Virus record (IMG/VR): IMGVR_UViG_3300010399_000039
Span: 7,220 to 71,219 of that record
Origin: a virus
DNA: 64,000 nucleotides
Direction: 5' to 3' (one strand)
Shown here: positions 1-64,000 of the stretch, one piece after another
How the letters are laid out: the number at the start of each line of letters is the position of its first letter
How positions within the stretch are numbered: the stretch's first letter is position 1
Position numbers and translations under genes: made by a program
Notes under the pieces: generated by a model
Seen by the model: the letters and a program-made list of their open reading frames with translations, nothing else
Database searches by the model: none
What the model was told of the DNA's origin: nothing

Positions 1-2
1 AC

Positions 3-419
3 CTGTTCACGGGTCGCAACGGATCGGGGAAGACTCATTTCTGTTGGGCTCTCTGCCGAGCGGCGTTGATTCGAGGAAATCGAGTGCGAGGGTTGTTGCT
101 GTCGGAACTGATCAGCCAATATCGGGATTGGGAAGTCGACGACAAAGCGCCGATGCCGAGTGTCCTACCGGAGCACCTGAAATCATCGGCGAAGTACACG
201 CTGTTTCTTGACGAGTTCGAAAAGGTGAACACGACGGAGTTTGCAAGCCGCAAGCTTTTCGAGTTGATGAACGCAGCGCGCGATTTCGAGCATCAGGTCT
301 TGATTGCTAGCAACAAGGAGTGGTCGAGAGTGCGCGATATCTGGTCGAAGACGGACCCGGTTTATGGCGATTCGATTATGAAACGAGTTGAGCAGTGCAG
401 ACTTGTGGAGATGTTCTGA
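3..419 (+). CDS. DnaC/IstB-like AAA+ helicase loader (5' end outside window)
   Basis: Frame 3 reads LFTGRNGSGKTHFCWALCRAAL (Walker A GRNGSGKT), then LFLDE (Walker B), LIASN and DSIMKRV (arginine-finger region). Confidence 0.85.
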   Translation: MFTGRNGSGKTHFCWALCRAALIRGNRVRGLLLSELISQYRDWEVDDKAPMPSVLPEHLKSSAKYTLFLDEFEKVNTTEFASRKLFELMNAARDFEHQVLIASNKEWSRVRDIWSKTDPVYGDSIMKRVEQCRLVEMF

Positions 420-553
420 TGCTTAAACCACCAACACGAAAACCAATGACTTGCATTCACTGTGGCGGCTTCGTCGGCCAGCGAAGAAAGAACTGCGACG
501 ACTGCCAGACGTGCGCGAGGAAGAAAGCGAAGGCGGCAAGGAAATCCCGATGA
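419..553 (+). CDS. small basic Zn-finger protein (44 aa)
   Basis: Not in ORF track. MLKPPTRKPMTCIHCGGFVGQRRKNCDDCQTCARKK...; TGATG overlap upstream and ATGA overlap downstream. Confidence 0.55.
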   Translation: MLKPPTRKPMTCIHCGGFVGQRRKNCDDCQTCARKKAKAARKSR

Positions 554-777
554 GACGACGGGCCGGTCGAGGCAGACAATACGCGATCAAGCAAGACACG
601 AGACCTCGCGGGCCGCGGAATTGTCCGTGGTGTAGAGGAACCGGATTTGTCCACGTCGATAACGCCGGTAATCGCCTGGAGTATTCTTCGCGCGCGGTCG
701 AAGCGTATCTCTTCGCGGGTGTCGTTCGATGCGATCACCAAAACGCGCAGCCCCAGCGCCTTCCGTATGCGGATTGA
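550..777 (+). CDS. hypothetical protein with CPWCRGTG Zn-knuckle
   Basis: ATG at 550 is coupled to the previous stop; CxxCxGxG motif. Confidence 0.55.
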   Translation: MRRRAGRGRQYAIKQDTRPRGPRNCPWCRGTGFVHVDNAGNRLEYSSRAVEAYLFAGVVRCDHQNAQPQRLPYAD

Positions 778-780
778 ATT

Positions 781-999
781 ATGAACACAACAGCCCCACT
801 GACAATCTTCGCCCCGCTTCACCCTCGCACGTTGAAGCAGATGACGTTTCGCGAATGTGGGATGGATTTCGTTGACGTAGACGAGCATTGCTCGGTTGGA
901 TTGACCGAAGCGCAACTCGATCAACGCTCGATTGAGATTGTAATTCCAATCTGCGTTGACCCTCGTTGTGGATGCAAGGCGGACGTGAGCGAGTGCTGA
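781..999 (+). CDS. hypothetical Cys-rich protein
   Basis: Tightly packed ORF in the operon. Confidence 0.5.
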   Translation: MNTTAPLTIFAPLHPRTLKQMTFRECGMDFVDVDEHCSVGLTEAQLDQRSIEIVIPICVDPRCGCKADVSEC

Positions 1000-1002
1000 G
1001 TT

Positions 1003-1617
1003 ATGAAGTATCGCACCATTCTAGCTGATCCCCCGTGGCATTTGCAGATGGCGGGCCAGTACAAACGCCGCAACGAAGGCCCGCGCATACTTCCGTATAG
1101 AACAATGCCGCTTGATGACATCAAGGCGTTGCCGGTCAACGACCTTTCTGAACGGGGTGCTCACATTTGGTTGTGGGTTACCACAGGAAAGCTCATCGAT
1201 GGTAAACCCGTTCTGCTCGCTGGGTTTGAGGTGTTGGCGGCTTGGGGCTTCACTTATTTACAATTGCTAACGTGGACGAAGCCGAGCGGATTTGGCAATT
1301 ATTTTTTGAGCCTGACTGAGCATATCCTGTTTGGTTATAAAGAACGGTGTGAGTTTAACCGTGGGCGGTACATCAAGAACGCATATCGTGAACTGCCGGA
1401 CGCATTGGAGCCAATAGATGAAAGTTACGCATGGGGCAGGGCAAAGGCAGGTGAGCACTCGCGCAAACCCGCGGCAAGTTACGAACTAATCGAAAGCATC
1501 AGCGACGAACCGCGTCTTGAATTATTCGCTCGGCCAATCACGCCGATGTTTCCTAAGATCGATGGCTGGCATACGTTTGGAAATGAAGTTGAATGCGACG
1601 TTACTTTAGAAACCTAA
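1003..1617 (+). CDS. MT-A70 family N6-adenine methyltransferase
   Basis: YRTILADPPW catalytic motif, LWVT, AWGFTY, TEHILFG, HSRKP and RLELFAR. Confidence 0.92.
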   Translation: MKYRTILADPPWHLQMAGQYKRRNEGPRILPYRTMPLDDIKALPVNDLSERGAHIWLWVTTGKLIDGKPVLLAGFEVLAAWGFTYLQLLTWTKPSGFGNYFLSLTEHILFGYKERCEFNRGRYIKNAYRELPDALEPIDESYAWGRAKAGEHSRKPAASYELIESISDEPRLELFARPITPMFPKIDGWHTFGNEVECDVTLET

Positions 1618-1689
1618 TCCTCAAAGCAGGGATTTGTCGTCCGAAGAAAAGTGTGAGAGTATCCGCACGATAAGAGAGAGCGAGCACTG

Positions 1690-2178
1690 ATGCCACAGCC
1701 TACCGAACAAATCTCTGAAAAGCAGAGGAGAATCCATAAGAATTCTATTGCTAACCTGAAACCGTTCGTGCGTGGTAAGTCGGGCAATCCTGGCGGTGTG
1801 AAGAAGGGCACGATCTTCATCAGCGAAGCCTACAAGCGGATGCTCGCGATGTCGCCGGAAGAACTCAAGCGCTACAAGCCCAAGAGTGTTGCCGAAGAGA
1901 TTGCGATGAGGCAGGCCAAGGACGCACGAGGCGATCTCCCGTTGCAACCCTCATTACCGGCCGCAAGGGAAATCGCTGATCGAACCGAAGGCAAAGCGCC
2001 GCAGACCGTCAACGTAACCGGCGACGTCACGTTTGAAGCGAGCGAGACGCGCCGCGAATGGGCCGAGAAGAAACTCGACGACCTGATGAAATCTCATCGG
2101 CTCCCTCGCGCCGCGATGATCAAAACTCTTAAAGCAACTGGGGCTACAAAACTTCTTGAGTTATTAGGGGAAGCGTGA
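1690..2178 (+). CDS. terminase small subunit (DUF5681-like N-terminus)
   Basis: NLKPFVRGKSGNPGG and ADRTEGKAPQ motifs; directly upstream of and overlapping TerL. Confidence 0.8.
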   Translation: MPQPTEQISEKQRRIHKNSIANLKPFVRGKSGNPGGVKKGTIFISEAYKRMLAMSPEELKRYKPKSVAEEIAMRQAKDARGDLPLQPSLPAAREIADRTEGKAPQTVNVTGDVTFEASETRREWAEKKLDDLMKSHRLPRAAMIKTLKATGATKLLELLGEA

Positions 2179-3974
2179 CGCCAAACCTCGTGCGCGAAAT
2201 CGAAATCCTCGAACTTGAGGCTCAGGCCCAGGTACTCCCCCCGTCAAAGCAAGAACTCGAATTAGATTATCACCTCTGGCTCTCGTATCTTCTGCCGAGA
2301 CACTTTCGTTCTGCCGGAGCCGAACAGTTCGCACCTCATCACGAGGATCTATGGGATTGGGGATGGCGCATTCAATTAGGCGAGATTGCAACGCCGCCAG
2401 CTTATCTCGCCGTGTGGCCTCGCGGGGGAAACAAATCAACAAGCGCCGAGGCTCTGGCGGTCGCGCTCGGTGCGCGCGAGCGGCGGAAGTTCGGTTTGTA
2501 TGTGTGCCGAACTCAGCCACAAGCCGATGGGCACATTGGCTCGATCAGTTCGATGTTGCTCAGATCACAAATCGGGAAGTTCTATCCCGGAATGGCGAAC
2601 CCGCAAATTATCGAGCTTGGCAATCGCAAGAAAGAGGGAACCTGGAATCGGTCGGCGCTGACAACCGGAACCGACTTCACGATGCAGGGCTACGGGCTCG
2701 AGAGCGCGTTGCGCGGCGTGCGTGTTGAAGAATACAGACCCGACCTAATCATCATCAGCGACATTGACGACATCAACGACAAGCCAACATACGTCAAAAG
2801 CCTGCTCAACAGCTTGGCCGGTTCGGTGCTCGGTGCGGCGTCGAATGATTGCGTTGTGCTGTTTGAGCAAAACCTAATTCATCACAACTCGATGATGAAT
2901 CAGATTCTCACTCGTGAGGTAGACACGCTCGGCGATCGATTCGAGGGCGGTCCAATCCCCGCGCTCTACGATGCGCAGTATGAACTCCGAGACAAGAAGT
3001 GGTTTATCGTTTCAGGAACCCCGTCGTGGGAAGGGCAAGGCATCGAAGCGTGTGAGAACAAGATCAACACCGAAGGCAAGGATTACTTCGAGCGCGAATG
3101 CCAGCACGACGTAGACCGAATCCTCGGGCGGCCGCGCTTCAATCTTGAGGCGATCAAAGAATTCGAAGTTGTCGAGCCAACGAACGGCGAGCTCGTGTTG
3201 AAGAAAGATCATCACCAAAAAGAGTCGGTGGTTTTCTATCCCTCCCCGAATGGCGCGCTTGCTATGTGGCACAAGCCGAAGCCTGGTCATCGGTACGCGG
3301 CCGGTGCTGATACCGCGGAGGGAATCGATGTAGCGGCAGGCATCTCATCTTCGACCGACCCGGATTTTTCAGTGCTGAACATTCGCGACGTGGAGAGCGG
3401 CGAGCAGATGGCGAGACTGCGCGGCCGAATCACCGAAGGCCCATTCGGAGAGGCTGTGTATGCGTTGCTTCGCTGGTACAACAACGCCTTCCTGGTGCCC
3501 GAAGTCAAAGGCGGCTACGGACGTGCGATGCTCAACAAGGTATTCGAGCTTGGCTATCCCGAGGAGCTGATTTGGAATCGACACATGTACAACGAGATTG
3601 CTGGGCAACCGCAGCATCAGGGCAAGGTTGCTTATCACGATTTCGGTTGGAACACGAGCGCAACAAATCGACCGACGTTGATTTCGTTTCTCGATGACGC
3701 GATCACCGGACACACGATTGAAACCTACGATCACGTGATGATTCAGGAGTATCGCCACTTCTGTTACGGCTCAAGTCAAGTCGAAGCCGAAGCAGGTTAT
3801 CACGATGACTGCGTGATTGCCGATGCGCTTTGCGTGGTAGGCATCTGGCTCGTTAATCATCGCAGACCTCGGCGTTCTGGTCCGCCGGTTATCCGCTACG
3901 CTTCGACGGGCGAGCCCGTTGAAGATCCGCGCAAGGATCGCGATCGAGTCAAAGACTGGTACAAGCGAATGTGA
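2175..3974 (+). CDS. terL: terminase large subunit
   Basis: PRGGNKST Walker A, RG..PDLIIISDIDD Walker B; nuclease motifs GADTAEG...DFS, VPEVKGGYG and HDDCVIADAL. Confidence 0.92.
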   Translation: MTPNLVREIEILELEAQAQVLPPSKQELELDYHLWLSYLLPRHFRSAGAEQFAPHHEDLWDWGWRIQLGEIATPPAYLAVWPRGGNKSTSAEALAVALGARERRKFGLYVCRTQPQADGHIGSISSMLLRSQIGKFYPGMANPQIIELGNRKKEGTWNRSALTTGTDFTMQGYGLESALRGVRVEEYRPDLIIISDIDDINDKPTYVKSLLNSLAGSVLGAASNDCVVLFEQNLIHHNSMMNQILTREVDTLGDRFEGGPIPALYDAQYELRDKKWFIVSGTPSWEGQGIEACENKINTEGKDYFERECQHDVDRILGRPRFNLEAIKEFEVVEPTNGELVLKKDHHQKESVVFYPSPNGALAMWHKPKPGHRYAAGADTAEGIDVAAGISSSTDPDFSVLNIRDVESGEQMARLRGRITEGPFGEAVYALLRWYNNAFLVPEVKGGYGRAMLNKVFELGYPEELIWNRHMYNEIAGQPQHQGKVAYHDFGWNTSATNRPTLISFLDDAITGHTIETYDHVMIQEYRHFCYGSSQVEAEAGYHDDCVIADALCVVGIWLVNHRRPRRSGPPVIRYASTGEPVEDPRKDRDRVKDWYKRM

Positions 3975-4014
3975 CGCTCGCCCACCCACGAACCCCCTTA
4001 GAGAATTAAAGCAC

Positions 4015-4044
4015 TTGCAATCGTTCCCACTCTGGGAGTACTCT
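4015..4044 (+). promoter_or_regulatory. putative sigma70-like promoter
   Basis: TTGCAA-18nt-TACTCT in an intergenic gap; resembles the 7717 site. Confidence 0.45.
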
Positions 4045-4058
4045 CGCGGGCGAACACA

Positions 4059-4550
4059 ATGCCCGACTACGAACTCATCAGCCCGTTTCCTGAAGCAGAC
4101 CTCCCCTCTGTATTTTTGTGGACTGAACCATACCGATACAAAACCGAATTCTTCGACCTAACCGAAGACGAATTCGTTGGACTCAAGCGCGAGAAGCAAG
4201 ACCGCGTGATGACGTGGGGAATCAGTCGCGATGGCGAGCTTGGTGGGTACATCGAGTTTGAAGCCCAGGGCGAGCGCGTAGGGTTTATGAGCGCGTTGTG
4301 CAAGTCGCACTTCTTTCGCTTCGACCGGCAGAGCTTGATCATCCCCGCGATGGGTGACGCAATCACAAACGTGTTTAAAGCCGGAGCCGCGTTGATTCTG
4401 TTTGATCCACTGGCGAGCAACACGCAGATGGTTCGATTGCTTCGACAGCTTGGCGCTCGCGATGCGGGCTCGACATTGGCGAACGGGATTCCTGAGAAGC
4501 GAGTGATGGCGATCGGGAGCGGGGATTGGAAACCTCGCGAGCAAGTATGA
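4059..4550 (+). CDS. GNAT-fold acetyltransferase-like protein (paralog 1)
   Basis: TWGISRDGELGGYIEF beta-hairpin and N-xxx-xxLLRQLG motif; similar to 34861-35547. Confidence 0.6.
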   Translation: MPDYELISPFPEADLPSVFLWTEPYRYKTEFFDLTEDEFVGLKREKQDRVMTWGISRDGELGGYIEFEAQGERVGFMSALCKSHFFRFDRQSLIIPAMGDAITNVFKAGAALILFDPLASNTQMVRLLRQLGARDAGSTLANGIPEKRVMAIGSGDWKPREQV

Positions 4551-7012
4551 GTTTTATTCCACCAGCAATTCGCAATCTATTCTCGAAGGGTTCAGACATG
4601 AACCCTCACGAACCCCCGCCTCTGCCCGATGAAGAAGAACCCGTCGAAGAACAAGACGAGCCGATGGGCGACCAGATTCAATTCGACGACGAAGAGCGGC
4701 GCTTGATCTCTGTCCAGGTCGAGGCCGACATCGAAGCAGCTAAGATTACCAATCGAATTCGGGCCGATAAGAACGCGGTATTCCAAGACTCGTGGCGCAA
4801 TCAAGCCGGGCTCCCAAAGAAAACAGACGGAACACCAAACTTCGAGTATCCCCTGATTCAAATTCAAGTCCTGCAGAAGATGGCAACCGAGAATCAAACG
4901 CTCTTCGGCGAAGACGCGAATGTAACGGCGATTGCAACGAGGCCAACCGATGCCGAGCGCGTCGCCAAGGCCGGAAGCTATATGCGTTGGGTTGCTTTCA
5001 ACGCAATGGATTTGATTTGGCGTTGGACCGTGTTCAGCTATCGCCGGCTGATGTTCGGCCGCGCATTCGCGATCCTGAGCTATTCGAAGAAGTATTACGA
5101 TCACCCAACAAAGGGCCGCGTAAAGTACGCCGAGTGCCCCGAGTTTCAGTTGCTCGACGCGGACGACGTATTCGTGCCCGGCGAAGACGCAGAGAGCGCA
5201 CAGGATTTCAGCTTCTTCGCGTATCGCTATTACGCAACGCCCGATGAGTTGCTGCTAGGCGAACAAGAATCGGAAATCTACCAGGGGATCGAAGAGAACT
5301 GGGACGAGATTCTGAGAGTTGCACGCGACACGAGTCAGCGCGATCAAAGTGGCACGGGACAGCAAGGAGTCAAAGAGGCGAAGGATCGCGCGGCTGGCGT
5401 CGACGTGTCGAACAGGTCATATCAAAACAAAGAATTCATCGAAGTGTTCGCGTGGCTCGGTCGCTGGCGGATGAAACTCGAAAGTGATTCAGCGGAGACG
5501 GGGGCCTCGGCCGAGTCGCCATCTGAGCTCCCTCCAGGCCCAGCTTCGAACGACATCGCCAGCGACCAAGCCGCGCCGAACGAAGTGCTCGTCAGCGACG
5601 AACAGCATTCATCCGATCCGAACCGCGAGAAGCGTCAGACCGACATCGTGATCCGATGGGCGCCGAAACTGCGCGGTGTCGGGAATCTCAACGGCATCAT
5701 CGGCGGACAGAAGCTCGCAGAGCTCTACCCCGATACTCCGACCAAGCGCCCGATCTACGAAGCTGCACTTGGACAAACCGGCGAGTATTGGCCGATGGGC
5801 TTGCCTGAGATGCTCTGGTCGATCAAAGAAGAACTCAGCATCAACGAGAACCTTGCAACCAAAGGGGGCGAGATGTCGGTTGGCCCATTTGGAGGCTACC
5901 GTCCCGCATCGAACGCCAATCCAGATTTACTCAAGATTCAGCCAGGCATCCTGATTCCAAGCAACAATCCCAAAGAGGACATCGCGCTATACAACATCCG
6001 TTACGACCCAACGTTCCCGACGATAAAACAGAACACGATGCTGTCGATCGTTGAGAAGCTGTTGGGCAACATGGATTTCTCAACGGGACGAGAAGGCGGC
6101 AGACCTAACGCCCCGCGCACAGCAAGAGGAACACTGGCGCTTCTGTCTCGCGGTGATCTTCGTGTGAACTTCGATACGAGCTTTTTGTTGCTCGATTTCG
6201 GAAAGCTGCTGAAGCGTCTCTGGGAGCTCTGCGCGATGTACGCGCCGCCCTCGCAATTCTTCCGAGTGACCGGGGAAGACGCCGAAGGTTTGCTCAAGAA
6301 GGAAGTTCAGAACGGCTTCGCAGCGATGACCGCGGAAGAGTTCGGCGGTGAGTTTGACTTCGAGTTGAAACCAGCGACCGGGATTCACGCCAAAGAAGCC
6401 GCGAAGGATGATTTGCTCCAGGCGTTCGCACTCGCGTTACAGCTTCCGATAATTCAGATGAACGCGAATGCGCAGTGGCGGCTCACGCGAATGGCGTTGA
6501 AGCCGTTCGGCATTCAACTCGAGAAAATCATGCCCGAGCCGCAGCCACCCGAGCTGTCGGTTGACCCGAAGGAAGAATGGCTTTCGATGCTGCGCGGCGA
6601 AGAGGTTCCTGTTCAGCCAAGCGACGACGATCAAAAGCATTTGATTCGGCACAATCATGACTTCGAGAAAATGGCCGATGGTCCGGATGACGAAGTTGAC
6701 GAGGACGCGCTGTTCAGACTCCACAGCCACATTCAAGAGCACATCCAACAGATCGCGGCCAAGCAGCAACAGCAAGCTCAGATGGCCGCAGTACTGCAAC
6801 ACGTCACAGCTCTTGCGGCAGCGGCTCACGCAAGCGATGCGATGGCAGCAGGATCAAACGGCAGCAAGAAGTCCAAGGGTAAGAATTCGTCACAAGGCGG
6901 CTCGGCTGCGCCGATGATTCCAATGCCTCAAGTGGCTGCGCCCGACGCGATGATGAGCGAGACGATGGGGTCGCAGGCGGGACCGGGAATAGGGCCGGTC
7001 GGAGCTCAGTAA
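4547..7012 (+). CDS. portal protein (podovirus-type)
   Basis: About 820 aa after TerL; FGRAF, YWPMGLPEML, RTARG motifs; C-terminal DDDQKHLIRH...HIQEH and a Q-rich tail; ATGA coupling at 4547. Confidence 0.88.
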   Translation: MSFIPPAIRNLFSKGSDMNPHEPPPLPDEEEPVEEQDEPMGDQIQFDDEERRLISVQVEADIEAAKITNRIRADKNAVFQDSWRNQAGLPKKTDGTPNFEYPLIQIQVLQKMATENQTLFGEDANVTAIATRPTDAERVAKAGSYMRWVAFNAMDLIWRWTVFSYRRLMFGRAFAILSYSKKYYDHPTKGRVKYAECPEFQLLDADDVFVPGEDAESAQDFSFFAYRYYATPDELLLGEQESEIYQGIEENWDEILRVARDTSQRDQSGTGQQGVKEAKDRAAGVDVSNRSYQNKEFIEVFAWLGRWRMKLESDSAETGASAESPSELPPGPASNDIASDQAAPNEVLVSDEQHSSDPNREKRQTDIVIRWAPKLRGVGNLNGIIGGQKLAELYPDTPTKRPIYEAALGQTGEYWPMGLPEMLWSIKEELSINENLATKGGEMSVGPFGGYRPASNANPDLLKIQPGILIPSNNPKEDIALYNIRYDPTFPTIKQNTMLSIVEKLLGNMDFSTGREGGRPNAPRTARGTLALLSRGDLRVNFDTSFLLLDFGKLLKRLWELCAMYAPPSQFFRVTGEDAEGLLKKEVQNGFAAMTAEEFGGEFDFELKPATGIHAKEAAKDDLLQAFALALQLPIIQMNANAQWRLTRMALKPFGIQLEKIMPEPQPPELSVDPKEEWLSMLRGEEVPVQPSDDDQKHLIRHNHDFEKMADGPDDEVDEDALFRLHSHIQEHIQQIAAKQQQQAQMAAVLQHVTALAAAAHASDAMAAGSNGSKKSKGKNSSQGGSAAPMIPMPQVAAPDAMMSETMGSQAGPGIGPVGAQ

Positions 7013-7275
7013 TGCCAAGCCCAGAAGACCTACAAATCGAACTTGGTCGATTGAAGACGAGCCCCGCTTATCTGCGGCTTCGCGAGAAGCACCTGTATGA
7101 GTATCGGCGCGCGACTGAAGAATTGCAGTCGGCAAATCTCGCGGACGTGCCCGGACTTCAAGCGCGCATCAAGGCGTTGTGCGAAGTGCTGGAGCTCCCA
7201 AACCAACTCTACCGGCAAGCAGGCGGCAACGGCGAAGTGTTTGAGCCCGTCGCGAAATCTTACGTCAACGAATGA
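7012..7275 (+). CDS. small helical protein after portal
   Basis: TAATG coupling; LQARIKALCEVLELP. Confidence 0.65.
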   Translation: MPSPEDLQIELGRLKTSPAYLRLREKHLYEYRRATEELQSANLADVPGLQARIKALCEVLELPNQLYRQAGGNGEVFEPVAKSYVNE

Positions 7276-7685
7276 GCACAACACCTCACAGCGCGGCGAT
7301 CATCGACTCCGTAACCTGCAACGGCTGCACGAAGCTGATCGCGCTATCCGAAGTTCGCAAGTACGGACTCGGTAATCAGGCGGACGGCTATCGCTGTTTG
7401 GAATGCCGCACGCTGTTTATCAAGGCGCGCGATGCGATGCAGGACGGCTTGAGCTTGATGCTTTCAGATCGTCCCGTCGAAGAAGTGAAGTGTCGGAGCT
7501 GTCAAAAAACCTACGAGCAACTCTACTGGGAGACCAACGGAACGTGCCGATGGTTTTGTCACATCAAAGATCAGGAATTTGCCTTGATATGCGGCGCGTG
7601 TTCCGATGCTTATGCGAGGAAGGCCACAGCGCTTTATCGCAATACCAAGTTCGAGCATAAAGCGAAGCTGAGAGGCAGCAAGTGA
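7272..7685 (+). CDS. Zn-finger protein (four CxxC pairs)
   Basis: CNGC, CLEC, CRSC, CGAC. Confidence 0.65.
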   Translation: MSTTPHSAAIIDSVTCNGCTKLIALSEVRKYGLGNQADGYRCLECRTLFIKARDAMQDGLSLMLSDRPVEEVKCRSCQKTYEQLYWETNGTCRWFCHIKDQEFALICGACSDAYARKATALYRNTKFEHKAKLRGSK

Positions 7686-7716
7686 CAGCTCTCACCAAAA
7701 AAGCTTCTCCAGGCAC

Positions 7717-7745
7717 TTGACAATCTCCACAGAAGCGAGTACACA
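7717..7745 (+). promoter_or_regulatory. sigma70-like promoter for head operon
   Basis: TTGACA-17nt-TACACA in the gap before the scaffold gene. Confidence 0.6.
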
Positions 7746-7829
7746 CTTGTACCCGAAGTGATCAATTCAACGAACATCACAAACGAGACCGGCCGGCTGG
7801 AGCCCTAACCAGCACTAAGGAGACTTCCT

Positions 7830-8705
7830 TTGGCAGACGAAAACGACGACTTGATCGACGACATCGATCCCACCAAACCGCTCGACGATCAGCCAACAGC
7901 TGACGACTCCGAGCTAGAAACTCCACCCGAAGAGCCAGCAGCGAAGGCCGAATTCTACGCGAAGAAGTACGAAGCGGAAGCGGCCCGAACTCGCGAGCTT
8001 CAACAGGACAACAAGAGACTAAAAGGGAGAGTCGAGGAAGAGGCGAGTACCAAACAGTTTCATTTCGACGATGCGAAGAAGCTCCGAGAAGAACTTCGTC
8101 GCACCCACGCTGGCCCCGAGAAACAACAGAAGCCCGAGCCCGAAGATGAAGATCTGAACATCGATCTTGCGGAACTTGCGACAGCCGACGACGGCGGCAA
8201 GCGCTTAGCGAGAATCATCGATGAGCGTGCAACGAAGATTGCAGCACGCGCGGCCCAGGGAGCGATTCAAAACACGCTCAACGAGCTTGGAGCCTTCAAC
8301 GGAGTCAACAGCCAGTATCCCGAACTCGCCAAACCTGAATCAGAGTTTGCCAAAGCCACCTTCGCCGAAGTCGCAAAGCTCAAAGAAAACGAGTTGTATG
8401 CGAAAACACCGGAAGCCGTTCTGACTGAGATTGCAGCCAAGAATGTCGAGTTGAACCTTCTCCGAGAAGGCAAGACTCGCGAGGGCAAAGATGCCGCCGC
8501 TGCGAGAGCAGAAGAAGCGCGTGATGCTCGAATCCGTCGGCAGTCGCAGCCAAACGGTAAGGGCAAGCCGAGCGGCGACAAAGGTGCGAAGGTTGAAGTC
8601 GATCCCAGGTTAGCCCGACAAGCGGAAGCGAGGGGCTTGACAGCTAAGGAAATCGCAGAAGCCTACGATCCGAAATCGATAGTCGGCTGGCAACCGGGCG
8701 CGTAA
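7830..8705 (+). CDS. capsid scaffolding protein
   Basis: Acidic N-terminus, coiled coil, YPEL and C-terminal ARQAEARGLTAKEI; AAGGAG RBS with TTG start; lies between portal and capsid genes. Confidence 0.72.
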   Translation: MADENDDLIDDIDPTKPLDDQPTADDSELETPPEEPAAKAEFYAKKYEAEAARTRELQQDNKRLKGRVEEEASTKQFHFDDAKKLREELRRTHAGPEKQQKPEPEDEDLNIDLAELATADDGGKRLARIIDERATKIAARAAQGAIQNTLNELGAFNGVNSQYPELAKPESEFAKATFAEVAKLKENELYAKTPEAVLTEIAAKNVELNLLREGKTREGKDAAAARAEEARDARIRRQSQPNGKGKPSGDKGAKVEVDPRLARQAEARGLTAKEIAEAYDPKSIVGWQPGA

Positions 8706-8769
8706 AACTCTGACTCGTTAGTACCCTCCTAAATAAGTCTCTCTCGTTGGTCCCAACGGGAGTTTCCCA

Positions 8770-9489
8770 ATGAGTTCCAAGCCGCAGAAGGCCCGAACGG
8801 GTTCTAAGCCCGAGGTCCACGCTCTTTCTCCGATCGAAGACACGGAGACGCTTTCTCCACAAGAAATCAAACGTCTGAACTTTCTCGGCTACAAGCAGGC
8901 CGACATCGCAGCGCTCTCGGTTGAAGAAGCGCGCTATCGGCTTGAGAACAAGAAAGCGAAACCGGGCAGCAAAGCATTCCTGAAAAACGCGGTCAGTCCG
9001 CTGACCGGCGTCAAGGGCTCAAGCCCAATCGCAGGACACTTCGACAATGAAGCAATCGAGACACGCAACGCCGGCAAAGATCGTGCGCTCGTGATTCAAG
9101 ACGAGTGGGAAGGCAAAGGGCTCCAAGCCGCGGGCCTTCTCTTTGATCAGCTCGACAAGCCTTATCGCGACGCGAATCCGGGCATGGTGTTCCGATGGCT
9201 GCACCCTGACACCGTGAAGCTGCTGGGCAGCGACGGCTTCCAGGACGTGCACGACGGAAACGGACAGCGCGTGATGTGTGCCGATCACTGGCTCGCTTTC
9301 AAGCCCCGCGAGGTTCAAGAGCAACAGGACGCGCGATTCGCAGAGGAAGTGAACGCGCCGTTCCAGGACGTGGGCGGACCCCAAGGCGTCGACCTTGGCT
9401 CCGTCAAGGGCGGGCGACCAGTTCCAACGCGCGAAAGCACGCTCAGACGCGGAGATGAAATGCCGCATTACGTCCCTCTCGATTCATAA
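8770..9489 (+). CDS. head-module hypothetical protein
   Basis: PGMVFRW...DHWLAFKPRE segment resembling proteins found between scaffold and capsid genes in podoviruses. Confidence 0.6.
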   Translation: MSSKPQKARTGSKPEVHALSPIEDTETLSPQEIKRLNFLGYKQADIAALSVEEARYRLENKKAKPGSKAFLKNAVSPLTGVKGSSPIAGHFDNEAIETRNAGKDRALVIQDEWEGKGLQAAGLLFDQLDKPYRDANPGMVFRWLHPDTVKLLGSDGFQDVHDGNGQRVMCADHWLAFKPREVQEQQDARFAEEVNAPFQDVGGPQGVDLGSVKGGRPVPTRESTLRRGDEMPHYVPLDS

Positions 9490-9525
9490 GAGGGAATTCC
9501 GAGTTCCAGTTAAGGAGAAATAGTC

Positions 9526-10065
9526 ATGGCAAACGTTGACAATCCACACGGCCTCGCGGTGCTTCGCAGACGCGGCGGCGGTCCGCTCGAAACCAGGGTC
9601 TTCAAAAAGCTCGCAGCCTTTGGAACCGCAATCTTCAAGAACGATGTCGTCATGCAGAAGGCGGGCGATGCAACGAGCGGCCCCGTCATCGAGCCGGGAC
9701 TGACCACGCCGGGCACAACGCTTCCCTCGGGGATCGCGGTCAATCACGGAGCCGTCTCGACGCTGACCGATCAGTGGGTCTTCACCGACTGGGATGTCGT
9801 CTTCGAGGCTCAGGACAACAACGACACCGACGGATTCACGGCGGCGAACTGCGGGCTCAACGGAAACATCGAGTGCAACGCCGGGAACGCAACAACGAAG
9901 CTATCCGGGCACGAACTGGATGAGTCCACCTTTGCAGCTTCGGGCAGCACTGACGTGACGCTGATCGACAAGTTCCCGGATGTGACCAACAACTACGGTT
10001 CGTGGTGTCGCGTGGAGTGCGTGTTCACGCATCATCGCGAAACGCCAGGAGCAGCCGGCGTCTAA
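9526..10065 (+). CDS. capsid decoration/cement-like protein
   Basis: MANVDNPHGL start, Gly/Thr-rich, strong RBS, immediately before the major capsid gene. Confidence 0.65.
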   Translation: MANVDNPHGLAVLRRRGGGPLETRVFKKLAAFGTAIFKNDVVMQKAGDATSGPVIEPGLTTPGTTLPSGIAVNHGAVSTLTDQWVFTDWDVVFEAQDNNDTDGFTAANCGLNGNIECNAGNATTKLSGHELDESTFAASGSTDVTLIDKFPDVTNNYGSWCRVECVFTHHRETPGAAGV

Positions 10066-10107
10066 GGCGTCGCAGAAAGATTGGAGTTTCGTTAAGGAGA
10101 AACTGTT

Positions 10108-11043
10108 ATGCCAGTCGAAATCAGAGTGCAGTACCCGGAGCTTTACCTCGCAAGCCAGTTGCCGGCGCTCAACAAGCTCACGAACAAGGAATACGACCTG
10201 TTCCCGACTCAGTACACCCGCTACTTCAACGTGATGAGTTCATCCCGCTCGATTGAGCAAGACACCGGCGTTGGTGACATCGGGTTGTTGGTGCAGGTGG
10301 CTGAGAACGGGAAGGTTCAATACGACACCTTGCAGCCGAGCTTTCCGAAGACCTACGTGCATCTCGACTACAACCGCGGATACGCGCTGTCGCATCAGTT
10401 GCAGCGCGACGACAAATTTGGGTTGGCCGATGCGCACGCAAAAGGTCTGGGACGTTCGGGCAGGATCACACCGGAGATCATCACCGCGAGCCACTTCCTG
10501 AACGGGTTCTCGGCGAGCTTCCCCGGACCGGACGGCAAGGCACTGTTTGCTACCGATCACCCGAAAGAGAGCGGCGGAACTCAATCGAACCGGCCTGCGT
10601 CGGGAGTGGACCTTTCGATCTTTGCTCTTGAGCAGGCGATCATCGCAATGCGCGGACTGACCAGCGATAAGGGCAAGCTGTTGATGTTGCCGCCCGAAGA
10701 GTTGATTGTGCCGCCGTCGCTGATGTTTCGCGCGGCTGAAATCCTGCGCGGGACGATGAGAAGCGACACGGCCAACAACACCATCAACGCCTTCCGCTCG
10801 ATCTCCGACATGGGTTCATTCCAGAACTTCAGCGTCTGGGATTACGTCGCGGCTGCGCCTCGCGCGTGGTATCTGACCGCCAAGACCTCGCTGACCGGGT
10901 TGAAGTATTACTGGCGCGAGCGACCGGCGCTGTTGACTCACTTCGAGTTTGAGTCGAGAGCGGCGAAGTCGGCCCTGTGGATGGCGTGCTCGAGCGGATG
11001 GAGCTTCTGGCAAGGAACGTATGGTTCCCCAGGTGGAGCATAG
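10108..11043 (+). CDS. major capsid protein (HK97 fold, Mu gpT-like family)
   Basis: SSRSIEQD, ENGKVQYD, DGKALFATDHP, LIVPPSL...A, NTINA, WRERP; strong AAGGAG RBS. Confidence 0.88.
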   Translation: MPVEIRVQYPELYLASQLPALNKLTNKEYDLFPTQYTRYFNVMSSSRSIEQDTGVGDIGLLVQVAENGKVQYDTLQPSFPKTYVHLDYNRGYALSHQLQRDDKFGLADAHAKGLGRSGRITPEIITASHFLNGFSASFPGPDGKALFATDHPKESGGTQSNRPASGVDLSIFALEQAIIAMRGLTSDKGKLLMLPPEELIVPPSLMFRAAEILRGTMRSDTANNTINAFRSISDMGSFQNFSVWDYVAAAPRAWYLTAKTSLTGLKYYWRERPALLTHFEFESRAAKSALWMACSSGWSFWQGTYGSPGGA

Positions 11044-11070
11044 AAATTTATTGTAACCACTGAGCAATCA

Positions 11071-11125
11071 GCGGTGATTTAGACGAGGTCCGCTTTTCTC
11101 CGGGCCGGGAAAATAGATTCACCGC
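11071..11125 (+). other. intergenic stem-loop after major capsid gene
   Basis: GCGGTGA...TCACCGC encloses TTTTCTCCGG/CCGGGAAAA. Confidence 0.4.
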
Positions 11126-11144
11126 AAAGGATGGAGAAAGCAAA

Positions 11145-12059
11145 ATGGCAATCACAAGCTTCGATCAGGTTCAAGCGAACTCGTTCATCGGCGCAATGCC
11201 GGAAGCGAGCCCGTTCAACAGCGTGCGCTACGTTGACGGAACAAACGGAAGCGACGGAAATCCAGGCACCTCGCCATCTCAGGCGGGTGCGACGCTTGCT
11301 GCGGCCATTGCTAACGGCGCAGCTGGCGACACGATCATCATCGCCAGTGGCACATACACGCTGACGGCATCGCTCGTTCCAAAGGCTCGCCAGGTCTTTA
11401 GAGCCGCAGTTATCAACGGACGAAAGCCTCGGGTAATAATCAAGTCGAGCGCGATCGCAGACTTGATTCAGGTCGATGTCGATAACGTTGAATTCCACGG
11501 CATTGAGTTTCAAGCCGGAGACGACACCTGCGACAATCTGGTTGACTACGCAGATGGCGCAGCGTCCGCCGGACTGACCTTCAACAAGTGCGTCTTCAAC
11601 GGCGCGGACAAGGTAAGCGTCGTCGGCATCAACGACAACGACGCCACGTTCGCCGGGACAAACCTTACAGTTGTCAACTGTCTGTTCCGCGATCTGACCG
11701 GAACCTGCATTAGGATCGGCGTGCTCGGGTTCGCCTATTCCTACATCGGGTACAACCAGTTCGCGCTCGACGTGAACTCAGGTGTTGGAATCTCGCTCGC
11801 GGACACGACTGCGTTTGCAACCGGCAAGGGCTACGTCATCGAACACAACGATGTAACCGGCTTCGACGCCACCGCAGACGAAGTATTCATCACGATTGCG
11901 GGAACCGAAGACACGACCGGAGCGGGAATCATCCGCAACAACTATGGAGCCTATGTCGCGGCCGCGATGATTACGATCGACAAGCTCAGCAAGTCGGAAG
12001 TGAACAACTACTACGGTGATGCGGCGACCGGCGGGACACTTGTTGATCCGGGCACCTAA
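11145..12059 (+). CDS. right-handed beta-helix (pectate-lyase-like) head fibre/decoration protein
   Basis: YVDGTNGSDGNPGTS...TLAAAI...GDTIIIASGTY followed by beta-helix repeats; no signal peptide. Confidence 0.72.
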   Translation: MAITSFDQVQANSFIGAMPEASPFNSVRYVDGTNGSDGNPGTSPSQAGATLAAAIANGAAGDTIIIASGTYTLTASLVPKARQVFRAAVINGRKPRVIIKSSAIADLIQVDVDNVEFHGIEFQAGDDTCDNLVDYADGAASAGLTFNKCVFNGADKVSVVGINDNDATFAGTNLTVVNCLFRDLTGTCIRIGVLGFAYSYIGYNQFALDVNSGVGISLADTTAFATGKGYVIEHNDVTGFDATADEVFITIAGTEDTTGAGIIRNNYGAYVAAAMITIDKLSKSEVNNYYGDAATGGTLVDPGT

Positions 12060-12125
12060 GCCACCGTGGACGTAGCTTGAAAAGTGAAAGACGTTATCCG
12101 TATCGGAGACTAAAGGAGAGCGCTC

Positions 12126-12515
12126 ATGGCCGAAGATAAGCAGACCAACGAAGTTGAACACGCAGCAATCACGAATATCCGAGTTGTCAGCGATGGTGGC
12201 AGCGCGGCCCGTCTCGAATTCGAGCTTGCAGGCGGGGGCAAGGCAGTCGTCTCGGCATCCATGGAGCAGCCACCTCCCAAAGACGAACCTGCGGGCGACG
12301 TCGGCGCCGTCGAACAGAAGGGCAAACTTCCCGATGGCTTCCCCTCGAAGGGGGAACTTGAAGCCGCAGGCATCACGACATTCACGCAGCTTCGCAAAAA
12401 GATCGCGAGCGGAACCGAGGATGCCCCGTGGTATGCGGACATTACCGGAGTTGCCGAGGGCAAGGCAGGAAAGATTGAGGAAGCGCTTGCCGCTGGTTCG
12501 GCCGAAGAAGCCTAA
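12126..12515 (+). CDS. protein with C-terminal helix-hairpin-helix-like domain
   Basis: LPDGFP...LEAAGITTFTQL...ITGVAEGKAGKI. Confidence 0.55.
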   Translation: MAEDKQTNEVEHAAITNIRVVSDGGSAARLEFELAGGGKAVVSASMEQPPPKDEPAGDVGAVEQKGKLPDGFPSKGELEAAGITTFTQLRKKIASGTEDAPWYADITGVAEGKAGKIEEALAAGSAEEA

Positions 12516-12533
12516 CTTTAGCAGAGGAAGTAA

Positions 12534-13457
12534 GTGGGTGAACAATACGGCAAATTCAAAATGGACCTCGCGCAGCTTCCACACGGAAACGGCGTGCATC
12601 CTGATTTGCTCGATCGCTACATCAACAATCGTCTTCAACAAATGTTGTCGTCCTTCCCGTGGACCCGCCTTAGTGTAACTTCCATCCTCCAGGTGCCGGC
12701 CGCATACACGACCGGCACCATTTCTATTCTCAACGGCGCCACCACCGGAGTTCTCACTGGGGGAACTTTCACCGCCGATATGCAGGGCAGGCGCATCAGA
12801 ATTGCGGCTGGTCCTGAGTTCTACGTCTTCAATTTCGTTGACGCGACTAACTTCTCAATCGATCGGGAGTATGAAGGCGACGACGTGACGGATGCCGGGT
12901 TTCGAATCTGGCAAGCGATATTCACGTTGCCAACTCCCGTCGACATCTTTCGCTCGGTTGCGGTGCCGCGGCTCGGAATCGAGCTCGAGCAGAAAAGCAA
13001 AGCCTGGCTGGACGCGCGCGACCCAAGCAGGACCGCTGACACCGGAGGCCCGTTTCTGTTTGTCCCCGCAGACGACTCAGTAGACGGCTTTCCTCAGATA
13101 GAGCTTTATCCGGGAGCGGACACCGCCGAAGGGCTCCCGATTGACTATCGAATGAAGGTCAACCGAATGAGCGACGCAAAGGAAGAGTTCCTTGATTGGA
13201 TTGACACTGAGGTCATCTTCGCTGGGGTTGAAGCGGATCTGTACGCGCTCAAGGGGAACGGCGCGATGAAGCAAATGAAAGAAGCGGAGTTTCAGAACGG
13301 GCTCAAGGGAATGCAGGATCAGGACGTGCAACGAATGTCGGCGGGCGTGCTCCAAATGGACCCGGCGTGGACTCAGCATCGAATCGAGCGAGCGGCTGGC
13401 GGTGCGGGTAAATCGGCTTCGTGGAATCAAAATAGCCGATGGGGAGGCTTGGACTAA
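12534..13457 (+). CDS. head-tail adaptor-like protein with beta-rich insertion
   Basis: YINNRLQQM..FPW helical start, YTTGTISI insert, IELYP.AD and helical C-terminus. Confidence 0.62.
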   Translation: MGEQYGKFKMDLAQLPHGNGVHPDLLDRYINNRLQQMLSSFPWTRLSVTSILQVPAAYTTGTISILNGATTGVLTGGTFTADMQGRRIRIAAGPEFYVFNFVDATNFSIDREYEGDDVTDAGFRIWQAIFTLPTPVDIFRSVAVPRLGIELEQKSKAWLDARDPSRTADTGGPFLFVPADDSVDGFPQIELYPGADTAEGLPIDYRMKVNRMSDAKEEFLDWIDTEVIFAGVEADLYALKGNGAMKQMKEAEFQNGLKGMQDQDVQRMSAGVLQMDPAWTQHRIERAAGGAGKSASWNQNSRWGGLD

Positions 13458-13786
13458 TGAGAAACGAAGCGCTCTATTCCGTCGATGAATGCCTCATCGC
13501 CAACGGCGGCACGGTTAGCGACGCGATCAGCTTCCAACCTTTCGCGCAAGGCGGATTCGTTCTGCCAGCGGCATTCACCGGAACCGCCGTGAGCTTTCAG
13601 GTGAGTGCTGATGGAGTGACCTACGTTGCTCTGTATGACGCTACGAACACGCTTGTCTCCATCGCCGTGACACAGGGGCGAGGCTATGCATTCCCAATCG
13701 CTCTGTTCGCCTTTGGGTTTGTGAAGATCGTCTCGAACGGCGCAGAAGGCGGCGCGCGAACGATTCAACTCGGCCTGAAATACTAA
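13457..13786 (+). CDS. virion structural jelly-roll-like protein
   Basis: LPAAFTGTAVSFQVSADGVTY motif common in phage virion proteins; TAATG coupling. Confidence 0.62.
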   Translation: MRNEALYSVDECLIANGGTVSDAISFQPFAQGGFVLPAAFTGTAVSFQVSADGVTYVALYDATNTLVSIAVTQGRGYAFPIALFAFGFVKIVSNGAEGGARTIQLGLKY

Positions 13787-13790
13787 CGCG

Positions 13791-13925
13791 ATGAATCCTT
13801 GGGAACTGATCACGATGTTTCAAGATGCAGAAGGTAGCGCAGCGCCACCGTCAGGCACTCCGCTAGTGACCGAAGACGGCACGGCGTTAGTCAGCGAGGA
13901 CGGGACACCCCTAGTAACTGAGTGA
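13791..13925 (+). CDS. 44-aa peptide with LxTEDG repeats
   Basis: Not in ORF track. MNPWELITMFQDAEGSAAPPSGTPLVTEDGTALVSEDGTPLVTE. Confidence 0.65.
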   Translation: MNPWELITMFQDAEGSAAPPSGTPLVTEDGTALVSEDGTPLVTE

Positions 13926-13930
13926 AAGCC

Positions 13931-16900
13931 ATGATGAGCAATAGAAAACTTCGGATTGCCGCCGCGATTATAGCGTGTCTTGCTTTCTGGTCCTTGTGCG
14001 CGTTCGTGGCCGCACAAGTCAAAGTCTCAGCTTTACCGGCCGCAACAGCGGTCACGACTGACGACCTTTTGCTGATAGTGGACGATCCAGCCGGCACAGC
14101 GGCTTCGAAGAAGATCACCGTCGCGAATTTTAAGACATCGATCTTCGCGAGTCCGACTCTGGTCACGCCGACATTGGGAGTGGCGACAGCGACCTCAATC
14201 AATAAAGTGGCCTTCACTGCGCCCGCTACATCCGCAACACTCACCTTGATCAACGGCACGACCGTCACCGGCCCTTCCGCAACTACAACGCTGCCCGGCC
14301 TCTCCCTTGGAAACCTATTCACGACGGGGCAAGCCGTTCAACCTATAACGGACGTGATTTCACTGACAGTCAGACGGAATGGCGCATCGCAGACCTCGAA
14401 CGTCGTCGAGTTCCAGACTGAAGGGAACGCGCTGCTCGCGGGCGTCGATAAGACTGGCGCTATCTTCGCTCCTAAGTTCGGGGTGAACGGGTCGAATCTG
14501 AATACGGTGCCGACCGTCAACGGCGATATCTTTGCTCTGTTGGCAGCAACACAGACCTTCACTAACAAGACTTACGACACTGCTGGAACTGGGAATGTCT
14601 TCAAAATCAACGGGAGCCAGTTCACAAGCATCGGCAGTGGGTTGGATTTAACGGCGGGCGTACTGACCGCGCCTGGCGGTGGTGGTGGGTCGGGCACGGT
14701 TAATTCAGGAACTCAGTATCGGCTTGCCTACTACGCAACGACCGGAACGGCGGTCAGTGGTAATTCGGGCATCGTCACGAACGCCAACAACGATCTGCTA
14801 TTGAGCAATAATCTCTCGCTCGGGTCGTTGACCAACGAAGGACAGGGAATCTATCTCGCATCGTGTTTCACCAACACATCGGCGCTGTATCTGGTCGCCT
14901 CAAACGACGGCAAAACTTTCAACTTCTTAAACAGCAATGATCCGACGACGGGCGCGGTCTATACGCCGGTCAGTCCCTCGATTGTGCGTGATCCTTCAAT
15001 TATGAAAAGCGGCAACCTGTATTGGGTTGCCCATACGAACAACTTTGGCGGTACGACCTTCGACGTGATCAGTTCTCCCGACCTCTCCAACTGGACGCTC
15101 GTTCAGAGCGTTGATATGTCGGCAGTGACGGGTGTCAATCGGGTCTACGCGCCTGAGTGGTTTGTAGATACCGATGCCTCGATCCACATTTTTGTAACAA
15201 CCAGCATTGACACTGGGGTTTCATATCAAATCTACGAGGTTCATCCGACTAATGCCGCGATGACAACTTGGAGCACCCCGGTTGCCATAACCGGCAGCGG
15301 AGTTCCGGTCAGCGCAATCGATCCGTTCGTTATCAAGATCGGTGCGAACTATCTGCTTTGGTTGAGCAATCAACCTACTGACTCGTTCATCGAGGTCTTG
15401 ACCTCAACCAGCTTGACCAGCGGCTACACCGCGCTCCATACGGGCGATTGGAATTCGTGGGGCAACACGATTGAGGGGCCGAACATCGTTCAGACCGGAA
15501 CGAACTCTTATCGACTCTACGTTGATCACTTCCCCTCGCTCGGAATCAAGTATGCTGACTCAACCGATGGCGGCGTGACATGGAGCGCCCTATCAGCCAT
15601 CACCGTTCCCGGCGTGATTGTTCATCCGACCGTCATCAGAATCAGGGACATTGACGCACTGCGAAACATGACTGGCCTGTTCATGGCCCGGAATGCAAGT
15701 GTCAACGGTCCCTTTACGGCTTCAGCGGTCACAACTACGAACGGCTCAGTTGTTTCGGCTTCGCACGTTATCTCAGGAGCGAACCTTTATCTCGGAACTG
15801 GGGCCGATGCTTACCTGATACTTGGTGCTACTTCAACAGACACAATCATTGGCCGGGCGGCGGCGGATAATTTCAGGCTTGGAAAGCTCGCAGCGAATCC
15901 TCCGATTGCTCAGACATTGAGCATGCAGAACGCCAGCGGAACCAACATCGCGGGCGCGGACTTTACGCTTGACGCTTCGCAGGGAACAGGAACGGGTGCG
16001 GGTGGATCGCTGATCCTCAAGGTTGCCCCGGCAGGCTCTACCGGCTCATCATTGAACGCGCTAGCGGCAGCTTTCACAATTCTTTCAACCAAGAAGGCTA
16101 CGTTCGCAGACGATCTAACCGTGAGCGGACTGCTCAAGACGGGTTCAGGGCCAACTACGCTGACCGACTCGGCGGGCAAGATTCTTTCGGCTGCGTTGAA
16201 TACCGTAGGGGTAGCACAGGGCGGGACAAGCCAAACTAGCTTCACTAAGGGCGACATCCTCGCGGCGGCAGGCTCTACTACGCTGAACAAACTCGCAGTT
16301 GGAACAGACGGACAAGTGCTGACCGCTGACGCCGCCTCAACCAATGGAGTGAAGTGGGCTACTGCATCGGGTGGTGGTTCTGGAACGGTCAATAGCGGCA
16401 CTCAGTATCGAGTGGCTTACTACGCGACCACGGGCACTGCGGTCAGCGGAAATGGTTCATTGGTCACGGACGCGAGCGATAACTGGACCCTCTCCAACAA
16501 GCTCGGCGTCGGCATAGCCCCATCGACTAATCGAGCAATGACGCTGATGGATATGTCAGGCGGGGCCACGTACTTCCAGTTCAAACAGGCCAGCACTGCC
16601 GAAACGACCATCGGCGTGGAGAGCAGTTCAAAGCAATTCCTGATCTTCAAAGAAAGCAACAGCACCTACATGTTCATGATCGATCCCGCTAACAACGTGA
16701 AAATAGCGGGAACCGCCGCTCGCGCGACAACCGAAGGAACTAACACGCTGGATATTTTCGATGGAACGGCCCCGGTCGGCACGCTGGCTAACGGCATCTC
16801 GCTCTATTCAACCTCTGGTGAGTTACGGGTAATGGACGCAGCCGGGAACGCAACGTTGCTCTCACCCCATGACCTTACTTCAAACGAATGGATATTTCTG

Positions 16901-17017
16901 AGCAAGAACACCGTCACCGGCAAGGTTCTCCGCATCGACATGGAGCGGCTGATGAAAGCCATCGACGCGAAACTTGGTGGCGGGTTCGTTCGGGAATACG
17001 TCGAAAAAGTACAGTAA
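13931..17017 (+). CDS. tail fibre/spike with internal GH43 beta-propeller and apparent signal peptide
   Basis: N-terminus MMSNRKLRIAAAIIACLAFWSLCAFVAA|Q; KVSALPAAT...SKKITV fibre domain; GH43 motifs RDP, YAPE, IDP, EGP; fibre repeat GTDGQVLTAD...GVKWA. Confidence 0.82.
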   Translation: MMSNRKLRIAAAIIACLAFWSLCAFVAAQVKVSALPAATAVTTDDLLLIVDDPAGTAASKKITVANFKTSIFASPTLVTPTLGVATATSINKVAFTAPATSATLTLINGTTVTGPSATTTLPGLSLGNLFTTGQAVQPITDVISLTVRRNGASQTSNVVEFQTEGNALLAGVDKTGAIFAPKFGVNGSNLNTVPTVNGDIFALLAATQTFTNKTYDTAGTGNVFKINGSQFTSIGSGLDLTAGVLTAPGGGGGSGTVNSGTQYRLAYYATTGTAVSGNSGIVTNANNDLLLSNNLSLGSLTNEGQGIYLASCFTNTSALYLVASNDGKTFNFLNSNDPTTGAVYTPVSPSIVRDPSIMKSGNLYWVAHTNNFGGTTFDVISSPDLSNWTLVQSVDMSAVTGVNRVYAPEWFVDTDASIHIFVTTSIDTGVSYQIYEVHPTNAAMTTWSTPVAITGSGVPVSAIDPFVIKIGANYLLWLSNQPTDSFIEVLTSTSLTSGYTALHTGDWNSWGNTIEGPNIVQTGTNSYRLYVDHFPSLGIKYADSTDGGVTWSALSAITVPGVIVHPTVIRIRDIDALRNMTGLFMARNASVNGPFTASAVTTTNGSVVSASHVISGANLYLGTGADAYLILGATSTDTIIGRAAADNFRLGKLAANPPIAQTLSMQNASGTNIAGADFTLDASQGTGTGAGGSLILKVAPAGSTGSSLNALAAAFTILSTKKATFADDLTVSGLLKTGSGPTTLTDSAGKILSAALNTVGVAQGGTSQTSFTKGDILAAAGSTTLNKLAVGTDGQVLTADAASTNGVKWATASGGGSGTVNSGTQYRVAYYATTGTAVSGNGSLVTDASDNWTLSNKLGVGIAPSTNRAMTLMDMSGGATYFQFKQASTAETTIGVESSSKQFLIFKESNSTYMFMIDPANNVKIAGTAARATTEGTNTLDIFDGTAPVGTLANGISLYSTSGELRVMDAAGNATLLSPHDLTSNEWIFLSKNTVTGKVLRIDMERLMKAIDAKLGGGFVREYVEKVQ
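14681..16453 (+). repeat. duplicated 28-aa linker in fibre (about 14681-14764 and 16370-16453)
   Basis: GGGSGTVNSGTQYR[L/V]AYYATTGTAVSGN occurs twice, with many synonymous differences. Confidence 0.9.
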
Positions 17018-17538
17018 TGAGAAAAGCCTTACTGACAATTACTGTGCTCTTGATCGCGCTTGGCGGCTACTTCGTCGCCCATTCTCAGATCGCGTCTCAT
17101 GCATCTTTTCGTGGGGAGACTTGCTTTCTCGCCGCGGATCAGACGGTCAGCAGCACGACTCTCGCCAGTCTCACCGGCTGCTCTCGCACCTTCTACAGTG
17201 GGCATAAGTATGCGGGAATGGTCGTTCTGTTGGTGTCGGATTCAGTTGCGGCCGAAGGCGTCAAGCTGGACTTCAACGGCGGCTCTGCAACGGTCACGAA
17301 CTTCCGCGCCCACGCGGACGGTCTCGATTCAGCGCTGACGATCAATACGCAAGTCACGGCTATCTCGACCGCGATCACAGCGGCGACCTTCACGGGCTCA
17401 GGGCGAATAACGGTGTACTTCACCTTTGAGCCGAGTGCGGACGGAACGCTGATTCCACGAGTGGCCCAGAATTCACACGTGACAGGCACGCTGACGGTGT
17501 TCAGGGGCAGTTATATGACGGCGGTCGAATGCTTATGA
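17017..17538 (+). CDS. fibre-tip-like beta-sandwich protein with apparent signal peptide
   Basis: MRKALLTITVLLIALGGYFVAHS|Q; C-terminal GTLIPRVAQN...TLTVFRGSY resembles fibre tip domains; TAATG coupling. Confidence 0.7.
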   Translation: MRKALLTITVLLIALGGYFVAHSQIASHASFRGETCFLAADQTVSSTTLASLTGCSRTFYSGHKYAGMVVLLVSDSVAAEGVKLDFNGGSATVTNFRAHADGLDSALTINTQVTAISTAITAATFTGSGRITVYFTFEPSADGTLIPRVAQNSHVTGTLTVFRGSYMTAVECL

Positions 17539-18965
17539 AACGACTCGCTCTATCTACTATCCTCGTTTTGATTCTTCTCCTGTCTGCATCCGCGCAGACG
17601 CCGCAGAATACCAAACGGGTCATCGTCTCGGGCTTGCCGGCCGCCGCCGACAATACAGGAAAGACCTATGTCGTGACCGATTCTTCGACGACCTCGGACT
17701 GTACGGTTGGCGGTGGCTCGCTAAAGGTTCGATGCACGAGCGATGGCACGAATTGGGTCAGCGATACAGCCGACTATGTGCCAAAGACTTTGCAGGTTGC
17801 ATCGAACGCACTCAACGGCGACATCAGCACGGCGACGTTGAAAAGCTCGCTGTCGCTGAATAATGTAGATAACACCGCCGACACCGCAAAGCCCGTCAGT
17901 ACCGCTCAACAGACAGCACTTGACCTGAAGGCCAATCTTGCGGGACCAACCTTCACGGGCACGCCCACACTCCCAACCGGCACGATTACATCGGGTAGTT
18001 TTCTGACGACCGCGATCACGGCTCCCGGTACTCCCGCTGCGGGCAAAGGATCAATCTACGTCGATTCGACCAGCAAGAACCTCTCAGTCAAAGATGATGC
18101 CGGGGTAGTTAAGCATGGCGTCCGCACAAAGGCGGCAGTCTCTAATAGCTTTGTCACGGCGATTGATGATGACGGAACGGTAACGGTTGTCCAGCCCGCC
18201 TTCTCGAATCTCTCGGGCACGGCAACCGCCGCGCAGATTCCCGCCGCGCTCAGTAGTACAACCTCCGTCAATGCAACTACGATTCCGGCCAGCAAAACCT
18301 TGATGGCAACGGACACTTCCGTGCTGGCCGCACAGATGCCCGCGCTTACTGGGGACGTGACGACTTCGGCGGGCGCGGTAGCAACAACAATCGCCAACAG
18401 CGCCGTTACTCGAGGCAAAGCCGACAGCACGGTCAACGGCATCGGTGTAGTCTCGACGGTCTCAGTGAACGGAGTCGCCGCTACCGACACTCAGCTACTT
18501 GAAGTCACGCTTCCAGCGGCTTACCTGAATCGCTCGTCGGCGGTCCTGGACATCAAAGCAAGCGGCACCTGGACCACCGGCACGACCCAGACCCCAACGC
18601 AAACTTTCAAGGTCAAACTCTGCACAGTGTCGGGCTGTGGCTCAGGTACGGTACTGACACTCGTGAGTTGGACGAGCGCGGCGGCGACGGCCAGCACGAC
18701 CCAAACGTGGCTAACAATCTCAACGCTCGGCACCGTAACGACAGGGTCGAGCGGAACCGTGATAGCCCACGGCTTCGCCGACCTTCCGGTGGGCGCATCG
18801 GCCAACACCGCATTCGCGGGTTTCCACGATGTCAACACGGCGGCAAGTTCCGGCATCGACCTGACGGCACAGTTGTTCTTGAATCTCATGTGGAACGTCA
18901 GCACTCAGAGCGGAACAAAGAACAGTGCGATAGGCCACATGCTCAGCATTAAATCGAGGGACTGA
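17535..18965 (+). CDS. tail-fibre-like protein with apparent signal peptide
   Basis: MKRLALSTILVLILLLSASA|Q; LNNVDNTADTAKPVSTAQQTALDLKANLAGPTFTGTP and LTGDVT..AG..ATTIAN fibre motifs. Confidence 0.8.
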   Translation: MKRLALSTILVLILLLSASAQTPQNTKRVIVSGLPAAADNTGKTYVVTDSSTTSDCTVGGGSLKVRCTSDGTNWVSDTADYVPKTLQVASNALNGDISTATLKSSLSLNNVDNTADTAKPVSTAQQTALDLKANLAGPTFTGTPTLPTGTITSGSFLTTAITAPGTPAAGKGSIYVDSTSKNLSVKDDAGVVKHGVRTKAAVSNSFVTAIDDDGTVTVVQPAFSNLSGTATAAQIPAALSSTTSVNATTIPASKTLMATDTSVLAAQMPALTGDVTTSAGAVATTIANSAVTRGKADSTVNGIGVVSTVSVNGVAATDTQLLEVTLPAAYLNRSSAVLDIKASGTWTTGTTQTPTQTFKVKLCTVSGCGSGTVLTLVSWTSAAATASTTQTWLTISTLGTVTTGSSGTVIAHGFADLPVGASANTAFAGFHDVNTAASSGIDLTAQLFLNLMWNVSTQSGTKNSAIGHMLSIKSRD

Positions 18966-19165
18966 TGAAAACACGACTAATACTCATCGCTGTCTTAAGC
19001 CTGCTTGTTCTGACTGCGGCATTCAGACCGGTCCCAACCTGCGAGAGCAGATGTGAGATACTCTACAACGGATGTTTGGCGGGCTATCCCTCGAGCGTCT
19101 GTGAGAACTCATACTGCAACTGCATGCTGCGTTGCACGTCAGAGCCCAATTGCGTACTGCCTTAA
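18965..19165 (+). CDS. secreted Cys-rich peptide (8 Cys)
   Basis: Signal peptide MKTRLILIAVLSLLVLTAA followed by CxxxC-type spacing; TGATG coupling. Confidence 0.65.
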   Translation: MKTRLILIAVLSLLVLTAAFRPVPTCESRCEILYNGCLAGYPSSVCENSYCNCMLRCTSEPNCVLP

Positions 19166-19188
19166 ACGCAAAAAGGGAAAGCAGAAGC

Positions 19189-19611
19189 ATGGATAAAAGC
19201 GTCTGTAAACAGCGGTCCACTTATGATTGTATGCTCGCCTGCGTCGCGATGGCGGTGCAGAAGCCCTATGACGACTTGTGGCCCGAAGAATTTAGAAAGA
19301 AAGTAGAGGACGCGCATGGCACGCATGGTGCAGTCTGCCGGGAAGCCCTTGAGATTGCTGGTCTCAGTATTGATAAGGACTATTGGATTGTCCGATTGCC
19401 AATGGAATGGGCGGCTCATAGTAGTCTCCGACAGCTTCTAAACGGCCGCCGTGCCTTGTTGCAGGTTCCCTCGTTAAACAATTTTGGTGAACAGCACATT
19501 GTGTTTTGGTCAGGCGCAACTTTGCACGACCCGAGCAACAAACAAATCTACAAATGGATTGAGCAGTGCTCAATTCAGAATGTATGGATTTTCAAGGAGA
19601 TGGAGAGTTGA
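19189..19611 (+). CDS. C39-like papain-fold peptidase
   Basis: Q-x5-C in KQRSTYDCMLACVAM, H in QHIVFW, D in HDPS. Confidence 0.65.
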   Translation: MDKSVCKQRSTYDCMLACVAMAVQKPYDDLWPEEFRKKVEDAHGTHGAVCREALEIAGLSIDKDYWIVRLPMEWAAHSSLRQLLNGRRALLQVPSLNNFGEQHIVFWSGATLHDPSNKQIYKWIEQCSIQNVWIFKEMES

Positions 19612-19633
19612 ATAATTCTCCTAAGGGGATTTT

Positions 19634-19879
19634 ATGTTCAACCGAAGACGCATTCTCGCCGCAATCTCACTACTGTTCGGCGGTTCTGTCTCCGTATTTG
19701 CCCAAAGGCGAAAGAGCGGCCCGCCCGATGATGGCGAGGATATTCTACTCGGGCGAAAGACAAGAGAAGTCTGCCCAGTGTGCGGAGACGACGCGCCACA
19801 GAAGGATCACCGCATTGACGGCCTTGTATTCAAGGTCTGTCGTGAATGTGGAACCTTCTACGAGAAGGTGAAGAGATGA
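19634..19879 (+). CDS. Zn-ribbon protein with twin-arginine-like leader
   Basis: MFNRRRILAAISLLFGGSVSVFA; CPVCG...CRECG. Confidence 0.6.
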   Translation: MFNRRRILAAISLLFGGSVSVFAQRRKSGPPDDGEDILLGRKTREVCPVCGDDAPQKDHRIDGLVFKVCRECGTFYEKVKR

Positions 19880-20229
19880 GGATCATTCAGATAGTGCTCG
19901 TTCTACTCTTTCTCGCACTCACGACAGGTGCGCAGGACGGGCCGGTCTATACAATTGAGTTCACTGGCATCACTGCTGACTCGGTAAAGTTCGATGGATT
20001 CTATGACGGGCCGGATCAGGTTGAGCATAAGATCAAGGGCACGCAGAAACTGCCCTACGTTCTTTCTCTCCCGGCCAGTTCGCATATCTTTCTCGATCTC
20101 AAGCCGAACAAGAAGACCTATATGGTTCGTGTCTTTTACAGATCAGGTGAGACGGCGCAATTGCGCAGCACGACTGAGAGTAGGACGAACGAAGGGATTC
20201 ACTTCAATGTTGAGCCTTATGAGCAATGA
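19876..20229 (+). CDS. secreted hypothetical protein
   Basis: MRIIQIVLVLLFLALTTGA|Q signal peptide; ATGA coupling. Confidence 0.62.
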   Translation: MRIIQIVLVLLFLALTTGAQDGPVYTIEFTGITADSVKFDGFYDGPDQVEHKIKGTQKLPYVLSLPASSHIFLDLKPNKKTYMVRVFYRSGETAQLRSTTESRTNEGIHFNVEPYEQ

Positions 20230-20446
20230 CAGCTCTCAAAACGAAGACGCCCTGCGCCAGCTTCTCGCTGAGTCGCGGGCTGAGATCGGCTTAGCGGTGG
20301 GGCGTAAGCAAGAGAAGGCAACGGCGATGCTGTTCGCGGCGAGAGTCGAGCAGATTTGCTTGAAGGGATTAGGTGGAAACCATGACAATCTATTTCGTGA
20401 TGATCGAGAAAGGCAGGCCCGTAGGCGTGGCGCGAGAAGATCGTGA
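20219..20446 (+). CDS. hypothetical protein
   Basis: ATG at 20219 overlaps the end of the previous gene. Confidence 0.4.
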   Translation: MSNDSSQNEDALRQLLAESRAEIGLAVGRKQEKATAMLFAARVEQICLKGLGGNHDNLFRDDRERQARRRGARRS

Positions 20447-20516
20447 ATCCGCAGTCCGGGAATGGGAGCGGCAAGCAGCAGGGCGCGAAGTGGTGATAGT
20501 GGAAGAATGCAGGTAG
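20382..20516 (+). CDS. hypothetical protein (44 aa)
   Basis: MTIYFVMIEKGRPVGVARED...; AGGTGG RBS. Confidence 0.4.
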   Translation: MTIYFVMIEKGRPVGVAREDRESAVREWERQAAGREVVIVEECR

Positions 20517-20519
20517 GCT

Positions 20520-20801
20520 ATGTTTCATTTGAAGGATAACATCTTTTGGGGTCGATTGCGGAACGGCAGCGTTCGTGTATTTCAGTTAAAATCACCGCCG
20601 TCTGATTTCCCCGAGGCGAACACTTCGCTCCATACTGCGAATGTCGTATTTGATCTCGTGATTGACCCGGATGGGTGGGCGTCCATAGTTGCATCTGTCA
20701 GCGCGGGTGGTGAGGGTGACTTACGATTCTTTGCTGCGCGAGAGTTTCACGATAGCACCGGTGAAGTTTCTGTAGTCCAGAAAGGCGCACCCAATGAGTG
20801 A
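20520..20801 (+). CDS. hypothetical protein
   Basis: MFHLKDNIFWGRLRNGSVRV...WASIVASVSAGGE. Confidence 0.6.
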   Translation: MFHLKDNIFWGRLRNGSVRVFQLKSPPSDFPEANTSLHTANVVFDLVIDPDGWASIVASVSAGGEGDLRFFAAREFHDSTGEVSVVQKGAPNE

Positions 20802-20991
20802 CAGCAGCCCTCGATCCGGCGACTGGGACAACATAATGCGCGGCGTGTACGTTGCCGGGGCGTGCGTTATCATCGGCGTCTTTTTGTTCGTGCTGTTCGT
20901 GACCGGCCACGCTGTAGCGGCGATGTGGATCATTATCTCGATCAGTCTGGGCTCACTTGCGGTGTGGGCGCTGCAAGGCAATAAGGATTGA
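20794..20991 (+). CDS. two-TM membrane protein
   Basis: Two hydrophobic segments. Confidence 0.55.
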   Translation: MSDSSPRSGDWDNIMRGVYVAGACVIIGVFLFVLFVTGHAVAAMWIIISISLGSLAVWALQGNKD

Positions 20992-21126
20992 CGATGGCGA
21001 AGACAAAGAAGCCCAAAAAGAAGAGGCCACCGAAGAAGATCAGGTGGTCGAATAAGTAGAAGGGTGAGAAGCTCTCAATGCGCCTGTGGATGACTTGCGG
21101 ACCTCTGGGAGATAGGATGAAAGCTA

Positions 21127-21651
21127 ATGGCAACCGACATTTCAAGGTTCGGTAATAGATATGGAGAACGACGCGCCGATAATGCCAATCTGACCCCTAA
21201 CGAGGAAAGTGACAAACCTCGCATTGAGGCTAAATTGACCAGACAAATCAAAGAGATTGGGCTCGGACCGATTCTAGCAGCGATCTCTATTTTGATCGCC
21301 GCGATTACCCTGACCATTACGTTTACGGAGAAGGCTAATCAGCGCGGATTGATAGACGGGACGGTTCAACAGGCTTTGAAGAATACTGAGTCAAACCGGG
21401 CCGATGATAAGAAGCTCGTTGAGGACGATAAGAAGGCTTTGCTCGATGCGATTCAGAGCATTAAAGGGGATATCGGGCAGGCTCTTGATATCGCCAAACA
21501 GACACGTGCCGATGTGAACACGATGCGCCAGAGTTCGGATCAGCAGATGATCGAGCTTCGACAGCAGGCTCAGGCAAATTGGGCTTGGAGCGGTAAACTT
21601 GAAAGCAGAATCGCGTCGCTGGAAGTGAAGATCGATCGTGCGACACGATAG
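21127..21651 (+). CDS. single-TM coiled-coil protein
   Basis: ILAAISILIAAITLTITF followed by coiled coil. Confidence 0.6.
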   Translation: MATDISRFGNRYGERRADNANLTPNEESDKPRIEAKLTRQIKEIGLGPILAAISILIAAITLTITFTEKANQRGLIDGTVQQALKNTESNRADDKKLVEDDKKALLDAIQSIKGDIGQALDIAKQTRADVNTMRQSSDQQMIELRQQAQANWAWSGKLESRIASLEVKIDRATR

Positions 21652-21662
21652 GAGAAGCGATT

Positions 21663-21887
21663 ATGTCCCCAGGCTTGCTTGATGACGTTATCCTGAAACG
21701 CAAGATTTTAACAGGATACTTTAAGGCCGCGCAGCACGAAGCTGAACAGGCTGAGAAACACGGGATGCTCAAAGACGTGGCCGACCTCGATGCCGAGCTT
21801 CACGACGCCTACCTTGTCTTCAAGGCGAAACTTGAATACGTGGTAGATGAGACGAAGAACCGCGTGACGAAGAAGGTCATTCCGTAG
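21663..21887 (+). CDS. hypothetical protein
   Basis: AGGAG RBS; helical sequence. Confidence 0.5.
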   Translation: MSPGLLDDVILKRKILTGYFKAAQHEAEQAEKHGMLKDVADLDAELHDAYLVFKAKLEYVVDETKNRVTKKVIP

Positions 21888-21968
21888 CAGGAGCCGATGT
21901 GAATGGCGAAGCGGAAAAAGCGCAAACCACAGGAGCGGTAACGTCTTTGATGTGATATAATTAAAGGT

Positions 21969-22610
21969 ATGACTGGTATCTACGAGATTGCGAACCGGCT
22001 GAACGGCAAGCGTTATATCGGCTCTGCTGTATGTTTCAACAAACGGTGGGCTGAACACCGCTCGCTACTGGGGCGTGACAGTCACCATAGCAAGATACTA
22101 CAACAGGCATGGAATAAATACGGTGCGCAGGCATTTGTCTTTCGCGTATTACTGATATGCGCAAAAGAGAACTTACTAATGTTTGAACAGGCATGCTTTG
22201 ACGGATTGCATCCTGAATATAATATCTCACCTACCGCCGGATCGTTACTTGGATATAAGACCTCGGATGAAACTAAGCTGAAGCTATCCAAGAGCTTGGC
22301 TGGCCGTAAGCGCAGTCCTGAGATATGTGCAAAAATCGGCAACGGACACAGAGGTAAAACTATTAGCGCTGAGGCGCGCGCTAAAATATCGGCTGCGAAG
22401 ATCGGTAAAAAGCTAAGCGCGAAGGCGCGGGCAAACATGGCACGTTCCGTCAGAGCCAGAGGCCCGGAGTATCATGCGAAGCTATCTGCGGCCAGAATGG
22501 GTAACAAGAACTCTCTAGGCAGAAAGCATCCACCTGACGTGATTGCAAAGATCTCTGCTGCAAGTAAGGCAATGTGGGCCGCAAGACGTGCGTGCAGCAA
22601 GGCGGCATAA
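21969..22610 (+). CDS. GIY-YIG homing endonuclease with NUMOD3 repeats
   Basis: MTGIYEI.N..NGKRYIGSA...RW.EH, YNISPTAGS and repeated S.E.RAKIS; own extended -10 TGATATAAT just upstream. Confidence 0.92.
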   Translation: MTGIYEIANRLNGKRYIGSAVCFNKRWAEHRSLLGRDSHHSKILQQAWNKYGAQAFVFRVLLICAKENLLMFEQACFDGLHPEYNISPTAGSLLGYKTSDETKLKLSKSLAGRKRSPEICAKIGNGHRGKTISAEARAKISAAKIGKKLSAKARANMARSVRARGPEYHAKLSAARMGNKNSLGRKHPPDVIAKISAASKAMWAARRACSKAA

Positions 22611-22619
22611 TGAGCAAAG

Positions 22620-23267
22620 ATGGCGAAGAAACGCAGAGCACGGAATGGACGTATGCCGGGGCTTGGTGTAGACGCGTTTGGAGGCAGCGTCATTGATCCC
22701 TCAAAGAACGTTAGACAGCTCGCGAAACATGACAGCATCCGTCAAGATGATCTTCGTAAAGCCGAACGTCGATATGTAGGCTCAGAGATTGCGCGCGTGC
22801 GGGAGGTCGCAAACCTCAAGGCTGACCATGTTAAAGAAATCACAGTTATCCATCAGGTTCACGATTACGCGCTGCACAAGGCAGAGGCCGGGCGGCTGGA
22901 TGCTCTTAGAAGCAACGACCGGGAAGACCTGAGGGTTCTGGCAGCGGCGACTACCGCGAAGGCGGAGGCGCTTCAGGTTCAGGTAGCGGCATCGGCAAAG
23001 GCATTGGCCGACACGTTTCAGCAGCAGATGTCGGACGTAATTAAGCGGCTCTCGGCTCTAGAGTTAAGTTCATCTGAGGGCAAAGGAAAGGCAACGGTTG
23101 AATCGCCAATGATGGCTGAGATGGTATCCGAGCTAAAGGCACTACGCCGAGAGCAGTCTGTTGGATCAGGGCAAAAGCAAGGCGCTCTTTCCGTTCGCGA
23201 GATGATTAGCTGGGTACTTCTCACGCTGATAACGCTCTATGCGCTCTATAAGTCGATGAAGCCATGA
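22620..23267 (+). CDS. coiled-coil protein with C-terminal TM helix
   Basis: IDPSKNV N-terminal motif; MISWVLLTLITLYALY at the C-terminus. Confidence 0.6.
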   Translation: MAKKRRARNGRMPGLGVDAFGGSVIDPSKNVRQLAKHDSIRQDDLRKAERRYVGSEIARVREVANLKADHVKEITVIHQVHDYALHKAEAGRLDALRSNDREDLRVLAAATTAKAEALQVQVAASAKALADTFQQQMSDVIKRLSALELSSSEGKGKATVESPMMAEMVSELKALRREQSVGSGQKQGALSVREMISWVLLTLITLYALYKSMKP

Positions 23268-23719
23268 GACACACCATAGGTTTCACTCAAAAATTCACTG
23301 AGCAGGTCGATAGATTTCTTGCCCTGCTTGAAAGATTCGTCAAGGCCAACGAACGGCCCAAAACAACAGGAGCGTTAATCATGTTCAAAGTTAAGGCAGA
23401 TAATCCCGACGTGGTGGCGTCGTTCAGCGAAACCGTGACGGATTCGGAAGGCCACGCGATTAAGGATCAGGCCGTACTCGATTCACTCGTCAAATCTTTC
23501 ACATCCGACAACGCGGACGCGGTAGCAATCACGAAAAACGATGATGGCAGCTACGGCGTCAAGTTCGGTAATCCCGGCGTCGCCGCGCTGAATATCAGCA
23601 TTGCACTTGGAGACGGGACGGTGCTCGGCTCCGGCGTGTTCGGTGTGACCGTAGTCGAAGGTGATCCCGCTGCGGTGACGGACATCAAGTTGAAGCTCGG
23701 CGATCTTGTCGAGGCGTAA
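23264..23719 (+). CDS. Ig-like domain protein
   Basis: TDSEG...FTSDNADAVAI...G.A.LNI beta pattern; alternative start at 23381. Confidence 0.55.
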   Translation: MRHTIGFTQKFTEQVDRFLALLERFVKANERPKTTGALIMFKVKADNPDVVASFSETVTDSEGHAIKDQAVLDSLVKSFTSDNADAVAITKNDDGSYGVKFGNPGVAALNISIALGDGTVLGSGVFGVTVVEGDPAAVTDIKLKLGDLVEA

Positions 23720-23764
23720 CCAATCAGGGGCGGCGTAGAAGTCGCCCTGTTTCAAAGGAACGTT

Positions 23765-23977
23765 ATGACCATACCTCTTTTGATGCTCGCGGCCCCGGCA
23801 TTGCCCGCCGTTCTGGTCTTGCTTTTGAAGATCGTGATCGCTGGCCTGATAGCCTATGCGCTGTTCTGGGCACTCGGAAGGATCGGGCTACCGGAGCCGT
23901 TCAATAAGATTGCCCTAGTGGTCATCGTCCTCGCGATTGCCTACTACGTCATCACGTTACTGCTGGCTTTTGCGTAA
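23765..23977 (+). CDS. small two-TM holin-like protein
   Basis: LFWALGRIGLPEPFNKIALVVIV helical hairpin. Confidence 0.6.
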   Translation: MTIPLLMLAAPALPAVLVLLLKIVIAGLIAYALFWALGRIGLPEPFNKIALVVIVLAIAYYVITLLLAFA

Positions 23978-23984
23978 CGAGAAA

Positions 23985-24067
23985 GGACCGTCGCCGGTCA
24001 TGCTGCGATCAGAGGCGGGCGTCCTGCACCTGCCTCTGATTACTTTCCAAGTGTCCGGCGGCGGCCC
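23985..24067 (+). ncRNA. candidate structured RNA / long irregular hairpin
   Basis: Outer stem GGACCGTCGCCGG/CCGGCGGCGGCCC; inner stem ATCAGAGGCGGG/CCTGCCTCTGAT with G-U pairs. Confidence 0.4.
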
Positions 24068-24103
24068 CCTATTCGAACGTGGCGAAGCTGAGAGAAAAGG
24101 GTA

Positions 24104-24442
24104 ATGGATAAGGCAGCAATCAAGATCGCTCTGACGACCATTGCAAGACAGGCGCTGTCGGCACTGGCGGGCGGCTTAAGCGTCTGGACTTCGAAACGAG
24201 GCCTTGATCTCGGCGGCGAGTTCGCGCTGCTGGCCGGCGCGGTAGCGATCTTCGTGGTGAATACGCTTTGGGGCATCGGAGAACGTTTGCTTCAGAAGTG
24301 GAAGACTAACGCGGCACGGCTCGCCGATCCGAACATGACCCACAAAGAATTGGACGCAGTCGCATCCGAGGTTCCCAAGACGCAACGCATACTGGAAGCG
24401 CTCACCGAACCTAAAACCGAATCGAGCGGGATAGCACGATGA
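24104..24442 (+). CDS. holin-like membrane protein
   Basis: TIARQALSALAGGL..., second TM segment, then a charged tail. Confidence 0.6.
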   Translation: MDKAAIKIALTTIARQALSALAGGLSVWTSKRGLDLGGEFALLAGAVAIFVVNTLWGIGERLLQKWKTNAARLADPNMTHKELDAVASEVPKTQRILEALTEPKTESSGIAR

Positions 24443-25188
24443 CCCTTCAAGACGCACTCGACAGAATAACCGAACGGCTCGACGAAGAGACCACGCCGAT
24501 CTACTGGACTTCGCAGGAATTTGTCGATGCCCTGAACTATGTTCTGCGACTCTTCGCCCTGCTCACGCTCTGGAAAGAAGTTACTGCGAACTTCACTCTC
24601 GTAGCATCGCAATGTTTTCACAATATTCTTTCGCACCCAAGCACGCCGCTCGCGGATTTCATCGTGCCCTTGCGGTTCACCGTTGGTGGGAAGAGGCTCA
24701 AGACCGCAAGCGTTCATCAACTGAATCTGCTGAATCCGTTCTGGACGGTGACGCCAGAAACGGCGGTCCTTGATCTCACCAACACGCTTTCGATCGTGCC
24801 TGAATATTACGCGGTGCTCGGCTGTGATTTGTTGGCGGTCTATCCCCAAGATGACGCAGGAGTAACAGCGCGGCTTACCTATGCGGCTTCCCCGACGCCG
24901 CTTTCACTCTCGAGCTTATCCGCGGTTCTGGACGCGCCACTGGCCTATCACGCTTGCTGTTTGGACTTTGCAATTTTGGTGCTGATGCAGAAGGTAGGCG
25001 GGCAGGAATTCGCCAACGAGATTCCGCGGCTGAAAGTATTTCTGGAAGAGGCGGGAAGACTGGCGGGTATCGTGAGAACGCGGATGATTGCTCAAGGATA
25101 CGAACGCGTGCCGTTCGATCTGACCGCATACGATCAATCAGCGCTGTTCAAGATTCGATTGGCACAGCAGCCGAAGATGGCCGCTTGA
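24439..25188 (+). CDS. adaptor/ring-like protein 2
   Basis: RLDE..PIYWTSQEFVDALN, PEYY, LAVYP, YAASP, YHACCLDFA. Confidence 0.65.
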   Translation: MTLQDALDRITERLDEETTPIYWTSQEFVDALNYVLRLFALLTLWKEVTANFTLVASQCFHNILSHPSTPLADFIVPLRFTVGGKRLKTASVHQLNLLNPFWTVTPETAVLDLTNTLSIVPEYYAVLGCDLLAVYPQDDAGVTARLTYAASPTPLSLSSLSAVLDAPLAYHACCLDFAILVLMQKVGGQEFANEIPRLKVFLEEAGRLAGIVRTRMIAQGYERVPFDLTAYDQSALFKIRLAQQPKMAA

Positions 25189-25264
25189 AGTTGTGTTTTC
25201 GAGCGAGTTGGATTATCCTCGCGGTCAGGTCAGCAAAGAACTTCAGGAGGGAATCGAGGAACTT

Positions 25265-25693
25265 ATGAACCAAGCACTTCAATTTGTGGTCGCAGCCTTC
25301 AACAGAAACCGCACGCTGTTTCTCAGCGTCGTATTTGTCGTTCTGATCGGTGCAGTAATAGTCGTTTGGACGGTCGGCGCTGCGCGTGCCGCATCAACAG
25401 CCGCCGCAGCGGTCGAAGAAATCGTACCAGCGCCAGACCAACAGAAGCCGATCAAGGATCTACTCGCAGAGCAGGCCCAATCTAATCAGGGCTACCAAAA
25501 CAAAATCGATGGCGCGATCCGCACGCTCATGGCACTCACTAAGAATCCGGTGACTGGCGAGATGGGGCTTAAGCCTACGGAATGGCAAGCGACCAGTGAC
25601 GGCAAGGACGGCTTGAAGTTCGTCGCAGTAAAGAAACAACCGAACATCTCAACTGGGGCCGCAACTCAACCGGGAACTCAACCCGACAAATAA
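25265..25693 (+). CDS. membrane-anchored or secreted coiled-coil protein
   Basis: Hydrophobic LFLSVVFVVLIGAVIVVWTVGAARA; GAGG RBS. Confidence 0.6.
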   Translation: MNQALQFVVAAFNRNRTLFLSVVFVVLIGAVIVVWTVGAARAASTAAAAVEEIVPAPDQQKPIKDLLAEQAQSNQGYQNKIDGAIRTLMALTKNPVTGEMGLKPTEWQATSDGKDGLKFVAVKKQPNISTGAATQPGTQPDK

Positions 25694-25708
25694 CACGGAG
25701 GCGCTTTG

Positions 25709-28054
25709 ATGCGAAAACTCCTGTTGCTTCTCGCGGTCCTTGTGGTCGCCTCCGCTTCCTTGCTTACGGCGAGCCGCGCGCGCACGGCTACACCGACCCT
25801 TTCAACCTGCACTTGTTCGACGACAATTTTCGGCACTCAAGGCAACCCGCTTCCCGGCGTTAAGTTCTTCGTTAAGGTTCATTCCTCGGTTGTCAGCGGC
25901 CAACTTGTCCAGCCAGCCAGCTTTAACGTCTCGACAGACGCCGCCGGTATTGCGCGAATCAAGATTGTGCAGGGTGCGAAAGTAACGATATCGAGCGAAC
26001 ACCCTGCGTTTGCGACGCCAGTCACTCGAACCTGGCCCGCCACTTCGACCTGTAGCTTAACGACTCTTTTTGATGTTCCTTTGCCTGCCGCGGTGTTTGG
26101 TCCAGGCACCGTCACGGACAACACGATTCCCAGATGGGACGGGACGACCGGCGCGCTACTTCAGAGCTCAACGGGCGTGATCAGTGACGATGGCGCTTTA
26201 AGCGGAGTCACTATTGCAGGCTCGTTGATTACGTCGGGAACGGTCGCGGCAGCACGGCTTGGCCTGATGACGGGTGACACGGGCGCTGGCGGGGCAAGTG
26301 GCGCTGTACCAACGCCAGCCGCGGGTGACGCCGCGGCAAGCAAGTTCCTTAAAGCTGACGGCACCTGGCAAGTGGTCAGCACGGGCTCTTTTGTAGACCT
26401 GACGACCAATCAAGCCGTTGCTGGCAACAAAACGTTGACCGGGATCACTACTCTCGGCACAGGCACGCACACTGGCGGCAGCATCTTCACTCCTGTCTCG
26501 ACCCCGGAGTTCGTCAGTATCGCTTCTGGCACTTCCGCTACCCCGAGTACAAATGTCGCTCCCGCGATGACCGTGTCGAAGATTTGGAACGGTGCTGCGG
26601 CTGGCGGGGTAGGACTCGTCGCCACGTTCTACGGGACACACGCGGGTGGCGCGGGCGCCGCGGAGATGGTGGACATCTGGGCGCGTCAGACAACAGCGGG
26701 TTCGATCTCGGGGATGTACGTCCGAGCGGTTGGCGCGATTGCCGGTGCGGGGCAGAGTCACTTCGCCGCAGCGTTCTCGATGGAGCAAGACATCACGAAC
26801 GTGGATCGCTCGGTCGCGGAATTCAATATCAACAATCAGACGGGATTCGACGCGGGCGGGGATTACGGCACCGCAGGGAACCGGGCCAATGGGATTGGGA
26901 TTGTCGCGGTTGGAGATAAGAAGAGCACCGTTGCCGTCTATATCGACACACACGGCGGAACGGTTGGAAATTTCTTCACTGGAATAGATTTCAGACCGGG
27001 TTCGGTTGACGCGACAACGCAGAGAGCTATTCGTATTCCCTCACAGACAAGTCTAGTGAGTTGGGCGGTCGGGAACAGCAACGATATCCCTCTCATTCAG
27101 GGCAGCACCGATGGCGTGAATGATACAGTCCGGGTAAGCCCCGCCGGGCGATCAATCGTGCTCGGCAACGGATTTCTGGGAACGACCGGCACGACCGGCT
27201 TTCTGTACATGATGGGCATGGCGGGAGCGCCGAGCGGAGTACCTGTCGCCATAACGGGCGAAGTGCCGATGGTGTACGACACCGTTAATGACTCGTTGAA
27301 GGTCTACAACGGTGGCTCATGGAAAAACGTGGGTACTGGCGGAAGCGGGAACCTAACGGTAGGGACGACCAGTATTACGAGCGGCACGACAACTCGCGTG
27401 TTGTTCGATAACGCAGGAGCCCTTGGAGAATATTCGATTTCAGGAACCGGCAACGTCGCAATGACAGCAGCCCCGAGCTTCACGTCTGGGATGACGCTTA
27501 CACAAGCGCAGGATGGAATCACCAGCCTCACGATCAGCAACACTTCTACGGGCGTGACGGCGGTCGCGGCCATCCTGCTCACCAACAACGCGGGGGCGAA
27601 TGCTGGATTTTTCGGCCTCGCCGGAAGCAACTACACACCTGTTCCGATCTTGCTTGGGCGTCTGTTCTTCGACGCGAACCCGACAACGCAGGGCATCGCT
27701 ATCAACACCGAGAGCGCGCAGCCGATCGTGTTTGGGGTGAGCAGCGCCGAGCGGGGCAGGTTCTCGATACTTGGAGTTTTCAACTCTTTCAAGGGCGGCA
27801 ACGTGCTTTCTGCCGCCACGATCGCGATCACCGGGAATACTTTTCACGTCACCGGCACAACGAACATCACAAGCGTTTCAGGCACGAGCGTCGAAGCGGG
27901 AACGGTTATCACGATCATCTTTGACGATGCGCTGACCTTCACTGACGGATCAAACTTGAAGCTGGCGGGCAACTTCGTGACGACCGCTGACGATACAATT
28001 ACGCTGGTCTACGATGGCTCGAACTGGTATGAGAAGTCGAGGTCGGTGAACTAA
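25709..28054 (+). CDS. tail-fibre-like protein with apparent signal peptide
   Basis: MRKLLLLLAVLVVASASLLTASRARTA; carboxypeptidase-regulatory-like domain; TDNTIPRWDGTTG, GAVPTPAAGD..KFLKADGTW; C-terminal DTITLVYDGSNWYE.SR. Confidence 0.8.
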   Translation: MRKLLLLLAVLVVASASLLTASRARTATPTLSTCTCSTTIFGTQGNPLPGVKFFVKVHSSVVSGQLVQPASFNVSTDAAGIARIKIVQGAKVTISSEHPAFATPVTRTWPATSTCSLTTLFDVPLPAAVFGPGTVTDNTIPRWDGTTGALLQSSTGVISDDGALSGVTIAGSLITSGTVAAARLGLMTGDTGAGGASGAVPTPAAGDAAASKFLKADGTWQVVSTGSFVDLTTNQAVAGNKTLTGITTLGTGTHTGGSIFTPVSTPEFVSIASGTSATPSTNVAPAMTVSKIWNGAAAGGVGLVATFYGTHAGGAGAAEMVDIWARQTTAGSISGMYVRAVGAIAGAGQSHFAAAFSMEQDITNVDRSVAEFNINNQTGFDAGGDYGTAGNRANGIGIVAVGDKKSTVAVYIDTHGGTVGNFFTGIDFRPGSVDATTQRAIRIPSQTSLVSWAVGNSNDIPLIQGSTDGVNDTVRVSPAGRSIVLGNGFLGTTGTTGFLYMMGMAGAPSGVPVAITGEVPMVYDTVNDSLKVYNGGSWKNVGTGGSGNLTVGTTSITSGTTTRVLFDNAGALGEYSISGTGNVAMTAAPSFTSGMTLTQAQDGITSLTISNTSTGVTAVAAILLTNNAGANAGFFGLAGSNYTPVPILLGRLFFDANPTTQGIAINTESAQPIVFGVSSAERGRFSILGVFNSFKGGNVLSAATIAITGNTFHVTGTTNITSVSGTSVEAGTVITIIFDDALTFTDGSNLKLAGNFVTTADDTITLVYDGSNWYEKSRSVN

Positions 28055-28065
28055 AGGAGATTCCA

Positions 28066-28281
28066 ATGAAAGAACGCGTTCTACTAATTCTGTTAGGGCT
28101 AATCATTCTTGGCGCACTCGTCTATGTATGGGTCGCGTTCTTGTACGAACCTAATCCTTGGAGCATCGTGCTGATCATCGAATTTATTCCTACCGGCTTT
28201 GTATTCTTTGTTGGTTTCTGCCTCATCTATGGAGGACTTTTCGGCGGTTCGGATAGACAACTGCAACGGGGGCTTAGATGA
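28066..28281 (+). CDS. two-TM membrane protein
   Basis: AAGGAG RBS; two hydrophobic helices. Confidence 0.55.
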   Translation: MKERVLLILLGLIILGALVYVWVAFLYEPNPWSIVLIIEFIPTGFVFFVGFCLIYGGLFGGSDRQLQRGLR

Positions 28282-28502
28282 AAAGGCATTTCGTTCTACG
28301 AAAGAGTTCAGACGGTAGTGCGTTCTTTGGCCTTCTCTATCGCCCCTCCGATCCCTGGAATTGGCATTACCGGGTTATCTTCCAGTGGCGTCCTTGGTAT
28401 CTTGGTCCTTTGTTTGTGCCGGTGCTCATCCTGGGCAGCGAATATGTAGTTGCGGGTGTCATCGCAATCGCCACATTTCTCTTTCTTGCCGGTTGGCTCT
28501 GA
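28278..28502 (+). CDS. membrane protein
   Basis: ATGA coupling; hydrophobic C-terminal half. Confidence 0.5.
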   Translation: MKRHFVLRKSSDGSAFFGLLYRPSDPWNWHYRVIFQWRPWYLGPLFVPVLILGSEYVVAGVIAIATFLFLAGWL

Positions 28503-29120
28503 ATGGATGTCACGACCATCACTACGCGCATCGTCCCTCAACTTCACTCCGACACGGTGAACAATCTTGCCTTCTGGACTGCCTGCGAAATTACAACCTG
28601 GCTCGATGAAGCCGCAAAACGTCTCGCCCGCACAACAGGCATCTTCACCGTTCGCGACATTTCAACGGTGCTCGTTGAAGGACAGGCGCTTTACGCTCTT
28701 CCCGCTCGTCACATAAGAACGCTGTTCGTATTTCACGACAACCAGCCGCTTATTCCAACACCCATCGACAAGCTGGAACTGATCGATCCGGGCTTCAAAG
28801 AGATCGCCAAGACGCCGCTGCGTTGGTGTGAGGACAAGGAAGGCATCGGAGACTTGAGGCTGTGGCCTGCGCCCGATGGTGATGCGGCAATGAAGGAACT
28901 GGCGATCATCTTCGTTGAGTCACGCGAGACGCTAGACTGTCCGGGCGTTACGACAACAATGGTGATGCCCAAACCCGTCGAGGACTATCTTGAGACGTTT
29001 GCACTCGGCAAAGCGTGGAACAAAGAGAGTGATGCTCGCTTGCCGGAAGTGGGAAATCATCTTGCAGAGAGAGCGCGGCTGATGGGGCAAGTCATCGCGC
29101 AATACTGGGGGATTGAATGA
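28503..29120 (+). CDS. adaptor/ring-like protein 3
   Basis: FWTACEITTWLDEA, GQALYALP, LRLWPAPD, FALGKAWNKE; similar layout to 24439. Confidence 0.68.
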   Translation: MDVTTITTRIVPQLHSDTVNNLAFWTACEITTWLDEAAKRLARTTGIFTVRDISTVLVEGQALYALPARHIRTLFVFHDNQPLIPTPIDKLELIDPGFKEIAKTPLRWCEDKEGIGDLRLWPAPDGDAAMKELAIIFVESRETLDCPGVTTTMVMPKPVEDYLETFALGKAWNKESDARLPEVGNHLAERARLMGQVIAQYWGIE

Positions 29121-29578
29121 GTATCGTAGTTTTCGATGGCAAGACACTTGCCGCTGACTGCTTGGCGGTGAACAGCGGTCTACGAATGAAGGTAAACAAA
29201 ATCTTTCGCGAGCCGAACGGGACACTGCTCGCATTCACCGGCCAACTCGACGCCGGGTTGATTATGGTGTAGTGGTTTCAGGACGGAGCGGACCTCGCGT
29301 GCTATCCGCCCTTTCAAGCAAAAGAAGATTGGACGCGATTGATTGTAGTTCATCCGACCGGCGAAGTCGTCGTCTACGAACAGCACCCCGTTGGTTATCG
29401 AGAAGAGAGGAGCTACGCCGCATGGGGATGTGGCCGCGACTTCGCGATGGGCGCTCTGGCGATGGGCGCAGACGCACGGCGCGCAGTGGAGATCACAAAC
29501 GAACTCTCGGAAGGCTGCGGGTTCGGGATCGAAGCGTTTGATCTTCGACCTCTCGAATTAGTAAAAACTGGCGACTGA
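29117..29578 (+). pseudogene. HslV/proteasome-beta-like Ntn peptidase with in-frame TAG at 29270-29272
   Basis: MSIVVFDGKTLAAD...KI...LAFTG...IMV*WFQ...AAWGCGRDFAMGALAMGADARRAVEI; one frame, overlapping both neighbours. Confidence 0.75.
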
Positions 29579-32500
29579 TGGCTTACGATCTCAAGCAACA
29601 AAGGGCACTCGGCAACGGGTTGAATTGGCTCGTCCCTTCCGACTTGATCGACGACGACGAAGCGATCGAGTTGTCGAATCTTCGCGTCGATGAATTCGGC
29701 GGTATCCGCACTCGTCCCGGCCATTCGCTCGTCGCTTCGGCGCTCGGCGCTGTCAACTCCCTCATACGGGCCAACGGTATTCGCTACTCGGGCGATGGGA
29801 CTTCCCTTCACCGTGCGCTTGCTGGTGGTGCCATCGCTGGAGGCTTCGACGGCAATCCTCTGGGTATGGTGTCTTGGAAGGGCTTTCTTCTGGTCACGAA
29901 TAAGAACAGCCCGACCGGCTTCACTTCTCCTGTAAAAGACAATGGCTCGACAGTAACCCGAATGATCCCGGCTGCTCCCGTTGCCGCGCCGGTCGTCACC
30001 AAAGGCGCGGAGAAGGTAACGGTTGTTTCCACGATGGACGATTCGGAGACGTGGACTGAGAGTGCGGGAACGAAGAGCTTTGATGCGGCTGACAAGAAGG
30101 CAGGCACCCACTCGTTGAAGCTGGTCACAGCGGACCCCGGCCTCTACACGTTGACTCGAACCACGACGCCAAACCTCGACTCGGTTGGTGGGCAGACCGG
30201 CACCGACGACGATAAGCACCGCATCTGGATCAAGGTTGACGATTTCACACAGACCGGCGATATCAATTTGCTTGTTGATGTCTCCGCTGCGGCAGACTTT
30301 TCGGATTACTATCGCGCGCGCATCCCGCGAAAGAAACTCCGTAAAGCGCACGGCGGCTGGGTGCAGTTTGAGATCCGGCGAGCTTCAACGGTTCAGGATG
30401 TGCTCGTTGCTGACCCCGGTTCAGTAGGGCTGTTGGAAAGCATCAGCCATCAAGACTTCAGCCCACGCGAGGGCGTAAGTTTTCAAGATCACGATGCCGC
30501 GACTCGCGCATTGATTTCGGCGGAAGCGCTGACCTTCGAACGTATCGGCAACGACGATACTCGCACCTGGGCCAATGCTACGCAGATCAGAATCGAGATT
30601 GAAGTCTTCGGTGTGACAACGCTTCGCTTTGACGAGTGGGAAGTGTTCGGCTCGATAATCGGTTCGCTCGAAGGAAAGAACATTGTCCATTACTACACCT
30701 ACGTCACGGCAAACGGCAGTGAGTCAAACCCGAGTCCTGGCAGCATCCCAGCGAAATTCAACCGCCGGGCCGCGGCTGTCGCGCTAATTGCATCCACCGA
30801 CCCCCAAGTGACGGGCATCAACGTCTTCCGTGGCGGGGGAACACTTGGCGAGACCTATCGCGTGAACGGAACGACTCCGATCGCGAACGCGACTGCGAGT
30901 TATGCTGATATCAATAGCGACGAAACGTTGTTCACTGACAACTTCTTGTTGGAGTTCGATCACGACGATCCGCCGGCAGCAGCGATCTTTGCCGGTCCCT
31001 ACAACAGCAGAATTATCGCCGCGTCGTCGACGGCCAATCCGAATCGCTACTGGTGGTCAGCGGTCAATCAACTGTACTTCCCAGGAGCAGCAGACGCTGC
31101 GGGAAACTGGAACGACGTAGGCGGCTCGGGTGAGGCGATAGTCGCGATCACGGTTCACGAAGGATATCTCCTGATCTGGAAATCGAACTCCATCTGGCGA
31201 GTTATCGGAGATCCCGATGATAGCGGCGGGCAGTACGAATTTGTTGGCGTGAAGCATGGCGTTGTTGGACCGAAGGCTTTAGTCACCGGCGATCAGGGCG
31301 TCTACTTCTGCGACACCGAAGGCGTGTATCTGTTTGCGGGCCGAACCGCTCAAAAGCTTTCCCAGAAGATTGCTCCGATCTTCAGGGGCCAGACGGTTAC
31401 GCTTGCAAGCGGAGTGACAATTCCGCCGATCAGTTCATCGGCGCGCTCGAAGATTTGTCTCGAACTGGTTAACGGGCGGCTTTATATGAGCTACCCCGAA
31501 AGCGGCCAAAGCTCTAACAACGTGACGATTGTTTATCACGTCGAAACTCAGCGGTGGTATCGGGACTCTCGAGCATTCTCGGCTTTCTACAACGAAGCGA
31601 ACACGCTGCTGGCTGGAACCTCGGGCGGCACCGTGCTTGCGCTTGAAACCGGGTCTTCGGATGCGACGGTTGCGATCCCTATTGCCTACCAGTCGAAGTA
31701 TTACGACCTGGGCGCGCCGGATGCCGAAAAGACACTGAACGATTTTGAGATTGAATACAGTTCCCCGGTCGCGCTGACCGTCACGGCCTTCTTGAACAAC
31801 GGGGCAGCGATGGCCCTCGGGACCGTCCCGGCCTCGGCAAGTCTTCAAAAGAAAACCTTGCAGTTCAACGAAGAAGACGGCCAGAAGGCTTTCAACTGTT
31901 CAATCAGGATCACCGGGAGCGCGGACACCGAAATCTACATTAAGGGACTGTGGCTTCACTACTACCTTGAAGCGCGAAAGGGTTCGAGTTTCGATACCGA
32001 CGAATCCGATTTTGGAGTTCCCGGCGTGAAAGAGTATCGACAGATCGAACTCGATATCGATTGCGTTGCGGCAACCGAACTGAAGGTCCTGACCGATCTC
32101 CCGAGCAATGCGATGACGTTGCGCGAGGCGCTTGCGATTCCGCTCACTGCTGGAAGGCGTATAGTGCCGAAGATGCTGACCTCGCGAGAGCGTGGTTATC
32201 TAAGCCGACTCACGATCGATGATTCCAGCGCACAGTTTCAGCTTTACGGCGGCAGGGTCGAATACAAAGTCATCGGCGATTGGGTTGTTGCGGGCGAGAC
32301 CTGGGATTCGGACGAATTGAACTTCGGCAGCGAGAAGGTGAAAGAAGCGCGGTCGCTGAAAATCGAACTTGAGAACGTGGCGGATGTGACCATGACGATC
32401 CTTTCAGACATTCCCGGCGGTGCGCTCGTACAGCGAGGCTCACCGTTGACGATCAACGCGAACGCAGCGCGGCGTGTTGTAGAGATTCCATTCGCGGCTG

Positions 32501-33063
32501 GCGCGTTCTATCGCGGGCGCAACTTCAGAATCAAGATGACCTCGACGAGCGACTGGGCACTGTACGGCGCGGAGTTGGAGATGCGCGTTATCGGGGAATA
32601 TGTCTTTGGGAGCAGCGGCAAGATTTGGGACAGCGGAGAGATCGACTGGCAGACCGAAAGAGTGAAGTGGGCGAAGGAATTGGAATTCGACTACGAGAGC
32701 AGCGCGACAATCACGATTGCTTGTCTGGCGGATATTCCCGGCGGCGTGTTGGCCGTGCGGTTGTCGCCGACGCTTGCGACCAGCGCGGGCGTGCGCCAGA
32801 CAAAGAAGATTCGACTGCCTTCGACGTTTCAGGGGCGGCTTCATCGATTCAAAGCGAGCACAGCCTCGACCGATTTCATTCTGTATGCTGGACGTGAGCG
32901 AATCAAAATGGTCGGTGAGCCGGGCGCGACACCTTGGATTTGGCGCGATCTGCCGATTGCCCAAACAGCCGAGGGGCAATGGGGCTGGGGCAAACTCCCG
33001 GTTGTGCCGAGTGGAAGTAATGAATGGCGCTGGCACGCGCTTCAAGTTGATCGCGCAGCGTAG
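29578..33063 (+). CDS. tail nozzle / DNA stabilization protein (T7 gp12 / P22 gp10-like)
   Basis: GLN......LI.DDEA..LSNLRVDEFGGIRTRPG start; propeller motifs YWWS, GEAIVAI, LLIWKSNSIW, GVYFCDTEGVY; YQSKYYDLG..K. Confidence 0.8.
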   Translation: MAYDLKQQRALGNGLNWLVPSDLIDDDEAIELSNLRVDEFGGIRTRPGHSLVASALGAVNSLIRANGIRYSGDGTSLHRALAGGAIAGGFDGNPLGMVSWKGFLLVTNKNSPTGFTSPVKDNGSTVTRMIPAAPVAAPVVTKGAEKVTVVSTMDDSETWTESAGTKSFDAADKKAGTHSLKLVTADPGLYTLTRTTTPNLDSVGGQTGTDDDKHRIWIKVDDFTQTGDINLLVDVSAAADFSDYYRARIPRKKLRKAHGGWVQFEIRRASTVQDVLVADPGSVGLLESISHQDFSPREGVSFQDHDAATRALISAEALTFERIGNDDTRTWANATQIRIEIEVFGVTTLRFDEWEVFGSIIGSLEGKNIVHYYTYVTANGSESNPSPGSIPAKFNRRAAAVALIASTDPQVTGINVFRGGGTLGETYRVNGTTPIANATASYADINSDETLFTDNFLLEFDHDDPPAAAIFAGPYNSRIIAASSTANPNRYWWSAVNQLYFPGAADAAGNWNDVGGSGEAIVAITVHEGYLLIWKSNSIWRVIGDPDDSGGQYEFVGVKHGVVGPKALVTGDQGVYFCDTEGVYLFAGRTAQKLSQKIAPIFRGQTVTLASGVTIPPISSSARSKICLELVNGRLYMSYPESGQSSNNVTIVYHVETQRWYRDSRAFSAFYNEANTLLAGTSGGTVLALETGSSDATVAIPIAYQSKYYDLGAPDAEKTLNDFEIEYSSPVALTVTAFLNNGAAMALGTVPASASLQKKTLQFNEEDGQKAFNCSIRITGSADTEIYIKGLWLHYYLEARKGSSFDTDESDFGVPGVKEYRQIELDIDCVAATELKVLTDLPSNAMTLREALAIPLTAGRRIVPKMLTSRERGYLSRLTIDDSSAQFQLYGGRVEYKVIGDWVVAGETWDSDELNFGSEKVKEARSLKIELENVADVTMTILSDIPGGALVQRGSPLTINANAARRVVEIPFAAGAFYRGRNFRIKMTSTSDWALYGAELEMRVIGEYVFGSSGKIWDSGEIDWQTERVKWAKELEFDYESSATITIACLADIPGGVLAVRLSPTLATSAGVRQTKKIRLPSTFQGRLHRFKASTASTDFILYAGRERIKMVGEPGATPWIWRDLPIAQTAEGQWGWGKLPVVPSGSNEWRWHALQVDRAA

Positions 33064-33072
33064 GTTTTCAAA

Positions 33073-34806
33073 ATGCCCGATCAGGTCACATCAAAACCAA
33101 AGAACCTCGCGGTGCCGTGGCTCGCAATCGAGCGCTCACTACCTCAGCGCGTTGAAGACATCATACCGTTTCTGCAAGACCTCATCGCCGATCTCAACGA
33201 GAACCATCAGAAGATTGCCGACTCCCTAAAGAACGCGGCCGGCCACGGCGGACAGGATGTAGGCTTTGGAGGCGACATTGATCTCCAGGGCCACGTCATC
33301 AAGAACAGCGGGAAGCCAAAAAATAAGACCTCGATTCCTACTCTTGAACAGGTAGGGCAGATTGCAAGTTTTTCAGCGGGTGCGGCATTGAATCAGGCGC
33401 TCGGCGCGATCGATATCACTCAGATTGATGGCGGCGAAGATTTGCTCGATCTCGACATCCCGGCAGTTGTTACAGACCTCACTCTGGAATGGGCGCGGAA
33501 AGTTGGTTTTCTTGCCCGCGTATCCCCGCCGGTCAACGTCAAACGCACGCGCGGATACTACTTCGCCTTCTTCAACGATGACTCGGGCGTCGTCTGGATG
33601 AATCCAACGACCGGCCAGGTAGCGGCCGACGAAGCGGAGGCCACGACGCCGCTAATTGATGCCACGCACTTCTCGACCAATCTAGCTGTCAGCGATCTCG
33701 CTGAACCGTTCGCCACAACAGGCGTCAAGGTGCGCGTGCGCGCCGAGGTACGAATCAAAGGGAAAGGTATCGTTAAAGGCAAACCGCTCGACTACCCAAC
33801 GCTCGTACCACCCGGCGGTGATCCGGGACTCGGTTCGACCGCTTTCACTGGAACCGCAGTGCCCGAACTTTATATGGGCATCGAGCGCTCAGATACCGGC
33901 GCGGCGTCACCCGTCAACACGACTACAACGTATTATCTGGACGCGGCGGCTTCCGCGATTGCGAACCACTACGTCGGAAGCGCCGAGCGAGATTTCTACA
34001 TCGAGATTGATTCGATGGCAAGCGCGGACCTGTTTCGCAAGATCACCGCTTACGATGAAGTGGCCAAAAAGGTCACAGTGAGTCCCGCTTGGTCAGCCGC
34101 TCCCGCCAGCGGAGCGGGGTTCATCATTCACCGCGGCCTCGTGACCGGCGGCAAGTCTGGCACAGGGCACGGCACAACGACGTTCGTTGGGGCCAGCACG
34201 GACTCATCGGTCGATGGTCATTACAAAGGAATGATGCTTTACATCCTTGAGGCGGCAGCGGGCCAGCAGATTCAGAAGATCACGGGCTACACTGGGGCGA
34301 CCAGAACCTACACGATCGAGCCTGCGCCGGGACACGTTGCGCTTGCGGGCGCCCCGACGAACAACGCAGGCTACCTTGTCTCGAAGGGCAGCTTCGGTTA
34401 TGCGTTCAGCAATCAGACTGGGTTGATTACGGCGGTTCCGTTCAGAGTCTGGTTGGATGCCGATCTCGTGAAGAACGTCGTTGAGCCGATCCCGCCCGAT
34501 GATGCGAACTCATACTTTCTAACTAAGGGCTACGCGCAGATGAGCAGGGCCAGCACCGGCAAGATCAAGTATCAGAAAAAGCTTGAGCCGGACTCGAATC
34601 ACGAGATCAACGCGCCGAGCGGATTTTTGCCGATGATCGCGATGAAATGGAGAAATCTGTTTCGCGGGGGCGGAAGTGACGGATGGAGCGAACTCACCTA
34701 TTACGTCCCAGGATATAAGTCAGCGGACACGCCGACTGTCTATTCTCCGACAGACTTCCCACCAACGGAAGTGGATTATCAGTCGGTGTTTCCGATAGGG
34801 CTGTGA
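33073..34806 (+). CDS. tail protein
   Basis: Follows the nozzle gene; two copies of an S..(D/N)HY.G...KIT.Y...T.T..PA module. Confidence 0.65.
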   Translation: MPDQVTSKPKNLAVPWLAIERSLPQRVEDIIPFLQDLIADLNENHQKIADSLKNAAGHGGQDVGFGGDIDLQGHVIKNSGKPKNKTSIPTLEQVGQIASFSAGAALNQALGAIDITQIDGGEDLLDLDIPAVVTDLTLEWARKVGFLARVSPPVNVKRTRGYYFAFFNDDSGVVWMNPTTGQVAADEAEATTPLIDATHFSTNLAVSDLAEPFATTGVKVRVRAEVRIKGKGIVKGKPLDYPTLVPPGGDPGLGSTAFTGTAVPELYMGIERSDTGAASPVNTTTTYYLDAAASAIANHYVGSAERDFYIEIDSMASADLFRKITAYDEVAKKVTVSPAWSAAPASGAGFIIHRGLVTGGKSGTGHGTTTFVGASTDSSVDGHYKGMMLYILEAAAGQQIQKITGYTGATRTYTIEPAPGHVALAGAPTNNAGYLVSKGSFGYAFSNQTGLITAVPFRVWLDADLVKNVVEPIPPDDANSYFLTKGYAQMSRASTGKIKYQKKLEPDSNHEINAPSGFLPMIAMKWRNLFRGGGSDGWSELTYYVPGYKSADTPTVYSPTDFPPTEVDYQSVFPIGL

Positions 34807-34812
34807 TTTTGA

Positions 34813-34841
34813 TTGGTTGAAAGCGTGAGCGGTGCTATAGT
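34813..34841 (+). promoter_or_regulatory. putative promoter with extended -10
   Basis: TTGGTT-17nt-TATAGT with TG before the -10. Confidence 0.45.
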
Positions 34842-34860
34842 TGCGCGAGAAAGAACAGTA

Positions 34861-35547
34861 ATGGAGAAAGCGATCACCTACAACGCGCACGTAACGGTTT
34901 CAAAGCCATTCCCAGAAGCAGACTTTCCGCTTTTATGGTCGTGGATCGAAAAGAGCAAACATCACGTCTCTTGTGACCAGTCTCCCCAGAGCCTTGAAGA
35001 CTTCATTGCGTATCAAATCGCCAGAACGCAGTCGATGCAGATCATCACGTGGGGGGTCTATCTTGACGGCGCACTTTCGGGCTACCTCGAAATGATGCCG
35101 CACTTTCTCGGGGTTCCTGCTGAATCAGACGATCCTTGCCTTGTTCCCGCGCTCGATAAGATCGCGGATGGCCACGGGATATTCAAACGTGAGATGTACG
35201 GGCGAGACAAGACGACAACCGCAATCAATCTTGTGCTTCAGGAAATCTTCGCGAGTGGGATCGAGGTAATGCAGTTCTCATTGTTCAGCCACAACCGGCT
35301 AATGATCGCGTTGCACGGATCGCTTGGCGGGCACTTCGGCGGTTCACTTGGAGAGCCGGTCACGCAGGAAGGGAACGCGGTCGCGATGGAGATGTGGGTG
35401 TTGACGAAGGTCGAGTGGGTGAAGGCGAATGCGGAGTGGATCCAGGAGTATGAGAATCACACAAGGCAAGCGAAGGCGTTCGCCGCAGCATACGAGCTGG
35501 GTTATCCCGATTACGAAACGGTCGAGAAGATACTGCTAGGAGCGTAA
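34861..35547 (+). CDS. GNAT-fold acetyltransferase-like protein (paralog 2; T7 gp13-like position)
   Basis: PFPEADFPLLWSW, TWGVYLDGALSGYLE, YGRDKT, HNRLMIAL..SLG; precedes the ejection genes. Confidence 0.62.
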   Translation: MEKAITYNAHVTVSKPFPEADFPLLWSWIEKSKHHVSCDQSPQSLEDFIAYQIARTQSMQIITWGVYLDGALSGYLEMMPHFLGVPAESDDPCLVPALDKIADGHGIFKREMYGRDKTTTAINLVLQEIFASGIEVMQFSLFSHNRLMIALHGSLGGHFGGSLGEPVTQEGNAVAMEMWVLTKVEWVKANAEWIQEYENHTRQAKAFAAAYELGYPDYETVEKILLGA

Positions 35548-35551
35548 GTCT

Positions 35552-35809
35552 ATGCCAGTCATCAAAGCTGAAGAGATACTAATCACGCCTCAACCGAAGC
35601 GTGGCTTGCTCCGGCCTTCCGTTGTTTTTAGTTTGCCAAACGGCATCACTTTCGAGATGGATACCGTCGAGGCCGGTGCGTTCTGGTCAGAGATCGTTTT
35701 CAATATCGGGAAGGCCGAGAGCGACGATGGAGGCCGAAGCTTAGATCTAGGCAGGCAGCAGGCTCGCGCACTATGGGATCAGCATAATTCAGCCCCCGCG
35801 AAGAGGTAA
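35552..35809 (+). CDS. hypothetical protein
   Basis: AGGAG RBS; packed in the operon. Confidence 0.5.
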   Translation: MPVIKAEEILITPQPKRGLLRPSVVFSLPNGITFEMDTVEAGAFWSEIVFNIGKAESDDGGRSLDLGRQQARALWDQHNSAPAKR

Positions 35810-35813
35810 ACCA

Positions 35814-36407
35814 ATGCCTGTCATTCCGTTCATCCCAGCAATCATCAGCGGCGTCGGTGCAATCGCCAGCGCAAAGGGTAAGAAGTCAACTTCGACCTCA
35901 ACAACCAGCGCCAACTACGACCCCGCACAGGCCGCGATTCATGCGCAACTTGCGGACATCTTCAAGAACATTCTCGCGAACGGCCCAAGCGTTCCCGGCT
36001 GGCAAAAGAACCAGATGGCGACTCAGGTTAATAGCGGATATGCCGGAATAGTGCCGAAGCTCGAACAGCAACTTGCGTCGCGAGGCTTTGGGGAATCCGG
36101 GAAACTTGGCACTACGCTTCGCGGCGTCGAAATTGGGCGAGTCAACGCATTGAGTCAAGGCCAGCAGGCTTTAAGCGCGGCAGCACAACAGCGATACGAT
36201 GAGATGCTGAGACTCGCGCAGAGCTTTACGAATCCAACGAGTCAGACCACCACCGGGAGCGTCACCGGCCCGAGCAATTACGGCGGGGCGTTCTCTCAAA
36301 TCGGCGGCGATCTTGCCAGTATGTTAATGCTGCGCAAGATGTTTGGGAACGCGGGCGGCAGCGGCGGTGGTGGTGGATTCGATGACGGCTTTACCGGACA
36401 GGTTTAG
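35814..36407 (+). CDS. ejection/pilot protein (small)
   Basis: Hydrophobic Gly/Ala start, LASRGFGESG, Gln/Gly-rich. Confidence 0.7.
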   Translation: MPVIPFIPAIISGVGAIASAKGKKSTSTSTTSANYDPAQAAIHAQLADIFKNILANGPSVPGWQKNQMATQVNSGYAGIVPKLEQQLASRGFGESGKLGTTLRGVEIGRVNALSQGQQALSAAAQQRYDEMLRLAQSFTNPTSQTTTGSVTGPSNYGGAFSQIGGDLASMLMLRKMFGNAGGSGGGGGFDDGFTGQV

Positions 36408-36413
36408 AAACCG

Positions 36414-37646
36414 ATGGGCAGTTACCCCCCAGATCAAAATACGTCGGGCATTGATCCTCGACAAGATAAAGGATTCGGCTTCGGTCTCGGTTCAAGCTTC
36501 GACTCAATGAATACGTGGCAGAAAGCCGCGCTCCTGAGTAATCCGAGAGCCCTACAAATCATGCAGTACGTGCAGCAACTCGGCGCGCAGAAAGAGGAAC
36601 GTGATCGAAGGCGGCAGATTTTTCAGATGGACCTCGAAGATCGCCAGCGTCAGCGAGCGCATGAGGATTTGGCAACCGCAATCACACTACATGGCGCAGG
36701 ATTAATGCCGTCACCAGCAACGACACCAGAAGCCGATCTTAAGGTTAGACAAGCCTTCAATATGGACCCGTCTGTTTACCGCGAGCCGATTCAAGTCGGA
36801 GGTAAAACCTATCGCTTCCCAAGCCAATCGGATCAGGAGGAGCGTGCGCTCGAAAAGCAACAGACCGCAGCGGCGGGCGAATACCAGAAGGCCTATTCAA
36901 CCGCAAAAGGAAGAGCGGCTGGTGAAGACGCGACTGCGGTAGAGATGGATTTTGGGGACGCAGGAAAGATAAAAGTGCCAAGAACCCAGTTCATCTCGGC
37001 TTTGCGACTACAGCAGGACTTGAAGGCGAATAAGTATTCCGCGCACACGTTTCAAAAAGACGACAACGGCAACACAACATTTGTGGGAATACCTCAGAAC
37101 GGCGGTGAGCCGGTCAAGGTTTCGCTTGGAGCTATCGGGACGACGAAGACGGTGAAGACCAATAGCGGCGGCATAATGACACCGCGCGCCGAAAGAGCCT
37201 TCAACGAGGCGCAAGGGGCTATCGATCTCGCGAAGGCTGGCCCGAAAGCTACGAAGCAAGAGAGCTTTGACGAGAAAATCAAAAGAGAGATGGTCGGCGG
37301 TGATGCACCCGATCAGGTTCGCGAGAAGGAAGCCCAACGACTATGGAAGATTGCAGAGGATAAAGTCGCAAAAGCGGTGGCTGCGCATCCCGACGAACTC
37401 GAAGGCGGCAAGGGTGACGGTGGCTTCCCGTTCATTGTGCCAAAACAGAATAAGTCAGGCGTGACAACGATACCGCCGCCAACCGCGAATGTCGCCGATC
37501 AAATCAAGCGTGCGGTTGCTAATCAGCAAAGCAAGAAACTTCCCTTCCTCAAGAAGAATGCGCTGATCGTCGCTCAAAAGCTCGGACTTTCATTCGAAGA
37601 GTTTTCGCGGCAGTGGCACGCGGCGGGGGGAATCATCACCCCATAA
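36414..37646 (+). CDS. ejection protein (medium)
   Basis: Helical and Gln-rich; lies between the small ejection gene and the giant internal protein. Confidence 0.62.
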   Translation: MGSYPPDQNTSGIDPRQDKGFGFGLGSSFDSMNTWQKAALLSNPRALQIMQYVQQLGAQKEERDRRRQIFQMDLEDRQRQRAHEDLATAITLHGAGLMPSPATTPEADLKVRQAFNMDPSVYREPIQVGGKTYRFPSQSDQEERALEKQQTAAAGEYQKAYSTAKGRAAGEDATAVEMDFGDAGKIKVPRTQFISALRLQQDLKANKYSAHTFQKDDNGNTTFVGIPQNGGEPVKVSLGAIGTTKTVKTNSGGIMTPRAERAFNEAQGAIDLAKAGPKATKQESFDEKIKREMVGGDAPDQVREKEAQRLWKIAEDKVAKAVAAHPDELEGGKGDGGFPFIVPKQNKSGVTTIPPPTANVADQIKRAVANQQSKKLPFLKKNALIVAQKLGLSFEEFSRQWHAAGGIITP

Positions 37647-37655
37647 CCACATGGA

Positions 37656-40600
37656 ATGGCCGAAACCGACTTTCGTATTGAAGACTTCTTAGGCGACTCG
37701 CCTTCTCCCGCTGGCGGCTCATATCCCGCCGACCCCGAATACGATCCAATCCCAGGTGACGACAGATCACAGAACCGAGCATACGCGCGCAAGGAAGCAG
37801 CCAAGCGCCGCCTCGATCCTGATTTCGTTGATCGGCTTTTCAAACAGGAATCCGGCTATAACCGAAAGGCCGTCAGCAACAACGGTGCGCTGGGCATAGG
37901 CCAGTTGCTTCCAGAAACCGCCAAACGCTACGGAGTGACTGATCCTTTCGACGCAAAGCAGAACATCGATGCCAGCTTGAGCCACATCGAGGATCTTCAT
38001 CGTCGCTTCAACGGCGACACCAGAAAGGTTGCAGCCGGATACTTCGCGGGTGAGGGTGCAGCAGAGAAGGCACTGGCGAACCCAAGAGGCAATCCAAAGA
38101 CGAAAGCCTATGCTGATCAGATAGCCGGACGAGCGCCGTCATTCCAGATTGAAGACTACTTCGGCGACGGCCCTCAGAGCCCCGTAGCCGCGCCGCAGGT
38201 TCAGGTGTCAGCTAAGCCCTTCCAGATCGAAGATTATTTCGGAGACACGCCCACGGCTTCACCGGGGCTACCAGAAACGAACGTGGTCGCGGAGGCACCA
38301 CCAGCGGTCATAGAGGCACCTGCGCAAGCTCCCAATCTTCGACCACCGACCACGCCGAAGATCGCCCCTCAAGGCCCAACTGGCGTTGAAATCAACCTGA
38401 CCGAGCATCTTCGTTCTGGGCAGACCCCAACCCCGCAAGATATTGGCAAACTCAGCTATCAGGGACTCGGGTTCACCGACGAAGAAGCGGCAGACTTTGC
38501 CAAAGCGGTTCTTAGCAAGCCGCATGTGAGCCAACAGGACATCGCGAGCGTCTTCTATCAACCCGCCGATGAGGGTTCGACAAAGGTGTTGCTCGCTCGC
38601 GCAGCGCAGGACGAAGGCGGGCGAGTCATTCTCCCTGACCTGGAGGCGCACAACTCGGATGCGAAGCGGTCGTGGCTCCAGCACTACCGGGCAGAGAAGG
38701 GCAAACAGGCCACGAGTGATAAACGCAGCGCTGAGATCGAACGGCTTGCTGCGCTTCCAGAATCCAAACGCGAAGATGCCGCAACGAAATTCGCACTGGC
38801 TCAGGAGAAAGCAGGCACGCCGCTGACGCCAGAAGAACGAAAGAGACTTGGCGGCGGGCCGCTTCCGATGGGCGGTGCGGTACTGACCGATCTCGGCTCC
38901 ATCATCAGAGGTGCAGGCGAAGGATTTGTTGCGCCTACAATCAAGGGAGTGGGTCGATTATTTGGAAGCGAGAAGACAAAAGAATTCGGCGCCTGGATTG
39001 AGCAGACCGCGAGAGAACGTGAGGCTCTTTATGGTCGACAGGGTTCGATAGGAGAGGCTGAAAGAACGGTCGGAGCGATCGCACCCGCGCTCGCAACCGG
39101 ATCGGTCGGCGCAATGGCGTCACTTGGAGCGCTTGGCTCTTACGGACAAGGGAAATCCGCACCCGTCGCGGCGGCCGAAGGGGCGTTGACCTATCTCGGG
39201 CTCAAAGGTGTGGGTCAGATGATGAGATACATCAAAGCTCCGAATTTGTTCCGTGGGCTCCAGGCGTTGACCGATGACGAGATCAAAGCCCTCGACGAAG
39301 CTGTGACGACCGGCAAGATGAAACCGGCGGATGCGGCAGCGGCAGCGGAAGCCGAAACCGCACGGCGCATCCTCGAAGCCTCGAAGTTCTTCTCGGCCGA
39401 CAAAGCGCCAACCGGACTTAGCAGGGGCGATCTCGAATCCCTGCAAAGTTGGATAGCGTCTGGCCGCATCACCGAAACGCAAGCAGAACGACTCGCTCAG
39501 AAAGTCGTCAGCGAGCAAGTAAAAGCGGGTGCGGCTGTGCCGACGTTGACCGAGGGGCAGAGCATCAGCCCGACTCTCGAAAAAGTGCTTGGCGGTGCGT
39601 TTCTCGCGACGGTTCCAACGTTGGTCGAAACGGCGGCTGGCAATCCGCCTACCTCGGAATCAATGTTCCACAATCTTGTCTTGGCGGCGCTCGCAGAAGG
39701 AAGCGGAGCACTGAAAGGCAAAGCCGAAACAAAACCAGAACGCGGCAAGATCGAAGAAGTATCGAGAGAAGAAGTTGGAACAAAGCAAGGCGAACCTCTC
39801 GTTGCGAACAAAACCGACGAGGTTCCCTTGGGAACGAAAGCCGTATGGCGATCAGCGGATGGTGACATCCCCGTAATTGTCACAGGCGATCTCGGAGTGA
39901 AGAACGGACGGCGCTTTGTTCAGGTCGCGGAATCGAAAGCCGGTATTCCCGTCGACGAACTCGCAGGAGCGCCAAAGGAGAATCTCAGTGATAGCGATAA
40001 GGGACCAGTTCCCACAACAGTACAAGGAAAGCCAACTGCCAGCGCTGAAGAAGCAGCCGGTGAAACAGCGCCCAGCCCCGAAGCCAAGCCCGAAGGGAAA
40101 GTAACGACCACAACGAAAGGAGAATCAGATGCCGAAGCAATACGAAGAGATCAAGAAAAGCTACGAGAAGCGCGGAGTGCCGGAACCGAAAGCAAAGGAA
40201 CTAGCAGCGCGGACGTTCATCAAGAAGGGGTCGGGCGGCAACCCGTCGAGCCGAGCGAAGTCACTGCACGCGGACAAGCCGAAGAGCAAGTAACCGAGAA
40301 GGGTGCAGAAACTCCCACTGCGCCCGTCCGTAAACTCGCGCATGAACGATTCGGCGAGGTCACGGTTGCTGAGAATCAAGACGGAGTGGAAGCCGGGCAT
40401 CTTCGCGTGAAGGATAGCACGGGCGATGAGCATGTGATTCAGAATCCGAGATTGCACGGGAACCAGCTTGCGGCGTTTGTGAAACCGGAGCCTGTTCAGC
40501 CAGTAGCGGAGACACCGCCAGCCGCGCCGACGCCGCTACAACCTCCAAGTAAACCGGCCATACCTCTAAGTAAACAGCCCGCAGCTCCAAGTAAGCCCTC

Positions 40601-43600
40601 GGTCGCTGCGCCAAAGCCCCAAGTTCCAGCAGCCGATGCCTTCTCTCAAGCTCTCTCTGTCCGCCTCGAAGAGAAGCGCCAATCAGCAGCCGAGCAGTTC
40701 AAGCAGCGGGTCCGCGAGTCTCGCGGGGCACCGAAGCTCTATCAGGAACCGGGAAGCCAGCGGATTGGGATTTTCAACAAGGACGGAAAGCTCGTAGGAA
40801 CCGCTTCGCTCAGCGAGTCGAGCGATCCTCAGAAGTGGGTGAATCGGAACTATCCCAAAGATCATACCTGGGGACCACTCACGATGGAGGGCGAGGGTAA
40901 GAAGCAGATTGCGAGCGGCAGAGAGAAACAGGCGAACATCTTGGCGCAGACGAAGACTCCCCAAGCCTACGAAGACATCGAGCTCCCCGACGAGGTAAAG
41001 CGCCCGCTGCTTGAAATCGCACAGTCCTTCATGGCCGAAGGCGAAGCGGATTACTCAAAACTCGTCGCGAACTTCGAAAAGCTGCTCGGTGGAGACTTCG
41101 AATACGTTGTCGATGTGCTCCCAACTGTAGTTGCTCACGCAGAGAAGCTTCAACGCCTCAGAAGCGCGCCTTCAGACAAGATCGACCTCGCGCCCGGCGA
41201 AGCGAAAGAGAAGGCAGCAGTCATCGGCAAACCTTCTCGCGTTGTCACGCCTCGCGGCATCGAAGCGCAGACTCGTTTTGCGCTGTTTGAATCCGATCAG
41301 CCGATCACAAGCCATGATGTCGAGCTTCGCCCGAATCCTCACTTCCCTGAAGGCGTGCAGAATCGCGACCGCGCCAAGGTGTCGAGCGAAGACGATCTGC
41401 AGCAAAAGATAAAACGCTTCGAACCTGAATATCTGGGGAAGAGCATCGAGGCTGGACGCGGCGCTCCAATCGTCGGACCCGACATGGCGGTTGAGTCGGG
41501 CAACGGGCGAGTGATTATGCTTCGCCGAATCTATCGCGATCACCCGGAACAAGCAGCGAAGTACAGAGCATGGCTGAAAGAGAACGCTGCGAAGTTCGGA
41601 ATGACACCGGCCCAAGTCGAAGCGATGAAGCAACCGATCCTTGCTCAGATCAGAGCAACAGAATTCAGCCCCGCCGAAAGGATTCAATTCGCGGAACAAG
41701 CCAACGAAGACACGCAGTTGAAGCTTTCGCCAGTCGAAGTAGCACGTGGCGATGCAAGAAAACTCAGCGCCGGATTGATTGCGCAATTCAAGCCAAGCGA
41801 AGACGGCGACATTCTTGCGGCCAGTAACCGAGAGTTCGTGAAAGGCTTTCTCGATCAAGTAGTCGGGCCATCCCGCGGCGATCTTCTGACAAGCGATGGC
41901 TCGCTGAACCAGACCGGTGTCGATCGTGTTCGCAACGCGATATTCGCCAGAGCCTACGCTGACACCGATGCCGGGATCTCCGCGCTCGAGAAACTTGCTG
42001 AAGAGACCGACGTGAACACAAAGCGCGTGATCAACGCAATGGTTACGGTGGCGCCGCGCTTCGTTGAATTAAAGCAGATGATTACCGGCGGCGGTCGCTA
42101 CGCGCTGGATCTGTCGCCGGACCTTGCGGAAGCCGCGAAGCAACTTGCGCTGGTCAGAGAGTCGGGAATCACGGTTGATGAGTTTCTTCGACAGGGCCAG
42201 CTTTTCGGCGAGAATCTAAGTCGGGTTCAAAAGAAACTGCTCTGGACCTTGAATGAGAACGCGCGTTCGGCGACTAAGCTTTCCCAGGTGTTGACAAACT
42301 ATCTGGATGCGGTTGATGCTATCGGTGATCCAAGGCAGCAATCGTTCTTCAGTCAGAACGTGCCGACGAAGGAAGAGATTCTGGAAGCGGCCGTAAGGCG
42401 AACCCAAGATGCTGACCAATCAAACATTGCAACGGCTGCGGAACAAGCTATCGGTGGCGCACGTGAGGGCTTATTTACCGAAAGGCAAAGCGCCGCGGCT
42501 GCCGGAACGCAAGCCGCGCCCGCCGGTAGTAGCAAGAGCGCTGATGTTGCTCCGAAGAAAACAGAAGTCAAACCTGCCGTCACCGCCACCGACCGGCAAT
42601 CCTTCCGACGAGCTCTAATCGAACAGTGGGGATACTCCGAAGAAGTCGCGCATAGAACCTCTGAGGTAATGGAGGCGCTGGCGCAGAGCTACGTTTACGA
42701 TCTCAAGCAAAGCGATCCGAAGACTGACGCCGCGAAGGTGAAGCGCGCGTTCTACGAAACGGTGAGGATTGCGCCGGCGGTAAAGTCGGTCTTCAACCGA
42801 GGCACGTTCGACCCGAACGACCCGAATATCTTAAAGCAAGGGGAGCTTGCCTCAACCGAATTCACTCAAACAGGCGAAGCCATCATCCGCGCCGGTCAGA
42901 ACCCAAATGCTTCTTCCGCGATCCACGAAATCTTTCATGGCTCGCTTCCGATCCTTGCGCGGCTCGCCAATCAGCCAACAGCACCCGCTACCTTGAAATC
43001 GGCCATAGGAGCCATTCTTGAGCATTCCGGTTTTGAAGGCATTCCCGAATATCTACGTCAGCATCAAGGATGGGTAGATGGTTCCGCAACGCAGGCTGAT
43101 CGAGACAGCTATCGCGCCGGGTCGGAGAAAGGTGCACGAGCCTGGGAGGGCTACTTCAGAGAAGGCAACGCGCCAACCTCCGCGCTCAAAGCCGCGTTCG
43201 ACAAATTCAAGGAATGGCTCTCACGAATCTATCAACGCATTCGTCCCGACATGGAGATGTCGGACAGCGTTCGCCGTGCGTTTGATCGAATCCTCGGCGG
43301 CGAACGCGAACAGGCCGCGCTCAAGATCAAGGAAGCTGATCACTGGAACTTCCGCCGCTCATCGTTCGCATCGCCCGAAACTGAAGCAAAGTTTCGCGAC
43401 ATCGTGCGACAAGCCGCCGTTGAAAGCGGCGGGGAACACAAAGCGCCGGTCTCTCGCGAGCAACACCTTGAGCGAGTCGCGGAACTCGAACCCGATCTTA
43501 TCAAAGAGGTCAAAAGTCTCAGACAAATTCAAATCGCGTCTCGTGAAGTTTTCACGGCAGCGGCCCAATACGCCCAGACTCTCACGAATCAAGCGCAGCA

Positions 43601-46600
43601 ACTCAGAGCGCAGATCACGCCAGCTACCTTGCCGCACGAGCAACTTGAACTCGAAGACAAGATCGCGGCGCTCGAACATGACGCCACCGAGATCATGGCT
43701 CACACGATTGGCGTGCGTTCAGAATTTGGCCGTAATCTCGCGCTGCTTGCCGCTCAAAAGACCGATCAGCTCGCGCCCGAGAAGGTGTTGGCGTTTGGCA
43801 AGAAGCTCGCCGCGCAGAAAGGGCTCGATCAGAACTCGCGAACGTGGCGCACGGCGGCTCAGAAGCTCGTCGGGTTGAGCAACGAGATTCAGGGCGCACA
43901 GACCGAGAAGAATCGGATTCAGAAAGAGCGCAAGGCCGTTCAGGACGGGACCGCGACGAAAGCAACAAAGCGTGCGCCGTGGCAAAGCGTGATGCTTGGA
44001 AACCTGAAAGCGCAGGCTAACGAAGCAAGCGCGAGACTTCAGGAACTCTACGGCAAAAAGCTCTATCAAGAAGGCTCACTGACTGCCGATGAAATGGATC
44101 GCGTCAAGGCGAAGTTTGAATTCTTGAAAGCGGAAGCAAAGAAGACCAGCCAGCCTCTCAGGACCGCAGTGGACGATTACATTCGGCAGGGCGGGCTATT
44201 CGGAGCCGAACTCTCGCCTGCGCAGCAAGGCGCGCTCATGGAGATGGCGAACCCAACCAGACGCGCCGCGCTGAAGACAGAACAAGCTTCGCTGTTTGAA
44301 ACCTCGCCCACTTTGGAATCTCGCCGGGAACAATCGCAGATCGACAAGGCGGGGCCGTCAAATCTTCTGTTCCAAGAAGACGACATCCCATCAGTGGCGC
44401 ACGACATCGCAACGATCCTTGCTGCTCGTGTAGCCGAAGAGTCGCAAACCAAGAAAGGGCTCCCGCTTGATCGAATCCTCGAAGAGATGCGGGCCAGCTT
44501 CCCCGACATAATCGGCGAGTATGAAGAGCAGATCAAAGCGACCGCTGACAGCTTGCTCAAGGATGCCCGGCGCCAAGCGCTTGTCTCCGCTGCGCGCAAT
44601 CCCGAACAGGCGATGAGCGCACGGGCGGAACTTGCTCGGGACATCGCCGATGCGCGGCGCGCCGTGAAGGAAGCGGAGAAAGCCGCAGCCAAGAAGAAAG
44701 CCCAGATGGATGCTGCCTGGGAAGCCGACAATGTGAAAGCTCAGAAGGAAGCGGCGCGGCTTTGGGATAAATCGAACGCGGAATGGCGCAAGGCATCGGA
44801 AGAAGCAGAGACCCAACTGCCCAAGGCTGAGATTCAAGCGCAACGAGTGTTTGAGCGCCAACAGCGTGCGGCGGTGATCGAAGAGGCGAAGCGCGAAACC
44901 GAGGCCGCGAAGATTCAGGAACAGGCTCGTCTCGAAGAGGTCGCTGATGCTGCGCGGGAAGAACTGAAGCGAGCGCGAGAAGCCGCGATGGAGTCGATCA
45001 AGAGCAACGTGGCTGCTCCGGCGAGAGAGCGAAAAGCAGCGGAACGTAAAGCGGCGGCAGCTTCCCGAAAGTGGAACGCGCCGATTATCCAAGCGGCATC
45101 AGAAGCGCGCGCCAGAATCACTCAACCCGATTACGTACCGACCATCGATGATCTCGCAGCGATCGCGGCCGACAAGACTTTCGAGCCGGGCATGACCGGC
45201 GCACAGCTTCACGCCGAGATGCAGCAATACGGGAAGCCGTACACGAAGAACATTCCGCAGATTCGTCACGCAGCCGCAGAACTGAAATCCAATGCGAGCA
45301 AGGCGGCGATTCAACGTAGGCTTGAAGCAAAGGCGGCGGGCCGGGCGGAAGGGTTAACGAAACCCGCAGAGCAACAGCAGGCGCGCGAGGATTACGCAAA
45401 GTGGCAACAGGAAGAACTCGCGAGACTGGCCGCCGAGGAGGCATGGCAGACCAAGCGCGTGCAAACCGCGAAGCGGGATCTTGCGAAAGAATTTGCAAAG
45501 CTACAGAAGCCGTCGAAGCTGGACGTTACGCTTGATTTGTTGGGCCTGCCGATCTCGTTGGCTTCATCAGTTGACTTACCGCATCTTCGCCAGGGCATCC
45601 CCACGCTGATGAATCACCCGCGGGCTTGGTTCGAGTCTCTGATGAAAAGCTTTAGCACTTGGACCGAAGGGCAGATGGAAACCCGGCTAAACGAATTGGA
45701 GCGATCGCCACTCGCGGAGCTGGCGCACCTTTCGGGGCTGAAACAATCGGGTCTCGAAGCCCGTCGTAATCCACTCTCGAGACTTGCTCGCGAAGAACAG
45801 TTTCAAAACCGCATCGCTCAGATGGTGCCCCACGTCAGAGTTAGCGAACGCCAATACACGACCGGAATGGACGTGATGCGCTACAAAGTCTTCGAACTGC
45901 ATGCCGAGAAGATGCTGAACAAATTCCCGCCGGCGCTTCATCCTGAAATGTATTCGGAGATTGCGCGGATCGTGAACATAATGACCGGCGTCGGCGATCT
46001 CGGTTCTTTCACGCATTACGCGCCGTTCCTGAATCGCTTCGTGCTGTATGCGACGCGCTATCTCGTCTCTCGATTCCAACTGCTCGGGATGCTTCGCTCG
46101 CCCGCGTTCTATAGAGGCCAGCCGTGGGAAGTCAGAAAGATTGCCGCGAAGGAAGCTTATGGCTACGTCGGCAAGATGGCGCTCTTGTTCGGCGCACTGG
46201 CGGCGGTCGGGCTGACGAGTCTCGATGTCGACGATGACGATTTTCTAAAACTGCGCGTCCCGAAGACAAATCAGAAGTGGGATTTGACCGGCGGCATGGG
46301 CGGGTATGTAAAGACGCTATTCAAGCTGGCACGTTCTGCTTACCGCAAGAGCACCGGCCAGCGAGAATTCGCGGGCGATTCTGCCGGAGACACCATACAG
46401 CAATTCGTCAGATCGAAGCTCGCACCGGCACCCGCGACGTTGTGGGATTGGAAAACCGGAAAGACCTATACGGGCGAACCTTTCACTTGGGGCGGCAAGG
46501 TCGGCGAACTCGTGACGCCAATGGTGGCGCGGGATATCTTCGACGCGATCAAAACGGATGGCGCACGAGGCGCGGTTATGATTCCGTTTGGACTGCTCGG

Positions 46601-47144
46601 TGGGAATGTCTCCACTTACCGATCGCGCAAAATGCCAGATCGAACACAATCGGAAGCCGAGCGCTACGCTACGGGATTCTTACGTGAGAACATGGGCCAG
46701 ACCTCAGAGAACCCAGCCGACTACAAACGCCGCACGCTGATTACCGAACTCGCCGCAGCGAAGAAAGCCGGAAAGCCAACGGATCGCATTGAGCGCGATC
46801 TTGCGGCGGCGGGCGGGCCTTTGAGTCCGAAGGAACAAGAGCGTGTCACCGAGCGCGTCGCCCAGACCCCACTTGAACATGCATATCCGCATCTGCACGA
46901 AGATCAAAAGGCGGAAGTGCTTAAGGTCGCAACCGATGCCGAAAAGCAAATGATCGAACCTCACTATCGAAAGATTGAAGAATTGCAGGACAGATTTGTG
47001 AACGCACTGAAAGCGCAGCCGGGCTTCGCGGACAAGTCACCCCAGGAACAGAAAGAGGCCATCAAGAAGGCGCTTTCTTACGCAAGAACACTCGTCCATA
47101 AAGCGGCGAAGCGAAGCCGCGCCAGCATTCCCGCTCCACAATAG
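37656..47144 (+). CDS. giant polyvalent internal virion protein: SLT lytic transglycosylase + DdrB-like ParB + HExxH domain
   Basis: QESGYN..AVS..GA.GIGQLLPETA...AGYFAG (SLT); TSHD...QNRDR...GAPIVG..VESGNGR (DdrB-ParB); HEIFH...ARAWEGYFREG.AP. Confidence 0.85.
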   Translation: MAETDFRIEDFLGDSPSPAGGSYPADPEYDPIPGDDRSQNRAYARKEAAKRRLDPDFVDRLFKQESGYNRKAVSNNGALGIGQLLPETAKRYGVTDPFDAKQNIDASLSHIEDLHRRFNGDTRKVAAGYFAGEGAAEKALANPRGNPKTKAYADQIAGRAPSFQIEDYFGDGPQSPVAAPQVQVSAKPFQIEDYFGDTPTASPGLPETNVVAEAPPAVIEAPAQAPNLRPPTTPKIAPQGPTGVEINLTEHLRSGQTPTPQDIGKLSYQGLGFTDEEAADFAKAVLSKPHVSQQDIASVFYQPADEGSTKVLLARAAQDEGGRVILPDLEAHNSDAKRSWLQHYRAEKGKQATSDKRSAEIERLAALPESKREDAATKFALAQEKAGTPLTPEERKRLGGGPLPMGGAVLTDLGSIIRGAGEGFVAPTIKGVGRLFGSEKTKEFGAWIEQTAREREALYGRQGSIGEAERTVGAIAPALATGSVGAMASLGALGSYGQGKSAPVAAAEGALTYLGLKGVGQMMRYIKAPNLFRGLQALTDDEIKALDEAVTTGKMKPADAAAAAEAETARRILEASKFFSADKAPTGLSRGDLESLQSWIASGRITETQAERLAQKVVSEQVKAGAAVPTLTEGQSISPTLEKVLGGAFLATVPTLVETAAGNPPTSESMFHNLVLAALAEGSGALKGKAETKPERGKIEEVSREEVGTKQGEPLVANKTDEVPLGTKAVWRSADGDIPVIVTGDLGVKNGRRFVQVAESKAGIPVDELAGAPKENLSDSDKGPVPTTVQGKPTASAEEAAGETAPSPEAKPEGKVTTTTKGESDAEAIRRDQEKLREARSAGTESKGTSSADVHQEGVGRQPVEPSEVTARGQAEEQVTEKGAETPTAPVRKLAHERFGEVTVAENQDGVEAGHLRVKDSTGDEHVIQNPRLHGNQLAAFVKPEPVQPVAETPPAAPTPLQPPSKPAIPLSKQPAAPSKPSVAAPKPQVPAADAFSQALSVRLEEKRQSAAEQFKQRVRESRGAPKLYQEPGSQRIGIFNKDGKLVGTASLSESSDPQKWVNRNYPKDHTWGPLTMEGEGKKQIASGREKQANILAQTKTPQAYEDIELPDEVKRPLLEIAQSFMAEGEADYSKLVANFEKLLGGDFEYVVDVLPTVVAHAEKLQRLRSAPSDKIDLAPGEAKEKAAVIGKPSRVVTPRGIEAQTRFALFESDQPITSHDVELRPNPHFPEGVQNRDRAKVSSEDDLQQKIKRFEPEYLGKSIEAGRGAPIVGPDMAVESGNGRVIMLRRIYRDHPEQAAKYRAWLKENAAKFGMTPAQVEAMKQPILAQIRATEFSPAERIQFAEQANEDTQLKLSPVEVARGDARKLSAGLIAQFKPSEDGDILAASNREFVKGFLDQVVGPSRGDLLTSDGSLNQTGVDRVRNAIFARAYADTDAGISALEKLAEETDVNTKRVINAMVTVAPRFVELKQMITGGGRYALDLSPDLAEAAKQLALVRESGITVDEFLRQGQLFGENLSRVQKKLLWTLNENARSATKLSQVLTNYLDAVDAIGDPRQQSFFSQNVPTKEEILEAAVRRTQDADQSNIATAAEQAIGGAREGLFTERQSAAAAGTQAAPAGSSKSADVAPKKTEVKPAVTATDRQSFRRALIEQWGYSEEVAHRTSEVMEALAQSYVYDLKQSDPKTDAAKVKRAFYETVRIAPAVKSVFNRGTFDPNDPNILKQGELASTEFTQTGEAIIRAGQNPNASSAIHEIFHGSLPILARLANQPTAPATLKSAIGAILEHSGFEGIPEYLRQHQGWVDGSATQADRDSYRAGSEKGARAWEGYFREGNAPTSALKAAFDKFKEWLSRIYQRIRPDMEMSDSVRRAFDRILGGEREQAALKIKEADHWNFRRSSFASPETEAKFRDIVRQAAVESGGEHKAPVSREQHLERVAELEPDLIKEVKSLRQIQIASREVFTAAAQYAQTLTNQAQQLRAQITPATLPHEQLELEDKIAALEHDATEIMAHTIGVRSEFGRNLALLAAQKTDQLAPEKVLAFGKKLAAQKGLDQNSRTWRTAAQKLVGLSNEIQGAQTEKNRIQKERKAVQDGTATKATKRAPWQSVMLGNLKAQANEASARLQELYGKKLYQEGSLTADEMDRVKAKFEFLKAEAKKTSQPLRTAVDDYIRQGGLFGAELSPAQQGALMEMANPTRRAALKTEQASLFETSPTLESRREQSQIDKAGPSNLLFQEDDIPSVAHDIATILAARVAEESQTKKGLPLDRILEEMRASFPDIIGEYEEQIKATADSLLKDARRQALVSAARNPEQAMSARAELARDIADARRAVKEAEKAAAKKKAQMDAAWEADNVKAQKEAARLWDKSNAEWRKASEEAETQLPKAEIQAQRVFERQQRAAVIEEAKRETEAAKIQEQARLEEVADAAREELKRAREAAMESIKSNVAAPARERKAAERKAAAASRKWNAPIIQAASEARARITQPDYVPTIDDLAAIAADKTFEPGMTGAQLHAEMQQYGKPYTKNIPQIRHAAAELKSNASKAAIQRRLEAKAAGRAEGLTKPAEQQQAREDYAKWQQEELARLAAEEAWQTKRVQTAKRDLAKEFAKLQKPSKLDVTLDLLGLPISLASSVDLPHLRQGIPTLMNHPRAWFESLMKSFSTWTEGQMETRLNELERSPLAELAHLSGLKQSGLEARRNPLSRLAREEQFQNRIAQMVPHVRVSERQYTTGMDVMRYKVFELHAEKMLNKFPPALHPEMYSEIARIVNIMTGVGDLGSFTHYAPFLNRFVLYATRYLVSRFQLLGMLRSPAFYRGQPWEVRKIAAKEAYGYVGKMALLFGALAAVGLTSLDVDDDDFLKLRVPKTNQKWDLTGGMGGYVKTLFKLARSAYRKSTGQREFAGDSAGDTIQQFVRSKLAPAPATLWDWKTGKTYTGEPFTWGGKVGELVTPMVARDIFDAIKTDGARGAVMIPFGLLGGNVSTYRSRKMPDRTQSEAERYATGFLRENMGQTSENPADYKRRTLITELAAAKKAGKPTDRIERDLAAAGGPLSPKEQERVTERVAQTPLEHAYPHLHEDQKAEVLKVATDAEKQMIEPHYRKIEELQDRFVNALKAQPGFADKSPQEQKEAIKKALSYARTLVHKAAKRSRASIPAPQ

Positions 47145-47145
47145 C

Positions 47146-47174
47146 TTGACCAGTCCCGTGCCTCGGCGTACACT
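47146..47174 (+). promoter_or_regulatory. sigma70-like promoter
   Basis: TTGACC-17nt-TACACT immediately after the giant gene's stop codon. Confidence 0.6.
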
Positions 47175-47194
47175 CGCGGTGAAATGAATCACCG

Positions 47195-48004
47195 ATGACA
47201 CTCGACAAGATTAAGACTATCGCCATCGTCCTCGTCTGCGTCCTTGCGATCCTCGTGCTCGGCGAGAGCGCCTACACGATTCACGTCCTTCGCCCGAAGG
47301 CCATCGAAACCGTTTCCAATCTGAACGACACAACCGGCGACGTGAAGGAATACGTTCACGAACAACTCGCGATTGTCAGAAGCCCCGCTTTTCAGAAGAA
47401 CATCGAACATTCATCAGAGGTCGGGGACATCACCGCCAAAACAATCGCGCAGATCGCGCGGCGCACGCTTCCACGGGTTGATAGGGCAATCGACGAACTG
47501 ACGGCGAGGCTTGTGACTCTGGATACGGTGCTGGTCAGCGTGAGAGGCGTAAGCGACGAAGCTCGCGTCCAGGTCAAACACAACGGTGACGAAGCTACAA
47601 AGACTCTCGCATCACTCAACCGAACGATCTCGGACGTCGACACCCGATTCAGCAAGATACTCGATGACGGCGCATTGATGCTTGAGACCGCGAACCCAAA
47701 GCTGCAGGAACTTCTCGATCACACAAGCGCCGTGATGATCGACGCGGACGGCACGATAAAATCCTTCCAGCCGGTAGGCGTCAATCTGGCGGGTATCACG
47801 GCAGACTTCAACGCAATGACGACGGATTCAAGGAACAAATTGCATGAGATTCTGTTTCCGGCGCCGAAGCACGGATGGGCGCGCGTAGGTCAGGTTGCCA
47901 CGTACCTGCTACGGCCCGTCTTTGAAGGAGCGCGGCTTTATTTCCAACTAACCGCTTTGCCGGTGCGGATCACTCAGCCAGTGCCATTACCGAAGGCACC
48001 ATAA
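47195..48004 (+). CDS. N-terminal TM coiled-coil protein (i-spanin or MCE-helical-like candidate)
   Basis: IAIVLVCVLAILVLG anchor followed by long heptad repeats. Confidence 0.6.
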   Translation: MTLDKIKTIAIVLVCVLAILVLGESAYTIHVLRPKAIETVSNLNDTTGDVKEYVHEQLAIVRSPAFQKNIEHSSEVGDITAKTIAQIARRTLPRVDRAIDELTARLVTLDTVLVSVRGVSDEARVQVKHNGDEATKTLASLNRTISDVDTRFSKILDDGALMLETANPKLQELLDHTSAVMIDADGTIKSFQPVGVNLAGITADFNAMTTDSRNKLHEILFPAPKHGWARVGQVATYLLRPVFEGARLYFQLTALPVRITQPVPLPKAP

Positions 48005-48014
48005 GGAGCGGCTA

Positions 48015-48335
48015 ATGGACGATCTGCTAACGGAACAACTCACGCTGAAACTCGAAGCCGTCCTGACCGACCTTAGAGCGGGCAAGCCGTTTTCGGTTGG
48101 CACCCATCCCGAATTGCTCGTCTTGATGCTCGGGATGTCGAGTGCGGACGCGGTGGACGTACCGGACAACAATTCGTGGCGCGAACTCGGGCAAGGATTA
48201 GCTGCGACTCTGGCGGAACTGTTTGCGAGCGTCGAACAAAGCCACTTGAAAGCTTTGGCTGTTCGGTACGTGAAGGAATATCGAGAATTTCTCGCGCGGC
48301 GTGAAAGCATGATCGCGCAGGCAGGAACATCATAG
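48015..48335 (+). CDS. hypothetical protein
   Basis: AAGGAG RBS. Confidence 0.55.
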   Translation: MDDLLTEQLTLKLEAVLTDLRAGKPFSVGTHPELLVLMLGMSSADAVDVPDNNSWRELGQGLAATLAELFASVEQSHLKALAVRYVKEYREFLARRESMIAQAGTS

Positions 48336-48343
48336 GAGGCTCG

Positions 48344-48910
48344 ATGAAAACAAAACTTGGATTGTCGTTACTGGTCATTCTCGCATGCTTAGTCGCCGCG
48401 CCCGCGCAGCGCCATCATCTCGCGAAGACCGGCAATTCAACGGAGATGCAGAACCGAATCGCGAAAGCAGCCAAGGGGCTGAGTTGGGAAAGCGAGGGTT
48501 CTGACAACCTGCGCATTTTCTTCTTACAGGCTGCTCCGATACATCCTGCTCATCCTGACGGAACATTCGACGCTGAACTCGTTCGAGACATCGAGGATCA
48601 GCTAAGAGACTGGGCAAAGAAGCTGCCCGGAACCTATAAGCCGGTTGGTTACAAAACCATCGAGACTGAGACGATAGAAGACCTGCTTGATAATTTGTTG
48701 AACCCGGAACCCGGATCGAACGGTGAAGTGGATAAAGACGAAGCCTTCGCGTCAGCAAAGTGGGCAGTGCTGAAAGACGTTGTGAATGAGTTGGTGGACA
48801 CGCAGGTCTACTGGCTCGGGAGCGAAGAAAATTATCAGCTTATCGTGGTCTGTGGAGTGGATAAGCAAGGAAGCCTCGTTGGGTTCTGGATGAGACATTG
48901 GAGTTCATAA
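48344..48910 (+). CDS. NuiA-like nuclease inhibitor with signal peptide
   Basis: AAKGLSWESE and AKWAVLKDVV.ELVDTQVYWLG...IVVCGVDKQGSLVG match the NuiA pattern as recalled (ASDGLLFMSESE; AKFQKLLEVIKSNLKNPQVYRLG...VIGETPAGNLAG). Confidence 0.72.
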   Translation: MKTKLGLSLLVILACLVAAPAQRHHLAKTGNSTEMQNRIAKAAKGLSWESEGSDNLRIFFLQAAPIHPAHPDGTFDAELVRDIEDQLRDWAKKLPGTYKPVGYKTIETETIEDLLDNLLNPEPGSNGEVDKDEAFASAKWAVLKDVVNELVDTQVYWLGSEENYQLIVVCGVDKQGSLVGFWMRHWSS

Positions 48911-48911
48911 A

Positions 48912-49181
48912 ATGAAGCCAGAAATCTCTAGCGGTGTCGGTGCTGTCCTCTCAAACGATGACCCGAGGATGATCGAGTGGGAACAATTCAAAGCGCGCGG
49001 CGAATACGCGAACGCTGTGAACTGGGCCACCTACCCTTCTGTGAGCGTAGAGATGTCAGAGGATGGTAAGGGCGAAGTCGGAATCACGCTGCACTACGAT
49101 CATATCGAGGGCTCGATGTGGGCTGCGTTCTGTGCTGGATTCAATGCCGCAATAGCACAAGAAAACCGAAAGGCGGAATAG
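48912..49181 (+). CDS. hypothetical protein
   Basis: DPRMIEWEQFK...EGSMWAAF.AGFNA. Confidence 0.55.
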   Translation: MKPEISSGVGAVLSNDDPRMIEWEQFKARGEYANAVNWATYPSVSVEMSEDGKGEVGITLHYDHIEGSMWAAFCAGFNAAIAQENRKAE

Positions 49182-49384
49182 TTCATGCGCGCCAGCGACG
49201 CTCAATCGCCAAACTCCACGTTAATCCTTCGCGCCTACAACGGTCGTATTACCGGCGCTGCTCCCGGCGAGCCCGAGCGTGATCTCGTAGACGGTGAGGT
49301 TGAACCTGCACAGCAGCTTTTGTCTGTCTTTGCGGGTGAACAGACAATGAGACAAAACCGGACAGAATCAAAAAAGGAGACTCA

Positions 49385-49843
49385 ATGAGAATCAGACCAC
49401 TAATCTTAACCATCCTTGCTTTCTCGCTGACAGCCTGCGTGAAGCAGACCGCCGATCAGCCACCGGGAACGGCGATCATCACCAACTTGAAGTCAGCGCT
49501 TCACGTCGCGCAGGTAGCAACTGCCAGCGCCAAGGATGCGCTACCGGCGTTGATGCCGAATGCGGACGCGGAAGACATCGCCACAGCAAACGCGATTCTT
49601 AAAGACGTAGATACCGCGCTTGGCGTGCTGAATACGAAGATCGCGCCCTACTCATCCTTTGACACCAGCAATCAGGCGCAAATCAAGCAGGCCGTCGTGG
49701 ACACGCTGGATACGCTCAAGGCTTTGCAGTCCGCGCAGGTGACGCATATCAAGAACGCGAAGTTGCGGGATCGGGTGAATCTTGGGTTGAATCTGGCGAG
49801 CGGGGCACTGTCGCTGTGGAACCCGCCAGCTCCGAGTGCGTGA
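49385..49843 (+). CDS. lipoprotein
   Basis: MRIRPLILTILAFSLTAC lipobox; AAGGAG RBS. Confidence 0.75.
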   Translation: MRIRPLILTILAFSLTACVKQTADQPPGTAIITNLKSALHVAQVATASAKDALPALMPNADAEDIATANAILKDVDTALGVLNTKIAPYSSFDTSNQAQIKQAVVDTLDTLKALQSAQVTHIKNAKLRDRVNLGLNLASGALSLWNPPAPSA

Positions 49844-50114
49844 TGGGCCGAAAGATGACCACAAAAGAGATTTGGGAGCTACCAAAAAAGAACGGCGGCT
49901 GGATGCCTTTATCGAGCGATACCTCGACCTCGATGAAACGACGGGCAATAGGACGCTTGCAGAAAGACATGAAATGCAGGAGATCGCAGAGGCGATACTT
50001 CCAACGCTGATCCGATATCGACAAGAAGTAAGAAGTAGAATCTGCTCTGGTTTGAGACACGATGAGTGCGTAAGATGCCAGCCATCGACTTCCCCTATCT
50101 CGGCGATCCCGTAA
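49836..50114 (+). CDS. hypothetical protein
   Basis: GTG start overlapping the lipoprotein stop. Confidence 0.4.
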   Translation: MRDGPKDDHKRDLGATKKERRLDAFIERYLDLDETTGNRTLAERHEMQEIAEAILPTLIRYRQEVRSRICSGLRHDECVRCQPSTSPISAIP

Positions 50115-50166
50115 CCGTGCCCGACAAGCGAAGCCCTGTCCACAACATTCCCTACAACTCGAACGG

Positions 50167-50646
50167 CTACGACGAACCAATCAGCGCGAGGCGCAATCGT
50201 TCCTCAATTTCAATCGGCAACGCCCATAATCCGAATCCATTAGGACCGTCAGCGCCCAGCAGTGCTGCTTGTACGTCTTTCATTAGCCCGACCAACACCG
50301 CCCGCTCCCTGCTCTGTGATTCGAGGGCGGCGAGCAGCTTACGATACTCTGCCTCCATTTCAGCATGGGTATCATGCGACGGATAGCCACGATAGAAGTG
50401 GTCCAGTGCCCACCATATCCTCTCAACTGCGCGCTTTGCATCAATCAACCCCGCTACGTCATCGGGCAGAGGCGGGGTAGCTCGGCGGTTCCAAGATGCC
50501 AGCGCTACGTGATAATAGCTGGACGGACAACCCGACGTTAGACACATCACCGCTGTATACGGTTCCGATTCCACACGGCCAACGTACTTTGTATCTACGT
50601 CCGGTTTGCTGCCACAGAACGGACAGTTCAATACTTGCTCGCTCAT
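50167..50646 (-). CDS. Lar-family (restriction alleviation) Zn-finger protein
   Basis: LNCPFCGS.P...C...GC...A..SWNRRA; GGAGG RBS. Confidence 0.7.
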   Translation of the reverse strand: MSEQVLNCPFCGSKPDVDTKYVGRVESEPYTAVMCLTSGCPSSYYHVALASWNRRATPPLPDDVAGLIDAKRAVERIWWALDHFYRGYPSHDTHAEMEAEYRKLLAALESQSRERAVLVGLMKDVQAALLGADGPNGFGLWALPIEIEERLRLALIGSS

Positions 50647-50861
50647 TTCATCCTCCAAACCAGTCTCGCGACATCAGTAGTCCCATAATGACCCCCATGA
50701 CTAGGCTCGCGATGCACGCAATCAAAATCACCATAACGACCACCTGATCTGGCGTCATTGTTGGGATGTTCTTTTCGTGAATTATCGCACGCAAGATGAA
50801 GCCGACAAGCAAGGCCGACCAAAATGAATAGAACCGGAAGCCCAGGTAATAGCTTGCTCAT
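50643..50861 (-). CDS. hypothetical protein with hydrophobic N-terminus
   Basis: GGAGG RBS; overlaps the Lar-like start. Confidence 0.45.
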   Translation of the reverse strand: MSKLLPGLPVLFILVGLACRLHLACDNSRKEHPNNDARSGGRYGDFDCVHREPSHGGHYGTTDVARLVWRMK

Positions 50862-50880
50862 CTCAAATCCTCCAAAATCA

Positions 50881-51117
50881 TTAACCGCCTAGTGTGGGCA
50901 ATGGCTTACCTTCTTTCAATGCCACACAGGAAACCGACACAAAGGCCGTAGCGATATATTCGACGGTCGGCTGTTTATCGATCTCCTGTCCGGCCCGGTA
51001 ATGCTTCCAAATCAAATCTTGAACCGCCTTCGGCACCATTCGCCAATGCGCTAAACACATATGCATCTTAGGAGGCACTAGGACATCGCACTCAACGGCA
51101 TGGCATCTATGTTCCAT
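50881..51117 (-). CDS. small Zn-binding phage protein
   Basis: HRCHA..C...VPPKMHMC..HWRMVP...Q..IW..YR.GQ; GGAGG RBS. Confidence 0.7.
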   Translation of the reverse strand: MEHRCHAVECDVLVPPKMHMCLAHWRMVPKAVQDLIWKHYRAGQEIDKQPTVEYIATAFVSVSCVALKEGKPLPTLGG

Positions 51118-51174
51118 CTCAAATCCTCCAATCATCCCGGTCAATTCGGTTGGCTTGAATTGCGCGGGGAATCT

Positions 51175-51336
51175 TCACCGAAACATCTTCGGGTTGTTCC
51201 TTACAAACTCCCTCATCGCACGCCGGACTAATTGGCTGAGCGATCCCTTTTCGATTTTCGCGGCGGCACGCTCGAATCGCTGCTTGTCGGCCTTTTCAAG
51301 AAGCACCTGTGAGCGGACTAGCTGTTGTTTTTGCAT
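51175..51336 (-). CDS. ribbon-helix-helix (CopG-like) regulator
   Basis: VRSQVLL..ADKQRFERAA......SLSQLVRRAMREF. Confidence 0.7.
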   Translation of the reverse strand: MQKQQLVRSQVLLEKADKQRFERAAAKIEKGSLSQLVRRAMREFVRNNPKMFR

Positions 51337-52028
51337 TCGATCCTCTTGAAGGTTATTACCCAGACCCACGGGTTCTTTTCCCATCCGTAGCCGCGCTTCG
51401 CATTCAACCCGTCCCATCCGAGCCGAAACTTGCGGACCGGATCGAAAGAGAGGCTTTCCTTGCTACTGTAAAATTCGCGCATCTGCCCGTCCCATCCGCC
51501 GCGCAGACCGAGGGACTCCATCCCTTCCGCTTTTGCGTCTTCTTCGCTGATATCCCGAAGCCGCTCAACGCGAATGTCGGTTGTCTCAAGCGTGATACGC
51601 GAGGCCCATCGGGGCATATGGATTGAAGGACGCCAGCGATTGAGTTTATCTTCTTCATTGGCCTGCAAGAAGTCACGCCAGCGTGCGTCTGGGTCCTGAA
51701 ACTCTTGAAACGTTCGCTGTGCGAGGTCGGCTCGGTACTGGAACCCGCCTTCTGGTCCGGCACCGTTTCTAGTGCGCCCGAACCACTGCCAGCCTTCACG
51801 CACCCATAGACGGTCGCCGGGCATGCCGAACCGAGACTGCGTGGCTCGCTTCGATACCCACCCTTTGTGAGTCGCGGCGTGGATGTAGTTCTTGTCGCCA
51901 GGAAGTAAGAGCTTTGCTACCCGGCGTGTCTGAGTCTTGCGCCCTTCAAGAATCGTGTTGATCATGGGACCGCTGAATAAAATTGGGAACTATATAGATG
52001 ACTCCATGTACTCATAAGAATCACCAGG

Positions 52029-52169
52029 TTAGCGCTTCGCCTTCCGTGTCTTCTTTTTCGGCCTGGCGCGTGACTTCCGCTTGCGCGGTTCTTTCTCTTT
52101 CTCGACCGGGCGATAGGCCAGAACCACGTCAACAACCCGGTCTAGAATCTCAGGAGTCTGGCCGCTCAT
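52029..52169 (-). CDS. small basic IS-associated ORF
   Basis: MSGQTPEILDRVVDVVLAYRP + K/R-rich tail; ATGA coupling with the transposase. Confidence 0.6.
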   Translation of the reverse strand: MSGQTPEILDRVVDVVLAYRPVEKEKEPRKRKSRARPKKKTRKAKR

Positions 52170-53095
52170 TTGGTCAGCTCCTTGAACGTCAGGCGCTTGC
52201 CCGCCGTGCCAGCGATAAAGCTATCGAGCCGCTTCAAGCTGTGAATCTTCACGTTCCCTTCGTTCAGGCGAAACGTGAACTCATCGACGTAGCGGTGCAG
52301 GTGCTTTTTGCTTGTCGAGTGATAGACACCGTGTATGCCGCGCTTCATCACAGCCCACACGCTCTCTATGCTGTTCGTGTTGACCGGGCCGCGCCCGAAG
52401 ACACCCGCGCTATGGTTGACGGTGCGATGCTTGAACAGGAGCCCGTCAAGGCCGCTATAGCTTCCGTGCTCATCGGTGTAGATCGTGGAGCCAACTTCGA
52501 TGTTATCGAAGATCGCTTGTTGAACGGTGCCAAGATCGTTGCCCTCAATCGTGAACGCTTTTGTGTTGCCGCCCCGCTCGCGCATCCCAAGAACGGAGAT
52601 TTTCCCAACGGAGCCCCGGCCTTGTTTCAGCTTCTTATTGTCGTGCTTGTTGATTTCCTTTCCGCCTACGAAAGTTTCGTCTATCTCAACCGTGCCGCGA
52701 AGCATTTCAAGATTGCCGCCACACGCCTCGCGCAATCTGTGCAGGAGAAACCACGCCGTCTTTTGTGTGACTCCGATTTCTTTTGCAAGCTGCATCGACG
52801 CAAACCCCTTGCGAGCGGTCACAAGCAAATACATTGCATAGAGCCATTTGTGGAGTGGGATTTTCGAGCGCTCCATAACGGTGCCAGTGCGGACGGTGAA
52901 ATCAAGCTGACAGGGATAACAGCGGTAGAAACCGGTCTTGCCCTTGCCCTTGAGCGCTGCGATGTTCTCCCGGCTCTTGCACGTCGGACACGTCACGCCG
53001 TTAGGCCAGAGCCGCGACTCAAGATAGATTCGAGCGGCTTCCTGATTCGGAAACATCTCGAAGAGTTGAAAGGTGCTGATAGTCGATCTACTCAT
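52166..53095 (-). CDS. IS1595 transposase
   Basis: RWPNGVTCPTC Zn ribbon, VEIDETFVGG, YTDEH, HRTVNHS, TNSIES.W..KRG..G.YH, YVDEF.FR.N. Confidence 0.95.
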   Translation of the reverse strand: MSRSTISTFQLFEMFPNQEAARIYLESRLWPNGVTCPTCKSRENIAALKGKGKTGFYRCYPCQLDFTVRTGTVMERSKIPLHKWLYAMYLLVTARKGFASMQLAKEIGVTQKTAWFLLHRLREACGGNLEMLRGTVEIDETFVGGKEINKHDNKKLKQGRGSVGKISVLGMRERGGNTKAFTIEGNDLGTVQQAIFDNIEVGSTIYTDEHGSYSGLDGLLFKHRTVNHSAGVFGRGPVNTNSIESVWAVMKRGIHGVYHSTSKKHLHRYVDEFTFRLNEGNVKIHSLKRLDSFIAGTAGKRLTFKELTK

Positions 53096-53179
53096 AAATC
53101 CTCTCGAAGCGGGCGGCCCGCCACGATTGCCCCTTGCGGAGATACGAATCACCGCGAGGAACCGCAGCGGGCCATAATC

Positions 53180-53875
53180 CTATCTGGGAAAGCCAACGAT
53201 CTGACGGATAGGCTCTACGGTGTCTTGCAGTTCCGCAGCCCACGCTTTTGCCTGCCCCGAAGGTTGCGGCGTCTGCGTATTGTGCATCTGGTTAGCGAGC
53301 CTACCAAGGCGCTTGATCGCTTCGCGGCTTGGTTCCAGTATTTCGGATATGCGAGTCACGGCCTGTTCCGCCGTTATAGCTTTACCTCGATAGGCTTCCA
53401 AGCAGCCGTAAACCGACGTGTACCATTCAGGGTCAACGGAACTGACTGCGTTAGCTGGCCCGTTCAAGCCGTCAACGATCTCGGGATACGTGCGCTCGTA
53501 ATGCTCCTTCGCGGCCTTGAGCGAAAAGGTGCTCAGCCACGAAGGTCCGAAGGAGTTTCTGACTTGCTGGAGAAGGTTGGCTTTTTGGGTGCCGGAATAT
53601 CGAGGATAGCGCCCTGTTTGCCAACAGTCGCGAAGAGCGGATTTCCATGTCCGGCCATTTGCGTCTGCAAATTCAATAAGGGCTTCGATCTGGGAGTCGT
53701 TTGGCTGGCTCGGTTCTACGGAAAGCGCGAGGCGCTCTACAACCGCGCTCTCCGCGTCTGTTACCAAGTTAGTGATCGGTTCTTGCTTCGCGAAACAATC
53801 GACGCAGATGTCGCCGACGAAGTTCGATTTCTCTTGTCCGCAGTCAGTGCAGCGATTGAATACCCGTATGCTCAT
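53180..53875 (-). CDS. IS passenger protein (Zn finger + GRTWKS...LQQVRNSFGPSWL domain)
   Basis: AAGGAG RBS with ATG at 53875; CTDC..CVDC. Confidence 0.65.
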   Translation of the reverse strand: MSIRVFNRCTDCGQEKSNFVGDICVDCFAKQEPITNLVTDAESAVVERLALSVEPSQPNDSQIEALIEFADANGRTWKSALRDCWQTGRYPRYSGTQKANLLQQVRNSFGPSWLSTFSLKAAKEHYERTYPEIVDGLNGPANAVSSVDPEWYTSVYGCLEAYRGKAITAEQAVTRISEILEPSREAIKRLGRLANQMHNTQTPQPSGQAKAWAAELQDTVEPIRQIVGFPR

Positions 53876-53950
53876 TTCGTATCTCCTTGGTTCGGAAGTT
53901 GCCCCAGCGGTTCGCCGCTGATTCGCTCGGTCTGTATCGACCGTGATAAG

Positions 53951-53979
53951 AATATACGCGCATTCGGGGATGGAGTCAA
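53951..53979 (-). promoter_or_regulatory. IS-internal promoter
   Basis: TTGACT-17nt-TATATT; its -35 lies in a second internal copy of the TIR core (TACTTGACTCCAT). Confidence 0.7.
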
Positions 53980-54101
53980 GTACATAATGCGGATTCCTCA
54001 AACTATTTTTCAGGGAGCTACATGGAGTCAAGTATATATAGTTCCCATAAAATTGGGTGTTCTGCGATTGCTTTTACTGTCTTTGCGCTCATCATGCAGC
54101 G

Positions 54102-54130
54102 AGTATACACAACGCATACACACGTGTCAA
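54102..54130 (-). promoter_or_regulatory. leftward early promoter (probably leaderless mRNA)
   Basis: TTGACA-17nt-TATACT; ATG at 54095 lies at the expected transcription start. Confidence 0.78.
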
Positions 54131-54383
54131 TAGGCGCACAAGAAAAGTTCGCCGATTCACAAGCGGGAGTTCTCTAGCGGCGGCGTTTCTGAGGATACAA
54201 AATCTCCGCAATCTTCCTCGTTGCTTCGGATTGCATGGTGGGTGTGACGTGGGAATAAGTGTCAAGGGTGAGGCCGACTCCTGAATGTCCCAATCGCTCG
54301 CTCACGATCTTCGGGCTCTCGCGAAGTGAAGTTAGAGATCAACTAAAATCGACATACCACGATCCGCGAGATTGTAGAAAATT

Positions 54384-54430
54384 AGAGCCGCCAACGCCCA
54401 GACTCGACACCTGCGAATGTTGGCGGCTTT
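54384..54430. repeat. inverted repeat in control region
   Basis: AGAGCCGCCAAC ... GTTGGCGGCTTT. Confidence 0.6.
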
Positions 54431-54507
54431 GATTTTCCCCAGCGAAGAAAATTCGTCGGCCAGTCAACGACTTAGCCCGTGTGCCCGATATAGCAAGCAA
54501 AAATAGG

Positions 54508-54536
54508 TTGACTCCCGTTGTAATTCGTGTTCTAAT
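54508..54536 (+). promoter_or_regulatory. rightward promoter (near-leaderless HTH mRNA)
   Basis: TTGACT-17nt-TCTAAT, 8 nt before ATG 54545; no SD sequence. Confidence 0.65.
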
Positions 54537-54544
54537 CCCCGGCG

Positions 54545-54778
54545 ATGGCTAACCACAGCAAGCAACCGAATCGCAAACTTGTTAGCTTTATCCGAGCGGA
54601 GATGAAGCGGCGCGGGCTCACCTTACGGGCCGTAGAGACGGCAAGCGATGGCGGTATCTCAAACGCCTACCTTTCGCAATTGTTGACCGGTAAGAAAGAC
54701 AAACTTGGCATTGAGAAACTGCGGGCAATCGCAAAGGGGCTTGGGGTAGAGCTATCGGAACTGACGGAGAGACTATAA
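54545..54778 (+). CDS. XRE/Cro-like HTH regulator
   Basis: RGLTLRAVE....GISNAYLSQLLTGK...LRAIAKGLGV..SEL. Confidence 0.9.
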   Translation: MANHSKQPNRKLVSFIRAEMKRRGLTLRAVETASDGGISNAYLSQLLTGKKDKLGIEKLRAIAKGLGVELSELTERL

Positions 54779-54847
54779 GGTTTATGCCGCGTCGCCCACG
54801 GGTAACGGGCGGGCCGTGGGAGCCACGGGGAACGGGGGGAATACGAG

Positions 54848-55087
54848 ATGAAGGGCACTGCCGATGAAGACTACGCAGTCATCAGGGTTCAAAAGGACTT
54901 GATTCCTCGCGGCGGAAAGCTAGTTGAGGCTTACGAGACCGAGAGAGAAATTATCGTAATTGGCGAGCCGGAGCACGAACCCGACGAGCATGACGATTCT
55001 TGGTATGACACCGCACACAATTGCGATGCGATGGGTTGTGGCACCCTGAGCCACGTTCTGTATCGATTCGGCAAAAACCAAAAATGA
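54848..55087 (+). CDS. hypothetical protein
   Basis: HNCDAMGC....HVLYRF. Confidence 0.6.
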   Translation: MKGTADEDYAVIRVQKDLIPRGGKLVEAYETEREIIVIGEPEHEPDEHDDSWYDTAHNCDAMGCGTLSHVLYRFGKNQK

Positions 55088-55182
55088 ACCAACGACTCAA
55101 AACGATTCTCTCGGTAATCCTGACCATAGTGCTTGCGCTGTGTCTCACGAAGATCATCGAGGCGGCGCTGGAGGGCAAATAG
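55084..55182 (+). CDS. 32-aa single-TM peptide
   Basis: MNQRLKTILSVILTIVLALCLTKIIEAALEGK; ATGA coupling. Confidence 0.45.
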   Translation: MNQRLKTILSVILTIVLALCLTKIIEAALEGK

Positions 55183-55184
55183 AA

Positions 55185-55451
55185 ATGCCACTTTTAGTCG
55201 ATTTACCGGGCACGTCCGGCGACAAAGAGGCCGACCTCTTCTATAGCGCCACTGCTGCCGTGAACTCATTGCGGGCCGGTCGTGCTGCGACCGCAGCGGG
55301 CGACAACGGCGCGATCAACGTGTGGAAGGATGACGCCGGAAACTATCGCGTTGAGTTGATGCGTTACCGCAGCACGGTAATGTCGGCCTCTTTATCTACG
55401 TTGCGGGCCGTGCGTGCTCACGTAAAGGAATATCTTGCGCTGATTCAGTAA
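55185..55451 (+). CDS. hypothetical protein
   Basis: GGAGG RBS with ATG at 55185. Confidence 0.55.
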   Translation: MPLLVDLPGTSGDKEADLFYSATAAVNSLRAGRAATAAGDNGAINVWKDDAGNYRVELMRYRSTVMSASLSTLRAVRAHVKEYLALIQ

Positions 55452-55459
55452 GGAATCAA

Positions 55460-55837
55460 ATGAAAACCAAACTTCAAAAGCTCAACGAGCAAATCGACAA
55501 CATCGAAGCCGCGATCAAGGTCACAATCGGGTCTCGCCGCGCCAAGCTGCAAGCGCAGAGAACGATGCTTATCGAGAAGCGGCGAAAGCTCTTGCTCAAG
55601 AAACCCGCAGTCGAGACGCACGACAAGGCGCTGCTAATCATCGCCCTGATGATCATGGGATTCGCCGGTTACATCTTTTGGGCGACGGGGACGGATCGCT
55701 GTCAATCAACGCAGACGTGGACGGGGTTGCCGTGTCCAAGAGCGGCGAGGCCGGATCGGTTTTGTTCCACTCATGAACCTCTTGAAAAGCTTCGGATTGG
55801 AAAACTGCAACGGGAATTGATTGAGAGGTCAAAGTGA
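55460..55837 (+). CDS. coiled-coil/TM protein with C...T..G..C...C..H motif
   Basis: AAGGA RBS; CQSTQTWTGLPC...FCSTH. Confidence 0.55.
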   Translation: MKTKLQKLNEQIDNIEAAIKVTIGSRRAKLQAQRTMLIEKRRKLLLKKPAVETHDKALLIIALMIMGFAGYIFWATGTDRCQSTQTWTGLPCPRAARPDRFCSTHEPLEKLRIGKLQRELIERSK

Positions 55838-56109
55838 TGGCAACCGAAGAGGTTCGAAGAAACATATTGAAGTCGATTCTTGAGGTCGCAGAAATCGCGC
55901 TCGAAGCCAAGGAGCCGGATCTTGCAGCCGTCCTGGTTCAAGTGATCGCGATCGCGGAGTATCGCCGGGAGATGTTGGGAATGGCGGCTCTTAACGATGC
56001 GGTAATCCTCGCGCGCAAGATTGGGTTTCCCGGCCCTCGTGAGGCAATTATTGCCGAGGCTGATGCGCTGCTTGAGCGGATCAAAACAGAGTGGGGTAAC
56101 AAGGTATGA
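55834..56109 (+). CDS. hypothetical protein
   Basis: Translationally coupled ORF. Confidence 0.5.
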   Translation: MMATEEVRRNILKSILEVAEIALEAKEPDLAAVLVQVIAIAEYRREMLGMAALNDAVILARKIGFPGPREAIIAEADALLERIKTEWGNKV

Positions 56110-56459
56110 CAGCCGGTCCAAACGTCGCACCACAACCAATCTGCGGCCCCTGCTCACGTGATCGAGCCGATGCGGTACGTCACGCGAACCCCTGCGAGGA
56201 GTCGGTCTACGAGATACGGCTTCGTCGCGTACAGACGGGCCTCGCGAATCTGCAAGAAGATTTGCGGGCTTGCATCACAGAGGCCAGGGCAACGAATCGA
56301 GTAAACGCTGCGCAGCTACTGGCGGAAGTGCTTGCGAATATCGAACAGGAAGCGCGAGCGGTACTTCTCATTGGGGACGGTTTCTCCTTGGCGGCTAGAG
56401 AGGGGGCGGAAGAGGACGCCGTTTCCTCTCATTTTTTAGAACAGGAGGTCGGTTTATGA
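56106..56459 (+). CDS. hypothetical protein
   Basis: Translationally coupled ORF. Confidence 0.5.
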   Translation: MTAGPNVAPQPICGPCSRDRADAVRHANPCEESVYEIRLRRVQTGLANLQEDLRACITEARATNRVNAAQLLAEVLANIEQEARAVLLIGDGFSLAAREGAEEDAVSSHFLEQEVGL

Positions 56460-56650
56460 AGCTATCAGAGTTGCGCTGTTGTCATCCAGACTGCGATAAG
56501 GTTCCTGCTTGGGTGATTACCGAGCAAGGCGCTTCCGTCGCGGACTCAACGCAAGGATGCACGGATCATGTTGGCTATCTGCTACCCGGCGATTTCAACG
56601 ACGTGGCTACAATTGGGAGCATTCTTACTACTGAAGAAATGGCAGGGTAG
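56456..56650 (+). CDS. small Cys/His protein
   Basis: AGGAGG RBS; CCHPDC...CTDH. Confidence 0.55.
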   Translation: MKLSELRCCHPDCDKVPAWVITEQGASVADSTQGCTDHVGYLLPGDFNDVATIGSILTTEEMAG

Positions 56651-56656
56651 ATCGCT

Positions 56657-56860
56657 TTGCCACCTTTAGACCTTTTCACCCACCAACTCCCCTCGATGCC
56701 GCTCCCGCGCATTGAGAAGGTGCTGGAAAGCCTCAAGGGTTCGGTTGGAGGTGGGATGAAGGGGGTCGTGGAAGGCTTGGTGGCGTTGGATTTTCGAGCG
56801 GCGATACAGAGGGAACTTAGGAGACGAAATGGCGGAACCGATCAGAGTGCTGGCGATTGA
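56657..56860 (+). CDS. hypothetical protein
   Basis: TTG start; fills the gap between neighbours. Confidence 0.35.
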   Translation: MPPLDLFTHQLPSMPLPRIEKVLESLKGSVGGGMKGVVEGLVALDFRAAIQRELRRRNGGTDQSAGD

Positions 56861-57320
56861 CCCCGGCAACAAGCAGAGTGCCTGGTTGATCTACGGCGGC
56901 GGGCGAATCTTCGATAAGGGCATCGACCTGAACGCTGTCGTGCTCGACAAGATTAAAGACGAAGGATTCGCTGCGGTGCGCTGCGTGATCGAGGATGTTC
57001 AATCCTACGGGATGCCGGTTGGCCGCGACGTGTTCGATACCGTTTTCTGGATCGGCCGGTTCTTCGAGGCGTGGAGCGAACTTTACAAGCTGCCAGTGTC
57101 GAGGCTTGGCCGAATTGAAATCAAGATGCACCTATGCCACACCGCGCGCGCAAAGGATTCGAACATTCGGCAGGCGTTGATTGATCGGTTTGGCCCGCCG
57201 GGGGTTAAGTCGGCGCCGGGCCTGACTTATGGAATCAGCAAGGATTTGTGGTCGGCGCTGGCGATTGCCGTTACCTATTCGGATAAGCAAGGGCTCGATC
57301 CAGAGCCGGAACCGTTTTGA
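56829..57320 (+). CDS. RuvC-like Holliday junction resolvase
   Basis: VLAIDPG, VIEDVQSYG, WIGRF.E, KDSNIRQAL, D.WSALAIA. Confidence 0.78.
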   Translation: MAEPIRVLAIDPGNKQSAWLIYGGGRIFDKGIDLNAVVLDKIKDEGFAAVRCVIEDVQSYGMPVGRDVFDTVFWIGRFFEAWSELYKLPVSRLGRIEIKMHLCHTARAKDSNIRQALIDRFGPPGVKSAPGLTYGISKDLWSALAIAVTYSDKQGLDPEPEPF

Positions 57321-57598
57321 GAACGAAACAGAACCGGAAACATGGAGCAAAGAACCGGCAATGAGCGCTAAGTATACAAGGATCGAACAGTTCAACCTCG
57401 CAACGGCGGCCGGGCGCAGTCGTGCGCGACGGGCTGGGTTCGATGTACCAAAGCGCAAGAAGGGGATCGCCCGGACGCCGGTTGCGGTACGGCTCTGGGC
57501 CAGGGTTGACAAGGCCCCGGGCCAGGGACCGCAGGGTGATTGCTGGGAGTGGAAGGGCGGCACGAACGAGAATGGTTATGGAATTATCGGGAAGGGCG

Positions 57599-58144
57599 GA
57601 TGAGCACGACAAGAACAGGAACAGCGTTGCCTATCTACAGGCCATCCCACAATTCTATTATGGAATTAGCGACCCGATACCGGAAGGCCAACCAATTCGG
57701 TTCTATCTTACTTGGACAAACGTTGGAGACTCTCCGGCACTTAATCCATATCCGAGCGGGCGGGTTTATGTTCTGCCAATTGATGCGATCTCCTCAAATG
57801 GACCCGCTATTCAGGCGGCGACAATCAGTGAATGGAAACCGGAATATGAGAAGCGATTTAGAAATAATCTGTCAAGAGAAATCGCTCCAATTTTCCCAGC
57901 TAAGTCAAATTCACATCTTATTGAAGGGCCGGTTTTGACGAGGACAGACAGGGATGACATTTTCAAAAATGGGAGCAAGATCATTTTCCTAATAGCAGCA
58001 GTGCGCTTTAGAGATGCTAATGGCTATCACGAGGCACACTGCTTCAAGTATCTAAGCAGCCTAAACCCTGCAACGAACACGGCCAGATTCGATGATGGTG
58101 CTGATTATGTAGCGCAGATAGATTTACCGAATTTGAGACCTTAA
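57599..58144 (+). pseudogene. 5'-truncated IS passenger gene
   Basis: AT-richer frame DEHDKNRNSVAYLQ...WTNVGDSPA...VRFRDANG..H..CF with no plausible start; converges on the transposase. Confidence 0.55.
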
Positions 58145-58148
58145 GGTG

Positions 58149-59099
58149 TTAGCACGCGCGCTTGGTGAGGATTTTATATTCAAGATTGGGCGATGCGATC
58201 AATCGGAGCAGCGCATCGCGAAACAGGTAGGGGTTATTCCGATTGTTGAAACGGAATTCCAGTTCATCAAGGTAACGATCAAGATGCTTCACACTGATTT
58301 GATGATAAGAGCCGATGATAGATCGCTTGAACAGCGACCAGACGCCTTCCATCGTGTTGGTGTGAACGTCGCCACGTACCCATTCCAGTTTGCTGTGATT
58401 GACAGACTCATGACGGGTGTTCGCATCGCCACAGCCATCATAAGCCGGAAGATCATCGGTCATAATCGCGGTCGTTTCATCGGCAAGCTTCGCTTGGATG
58501 AAAGCTCGCAGAGTTTGACGATCAGCAACCAAACCGGCATCAAGCCGAACCTGTCCGCCGCGTTCAATTGCTCCGAGTACCATAGCCTTGCCGCTCGCTC
58601 CGCGTCCTTGAATCTTTCTCGCCCTAACGTCCTTGTGCATGTTCTTGGCTTTGCCGCCAACATAGGTTTCGTCTATTTCGACAAAGCCACTCAGAAGCGA
58701 TGTGTCGGCGTCCTTGACGGCTTCACGAATGCGATGGCAGAGGTACCACGCGGTCTTGTAAGCAACGCCAAGTGTGCGCTTCAATTGAAGTGCGGACATT
58801 CCCTTTTTGGATTCACAGATCAGATAGATGGCCGCGAACCACTTGGGGAGCGGCAAGTGGGAATCGTGAAAGATCGTTCCGGCTGTTACGGAGAACTGGT
58901 AGTTGCATGAATCACACACGAACTGATTGCGCTTATAGATTCGAGAGATTTTCTCAGACTGGCAACGGATGCAGCGGATACCATCAGGCCAGCGCAGACC
59001 CTCAAGATAAGCGCGACATTTTTCTTCCGAGCCGAACCGCTCAAAGAGCTTCATCAAATCCATGTCAGCCAGTTGCTTTTTGGGTGTTGCGCTTTTCAT
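58149..59099 (-). CDS. IS1595 transposase
   Basis: RWPDGIRCIRC, VEIDETYVGG, MTDD, HESVNHS, HTNTMEGVWSLFKR.I.G.YH, YLDELEFR.N.R. Confidence 0.95.
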   Translation of the reverse strand: MKSATPKKQLADMDLMKLFERFGSEEKCRAYLEGLRWPDGIRCIRCQSEKISRIYKRNQFVCDSCNYQFSVTAGTIFHDSHLPLPKWFAAIYLICESKKGMSALQLKRTLGVAYKTAWYLCHRIREAVKDADTSLLSGFVEIDETYVGGKAKNMHKDVRARKIQGRGASGKAMVLGAIERGGQVRLDAGLVADRQTLRAFIQAKLADETTAIMTDDLPAYDGCGDANTRHESVNHSKLEWVRGDVHTNTMEGVWSLFKRSIIGSYHQISVKHLDRYLDELEFRFNNRNNPYLFRDALLRLIASPNLEYKILTKRAC

Positions 59100-59111
59100 A
59101 AAGGACTCCTT

Positions 59112-59261
59112 ATGCCGAAAGAGAAAGAAAAGAAGAAAGAGCCAATCGAGATGACGACAGAAGAGGCGATAGCCGAACTCTTCCCGCCAAAAGTAGTCGA
59201 GAAATTGAAGGATTTAGTCCGTTGCGGCGACCAAGAACCGGAAGAGTTGAAAGCGGACTAA
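59112..59261 (+). CDS. small IS-associated ORF divergent from transposase
   Basis: AAGGA RBS; MPKEKEKKKEPIEMTTEEAIAELFPPKVV. Confidence 0.55.
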   Translation: MPKEKEKKKEPIEMTTEEAIAELFPPKVVEKLKDLVRCGDQEPEELKAD

Positions 59262-59697
59262 CCATTGCAAGTACAGGGTACCATGGATTCTACCTCGTGT
59301 CAAGTAGATAATCACCTTTGGAAAGCTCATCAGATAGCATGGGTTTCGGCGAACGGGCCGATTCCTGATGGCTTGAACGTATTGCACCGCTGCGACAACC
59401 CGCCATGTTGTCGACCGGAACATTTGTTCTTGGGTACGCAAAAAGACAACGTCCGCGACTGCATGGCTAAGGGGCGTTTTGTCCTTCCGCCTCTTCATGT
59501 AGGCGAAAACCAACATTTGTCTAAACTGACGGCGAAGACAGTGCGACGAATCCGCGGAATACATCTTTCGGGACGCGGGCGCGGTGAACGCGGAACGAAA
59601 GCAGTCGCACGAGCATTCGGGGTAAGCATTGGCACCATTAAACGCATTATCAATCGGCAAACATGGAAGCATGTCGCCTGAGAGGGGACAGGAAGCA

Positions 59698-61224
59698 ATG
59701 AAACCAAAACAGAAACTACAACGGGCTCAGGACGCTTTGCGGGTTACGGTAGTCGGATTTGGACCGGCGGACCTTATCGACGCGCCGCTTGATCCGGGAT
59801 TCAACATGCTCGAAGCCTGTAACGGCGGTGGCAAATCTCAAGTGCTGGTCGCGCTGCTTTGGGCGCTCGGCGATAAGAACATGAGGCCCCGGCTTCGCCA
59901 CGGCGCCGCGGAAGGCTACGTCGAGATCAACGACCAGCGCATCGCGACTCTCGACAAAGAGATGGCGGGCGTCAAGGACAATGAGCGCGCGCTTTACTTT
60001 CAGTCCTTGATAACAGAAGTCATCGTCCCCAACGTCGAGGATCCAAAGCGAGCCGAGCCGCGGCGAATAGCGGCCCTCATGGAACTTGTCGAGGTCAAGC
60101 TGACTGATGATGCGCTGCTGACGCTTGCCAGCGACGATCAGGAAGTTTTGGATTACGCGCTCGATCGGGAGCCGTCGATTCGACTCAAGAGCGTGACCGA
60201 TGCAGCGGAAAGGATCGCGCATTGGGCGCACTATCTGAAGCGCGAGGTTCACGGTGTAGCCGCTGACACGGCACAAGGGAAGATGGATGGGGCGCAGGCT
60301 GAGAAGCCGGAAGTGTTGAGCGAGATAAGCTCCGGTGAGGCGAAACTGAAATACGACGCGGCGGTGAGAGATCACGACCGAAAGAGCGGGGAATGGGATC
60401 AGCGGCAGAAGAGGGCGGCGGAACGTGATGAAATCGAAGAAACGCTTGGGGAGAGGCCCGATCCTGACAGCGCGCTGATTGGCGCTCAGTCGGCACAGAA
60501 TGAATACGAGGCGTGCATTACGATGGTGGCCGACGCCGAGGCTCGGGTTCTTCAAATGAAGGAGAATCTTGCTCGTGCCGATATTGCAAGACGGAAGATG
60601 CAAGCGATCTTCGAGACTACCCGGAAAATGGCAGAGTCTTGGGATCGCCGCAAAGCCATCCTCGACTCCGAAATCACCGGCGCAGATGCCGACGCGGTAG
60701 AAACGGCTCGTACTGCGGCAGAGACAGCCTACCGCGAACTCGAAGAGGCGAAAGCGACCGAAGCCTACGAAGCGGCCTGTATCGTCGTCGAGACGGCCCA
60801 GGCTGAGCGTGACTTGGCACTCAAGAAGTTCAAACGAGTCGAGAAGGTCGCTCAGGGCGTCACTCGGCAACTGGCGCAGCTTTTCAACGACGCGGGAATC
60901 AAGGGGCTGACCGTTGAGGACGGCAAGCTGATGAAGGTTCACGCGGACAAGACTCTCGAGCCGGTAGTAGACCTGTCGGCGGGCCAGCGTGCCAAGCTGC
61001 TGCTTCCGTTGCTTACTCGGCACAAGTTTCCCTACAGCATCATCGTGTTGCCGGAAGGGTTCGTTGGTTCGTTGCAGCCGAGCGCGCTGAAACAGGTCGG
61101 GGAAGAATTCGCGGCTGGCGGCTGGCGTGTGCTTGTGGAGCGACCGACCGACGAAGCGGGGCTGAAGGTTAAGAGAGTTGAACTTGAGGGCGCGGGTGTC
61201 GCGCAGGAGGCGGGTACGGTATGA
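59698..61224 (+). CDS. SMC/SbcC-like ABC ATPase
   Basis: NGGGKS Walker A, long coiled coil, LSAGQR signature. Confidence 0.75.
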   Translation: MKPKQKLQRAQDALRVTVVGFGPADLIDAPLDPGFNMLEACNGGGKSQVLVALLWALGDKNMRPRLRHGAAEGYVEINDQRIATLDKEMAGVKDNERALYFQSLITEVIVPNVEDPKRAEPRRIAALMELVEVKLTDDALLTLASDDQEVLDYALDREPSIRLKSVTDAAERIAHWAHYLKREVHGVAADTAQGKMDGAQAEKPEVLSEISSGEAKLKYDAAVRDHDRKSGEWDQRQKRAAERDEIEETLGERPDPDSALIGAQSAQNEYEACITMVADAEARVLQMKENLARADIARRKMQAIFETTRKMAESWDRRKAILDSEITGADADAVETARTAAETAYRELEEAKATEAYEAACIVVETAQAERDLALKKFKRVEKVAQGVTRQLAQLFNDAGIKGLTVEDGKLMKVHADKTLEPVVDLSAGQRAKLLLPLLTRHKFPYSIIVLPEGFVGSLQPSALKQVGEEFAAGGWRVLVERPTDEAGLKVKRVELEGAGVAQEAGTV

Positions 61225-61433
61225 CTGAATTCAAACAGTATCGCCGCAGTCAGATCGCAGAACTGAGGGCCTATGAGTCCGGTGAGGTTCTTGAGGGCGT
61301 TTCGATCTCGCCCGAGGACATCAAGGCCGGTTCGCCAAAAGTCGGCGATATGATCGCTCGAAACCCAAAGAACCATGCCGACCAGTGGCTCGTTGCGGCG
61401 GAGTACTTTGCGGACAACCTTGAGCCGGTGTAG
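61221..61433 (+). CDS. conserved small phage protein
   Basis: GSPKVGDMIARNPKNHADQWLVA..YF.DN.E. Confidence 0.72.
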   Translation: MTEFKQYRRSQIAELRAYESGEVLEGVSISPEDIKAGSPKVGDMIARNPKNHADQWLVAAEYFADNLEPV

Positions 61434-61435
61434 CG

Positions 61436-61573
61436 ATGGCAACCGACGAAGACTTCGAGCCCGAGCCCGAATTCCCCGAGCCGCGCGAGATGTGCTTCTT
61501 CACGCAGGACGAGCTAGCGGAGATGTGGCGTGAGTCGCGAGATTTTGTGGAGGATGAAACGAAATGGCCTTAA
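61436..61573 (+). CDS. 45-aa acidic peptide
   Basis: Not in ORF track. MATDEDFEPEPEFPEPREMCFFTQDELAEMWRESRDFVEDETKWP. Confidence 0.45.
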   Translation: MATDEDFEPEPEFPEPREMCFFTQDELAEMWRESRDFVEDETKWP

Positions 61574-62163
61574 ACGCTCTGGTGTATGACCTTGAAATTA
61601 TCAAGGCGATTCCAATAAAGGATGCGCGTGTTGAGGGCGTCGCCTACTGTGACGGATGGGGCGACCACGCCAACATGGGCATCAGTGTTATCGGAGCCTA
61701 CGACTACGCGACTGACCGTTATCGCGTCTTCACGAAAGAACAATTCCCTGAATTTGCCGAACTGAGTTTGAATCGTGAACCGCTCGTTGGGCACAACATA
61801 ATAGGATTCGACAATCGGGTGTTAGACGCTTGTGGTGTGTTTGCCGCTCAGCCGCCCACGGCGCTCTGCTACGACACCCTGGCTGAGCTTTGGGTCGCAG
61901 CCGGACTTGGGCGAACCTTTGCAGGTGCCAAGCACGGCGGATTTAGCCTGGACCGTGCCGCCGAAGTCAATTTTGGAAAACATAAAACGGGCAACGGGGC
62001 ATTCGCGCCCGTCGATTGGCAACGCGGCAATATCGGAACCGTGATTGATTATTGCCTCGAAGACGTACGGCTCACGCGCCTCTTGTTCGAACGGATGTCG
62101 CGAGACGGCTTCGCGATTGATCCTCGCGATGGCAGAAGTATTTTGAGGACGAAAATCTTATGA
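61564..62163 (+). CDS. DnaQ/RNase H-like 3'-5' exonuclease
   Basis: YDLE (Exo I), GHNIIGFD (Exo II), YCLEDV (Exo III). Confidence 0.85.
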   Translation: MALNALVYDLEIIKAIPIKDARVEGVAYCDGWGDHANMGISVIGAYDYATDRYRVFTKEQFPEFAELSLNREPLVGHNIIGFDNRVLDACGVFAAQPPTALCYDTLAELWVAAGLGRTFAGAKHGGFSLDRAAEVNFGKHKTGNGAFAPVDWQRGNIGTVIDYCLEDVRLTRLLFERMSRDGFAIDPRDGRSILRTKIL

Positions 62164-62381
62164 GCGCACAAGTAGAATCACTCACGGAAACGCTGGCGCA
62201 TCTGCGCGAGCAGATACCTCGCTCCGAATCTTGGCGGCTACGAAGAGCGCAGACGGCGCTTGCGTTGGTTGATAGCGAAAATGCCGCCGATAGGCTGTTC
62301 GTTGTTCGAACTCTTGCCAACGAACCAATCACGGCTGCGGACAGGTTGAGAATTCAAGGAGCAAGACTATGGCCATTATGA
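62160..62381 (+). CDS. hypothetical protein
   Basis: Translationally coupled ORF. Confidence 0.5.
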   Translation: MSAQVESLTETLAHLREQIPRSESWRLRRAQTALALVDSENAADRLFVVRTLANEPITAADRLRIQGARLWPL

Positions 62382-63238
62382 GTGCAGCACAACCAACACC
62401 AACACCGGAAAAACCGCACCTTTCGACCACGCAGTTAACAATGCTTTCGCGTTGCGGCGAGCAGTACCGGCGACGATACCTTGAAGGCGATCGCGAAGCG
62501 CCTGGCGTCTCAATGCTTGTTGGTCGTGGCGTTGATGCCGCAGTGAACGCAAACCTTCGTCAGAAGATTGCAACAAAGGCGCTTCTGTCGATCGAAGAGG
62601 TTTCAACACTCGCGCGCGACACTGTGACGGGCGAGTTCAGCGCAACAGAGGTTCGGCTGATCGACGATGAAGTCTCGGATGGGCTTGAAAAAACGAAGGG
62701 CAAGGCTGTCGATAAAGCCGTGCGGCTCTCAAGGTGCCACGCTCAACAGCTCGCGCCGGAACTTGAGCCCACCGAGGTTCAGCGCAAGTGGCTCGTCGAG
62801 ATGCCTAATTATCCAATGGACCTGACTGGGTACATCGACGTTCAGGAAGGGCGGGCCTCGGTTCGCGATACAAAGACGGCGGCTAAGTCGCCAAACGCGC
62901 AAGCGGCACAGGACTCAGACCAACTCACGTTGTATGCTCTTGCCGCGAAAGTTATCGACGGGACAACGCCGGGAAGTGTTTATCTGGACACGGCGGTTGA
63001 TCTGAAGAGCGGCGCCAAGATGGTTGTGCTGGAATCGAAGCGCGGTCCTGCGGACTTCACGGTCATGCTCGCCCGCGTCGAACGGGCAATGCAAATAATC
63101 GAGAAGGGCGCGTTCACACCGGCCAATCAGACGGACTGGTGGTGTTCGACGCGCTTCTGTGGCTACGCGGGCACTTGCCCGTTTTTCCGTCGCCCAGTGA
63201 CGATCTCCCTGGCTGACGCAGTTAAGGAGAAATCATAA
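62369..63238 (+). CDS. PD-(D/E)XK Cas4/RecB-like exonuclease
   Basis: HLS...C..Y...Y, GYID, DTKT, QLTLYA, C....CGY...C. Confidence 0.85.
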   Translation: MAIMSAAQPTPTPEKPHLSTTQLTMLSRCGEQYRRRYLEGDREAPGVSMLVGRGVDAAVNANLRQKIATKALLSIEEVSTLARDTVTGEFSATEVRLIDDEVSDGLEKTKGKAVDKAVRLSRCHAQQLAPELEPTEVQRKWLVEMPNYPMDLTGYIDVQEGRASVRDTKTAAKSPNAQAAQDSDQLTLYALAAKVIDGTTPGSVYLDTAVDLKSGAKMVVLESKRGPADFTVMLARVERAMQIIEKGAFTPANQTDWWCSTRFCGYAGTCPFFRRPVTISLADAVKEKS

Positions 63239-64000
63239 TGAGTCAGAATCTAGCAAAGCGATCAGTCACGGACGATGCGGTCGTGTCGCAACGCACGGAA
63301 ATGACCGGGGAACTTGCGCCGACCGCGACGATGGCCGAGAAGCAGTTCGAGGTTCAGAGCGCCATCGCTATCGCAAAGCGCTTTCCGCGCAACGAAGACA
63401 CCGCGTTTGCGAAACTTATGCGTTCGTGTCAACGCACCGGGTTTGCTGCCGAAGGTCGGTATCGTTTCCCGCGTGGCAAGGTAAAAGACGAAGCTACCGG
63501 ACGATGGGTTCCTAACTACGTGGAGGGACCGAGCGTGAACACGGCGCGCGAAAGCGCGCGTGTCTGGGAGAACATCAGGTACGGGATTGAGGTCATCCGC
63601 GACGACGAGGACACGCGCCAGATTCGAGGCTGGGCCTGGGACGTGGAAACGAACGTGAAGGTGACCGCCGAAGATGAATTCAAAAAACTAATTCAGCGCA
63701 AGGTTGATCAAGGTGGCCAGTGGGTGACGGCATGGGTGAAGCCTGACGAGCGCGATCTACGGGAGTTAACGAATCGTCGCGGCGCAATTCTTGAGCGCAA
63801 CTGTATCTTGAAGCTGATGCCCCGTGATCTTATCGAGGACGCGATGGCCCAGATACGCGAGACGTTGAGCAAGGACGCAACGGCAGACCCCGAGTCTGCA
63901 CGTAAGAAACTGATTCTCGGTTTTGCAAAGCTGAACGTGACCCCTGAAATGCTCGAAGAGTATCTCGGTCACAAGCTCGCTGAATGTAGCCCGCAGGAGA
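63238..64000 (+). CDS. putative single-strand annealing protein/recombinase (3' end outside window)
   Basis: Not in ORF track. EVQSAIAIAKRFPRNE...YRFPRG...EGPSV..ARE.AR.W.N...AWDVETN...RNCIL..MP; TAATG-coupled to the exonuclease. Confidence 0.62.
   Translation, partial: MSQNLAKRSVTDDAVVSQRTEMTGELAPTATMAEKQFEVQSAIAIAKRFPRNEDTAFAKLMRSCQRTGFAAEGRYRFPRGKVKDEATGRWVPNYVEGPSVNTARESARVWENIRYGIEVIRDDEDTRQIRGWAWDVETNVKVTAEDEFKKLIQRKVDQGGQWVTAWVKPDERDLRELTNRRGAILERNCILKLMPRDLIEDAMAQIRETLSKDATADPESARKKLILGFAKLNVTPEMLEEYLGHKLAECSPQE

What the first reader, a model, noticed from the sequence alone, without database searches (positions are those of the whole stretch)
13931..28054. Tail-fibre-like proteins carry apparent Sec signal peptides: possible export-coupled fibre assembly
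Seen: four fibre-region genes (13931, 17017, 17535, 25709) begin with a basic-hydrophobic-small-residue N-terminus (VAA|Q, AHS|Q, ASA|Q, ..RTA). Three continue with typical fibre repeats and 17017 with a tip-like domain. The starts at 17017 and 17535 are fixed by stop-start overlaps and 25709 has an SD, so the leaders are not start-call artefacts. Capsid, head fibre, adaptors and nozzle lack such leaders. Known: tailed-phage fibres normally fold and attach in the cytoplasm. Inference: these fibres may be exported and attach to virions at or after lysis, act as released or surface adhesins/depolymerases or receptor blockers, or be membrane-tethered during assembly. This is the best candidate here for an undescribed system.
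Basis: partly seen in the sequence, partly recalled or inferred. Interest (0 to 1): 0.85.

Follow-up and report, generated by a model that had tools for sequence, protein, structure and literature searches.

The report
Phage tail fibres carrying export signals
An uncultured 71-kb short-tailed soil phage puts ordinary bacterial secretion signals on all three of its tail-fibre proteins and on a separate fibre-tip protein, so its host-recognition gear is probably made outside the cytoplasm where the rest of the particle is built.

Summary
Observation confirmed. The window is most of a 71,219-bp phage genome with an SU10-type short tail. The genes at 13931, 17017, 17535 and 25709 each start with a basic, hydrophobic, small-x-small leader, three of them followed by Gln. 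The starts are sound, and no internal start could give a leaderless form. The closest homologues keep the leader while its sequence drifts. Across four homologue sets, 118 of 402 proteins have such leaders. Those 118 carry more cysteines and far more often an even number, and 79 have Gln after the cut site. Fibre 1's predicted cut site falls exactly where leaderless fibres begin. Fibre 3 lies between two SU10-type adaptor genes. An independent podophage (L027) has the same layout. A viral contig (L081) has a leaderless fibre in the slot of fibre 1. Export through Sec is therefore well supported, by sequence only. Whether the exported proteins are the virion's fibres, joined at lysis, is the likeliest reading but untested. 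This scan has already noted the same pattern on at least eight other genomes. I found it in no paper. The nearest in print are secreted fibre adhesins of Bdellovibrio and unnamed signal-peptide genes of Porphyromonas phages.

The parts
13931..17017 (+). Fibre 1, 1028 aa. Predicted leader is residues 1-28 (nt 13931-14014), cut VAA|Q. The mature N-terminus carries the LP.A...KK.T motif of leaderless fibres. GH43-like core.
17017..17538 (+). Stand-alone tip protein, 173 aa. Leader is residues 1-23 (nt 17017-17085), cut AHS|Q. Then a 135-aa beta-sandwich found at the C-terminal end of longer fibres.
17535..18965 (+). Fibre 2, 476 aa. Leader is residues 1-20 (nt 17535-17594), cut ASA|Q. Four cysteines in two close pairs (56/67, 363/368).
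25709..28054 (+). Fibre 3, 781 aa. Leader is about residues 1-22 to 1-27, cut site uncertain. GGAGG precedes the start. The widespread C-terminal 100-aa domain is shared with tail fibres.
18965..19165 (+). 66-aa protein with a leader and eight cysteines, directly after fibre 2.
13439..13786 (+). 115-aa leaderless protein before fibre 1. Its homologue also directly precedes the leaderless fibre of viral contig L081.
12534..13457 (+). 307-aa leaderless protein ahead of the fibre 1 module. A homologue occurs in viral contig L080, which also has leader-bearing fibres.
24439..25188 (+). SU10-type adaptor A (PF24175, 5e-15), two genes before fibre 3.
25193..25693 (+). 166-aa protein with one membrane-spanning stretch (about residues 42-64), between adaptor A and fibre 3.
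28503..29120 (+). SU10-type adaptor B (PF24175, 5e-10), after fibre 3.
29578..33063 (+). 1161-aa leaderless virion structural protein (phrog_3287, 6e-17).
11145..12059 (+). 304-aa leaderless right-handed beta-helix protein after the capsid gene. A possible leaderless receptor-binding protein or depolymerase.

Best explanation
The four genes encode the fibre set of an SU10-like short-tailed phage: three fibres and one separate tip domain.

Proposed mechanism:
1. Each protein is made with a genuine Sec signal peptide.
2. The leader takes it across the inner membrane, probably co-translationally given the Leu/Ile/Val-rich cores.
3. Signal peptidase I removes the leader, exposing Gln in three of the four.
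4. The proteins fold and trimerise in the periplasm, in part with disulfide bonds.
5. The head, adaptors and tail core are built in the cytoplasm.
6. The two sets meet only when the holin opens the inner membrane. The mature fibre N-termini, which equal the N-termini of leaderless fibres, then dock on the particle.

Shown by sequence: the leaders, their conservation, the register of the cut site, the gene positions.
Inferred: export, cleavage, disulfides, docking at lysis.
For: 1. Leaders are present with sound starts, and no internal start could give a leaderless form.

2. The closest homologues keep the leader while its sequence drifts.
- Fibre 2: 3 of 3 near-full-length relatives keep it (P0006, P0007, P0011), with A18, A20 and Q21 invariant.
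- Fibre 3: P0127, P0130 and P0132 keep it.
- Tip: P0396 and P0397 keep it.

3. Family-wide figures, 118 leader-like against 284 leaderless homologues:
- Cys per 100 aa is 0.83 against 0.30 (Mann-Whitney p = 1.5e-19).
- An even Cys count among those with any Cys is 83 of 105 against 78 of 184.
- A small-x-small site followed by Gln occurs in 79 of 118.
- In the tip family the C36/C55 pair occurs in 5 of 7 leader-like members and 0 of 8 leaderless ones (read by eye).

4. Fibre 1's leader is a pure N-terminal extension. Its cut site aligns with the Met of nine leaderless fibres.

5. Virion position:
- Fibre 3 lies between two PF24175 SU10 adaptors. In SU10 the adaptor docks the long fibres (PMC9509320, passages).
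- L027, an independent podophage, has terminase, P22-type portal, SU10 adaptor (3e-25), one small gene, then a leader-bearing fibre, then connector and virion genes.
- L081 has an SU10 adaptor, a homologue of the window's 115-aa gene, then a leaderless fibre with the same tip domain.

6. L018, a 76-kb contig that shares the giant internal protein, has seven consecutive leader-bearing genes in the same place.

7. Of 16 IMG/VR viral contigs with the tip domain, 7 carry convincing leaders.

8. In the AF2 model of the tip protein (pLDDT 83.7), the leader is a lone helix (residues 2-22), joined by a floppy linker to a beta-sandwich.
Against: - No trained predictor and no experiment was available. 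Every leader call is heuristic.
- This phage's own mature proteins have 1, 3, 4 and 3 cysteines. Only fibre 2 shows the even-number signature.
- Fibre 3's cut site is unclear and has no Gln.
- A leaderless beta-helix protein and an unassigned 577-aa protein could be the virion's receptor binders. The leader-bearing proteins are therefore not needed to explain adsorption.
- Similar leader-bearing fibre-like proteins also occur in an apparently bacterial setting: L034 sits beside asparagine-synthase-like and glycosyltransferase-like genes (read by eye).
- Bdellovibrio surface adhesins are also leader-bearing fibres.
- Attachment after export would suffer dilution at lysis.
- Fibre 3 matches no PHROG or Pfam family.
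- I did not test the 'nozzle' label of the 1161-aa protein.
Confidence: 0.4

Rival explanations
1. The proteins are exported and cleaved but are not virion parts. They act on the infected cell's envelope or after release. Possible roles: receptor blockers that stop superinfection and keep progeny from sticking to debris, free depolymerases (the GH43 core of fibre 1), or cell-surface adhesins like the Bdellovibrio MAT fibres.
For: - All 21 MAT fibres of Bdellovibrio have a signal peptide and lie on the cell surface. 13 of them end in the phage S74 chaperone domain (PMC10769870, passages).
- The tip model's Foldseek matches include the MAT tips Bd1399 and Bd2734.
- Leader-bearing homologues occur in a bacterial-looking locus, L034.
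- A leaderless beta-helix protein is available as a virion receptor binder.
- Matrishin 2023 reads Q-rule signal-peptide genes of Porphyromonas phages as envelope modifiers.
Against: - About 7 kb, a tenth of the genome, sits inside the virion module.
- Fibre 3 lies between the two adaptor genes, and L027 has the same layout.
- A leaderless fibre fills the same slot in L081.
- The mature N-terminus of fibre 1 equals that of leaderless fibres.
- Foldseek TM-scores to the MAT tips are low, 0.21-0.36.
Confidence: 0.25
2. The leader is not cleaved. It works as a signal anchor that holds the fibre on the periplasmic face of the inner membrane until lysis or membrane depolarisation frees it, as with SAR endolysins. 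Alternatively it holds fibres at a membrane-bound assembly site together with the small membrane proteins around fibre 3.
For: - The uncharged stretches are long: 17-20 residues in fibre 1, the tip and fibre 3.
- Five small membrane proteins flank fibre 3: 23765, 24104, 25193, 28066 and 28278.
- Fibre 3 has no clear cut site.
Against: - The cores are Leu/Ile/Val-rich. The best 9-residue Kyte-Doolittle mean is 3.0-3.7. By recall, SAR domains are Gly/Ala/Ser-rich.
- Small-x-small followed by Gln is conserved: 79 of 118 family-wide, and A18, A20 and Q21 are invariant in fibre 2's relatives. That makes little sense without cleavage.
- The cut site is in register with the start of leaderless fibres.
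Confidence: 0.15
3. The proteins are not exported in any useful amount. Fibres fold and join the particle in the cytoplasm. The hydrophobic N-terminus serves another purpose, such as a docking helix, or is removed by a phage protease.
For: - This is the textbook route for tailed phages.
- Matrishin 2023 proposes prohead-protease removal for signal-peptide-like N-termini of capsid proteins.
- This phage's own cysteine counts are mostly odd.
Against: - Such strongly hydrophobic leaders with a basic n-region are the kind the Sec/SRP route takes up (established knowledge).
- Gln at +1 matches the leaders I saw in a sample of Acidobacteriota genomes and the published Q-rule.
- Cysteines are enriched and even in number in leader-bearing relatives.
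- No internal start exists for a leaderless isoform.
Confidence: 0.15
4. Artefact: wrong start codons or chance hydrophobic N-termini.
For: 13931 has no clear SD.
Against: - Stop-start overlaps at 17017 and 17535, and an SD at 25709.
- Leaders are conserved in homologues from other contigs.
- 4 of 4 fibre-type genes against 11 of 101 others.
Confidence: 0.03

Closest known systems
Leaderless tail fibres with the same modules: P0282, P0338, P0379, P0291, P0301, P0346, P0358, P0371 and P0196 (N-terminal motif), and the 349-aa fibre of viral contig L081 (tip domain)
   Same: They share the N-terminal LP.A...K.T motif, or the C-terminal tip domain. The L081 fibre sits in the same gene slot, after a homologue of the 115-aa gene and near an SU10-type adaptor.
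   Different: They start at the point where the window's proteins are predicted to be cut, so they have no leader. On the tip-domain tree leader-bearing and leaderless forms are interleaved: 9 changes against a shuffled mean of 10.1, over 30 rows with P0408 left out.
Long and short tail fibres of coliphage SU10 (gp12, gp13, gp16), which dock on adaptor gp11 and nozzle gp17 (PMC9509320, passages read)
   Same: The window has two PF24175 adaptor homologues with fibre 3 between them and a large tail protein after them.
   Different: I detected no sequence similarity of the fibres to SU10 fibres. The passages I read from the SU10 paper mention no signal peptides. The window has two adaptor paralogues.
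Bdellovibrio bacteriovorus MAT (mosaic adhesive trimer) fibres (PMC10769870, passages read)
   Same: They are fibre proteins of phage type carrying a signal peptide, with swappable tips. This shows that such fibres can work after export. The tip model matches the Bd1399 and Bd2734 tips weakly.
   Different: They are chromosomal genes of a predator bacterium and sit on its own surface. They share a 130-aa N-domain that I could not compare. The window's proteins lie in a phage virion module and have three different N-domains.
Signal-peptide genes of Porphyromonas gingivalis phages that follow the Q-rule (Matrishin 2023, PMC10367356, passages read)
   Same: They are phage genes with host-type Sec leaders that expose Gln.
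   Different: There they are five genes of unknown function, read as envelope modifiers. 'Tail fiber' occurs 0 times in the main text. The gene list is in a supplement I could not open.
Receptor-binding protein pIII of filamentous Ff phages (recalled, no call)
   Same: A receptor-binding protein made with a Sec leader, disulfide-bonded in the periplasm, and joined to the particle outside the cytoplasm.
   Different: Ff phages assemble by extrusion through the envelope without lysis. Here the particle is a tailed, DNA-packaging capsid built in the cytoplasm.

Membership tests
Sec / signal peptidase I signal peptide | Basic n-region, a hydrophobic h-region of about 10-20 residues, and small residues at -3 and -1 | tested here: met
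   All four have K/R in the first 3-8 residues and a hydrophobic core (Kyte-Doolittle 3.0-3.7). Three have a clear small-x-small site: VAA, AHS, ASA. Fibre 3's site is ambiguous.
Sec / signal peptidase I signal peptide | Leader kept in relatives while its sequence drifts | tested here: met
   A18, A20 and Q21 are invariant in 4 of 4 fibre 2 relatives. P0127, P0130, P0132, P0396 and P0397 keep leaders.
Sec / signal peptidase I signal peptide | Score from a trained predictor (SignalP, DeepTMHMM) and proof of cleavage | not testable with these tools
   No such tool was available and no protein data exist.
Q-rule substrates (Gln at +1, PMC5837995) | Gln directly after the cut site | tested here: met
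   Met in 3 of the 4 window proteins, and in 79 of 118 leader-like homologues. The abstract calls the rule specific to Bacteroidetes. A rough sample of Acidobacteriota loci also showed it: 19 of 63 flagged ORFs.
Tailed-phage tail fibre or receptor-binding protein | Homology to known fibre or tail families | tested here: met
   Fibre 1 matches phrog_18920 (2e-29) and fibre 2 phrog_24919 (5e-9). Fibre 1's core matches tail proteins of Propionibacterium phages at 32% identity. Fibre 3's C-terminus matches the Alteromonas phage XX1924 tail fiber protein. Fibre 3 and the tip protein match no library family.
Tailed-phage tail fibre or receptor-binding protein | Gene in the virion module next to the adaptor or tail core | tested here: met
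   Window, L027 and L081.
Tailed-phage tail fibre or receptor-binding protein | Present in the particle, docked on the tail | not testable with these tools
   No virion data exist. The one docking prediction gave no verdict (see Tried and rejected).
SU10-like podovirus tail | Adaptor of family PF24175 scoring above the curated cut-off | tested here: met
   56.9 and 40.6 bits against a cut-off of 27.
Bdellovibrio MAT family | Conserved beta-rich N-domain of about 130 aa right after the signal peptide | not tested
   No MAT sequence was fetched. The window's three fibres have three different N-domains.
Bdellovibrio MAT family | Chromosomal gene of the bacterium, with the protein on its own surface | tested here: not met
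   The genes lie in a 71-kb phage genome between capsid and tail genes.
SAR (signal-anchor-release) domain | Weakly hydrophobic Gly/Ala/Ser-rich helix without a cut site (definition recalled) | tested here: inconclusive
   The cores are Leu/Ile/Val-rich and three have cut sites. Fibre 3 has none that is clear.

The most novel reading that the evidence does not exclude
Tail assembly in this phage, and in a wide range of uncultured soil and freshwater phages, is split across the inner membrane. The DNA-filled head and tail core are built in the cytoplasm. The whole fibre set is exported by Sec, trimmed, and oxidised in the periplasm. The two halves join in the short interval after the holin opens the inner membrane. 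Leader-bearing and leaderless fibres draw on the same pool of domains, so phages switch between the two routes easily.
Probability: 0.33. Interest if true: 0.85.

Novelty: new variant of a known kind. Interest (0 to 1): 0.64.

Why it matters
Textbook tailed phages build the whole particle in the cytoplasm. If fibres mature in the periplasm, three things follow:
- Host-recognition proteins of many environmental phages would be disulfide-bonded, N-terminally blocked, and possibly modified by host periplasmic enzymes. That bears on how stable they are and on how to express them for host-range work.
- Lysis timing and fibre attachment would be coupled.
- Annotation pipelines that use signal peptides to sort 'host-interaction' genes from 'structural' genes would misfile fibres.

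Roughly 20 to 45% of the listed homologues in each family carry a leader, so this is not a curiosity of one genome.

Tried and rejected
Host assignment:
- The capsid protein found nothing in 401 Acidobacteriota genomes. The tally includes the unpublished genome G006.
- It also found nothing in the Thermoanaerobaculia MAG behind L012.
- The capsid search of viral contigs found no relative.
- There are no tRNA genes. The host stays unknown.

Close relatives among cultured phages:
- The capsid is at most 34% identical to any record.
- Fibre 2 shares only a short repeat with Rhizobium and Gordonia phages.

Docking test:
- I sent adaptor A in 2 copies with fibre 3 residues 28-150 in 3 copies to complex prediction.
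- It gave no verdict (score 0.00, controls not run). It says nothing either way.

Paralogy:
- BLASTP of the two adaptors, of the 307-aa protein against adaptor A, and of the 115-aa against the 166-aa protein showed no similarity.
- The 'three adaptor' idea therefore rests on Pfam for two proteins only.

Frameshift fusion of the 44-aa ORF (13791-13925) to fibre 1:
- Rejected. A stop at 13919-13921 closes the fibre frame.

Lipoprotein reading of fibre 1 (IIAC at residues 13-16):
- Rejected. The hydrophobic stretch runs on for 12 more residues.

PHROGs:
- None of the nine L018 proteins matched a family.

Atlas:
- The 577-aa protein got only low scores.

Literature:
- Five searches found no paper that describes Sec leaders on fibres of tailed phages.
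- Passages were read in PMC6199706, PMC3338817, PMC5776456 and the bioRxiv Bacteroides uniformis phage preprint. None settled it.
- In PMC5776456, Figure 3 marks ORFs with signal peptides and proteins found by mass spectrometry, but figures are not held.
- In PMC10367356 the gene list is in Supplementary Data 4, which I could not open. Either could hold a case in print.

Full report
WHAT THE WINDOW IS

The window is bases 7220-71219 of a single 71,219-bp record. All sizeable genes lie on the + strand. It is a tailed phage.
- Large terminase at 2175-3974 (phrog_38, 2e-17) and major head protein at 10108-11043 (phrog_371, 2e-16).
- Two proteins of the SU10 adaptor family PF24175: 24439-25188 (5e-15) and 28503-29120 (5e-10).
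- A 1161-aa virion structural protein at 29578-33063 (phrog_3287).
- A 3162-aa protein at 37656-47144.
- No close cultured relative. The capsid is at most 34% identical to any phage record.

In coliphage SU10 the adaptor ring docks six long fibres and the nozzle docks six short ones (PMC9509320, passages).

THE OBSERVATION

- Two starts are fixed by stop-start overlaps. One has GGAGG upstream.
- None has an in-frame internal start with a ribosome-binding site that could give a leaderless form.
- A simple rule asks for an uncharged run of at least 10 residues near the N-terminus, a hydrophobic core and a net positive start. It flags 14 of 104 picked ORFs.
- With the 173-aa gene, which my ORF picker had dropped, the count is 15 of 105. 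All four fibre-type genes are among them (p about 3e-4, my arithmetic).
- The other eleven are small membrane proteins, a lipobox protein (49385), a signal-anchor protein (47195), an 8-Cys mini-protein (18965) and a 188-aa secreted protein (48344).
- Terminase, capsid, adaptors and the large tail protein are not flagged.

FIBRE NATURE

- Fibre 1 matches a PHROG tail-protein family and has a GH43-like core. That core is 32% identical to tail proteins of Propionibacterium phages.
- Fibre 2 matches a PHROG tail-fibre family.
- Fibre 3 matches no library family. Its last 100 residues form a very widespread domain, also found in a tail fiber protein of Alteromonas phage XX1924.
- The 173-aa protein is a leader plus a 135-aa domain that closes longer fibre-like proteins.
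- Its AF2 model (pLDDT 83.7) has a lone helix at residues 2-22, a floppy linker at 24-30 and a beta-sandwich.
- Foldseek matches are weak (TM 0.2-0.46). They point to TNF-like jelly rolls, the short-fibre domain of cyanophage A-1(L) and tips of Bdellovibrio MAT fibres.

ARE THE LEADERS REAL EXPORT SIGNALS? FOUR SEQUENCE TESTS

1. Conservation.
- The three near-full-length relatives of fibre 2 (61, 48 and 53% identity) all keep a leader. Its core differs among them, but A18, A20 and Q21 are invariant.
- Relatives of fibre 3 that share its N-domain keep one too: P0127, P0130 and P0132.
- So do the closest relatives of the tip protein, P0396 and P0397.

2. Breadth. The rule flags:
- 20 of 119 listed relatives of fibre 2;
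- 65 of 149 of fibre 3;
- 27 of 120 of fibre 1's N-terminal third;
- 6 of 14 of the tip protein.
These are only the rows the tools listed. The rule misses some obvious leaders (for example P0280).

3. Cysteines. For the 118 flagged against the 284 unflagged proteins:
- Cys per 100 aa is 0.83 against 0.30 (p = 1.5e-19).
- Among proteins with any cysteine, the count is even in 83 of 105 against 78 of 184.
- In the tip family a Cys pair (C36/C55) occurs in 5 of 7 flagged and 0 of 8 unflagged members (by eye).
- This is what disulfide formation outside the cytoplasm predicts.
- Against this: the window's own mature proteins have 1, 3, 4 and 3 cysteines, so only fibre 2 shows the signature.

4. Cut site.
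- 79 of the 118 flagged proteins have a small-x-small site followed by Gln. So do three of the four window proteins.
- Gln at +1 is the published Q-rule. The abstract calls it specific to Bacteroidetes (PMC5837995).
- A rough sample of 19 Acidobacteriota stretches also showed many A-x-A|Q leaders: 19 of 63 flagged ORFs, uncurated.
- The rule therefore does not name the host.
- In fibre 1 the predicted cut aligns exactly with the initiator Met of nine leaderless fibres that share its N-terminal motif. P0394 is a second leader-bearing case.

ARE THEY VIRION PARTS?

For:
- Fibre 3 lies between the two adaptor genes.
- L027, a 24-kb contig, carries terminase, a P22-type portal (1e-80), an SU10 adaptor (3e-25), one small gene and then a leader-bearing fibre. 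A head-closure protein and virion proteins follow.
- L081, a 59.9-kb viral contig, has an SU10 adaptor (4e-7) and a 121-aa homologue of the window's 115-aa gene (35% identity, 1.5e-7). Directly after these comes a leaderless fibre ending in the same tip domain. The same slot is thus filled with and without a leader.
- L018, a 76-kb contig that shares the giant protein, has seven consecutive leader-bearing genes just upstream of it.
- L039, L046, L049 and L080 also show runs of leader-bearing large genes.
- Of 16 IMG/VR contigs with the tip domain, the rule flagged nine. I accept seven and reject two as internal and unconvincing. Seven are leaderless.
- Among 34 distinct complete ORFs from the metagenome and genome scans, I read 17 as leader-bearing by eye.
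- On a tree of the tip domain, leader-bearing and leaderless forms are interleaved: 30 rows with P0408 left out, 9 changes, shuffled mean 10.1. Both kinds draw on one pool of domains.

Against:
- The 304-aa protein after the capsid gene is a leaderless right-handed beta-helix (feature score 0.99, TM 0.91). It could bind the receptor.
- The 577-aa protein is unassigned.
- L034 looks bacterial.
- All 21 Bdellovibrio MAT fibres have signal peptides and sit on the cell surface (PMC10769870). An exported fibre therefore need not be a virion part.

MECHANISM I COMMIT TO (0.4)

Sec export, cleavage by signal peptidase I, folding in the periplasm, then docking on cytoplasm-built particles once the holin opens the inner membrane. 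Export itself I put near 0.75.

Rivals:
- exported but not virion parts (0.25);
- uncleaved anchor or membrane-bound assembly (0.15);
- no useful export (0.15);
- artefact (0.03).

The cluster of small membrane proteins around fibre 3 is unexplained. It fits the anchor idea best.

WHAT IS KNOWN

- Five literature searches found no description of Sec leaders on fibres of tailed phages.
- Nearest in print: Matrishin 2023, on unnamed Q-rule genes of Porphyromonas phages, with 'tail fiber' absent from the main text. Also the MAT fibres.
- From recall: pIII of filamentous phages.
- A supplement and a figure that I could not see might change this.

WITHIN THIS SCAN

The pattern is not new. One search lists follow-ups on at least eight other genomes with the same reading. 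Later checks priced the bold reading at 9 to 30 in 100. I took two things from them: the lead to Matrishin 2023, which I checked, and the knowledge that the claim is recurrent.

What this window adds:
- the SU10-type adaptor context;
- the same-slot comparison with L081;
- the register of the cut site with leaderless N-termini;
- the MAT fibres as the nearest published analogue.

Noticed in passing
window 23765-23977, 24104-24442, 25193-25693, 28066-28281, 28278-28502: Five small proteins with one or two membrane-spanning stretches surround fibre 3 and adaptor A. One is a 166-aa single-pass protein between the adaptor and the fibre. This is unusual inside a tail module. They could be lysis proteins or helpers of exported fibres.
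   Followed up: partly
window 11145-12059: A leaderless 304-aa right-handed beta-helix (pectate-lyase-like) protein lies directly after the capsid gene. It may be a head- or neck-borne depolymerase.
   Followed up: partly
L054-L073 (L057 excluded): Many clear signal peptides in a small sample of Acidobacteriota genomes end in A-x-A followed by Gln, although the Q-rule abstract calls the rule specific to Bacteroidetes. The count is rough: 19 of 63 flagged, uncurated ORFs.
   Followed up: partly
window 13791-13925; L004 near 5050: A 44-aa ORF with three L/V-x-T/S-E-D-G units ends 5 nt before fibre 1's start. A similar LLLEDG..LLENG pair closes an ORF in viral contig L004. A stop at 13919-13921 excludes fusion to fibre 1 by frameshift.
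   Followed up: partly
L018 362-11194: Seven consecutive genes with signal-peptide-like starts lie on a 76-kb contig, just upstream of a 2050-aa protein related to the window's 3162-aa protein. None of them matches a PHROG family.
   Followed up: partly
window 18965-19165; L074 8452-8766: A small leader-bearing protein follows a leader-bearing fibre in both places. It is 66 aa with eight cysteines in the window and 104 aa in L074.
   Followed up: no
window 47195-48004, 48344-48910, 49385-49843: A signal-anchor protein, a secreted 188-aa protein and a lipobox protein (LTAC) lie close together. The first and last could be a spanin pair.
   Followed up: no
window 21969-22610: A GIY-YIG / NUMOD3 homing endonuclease lies between the two fibre modules.
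   Followed up: no
L049 / L050 (one 105.9-kb contig): The same 2156-aa leader-bearing protein was returned twice from one contig at two ranges. Two more leader-bearing genes (530 and 1216 aa) follow it.
   Followed up: no
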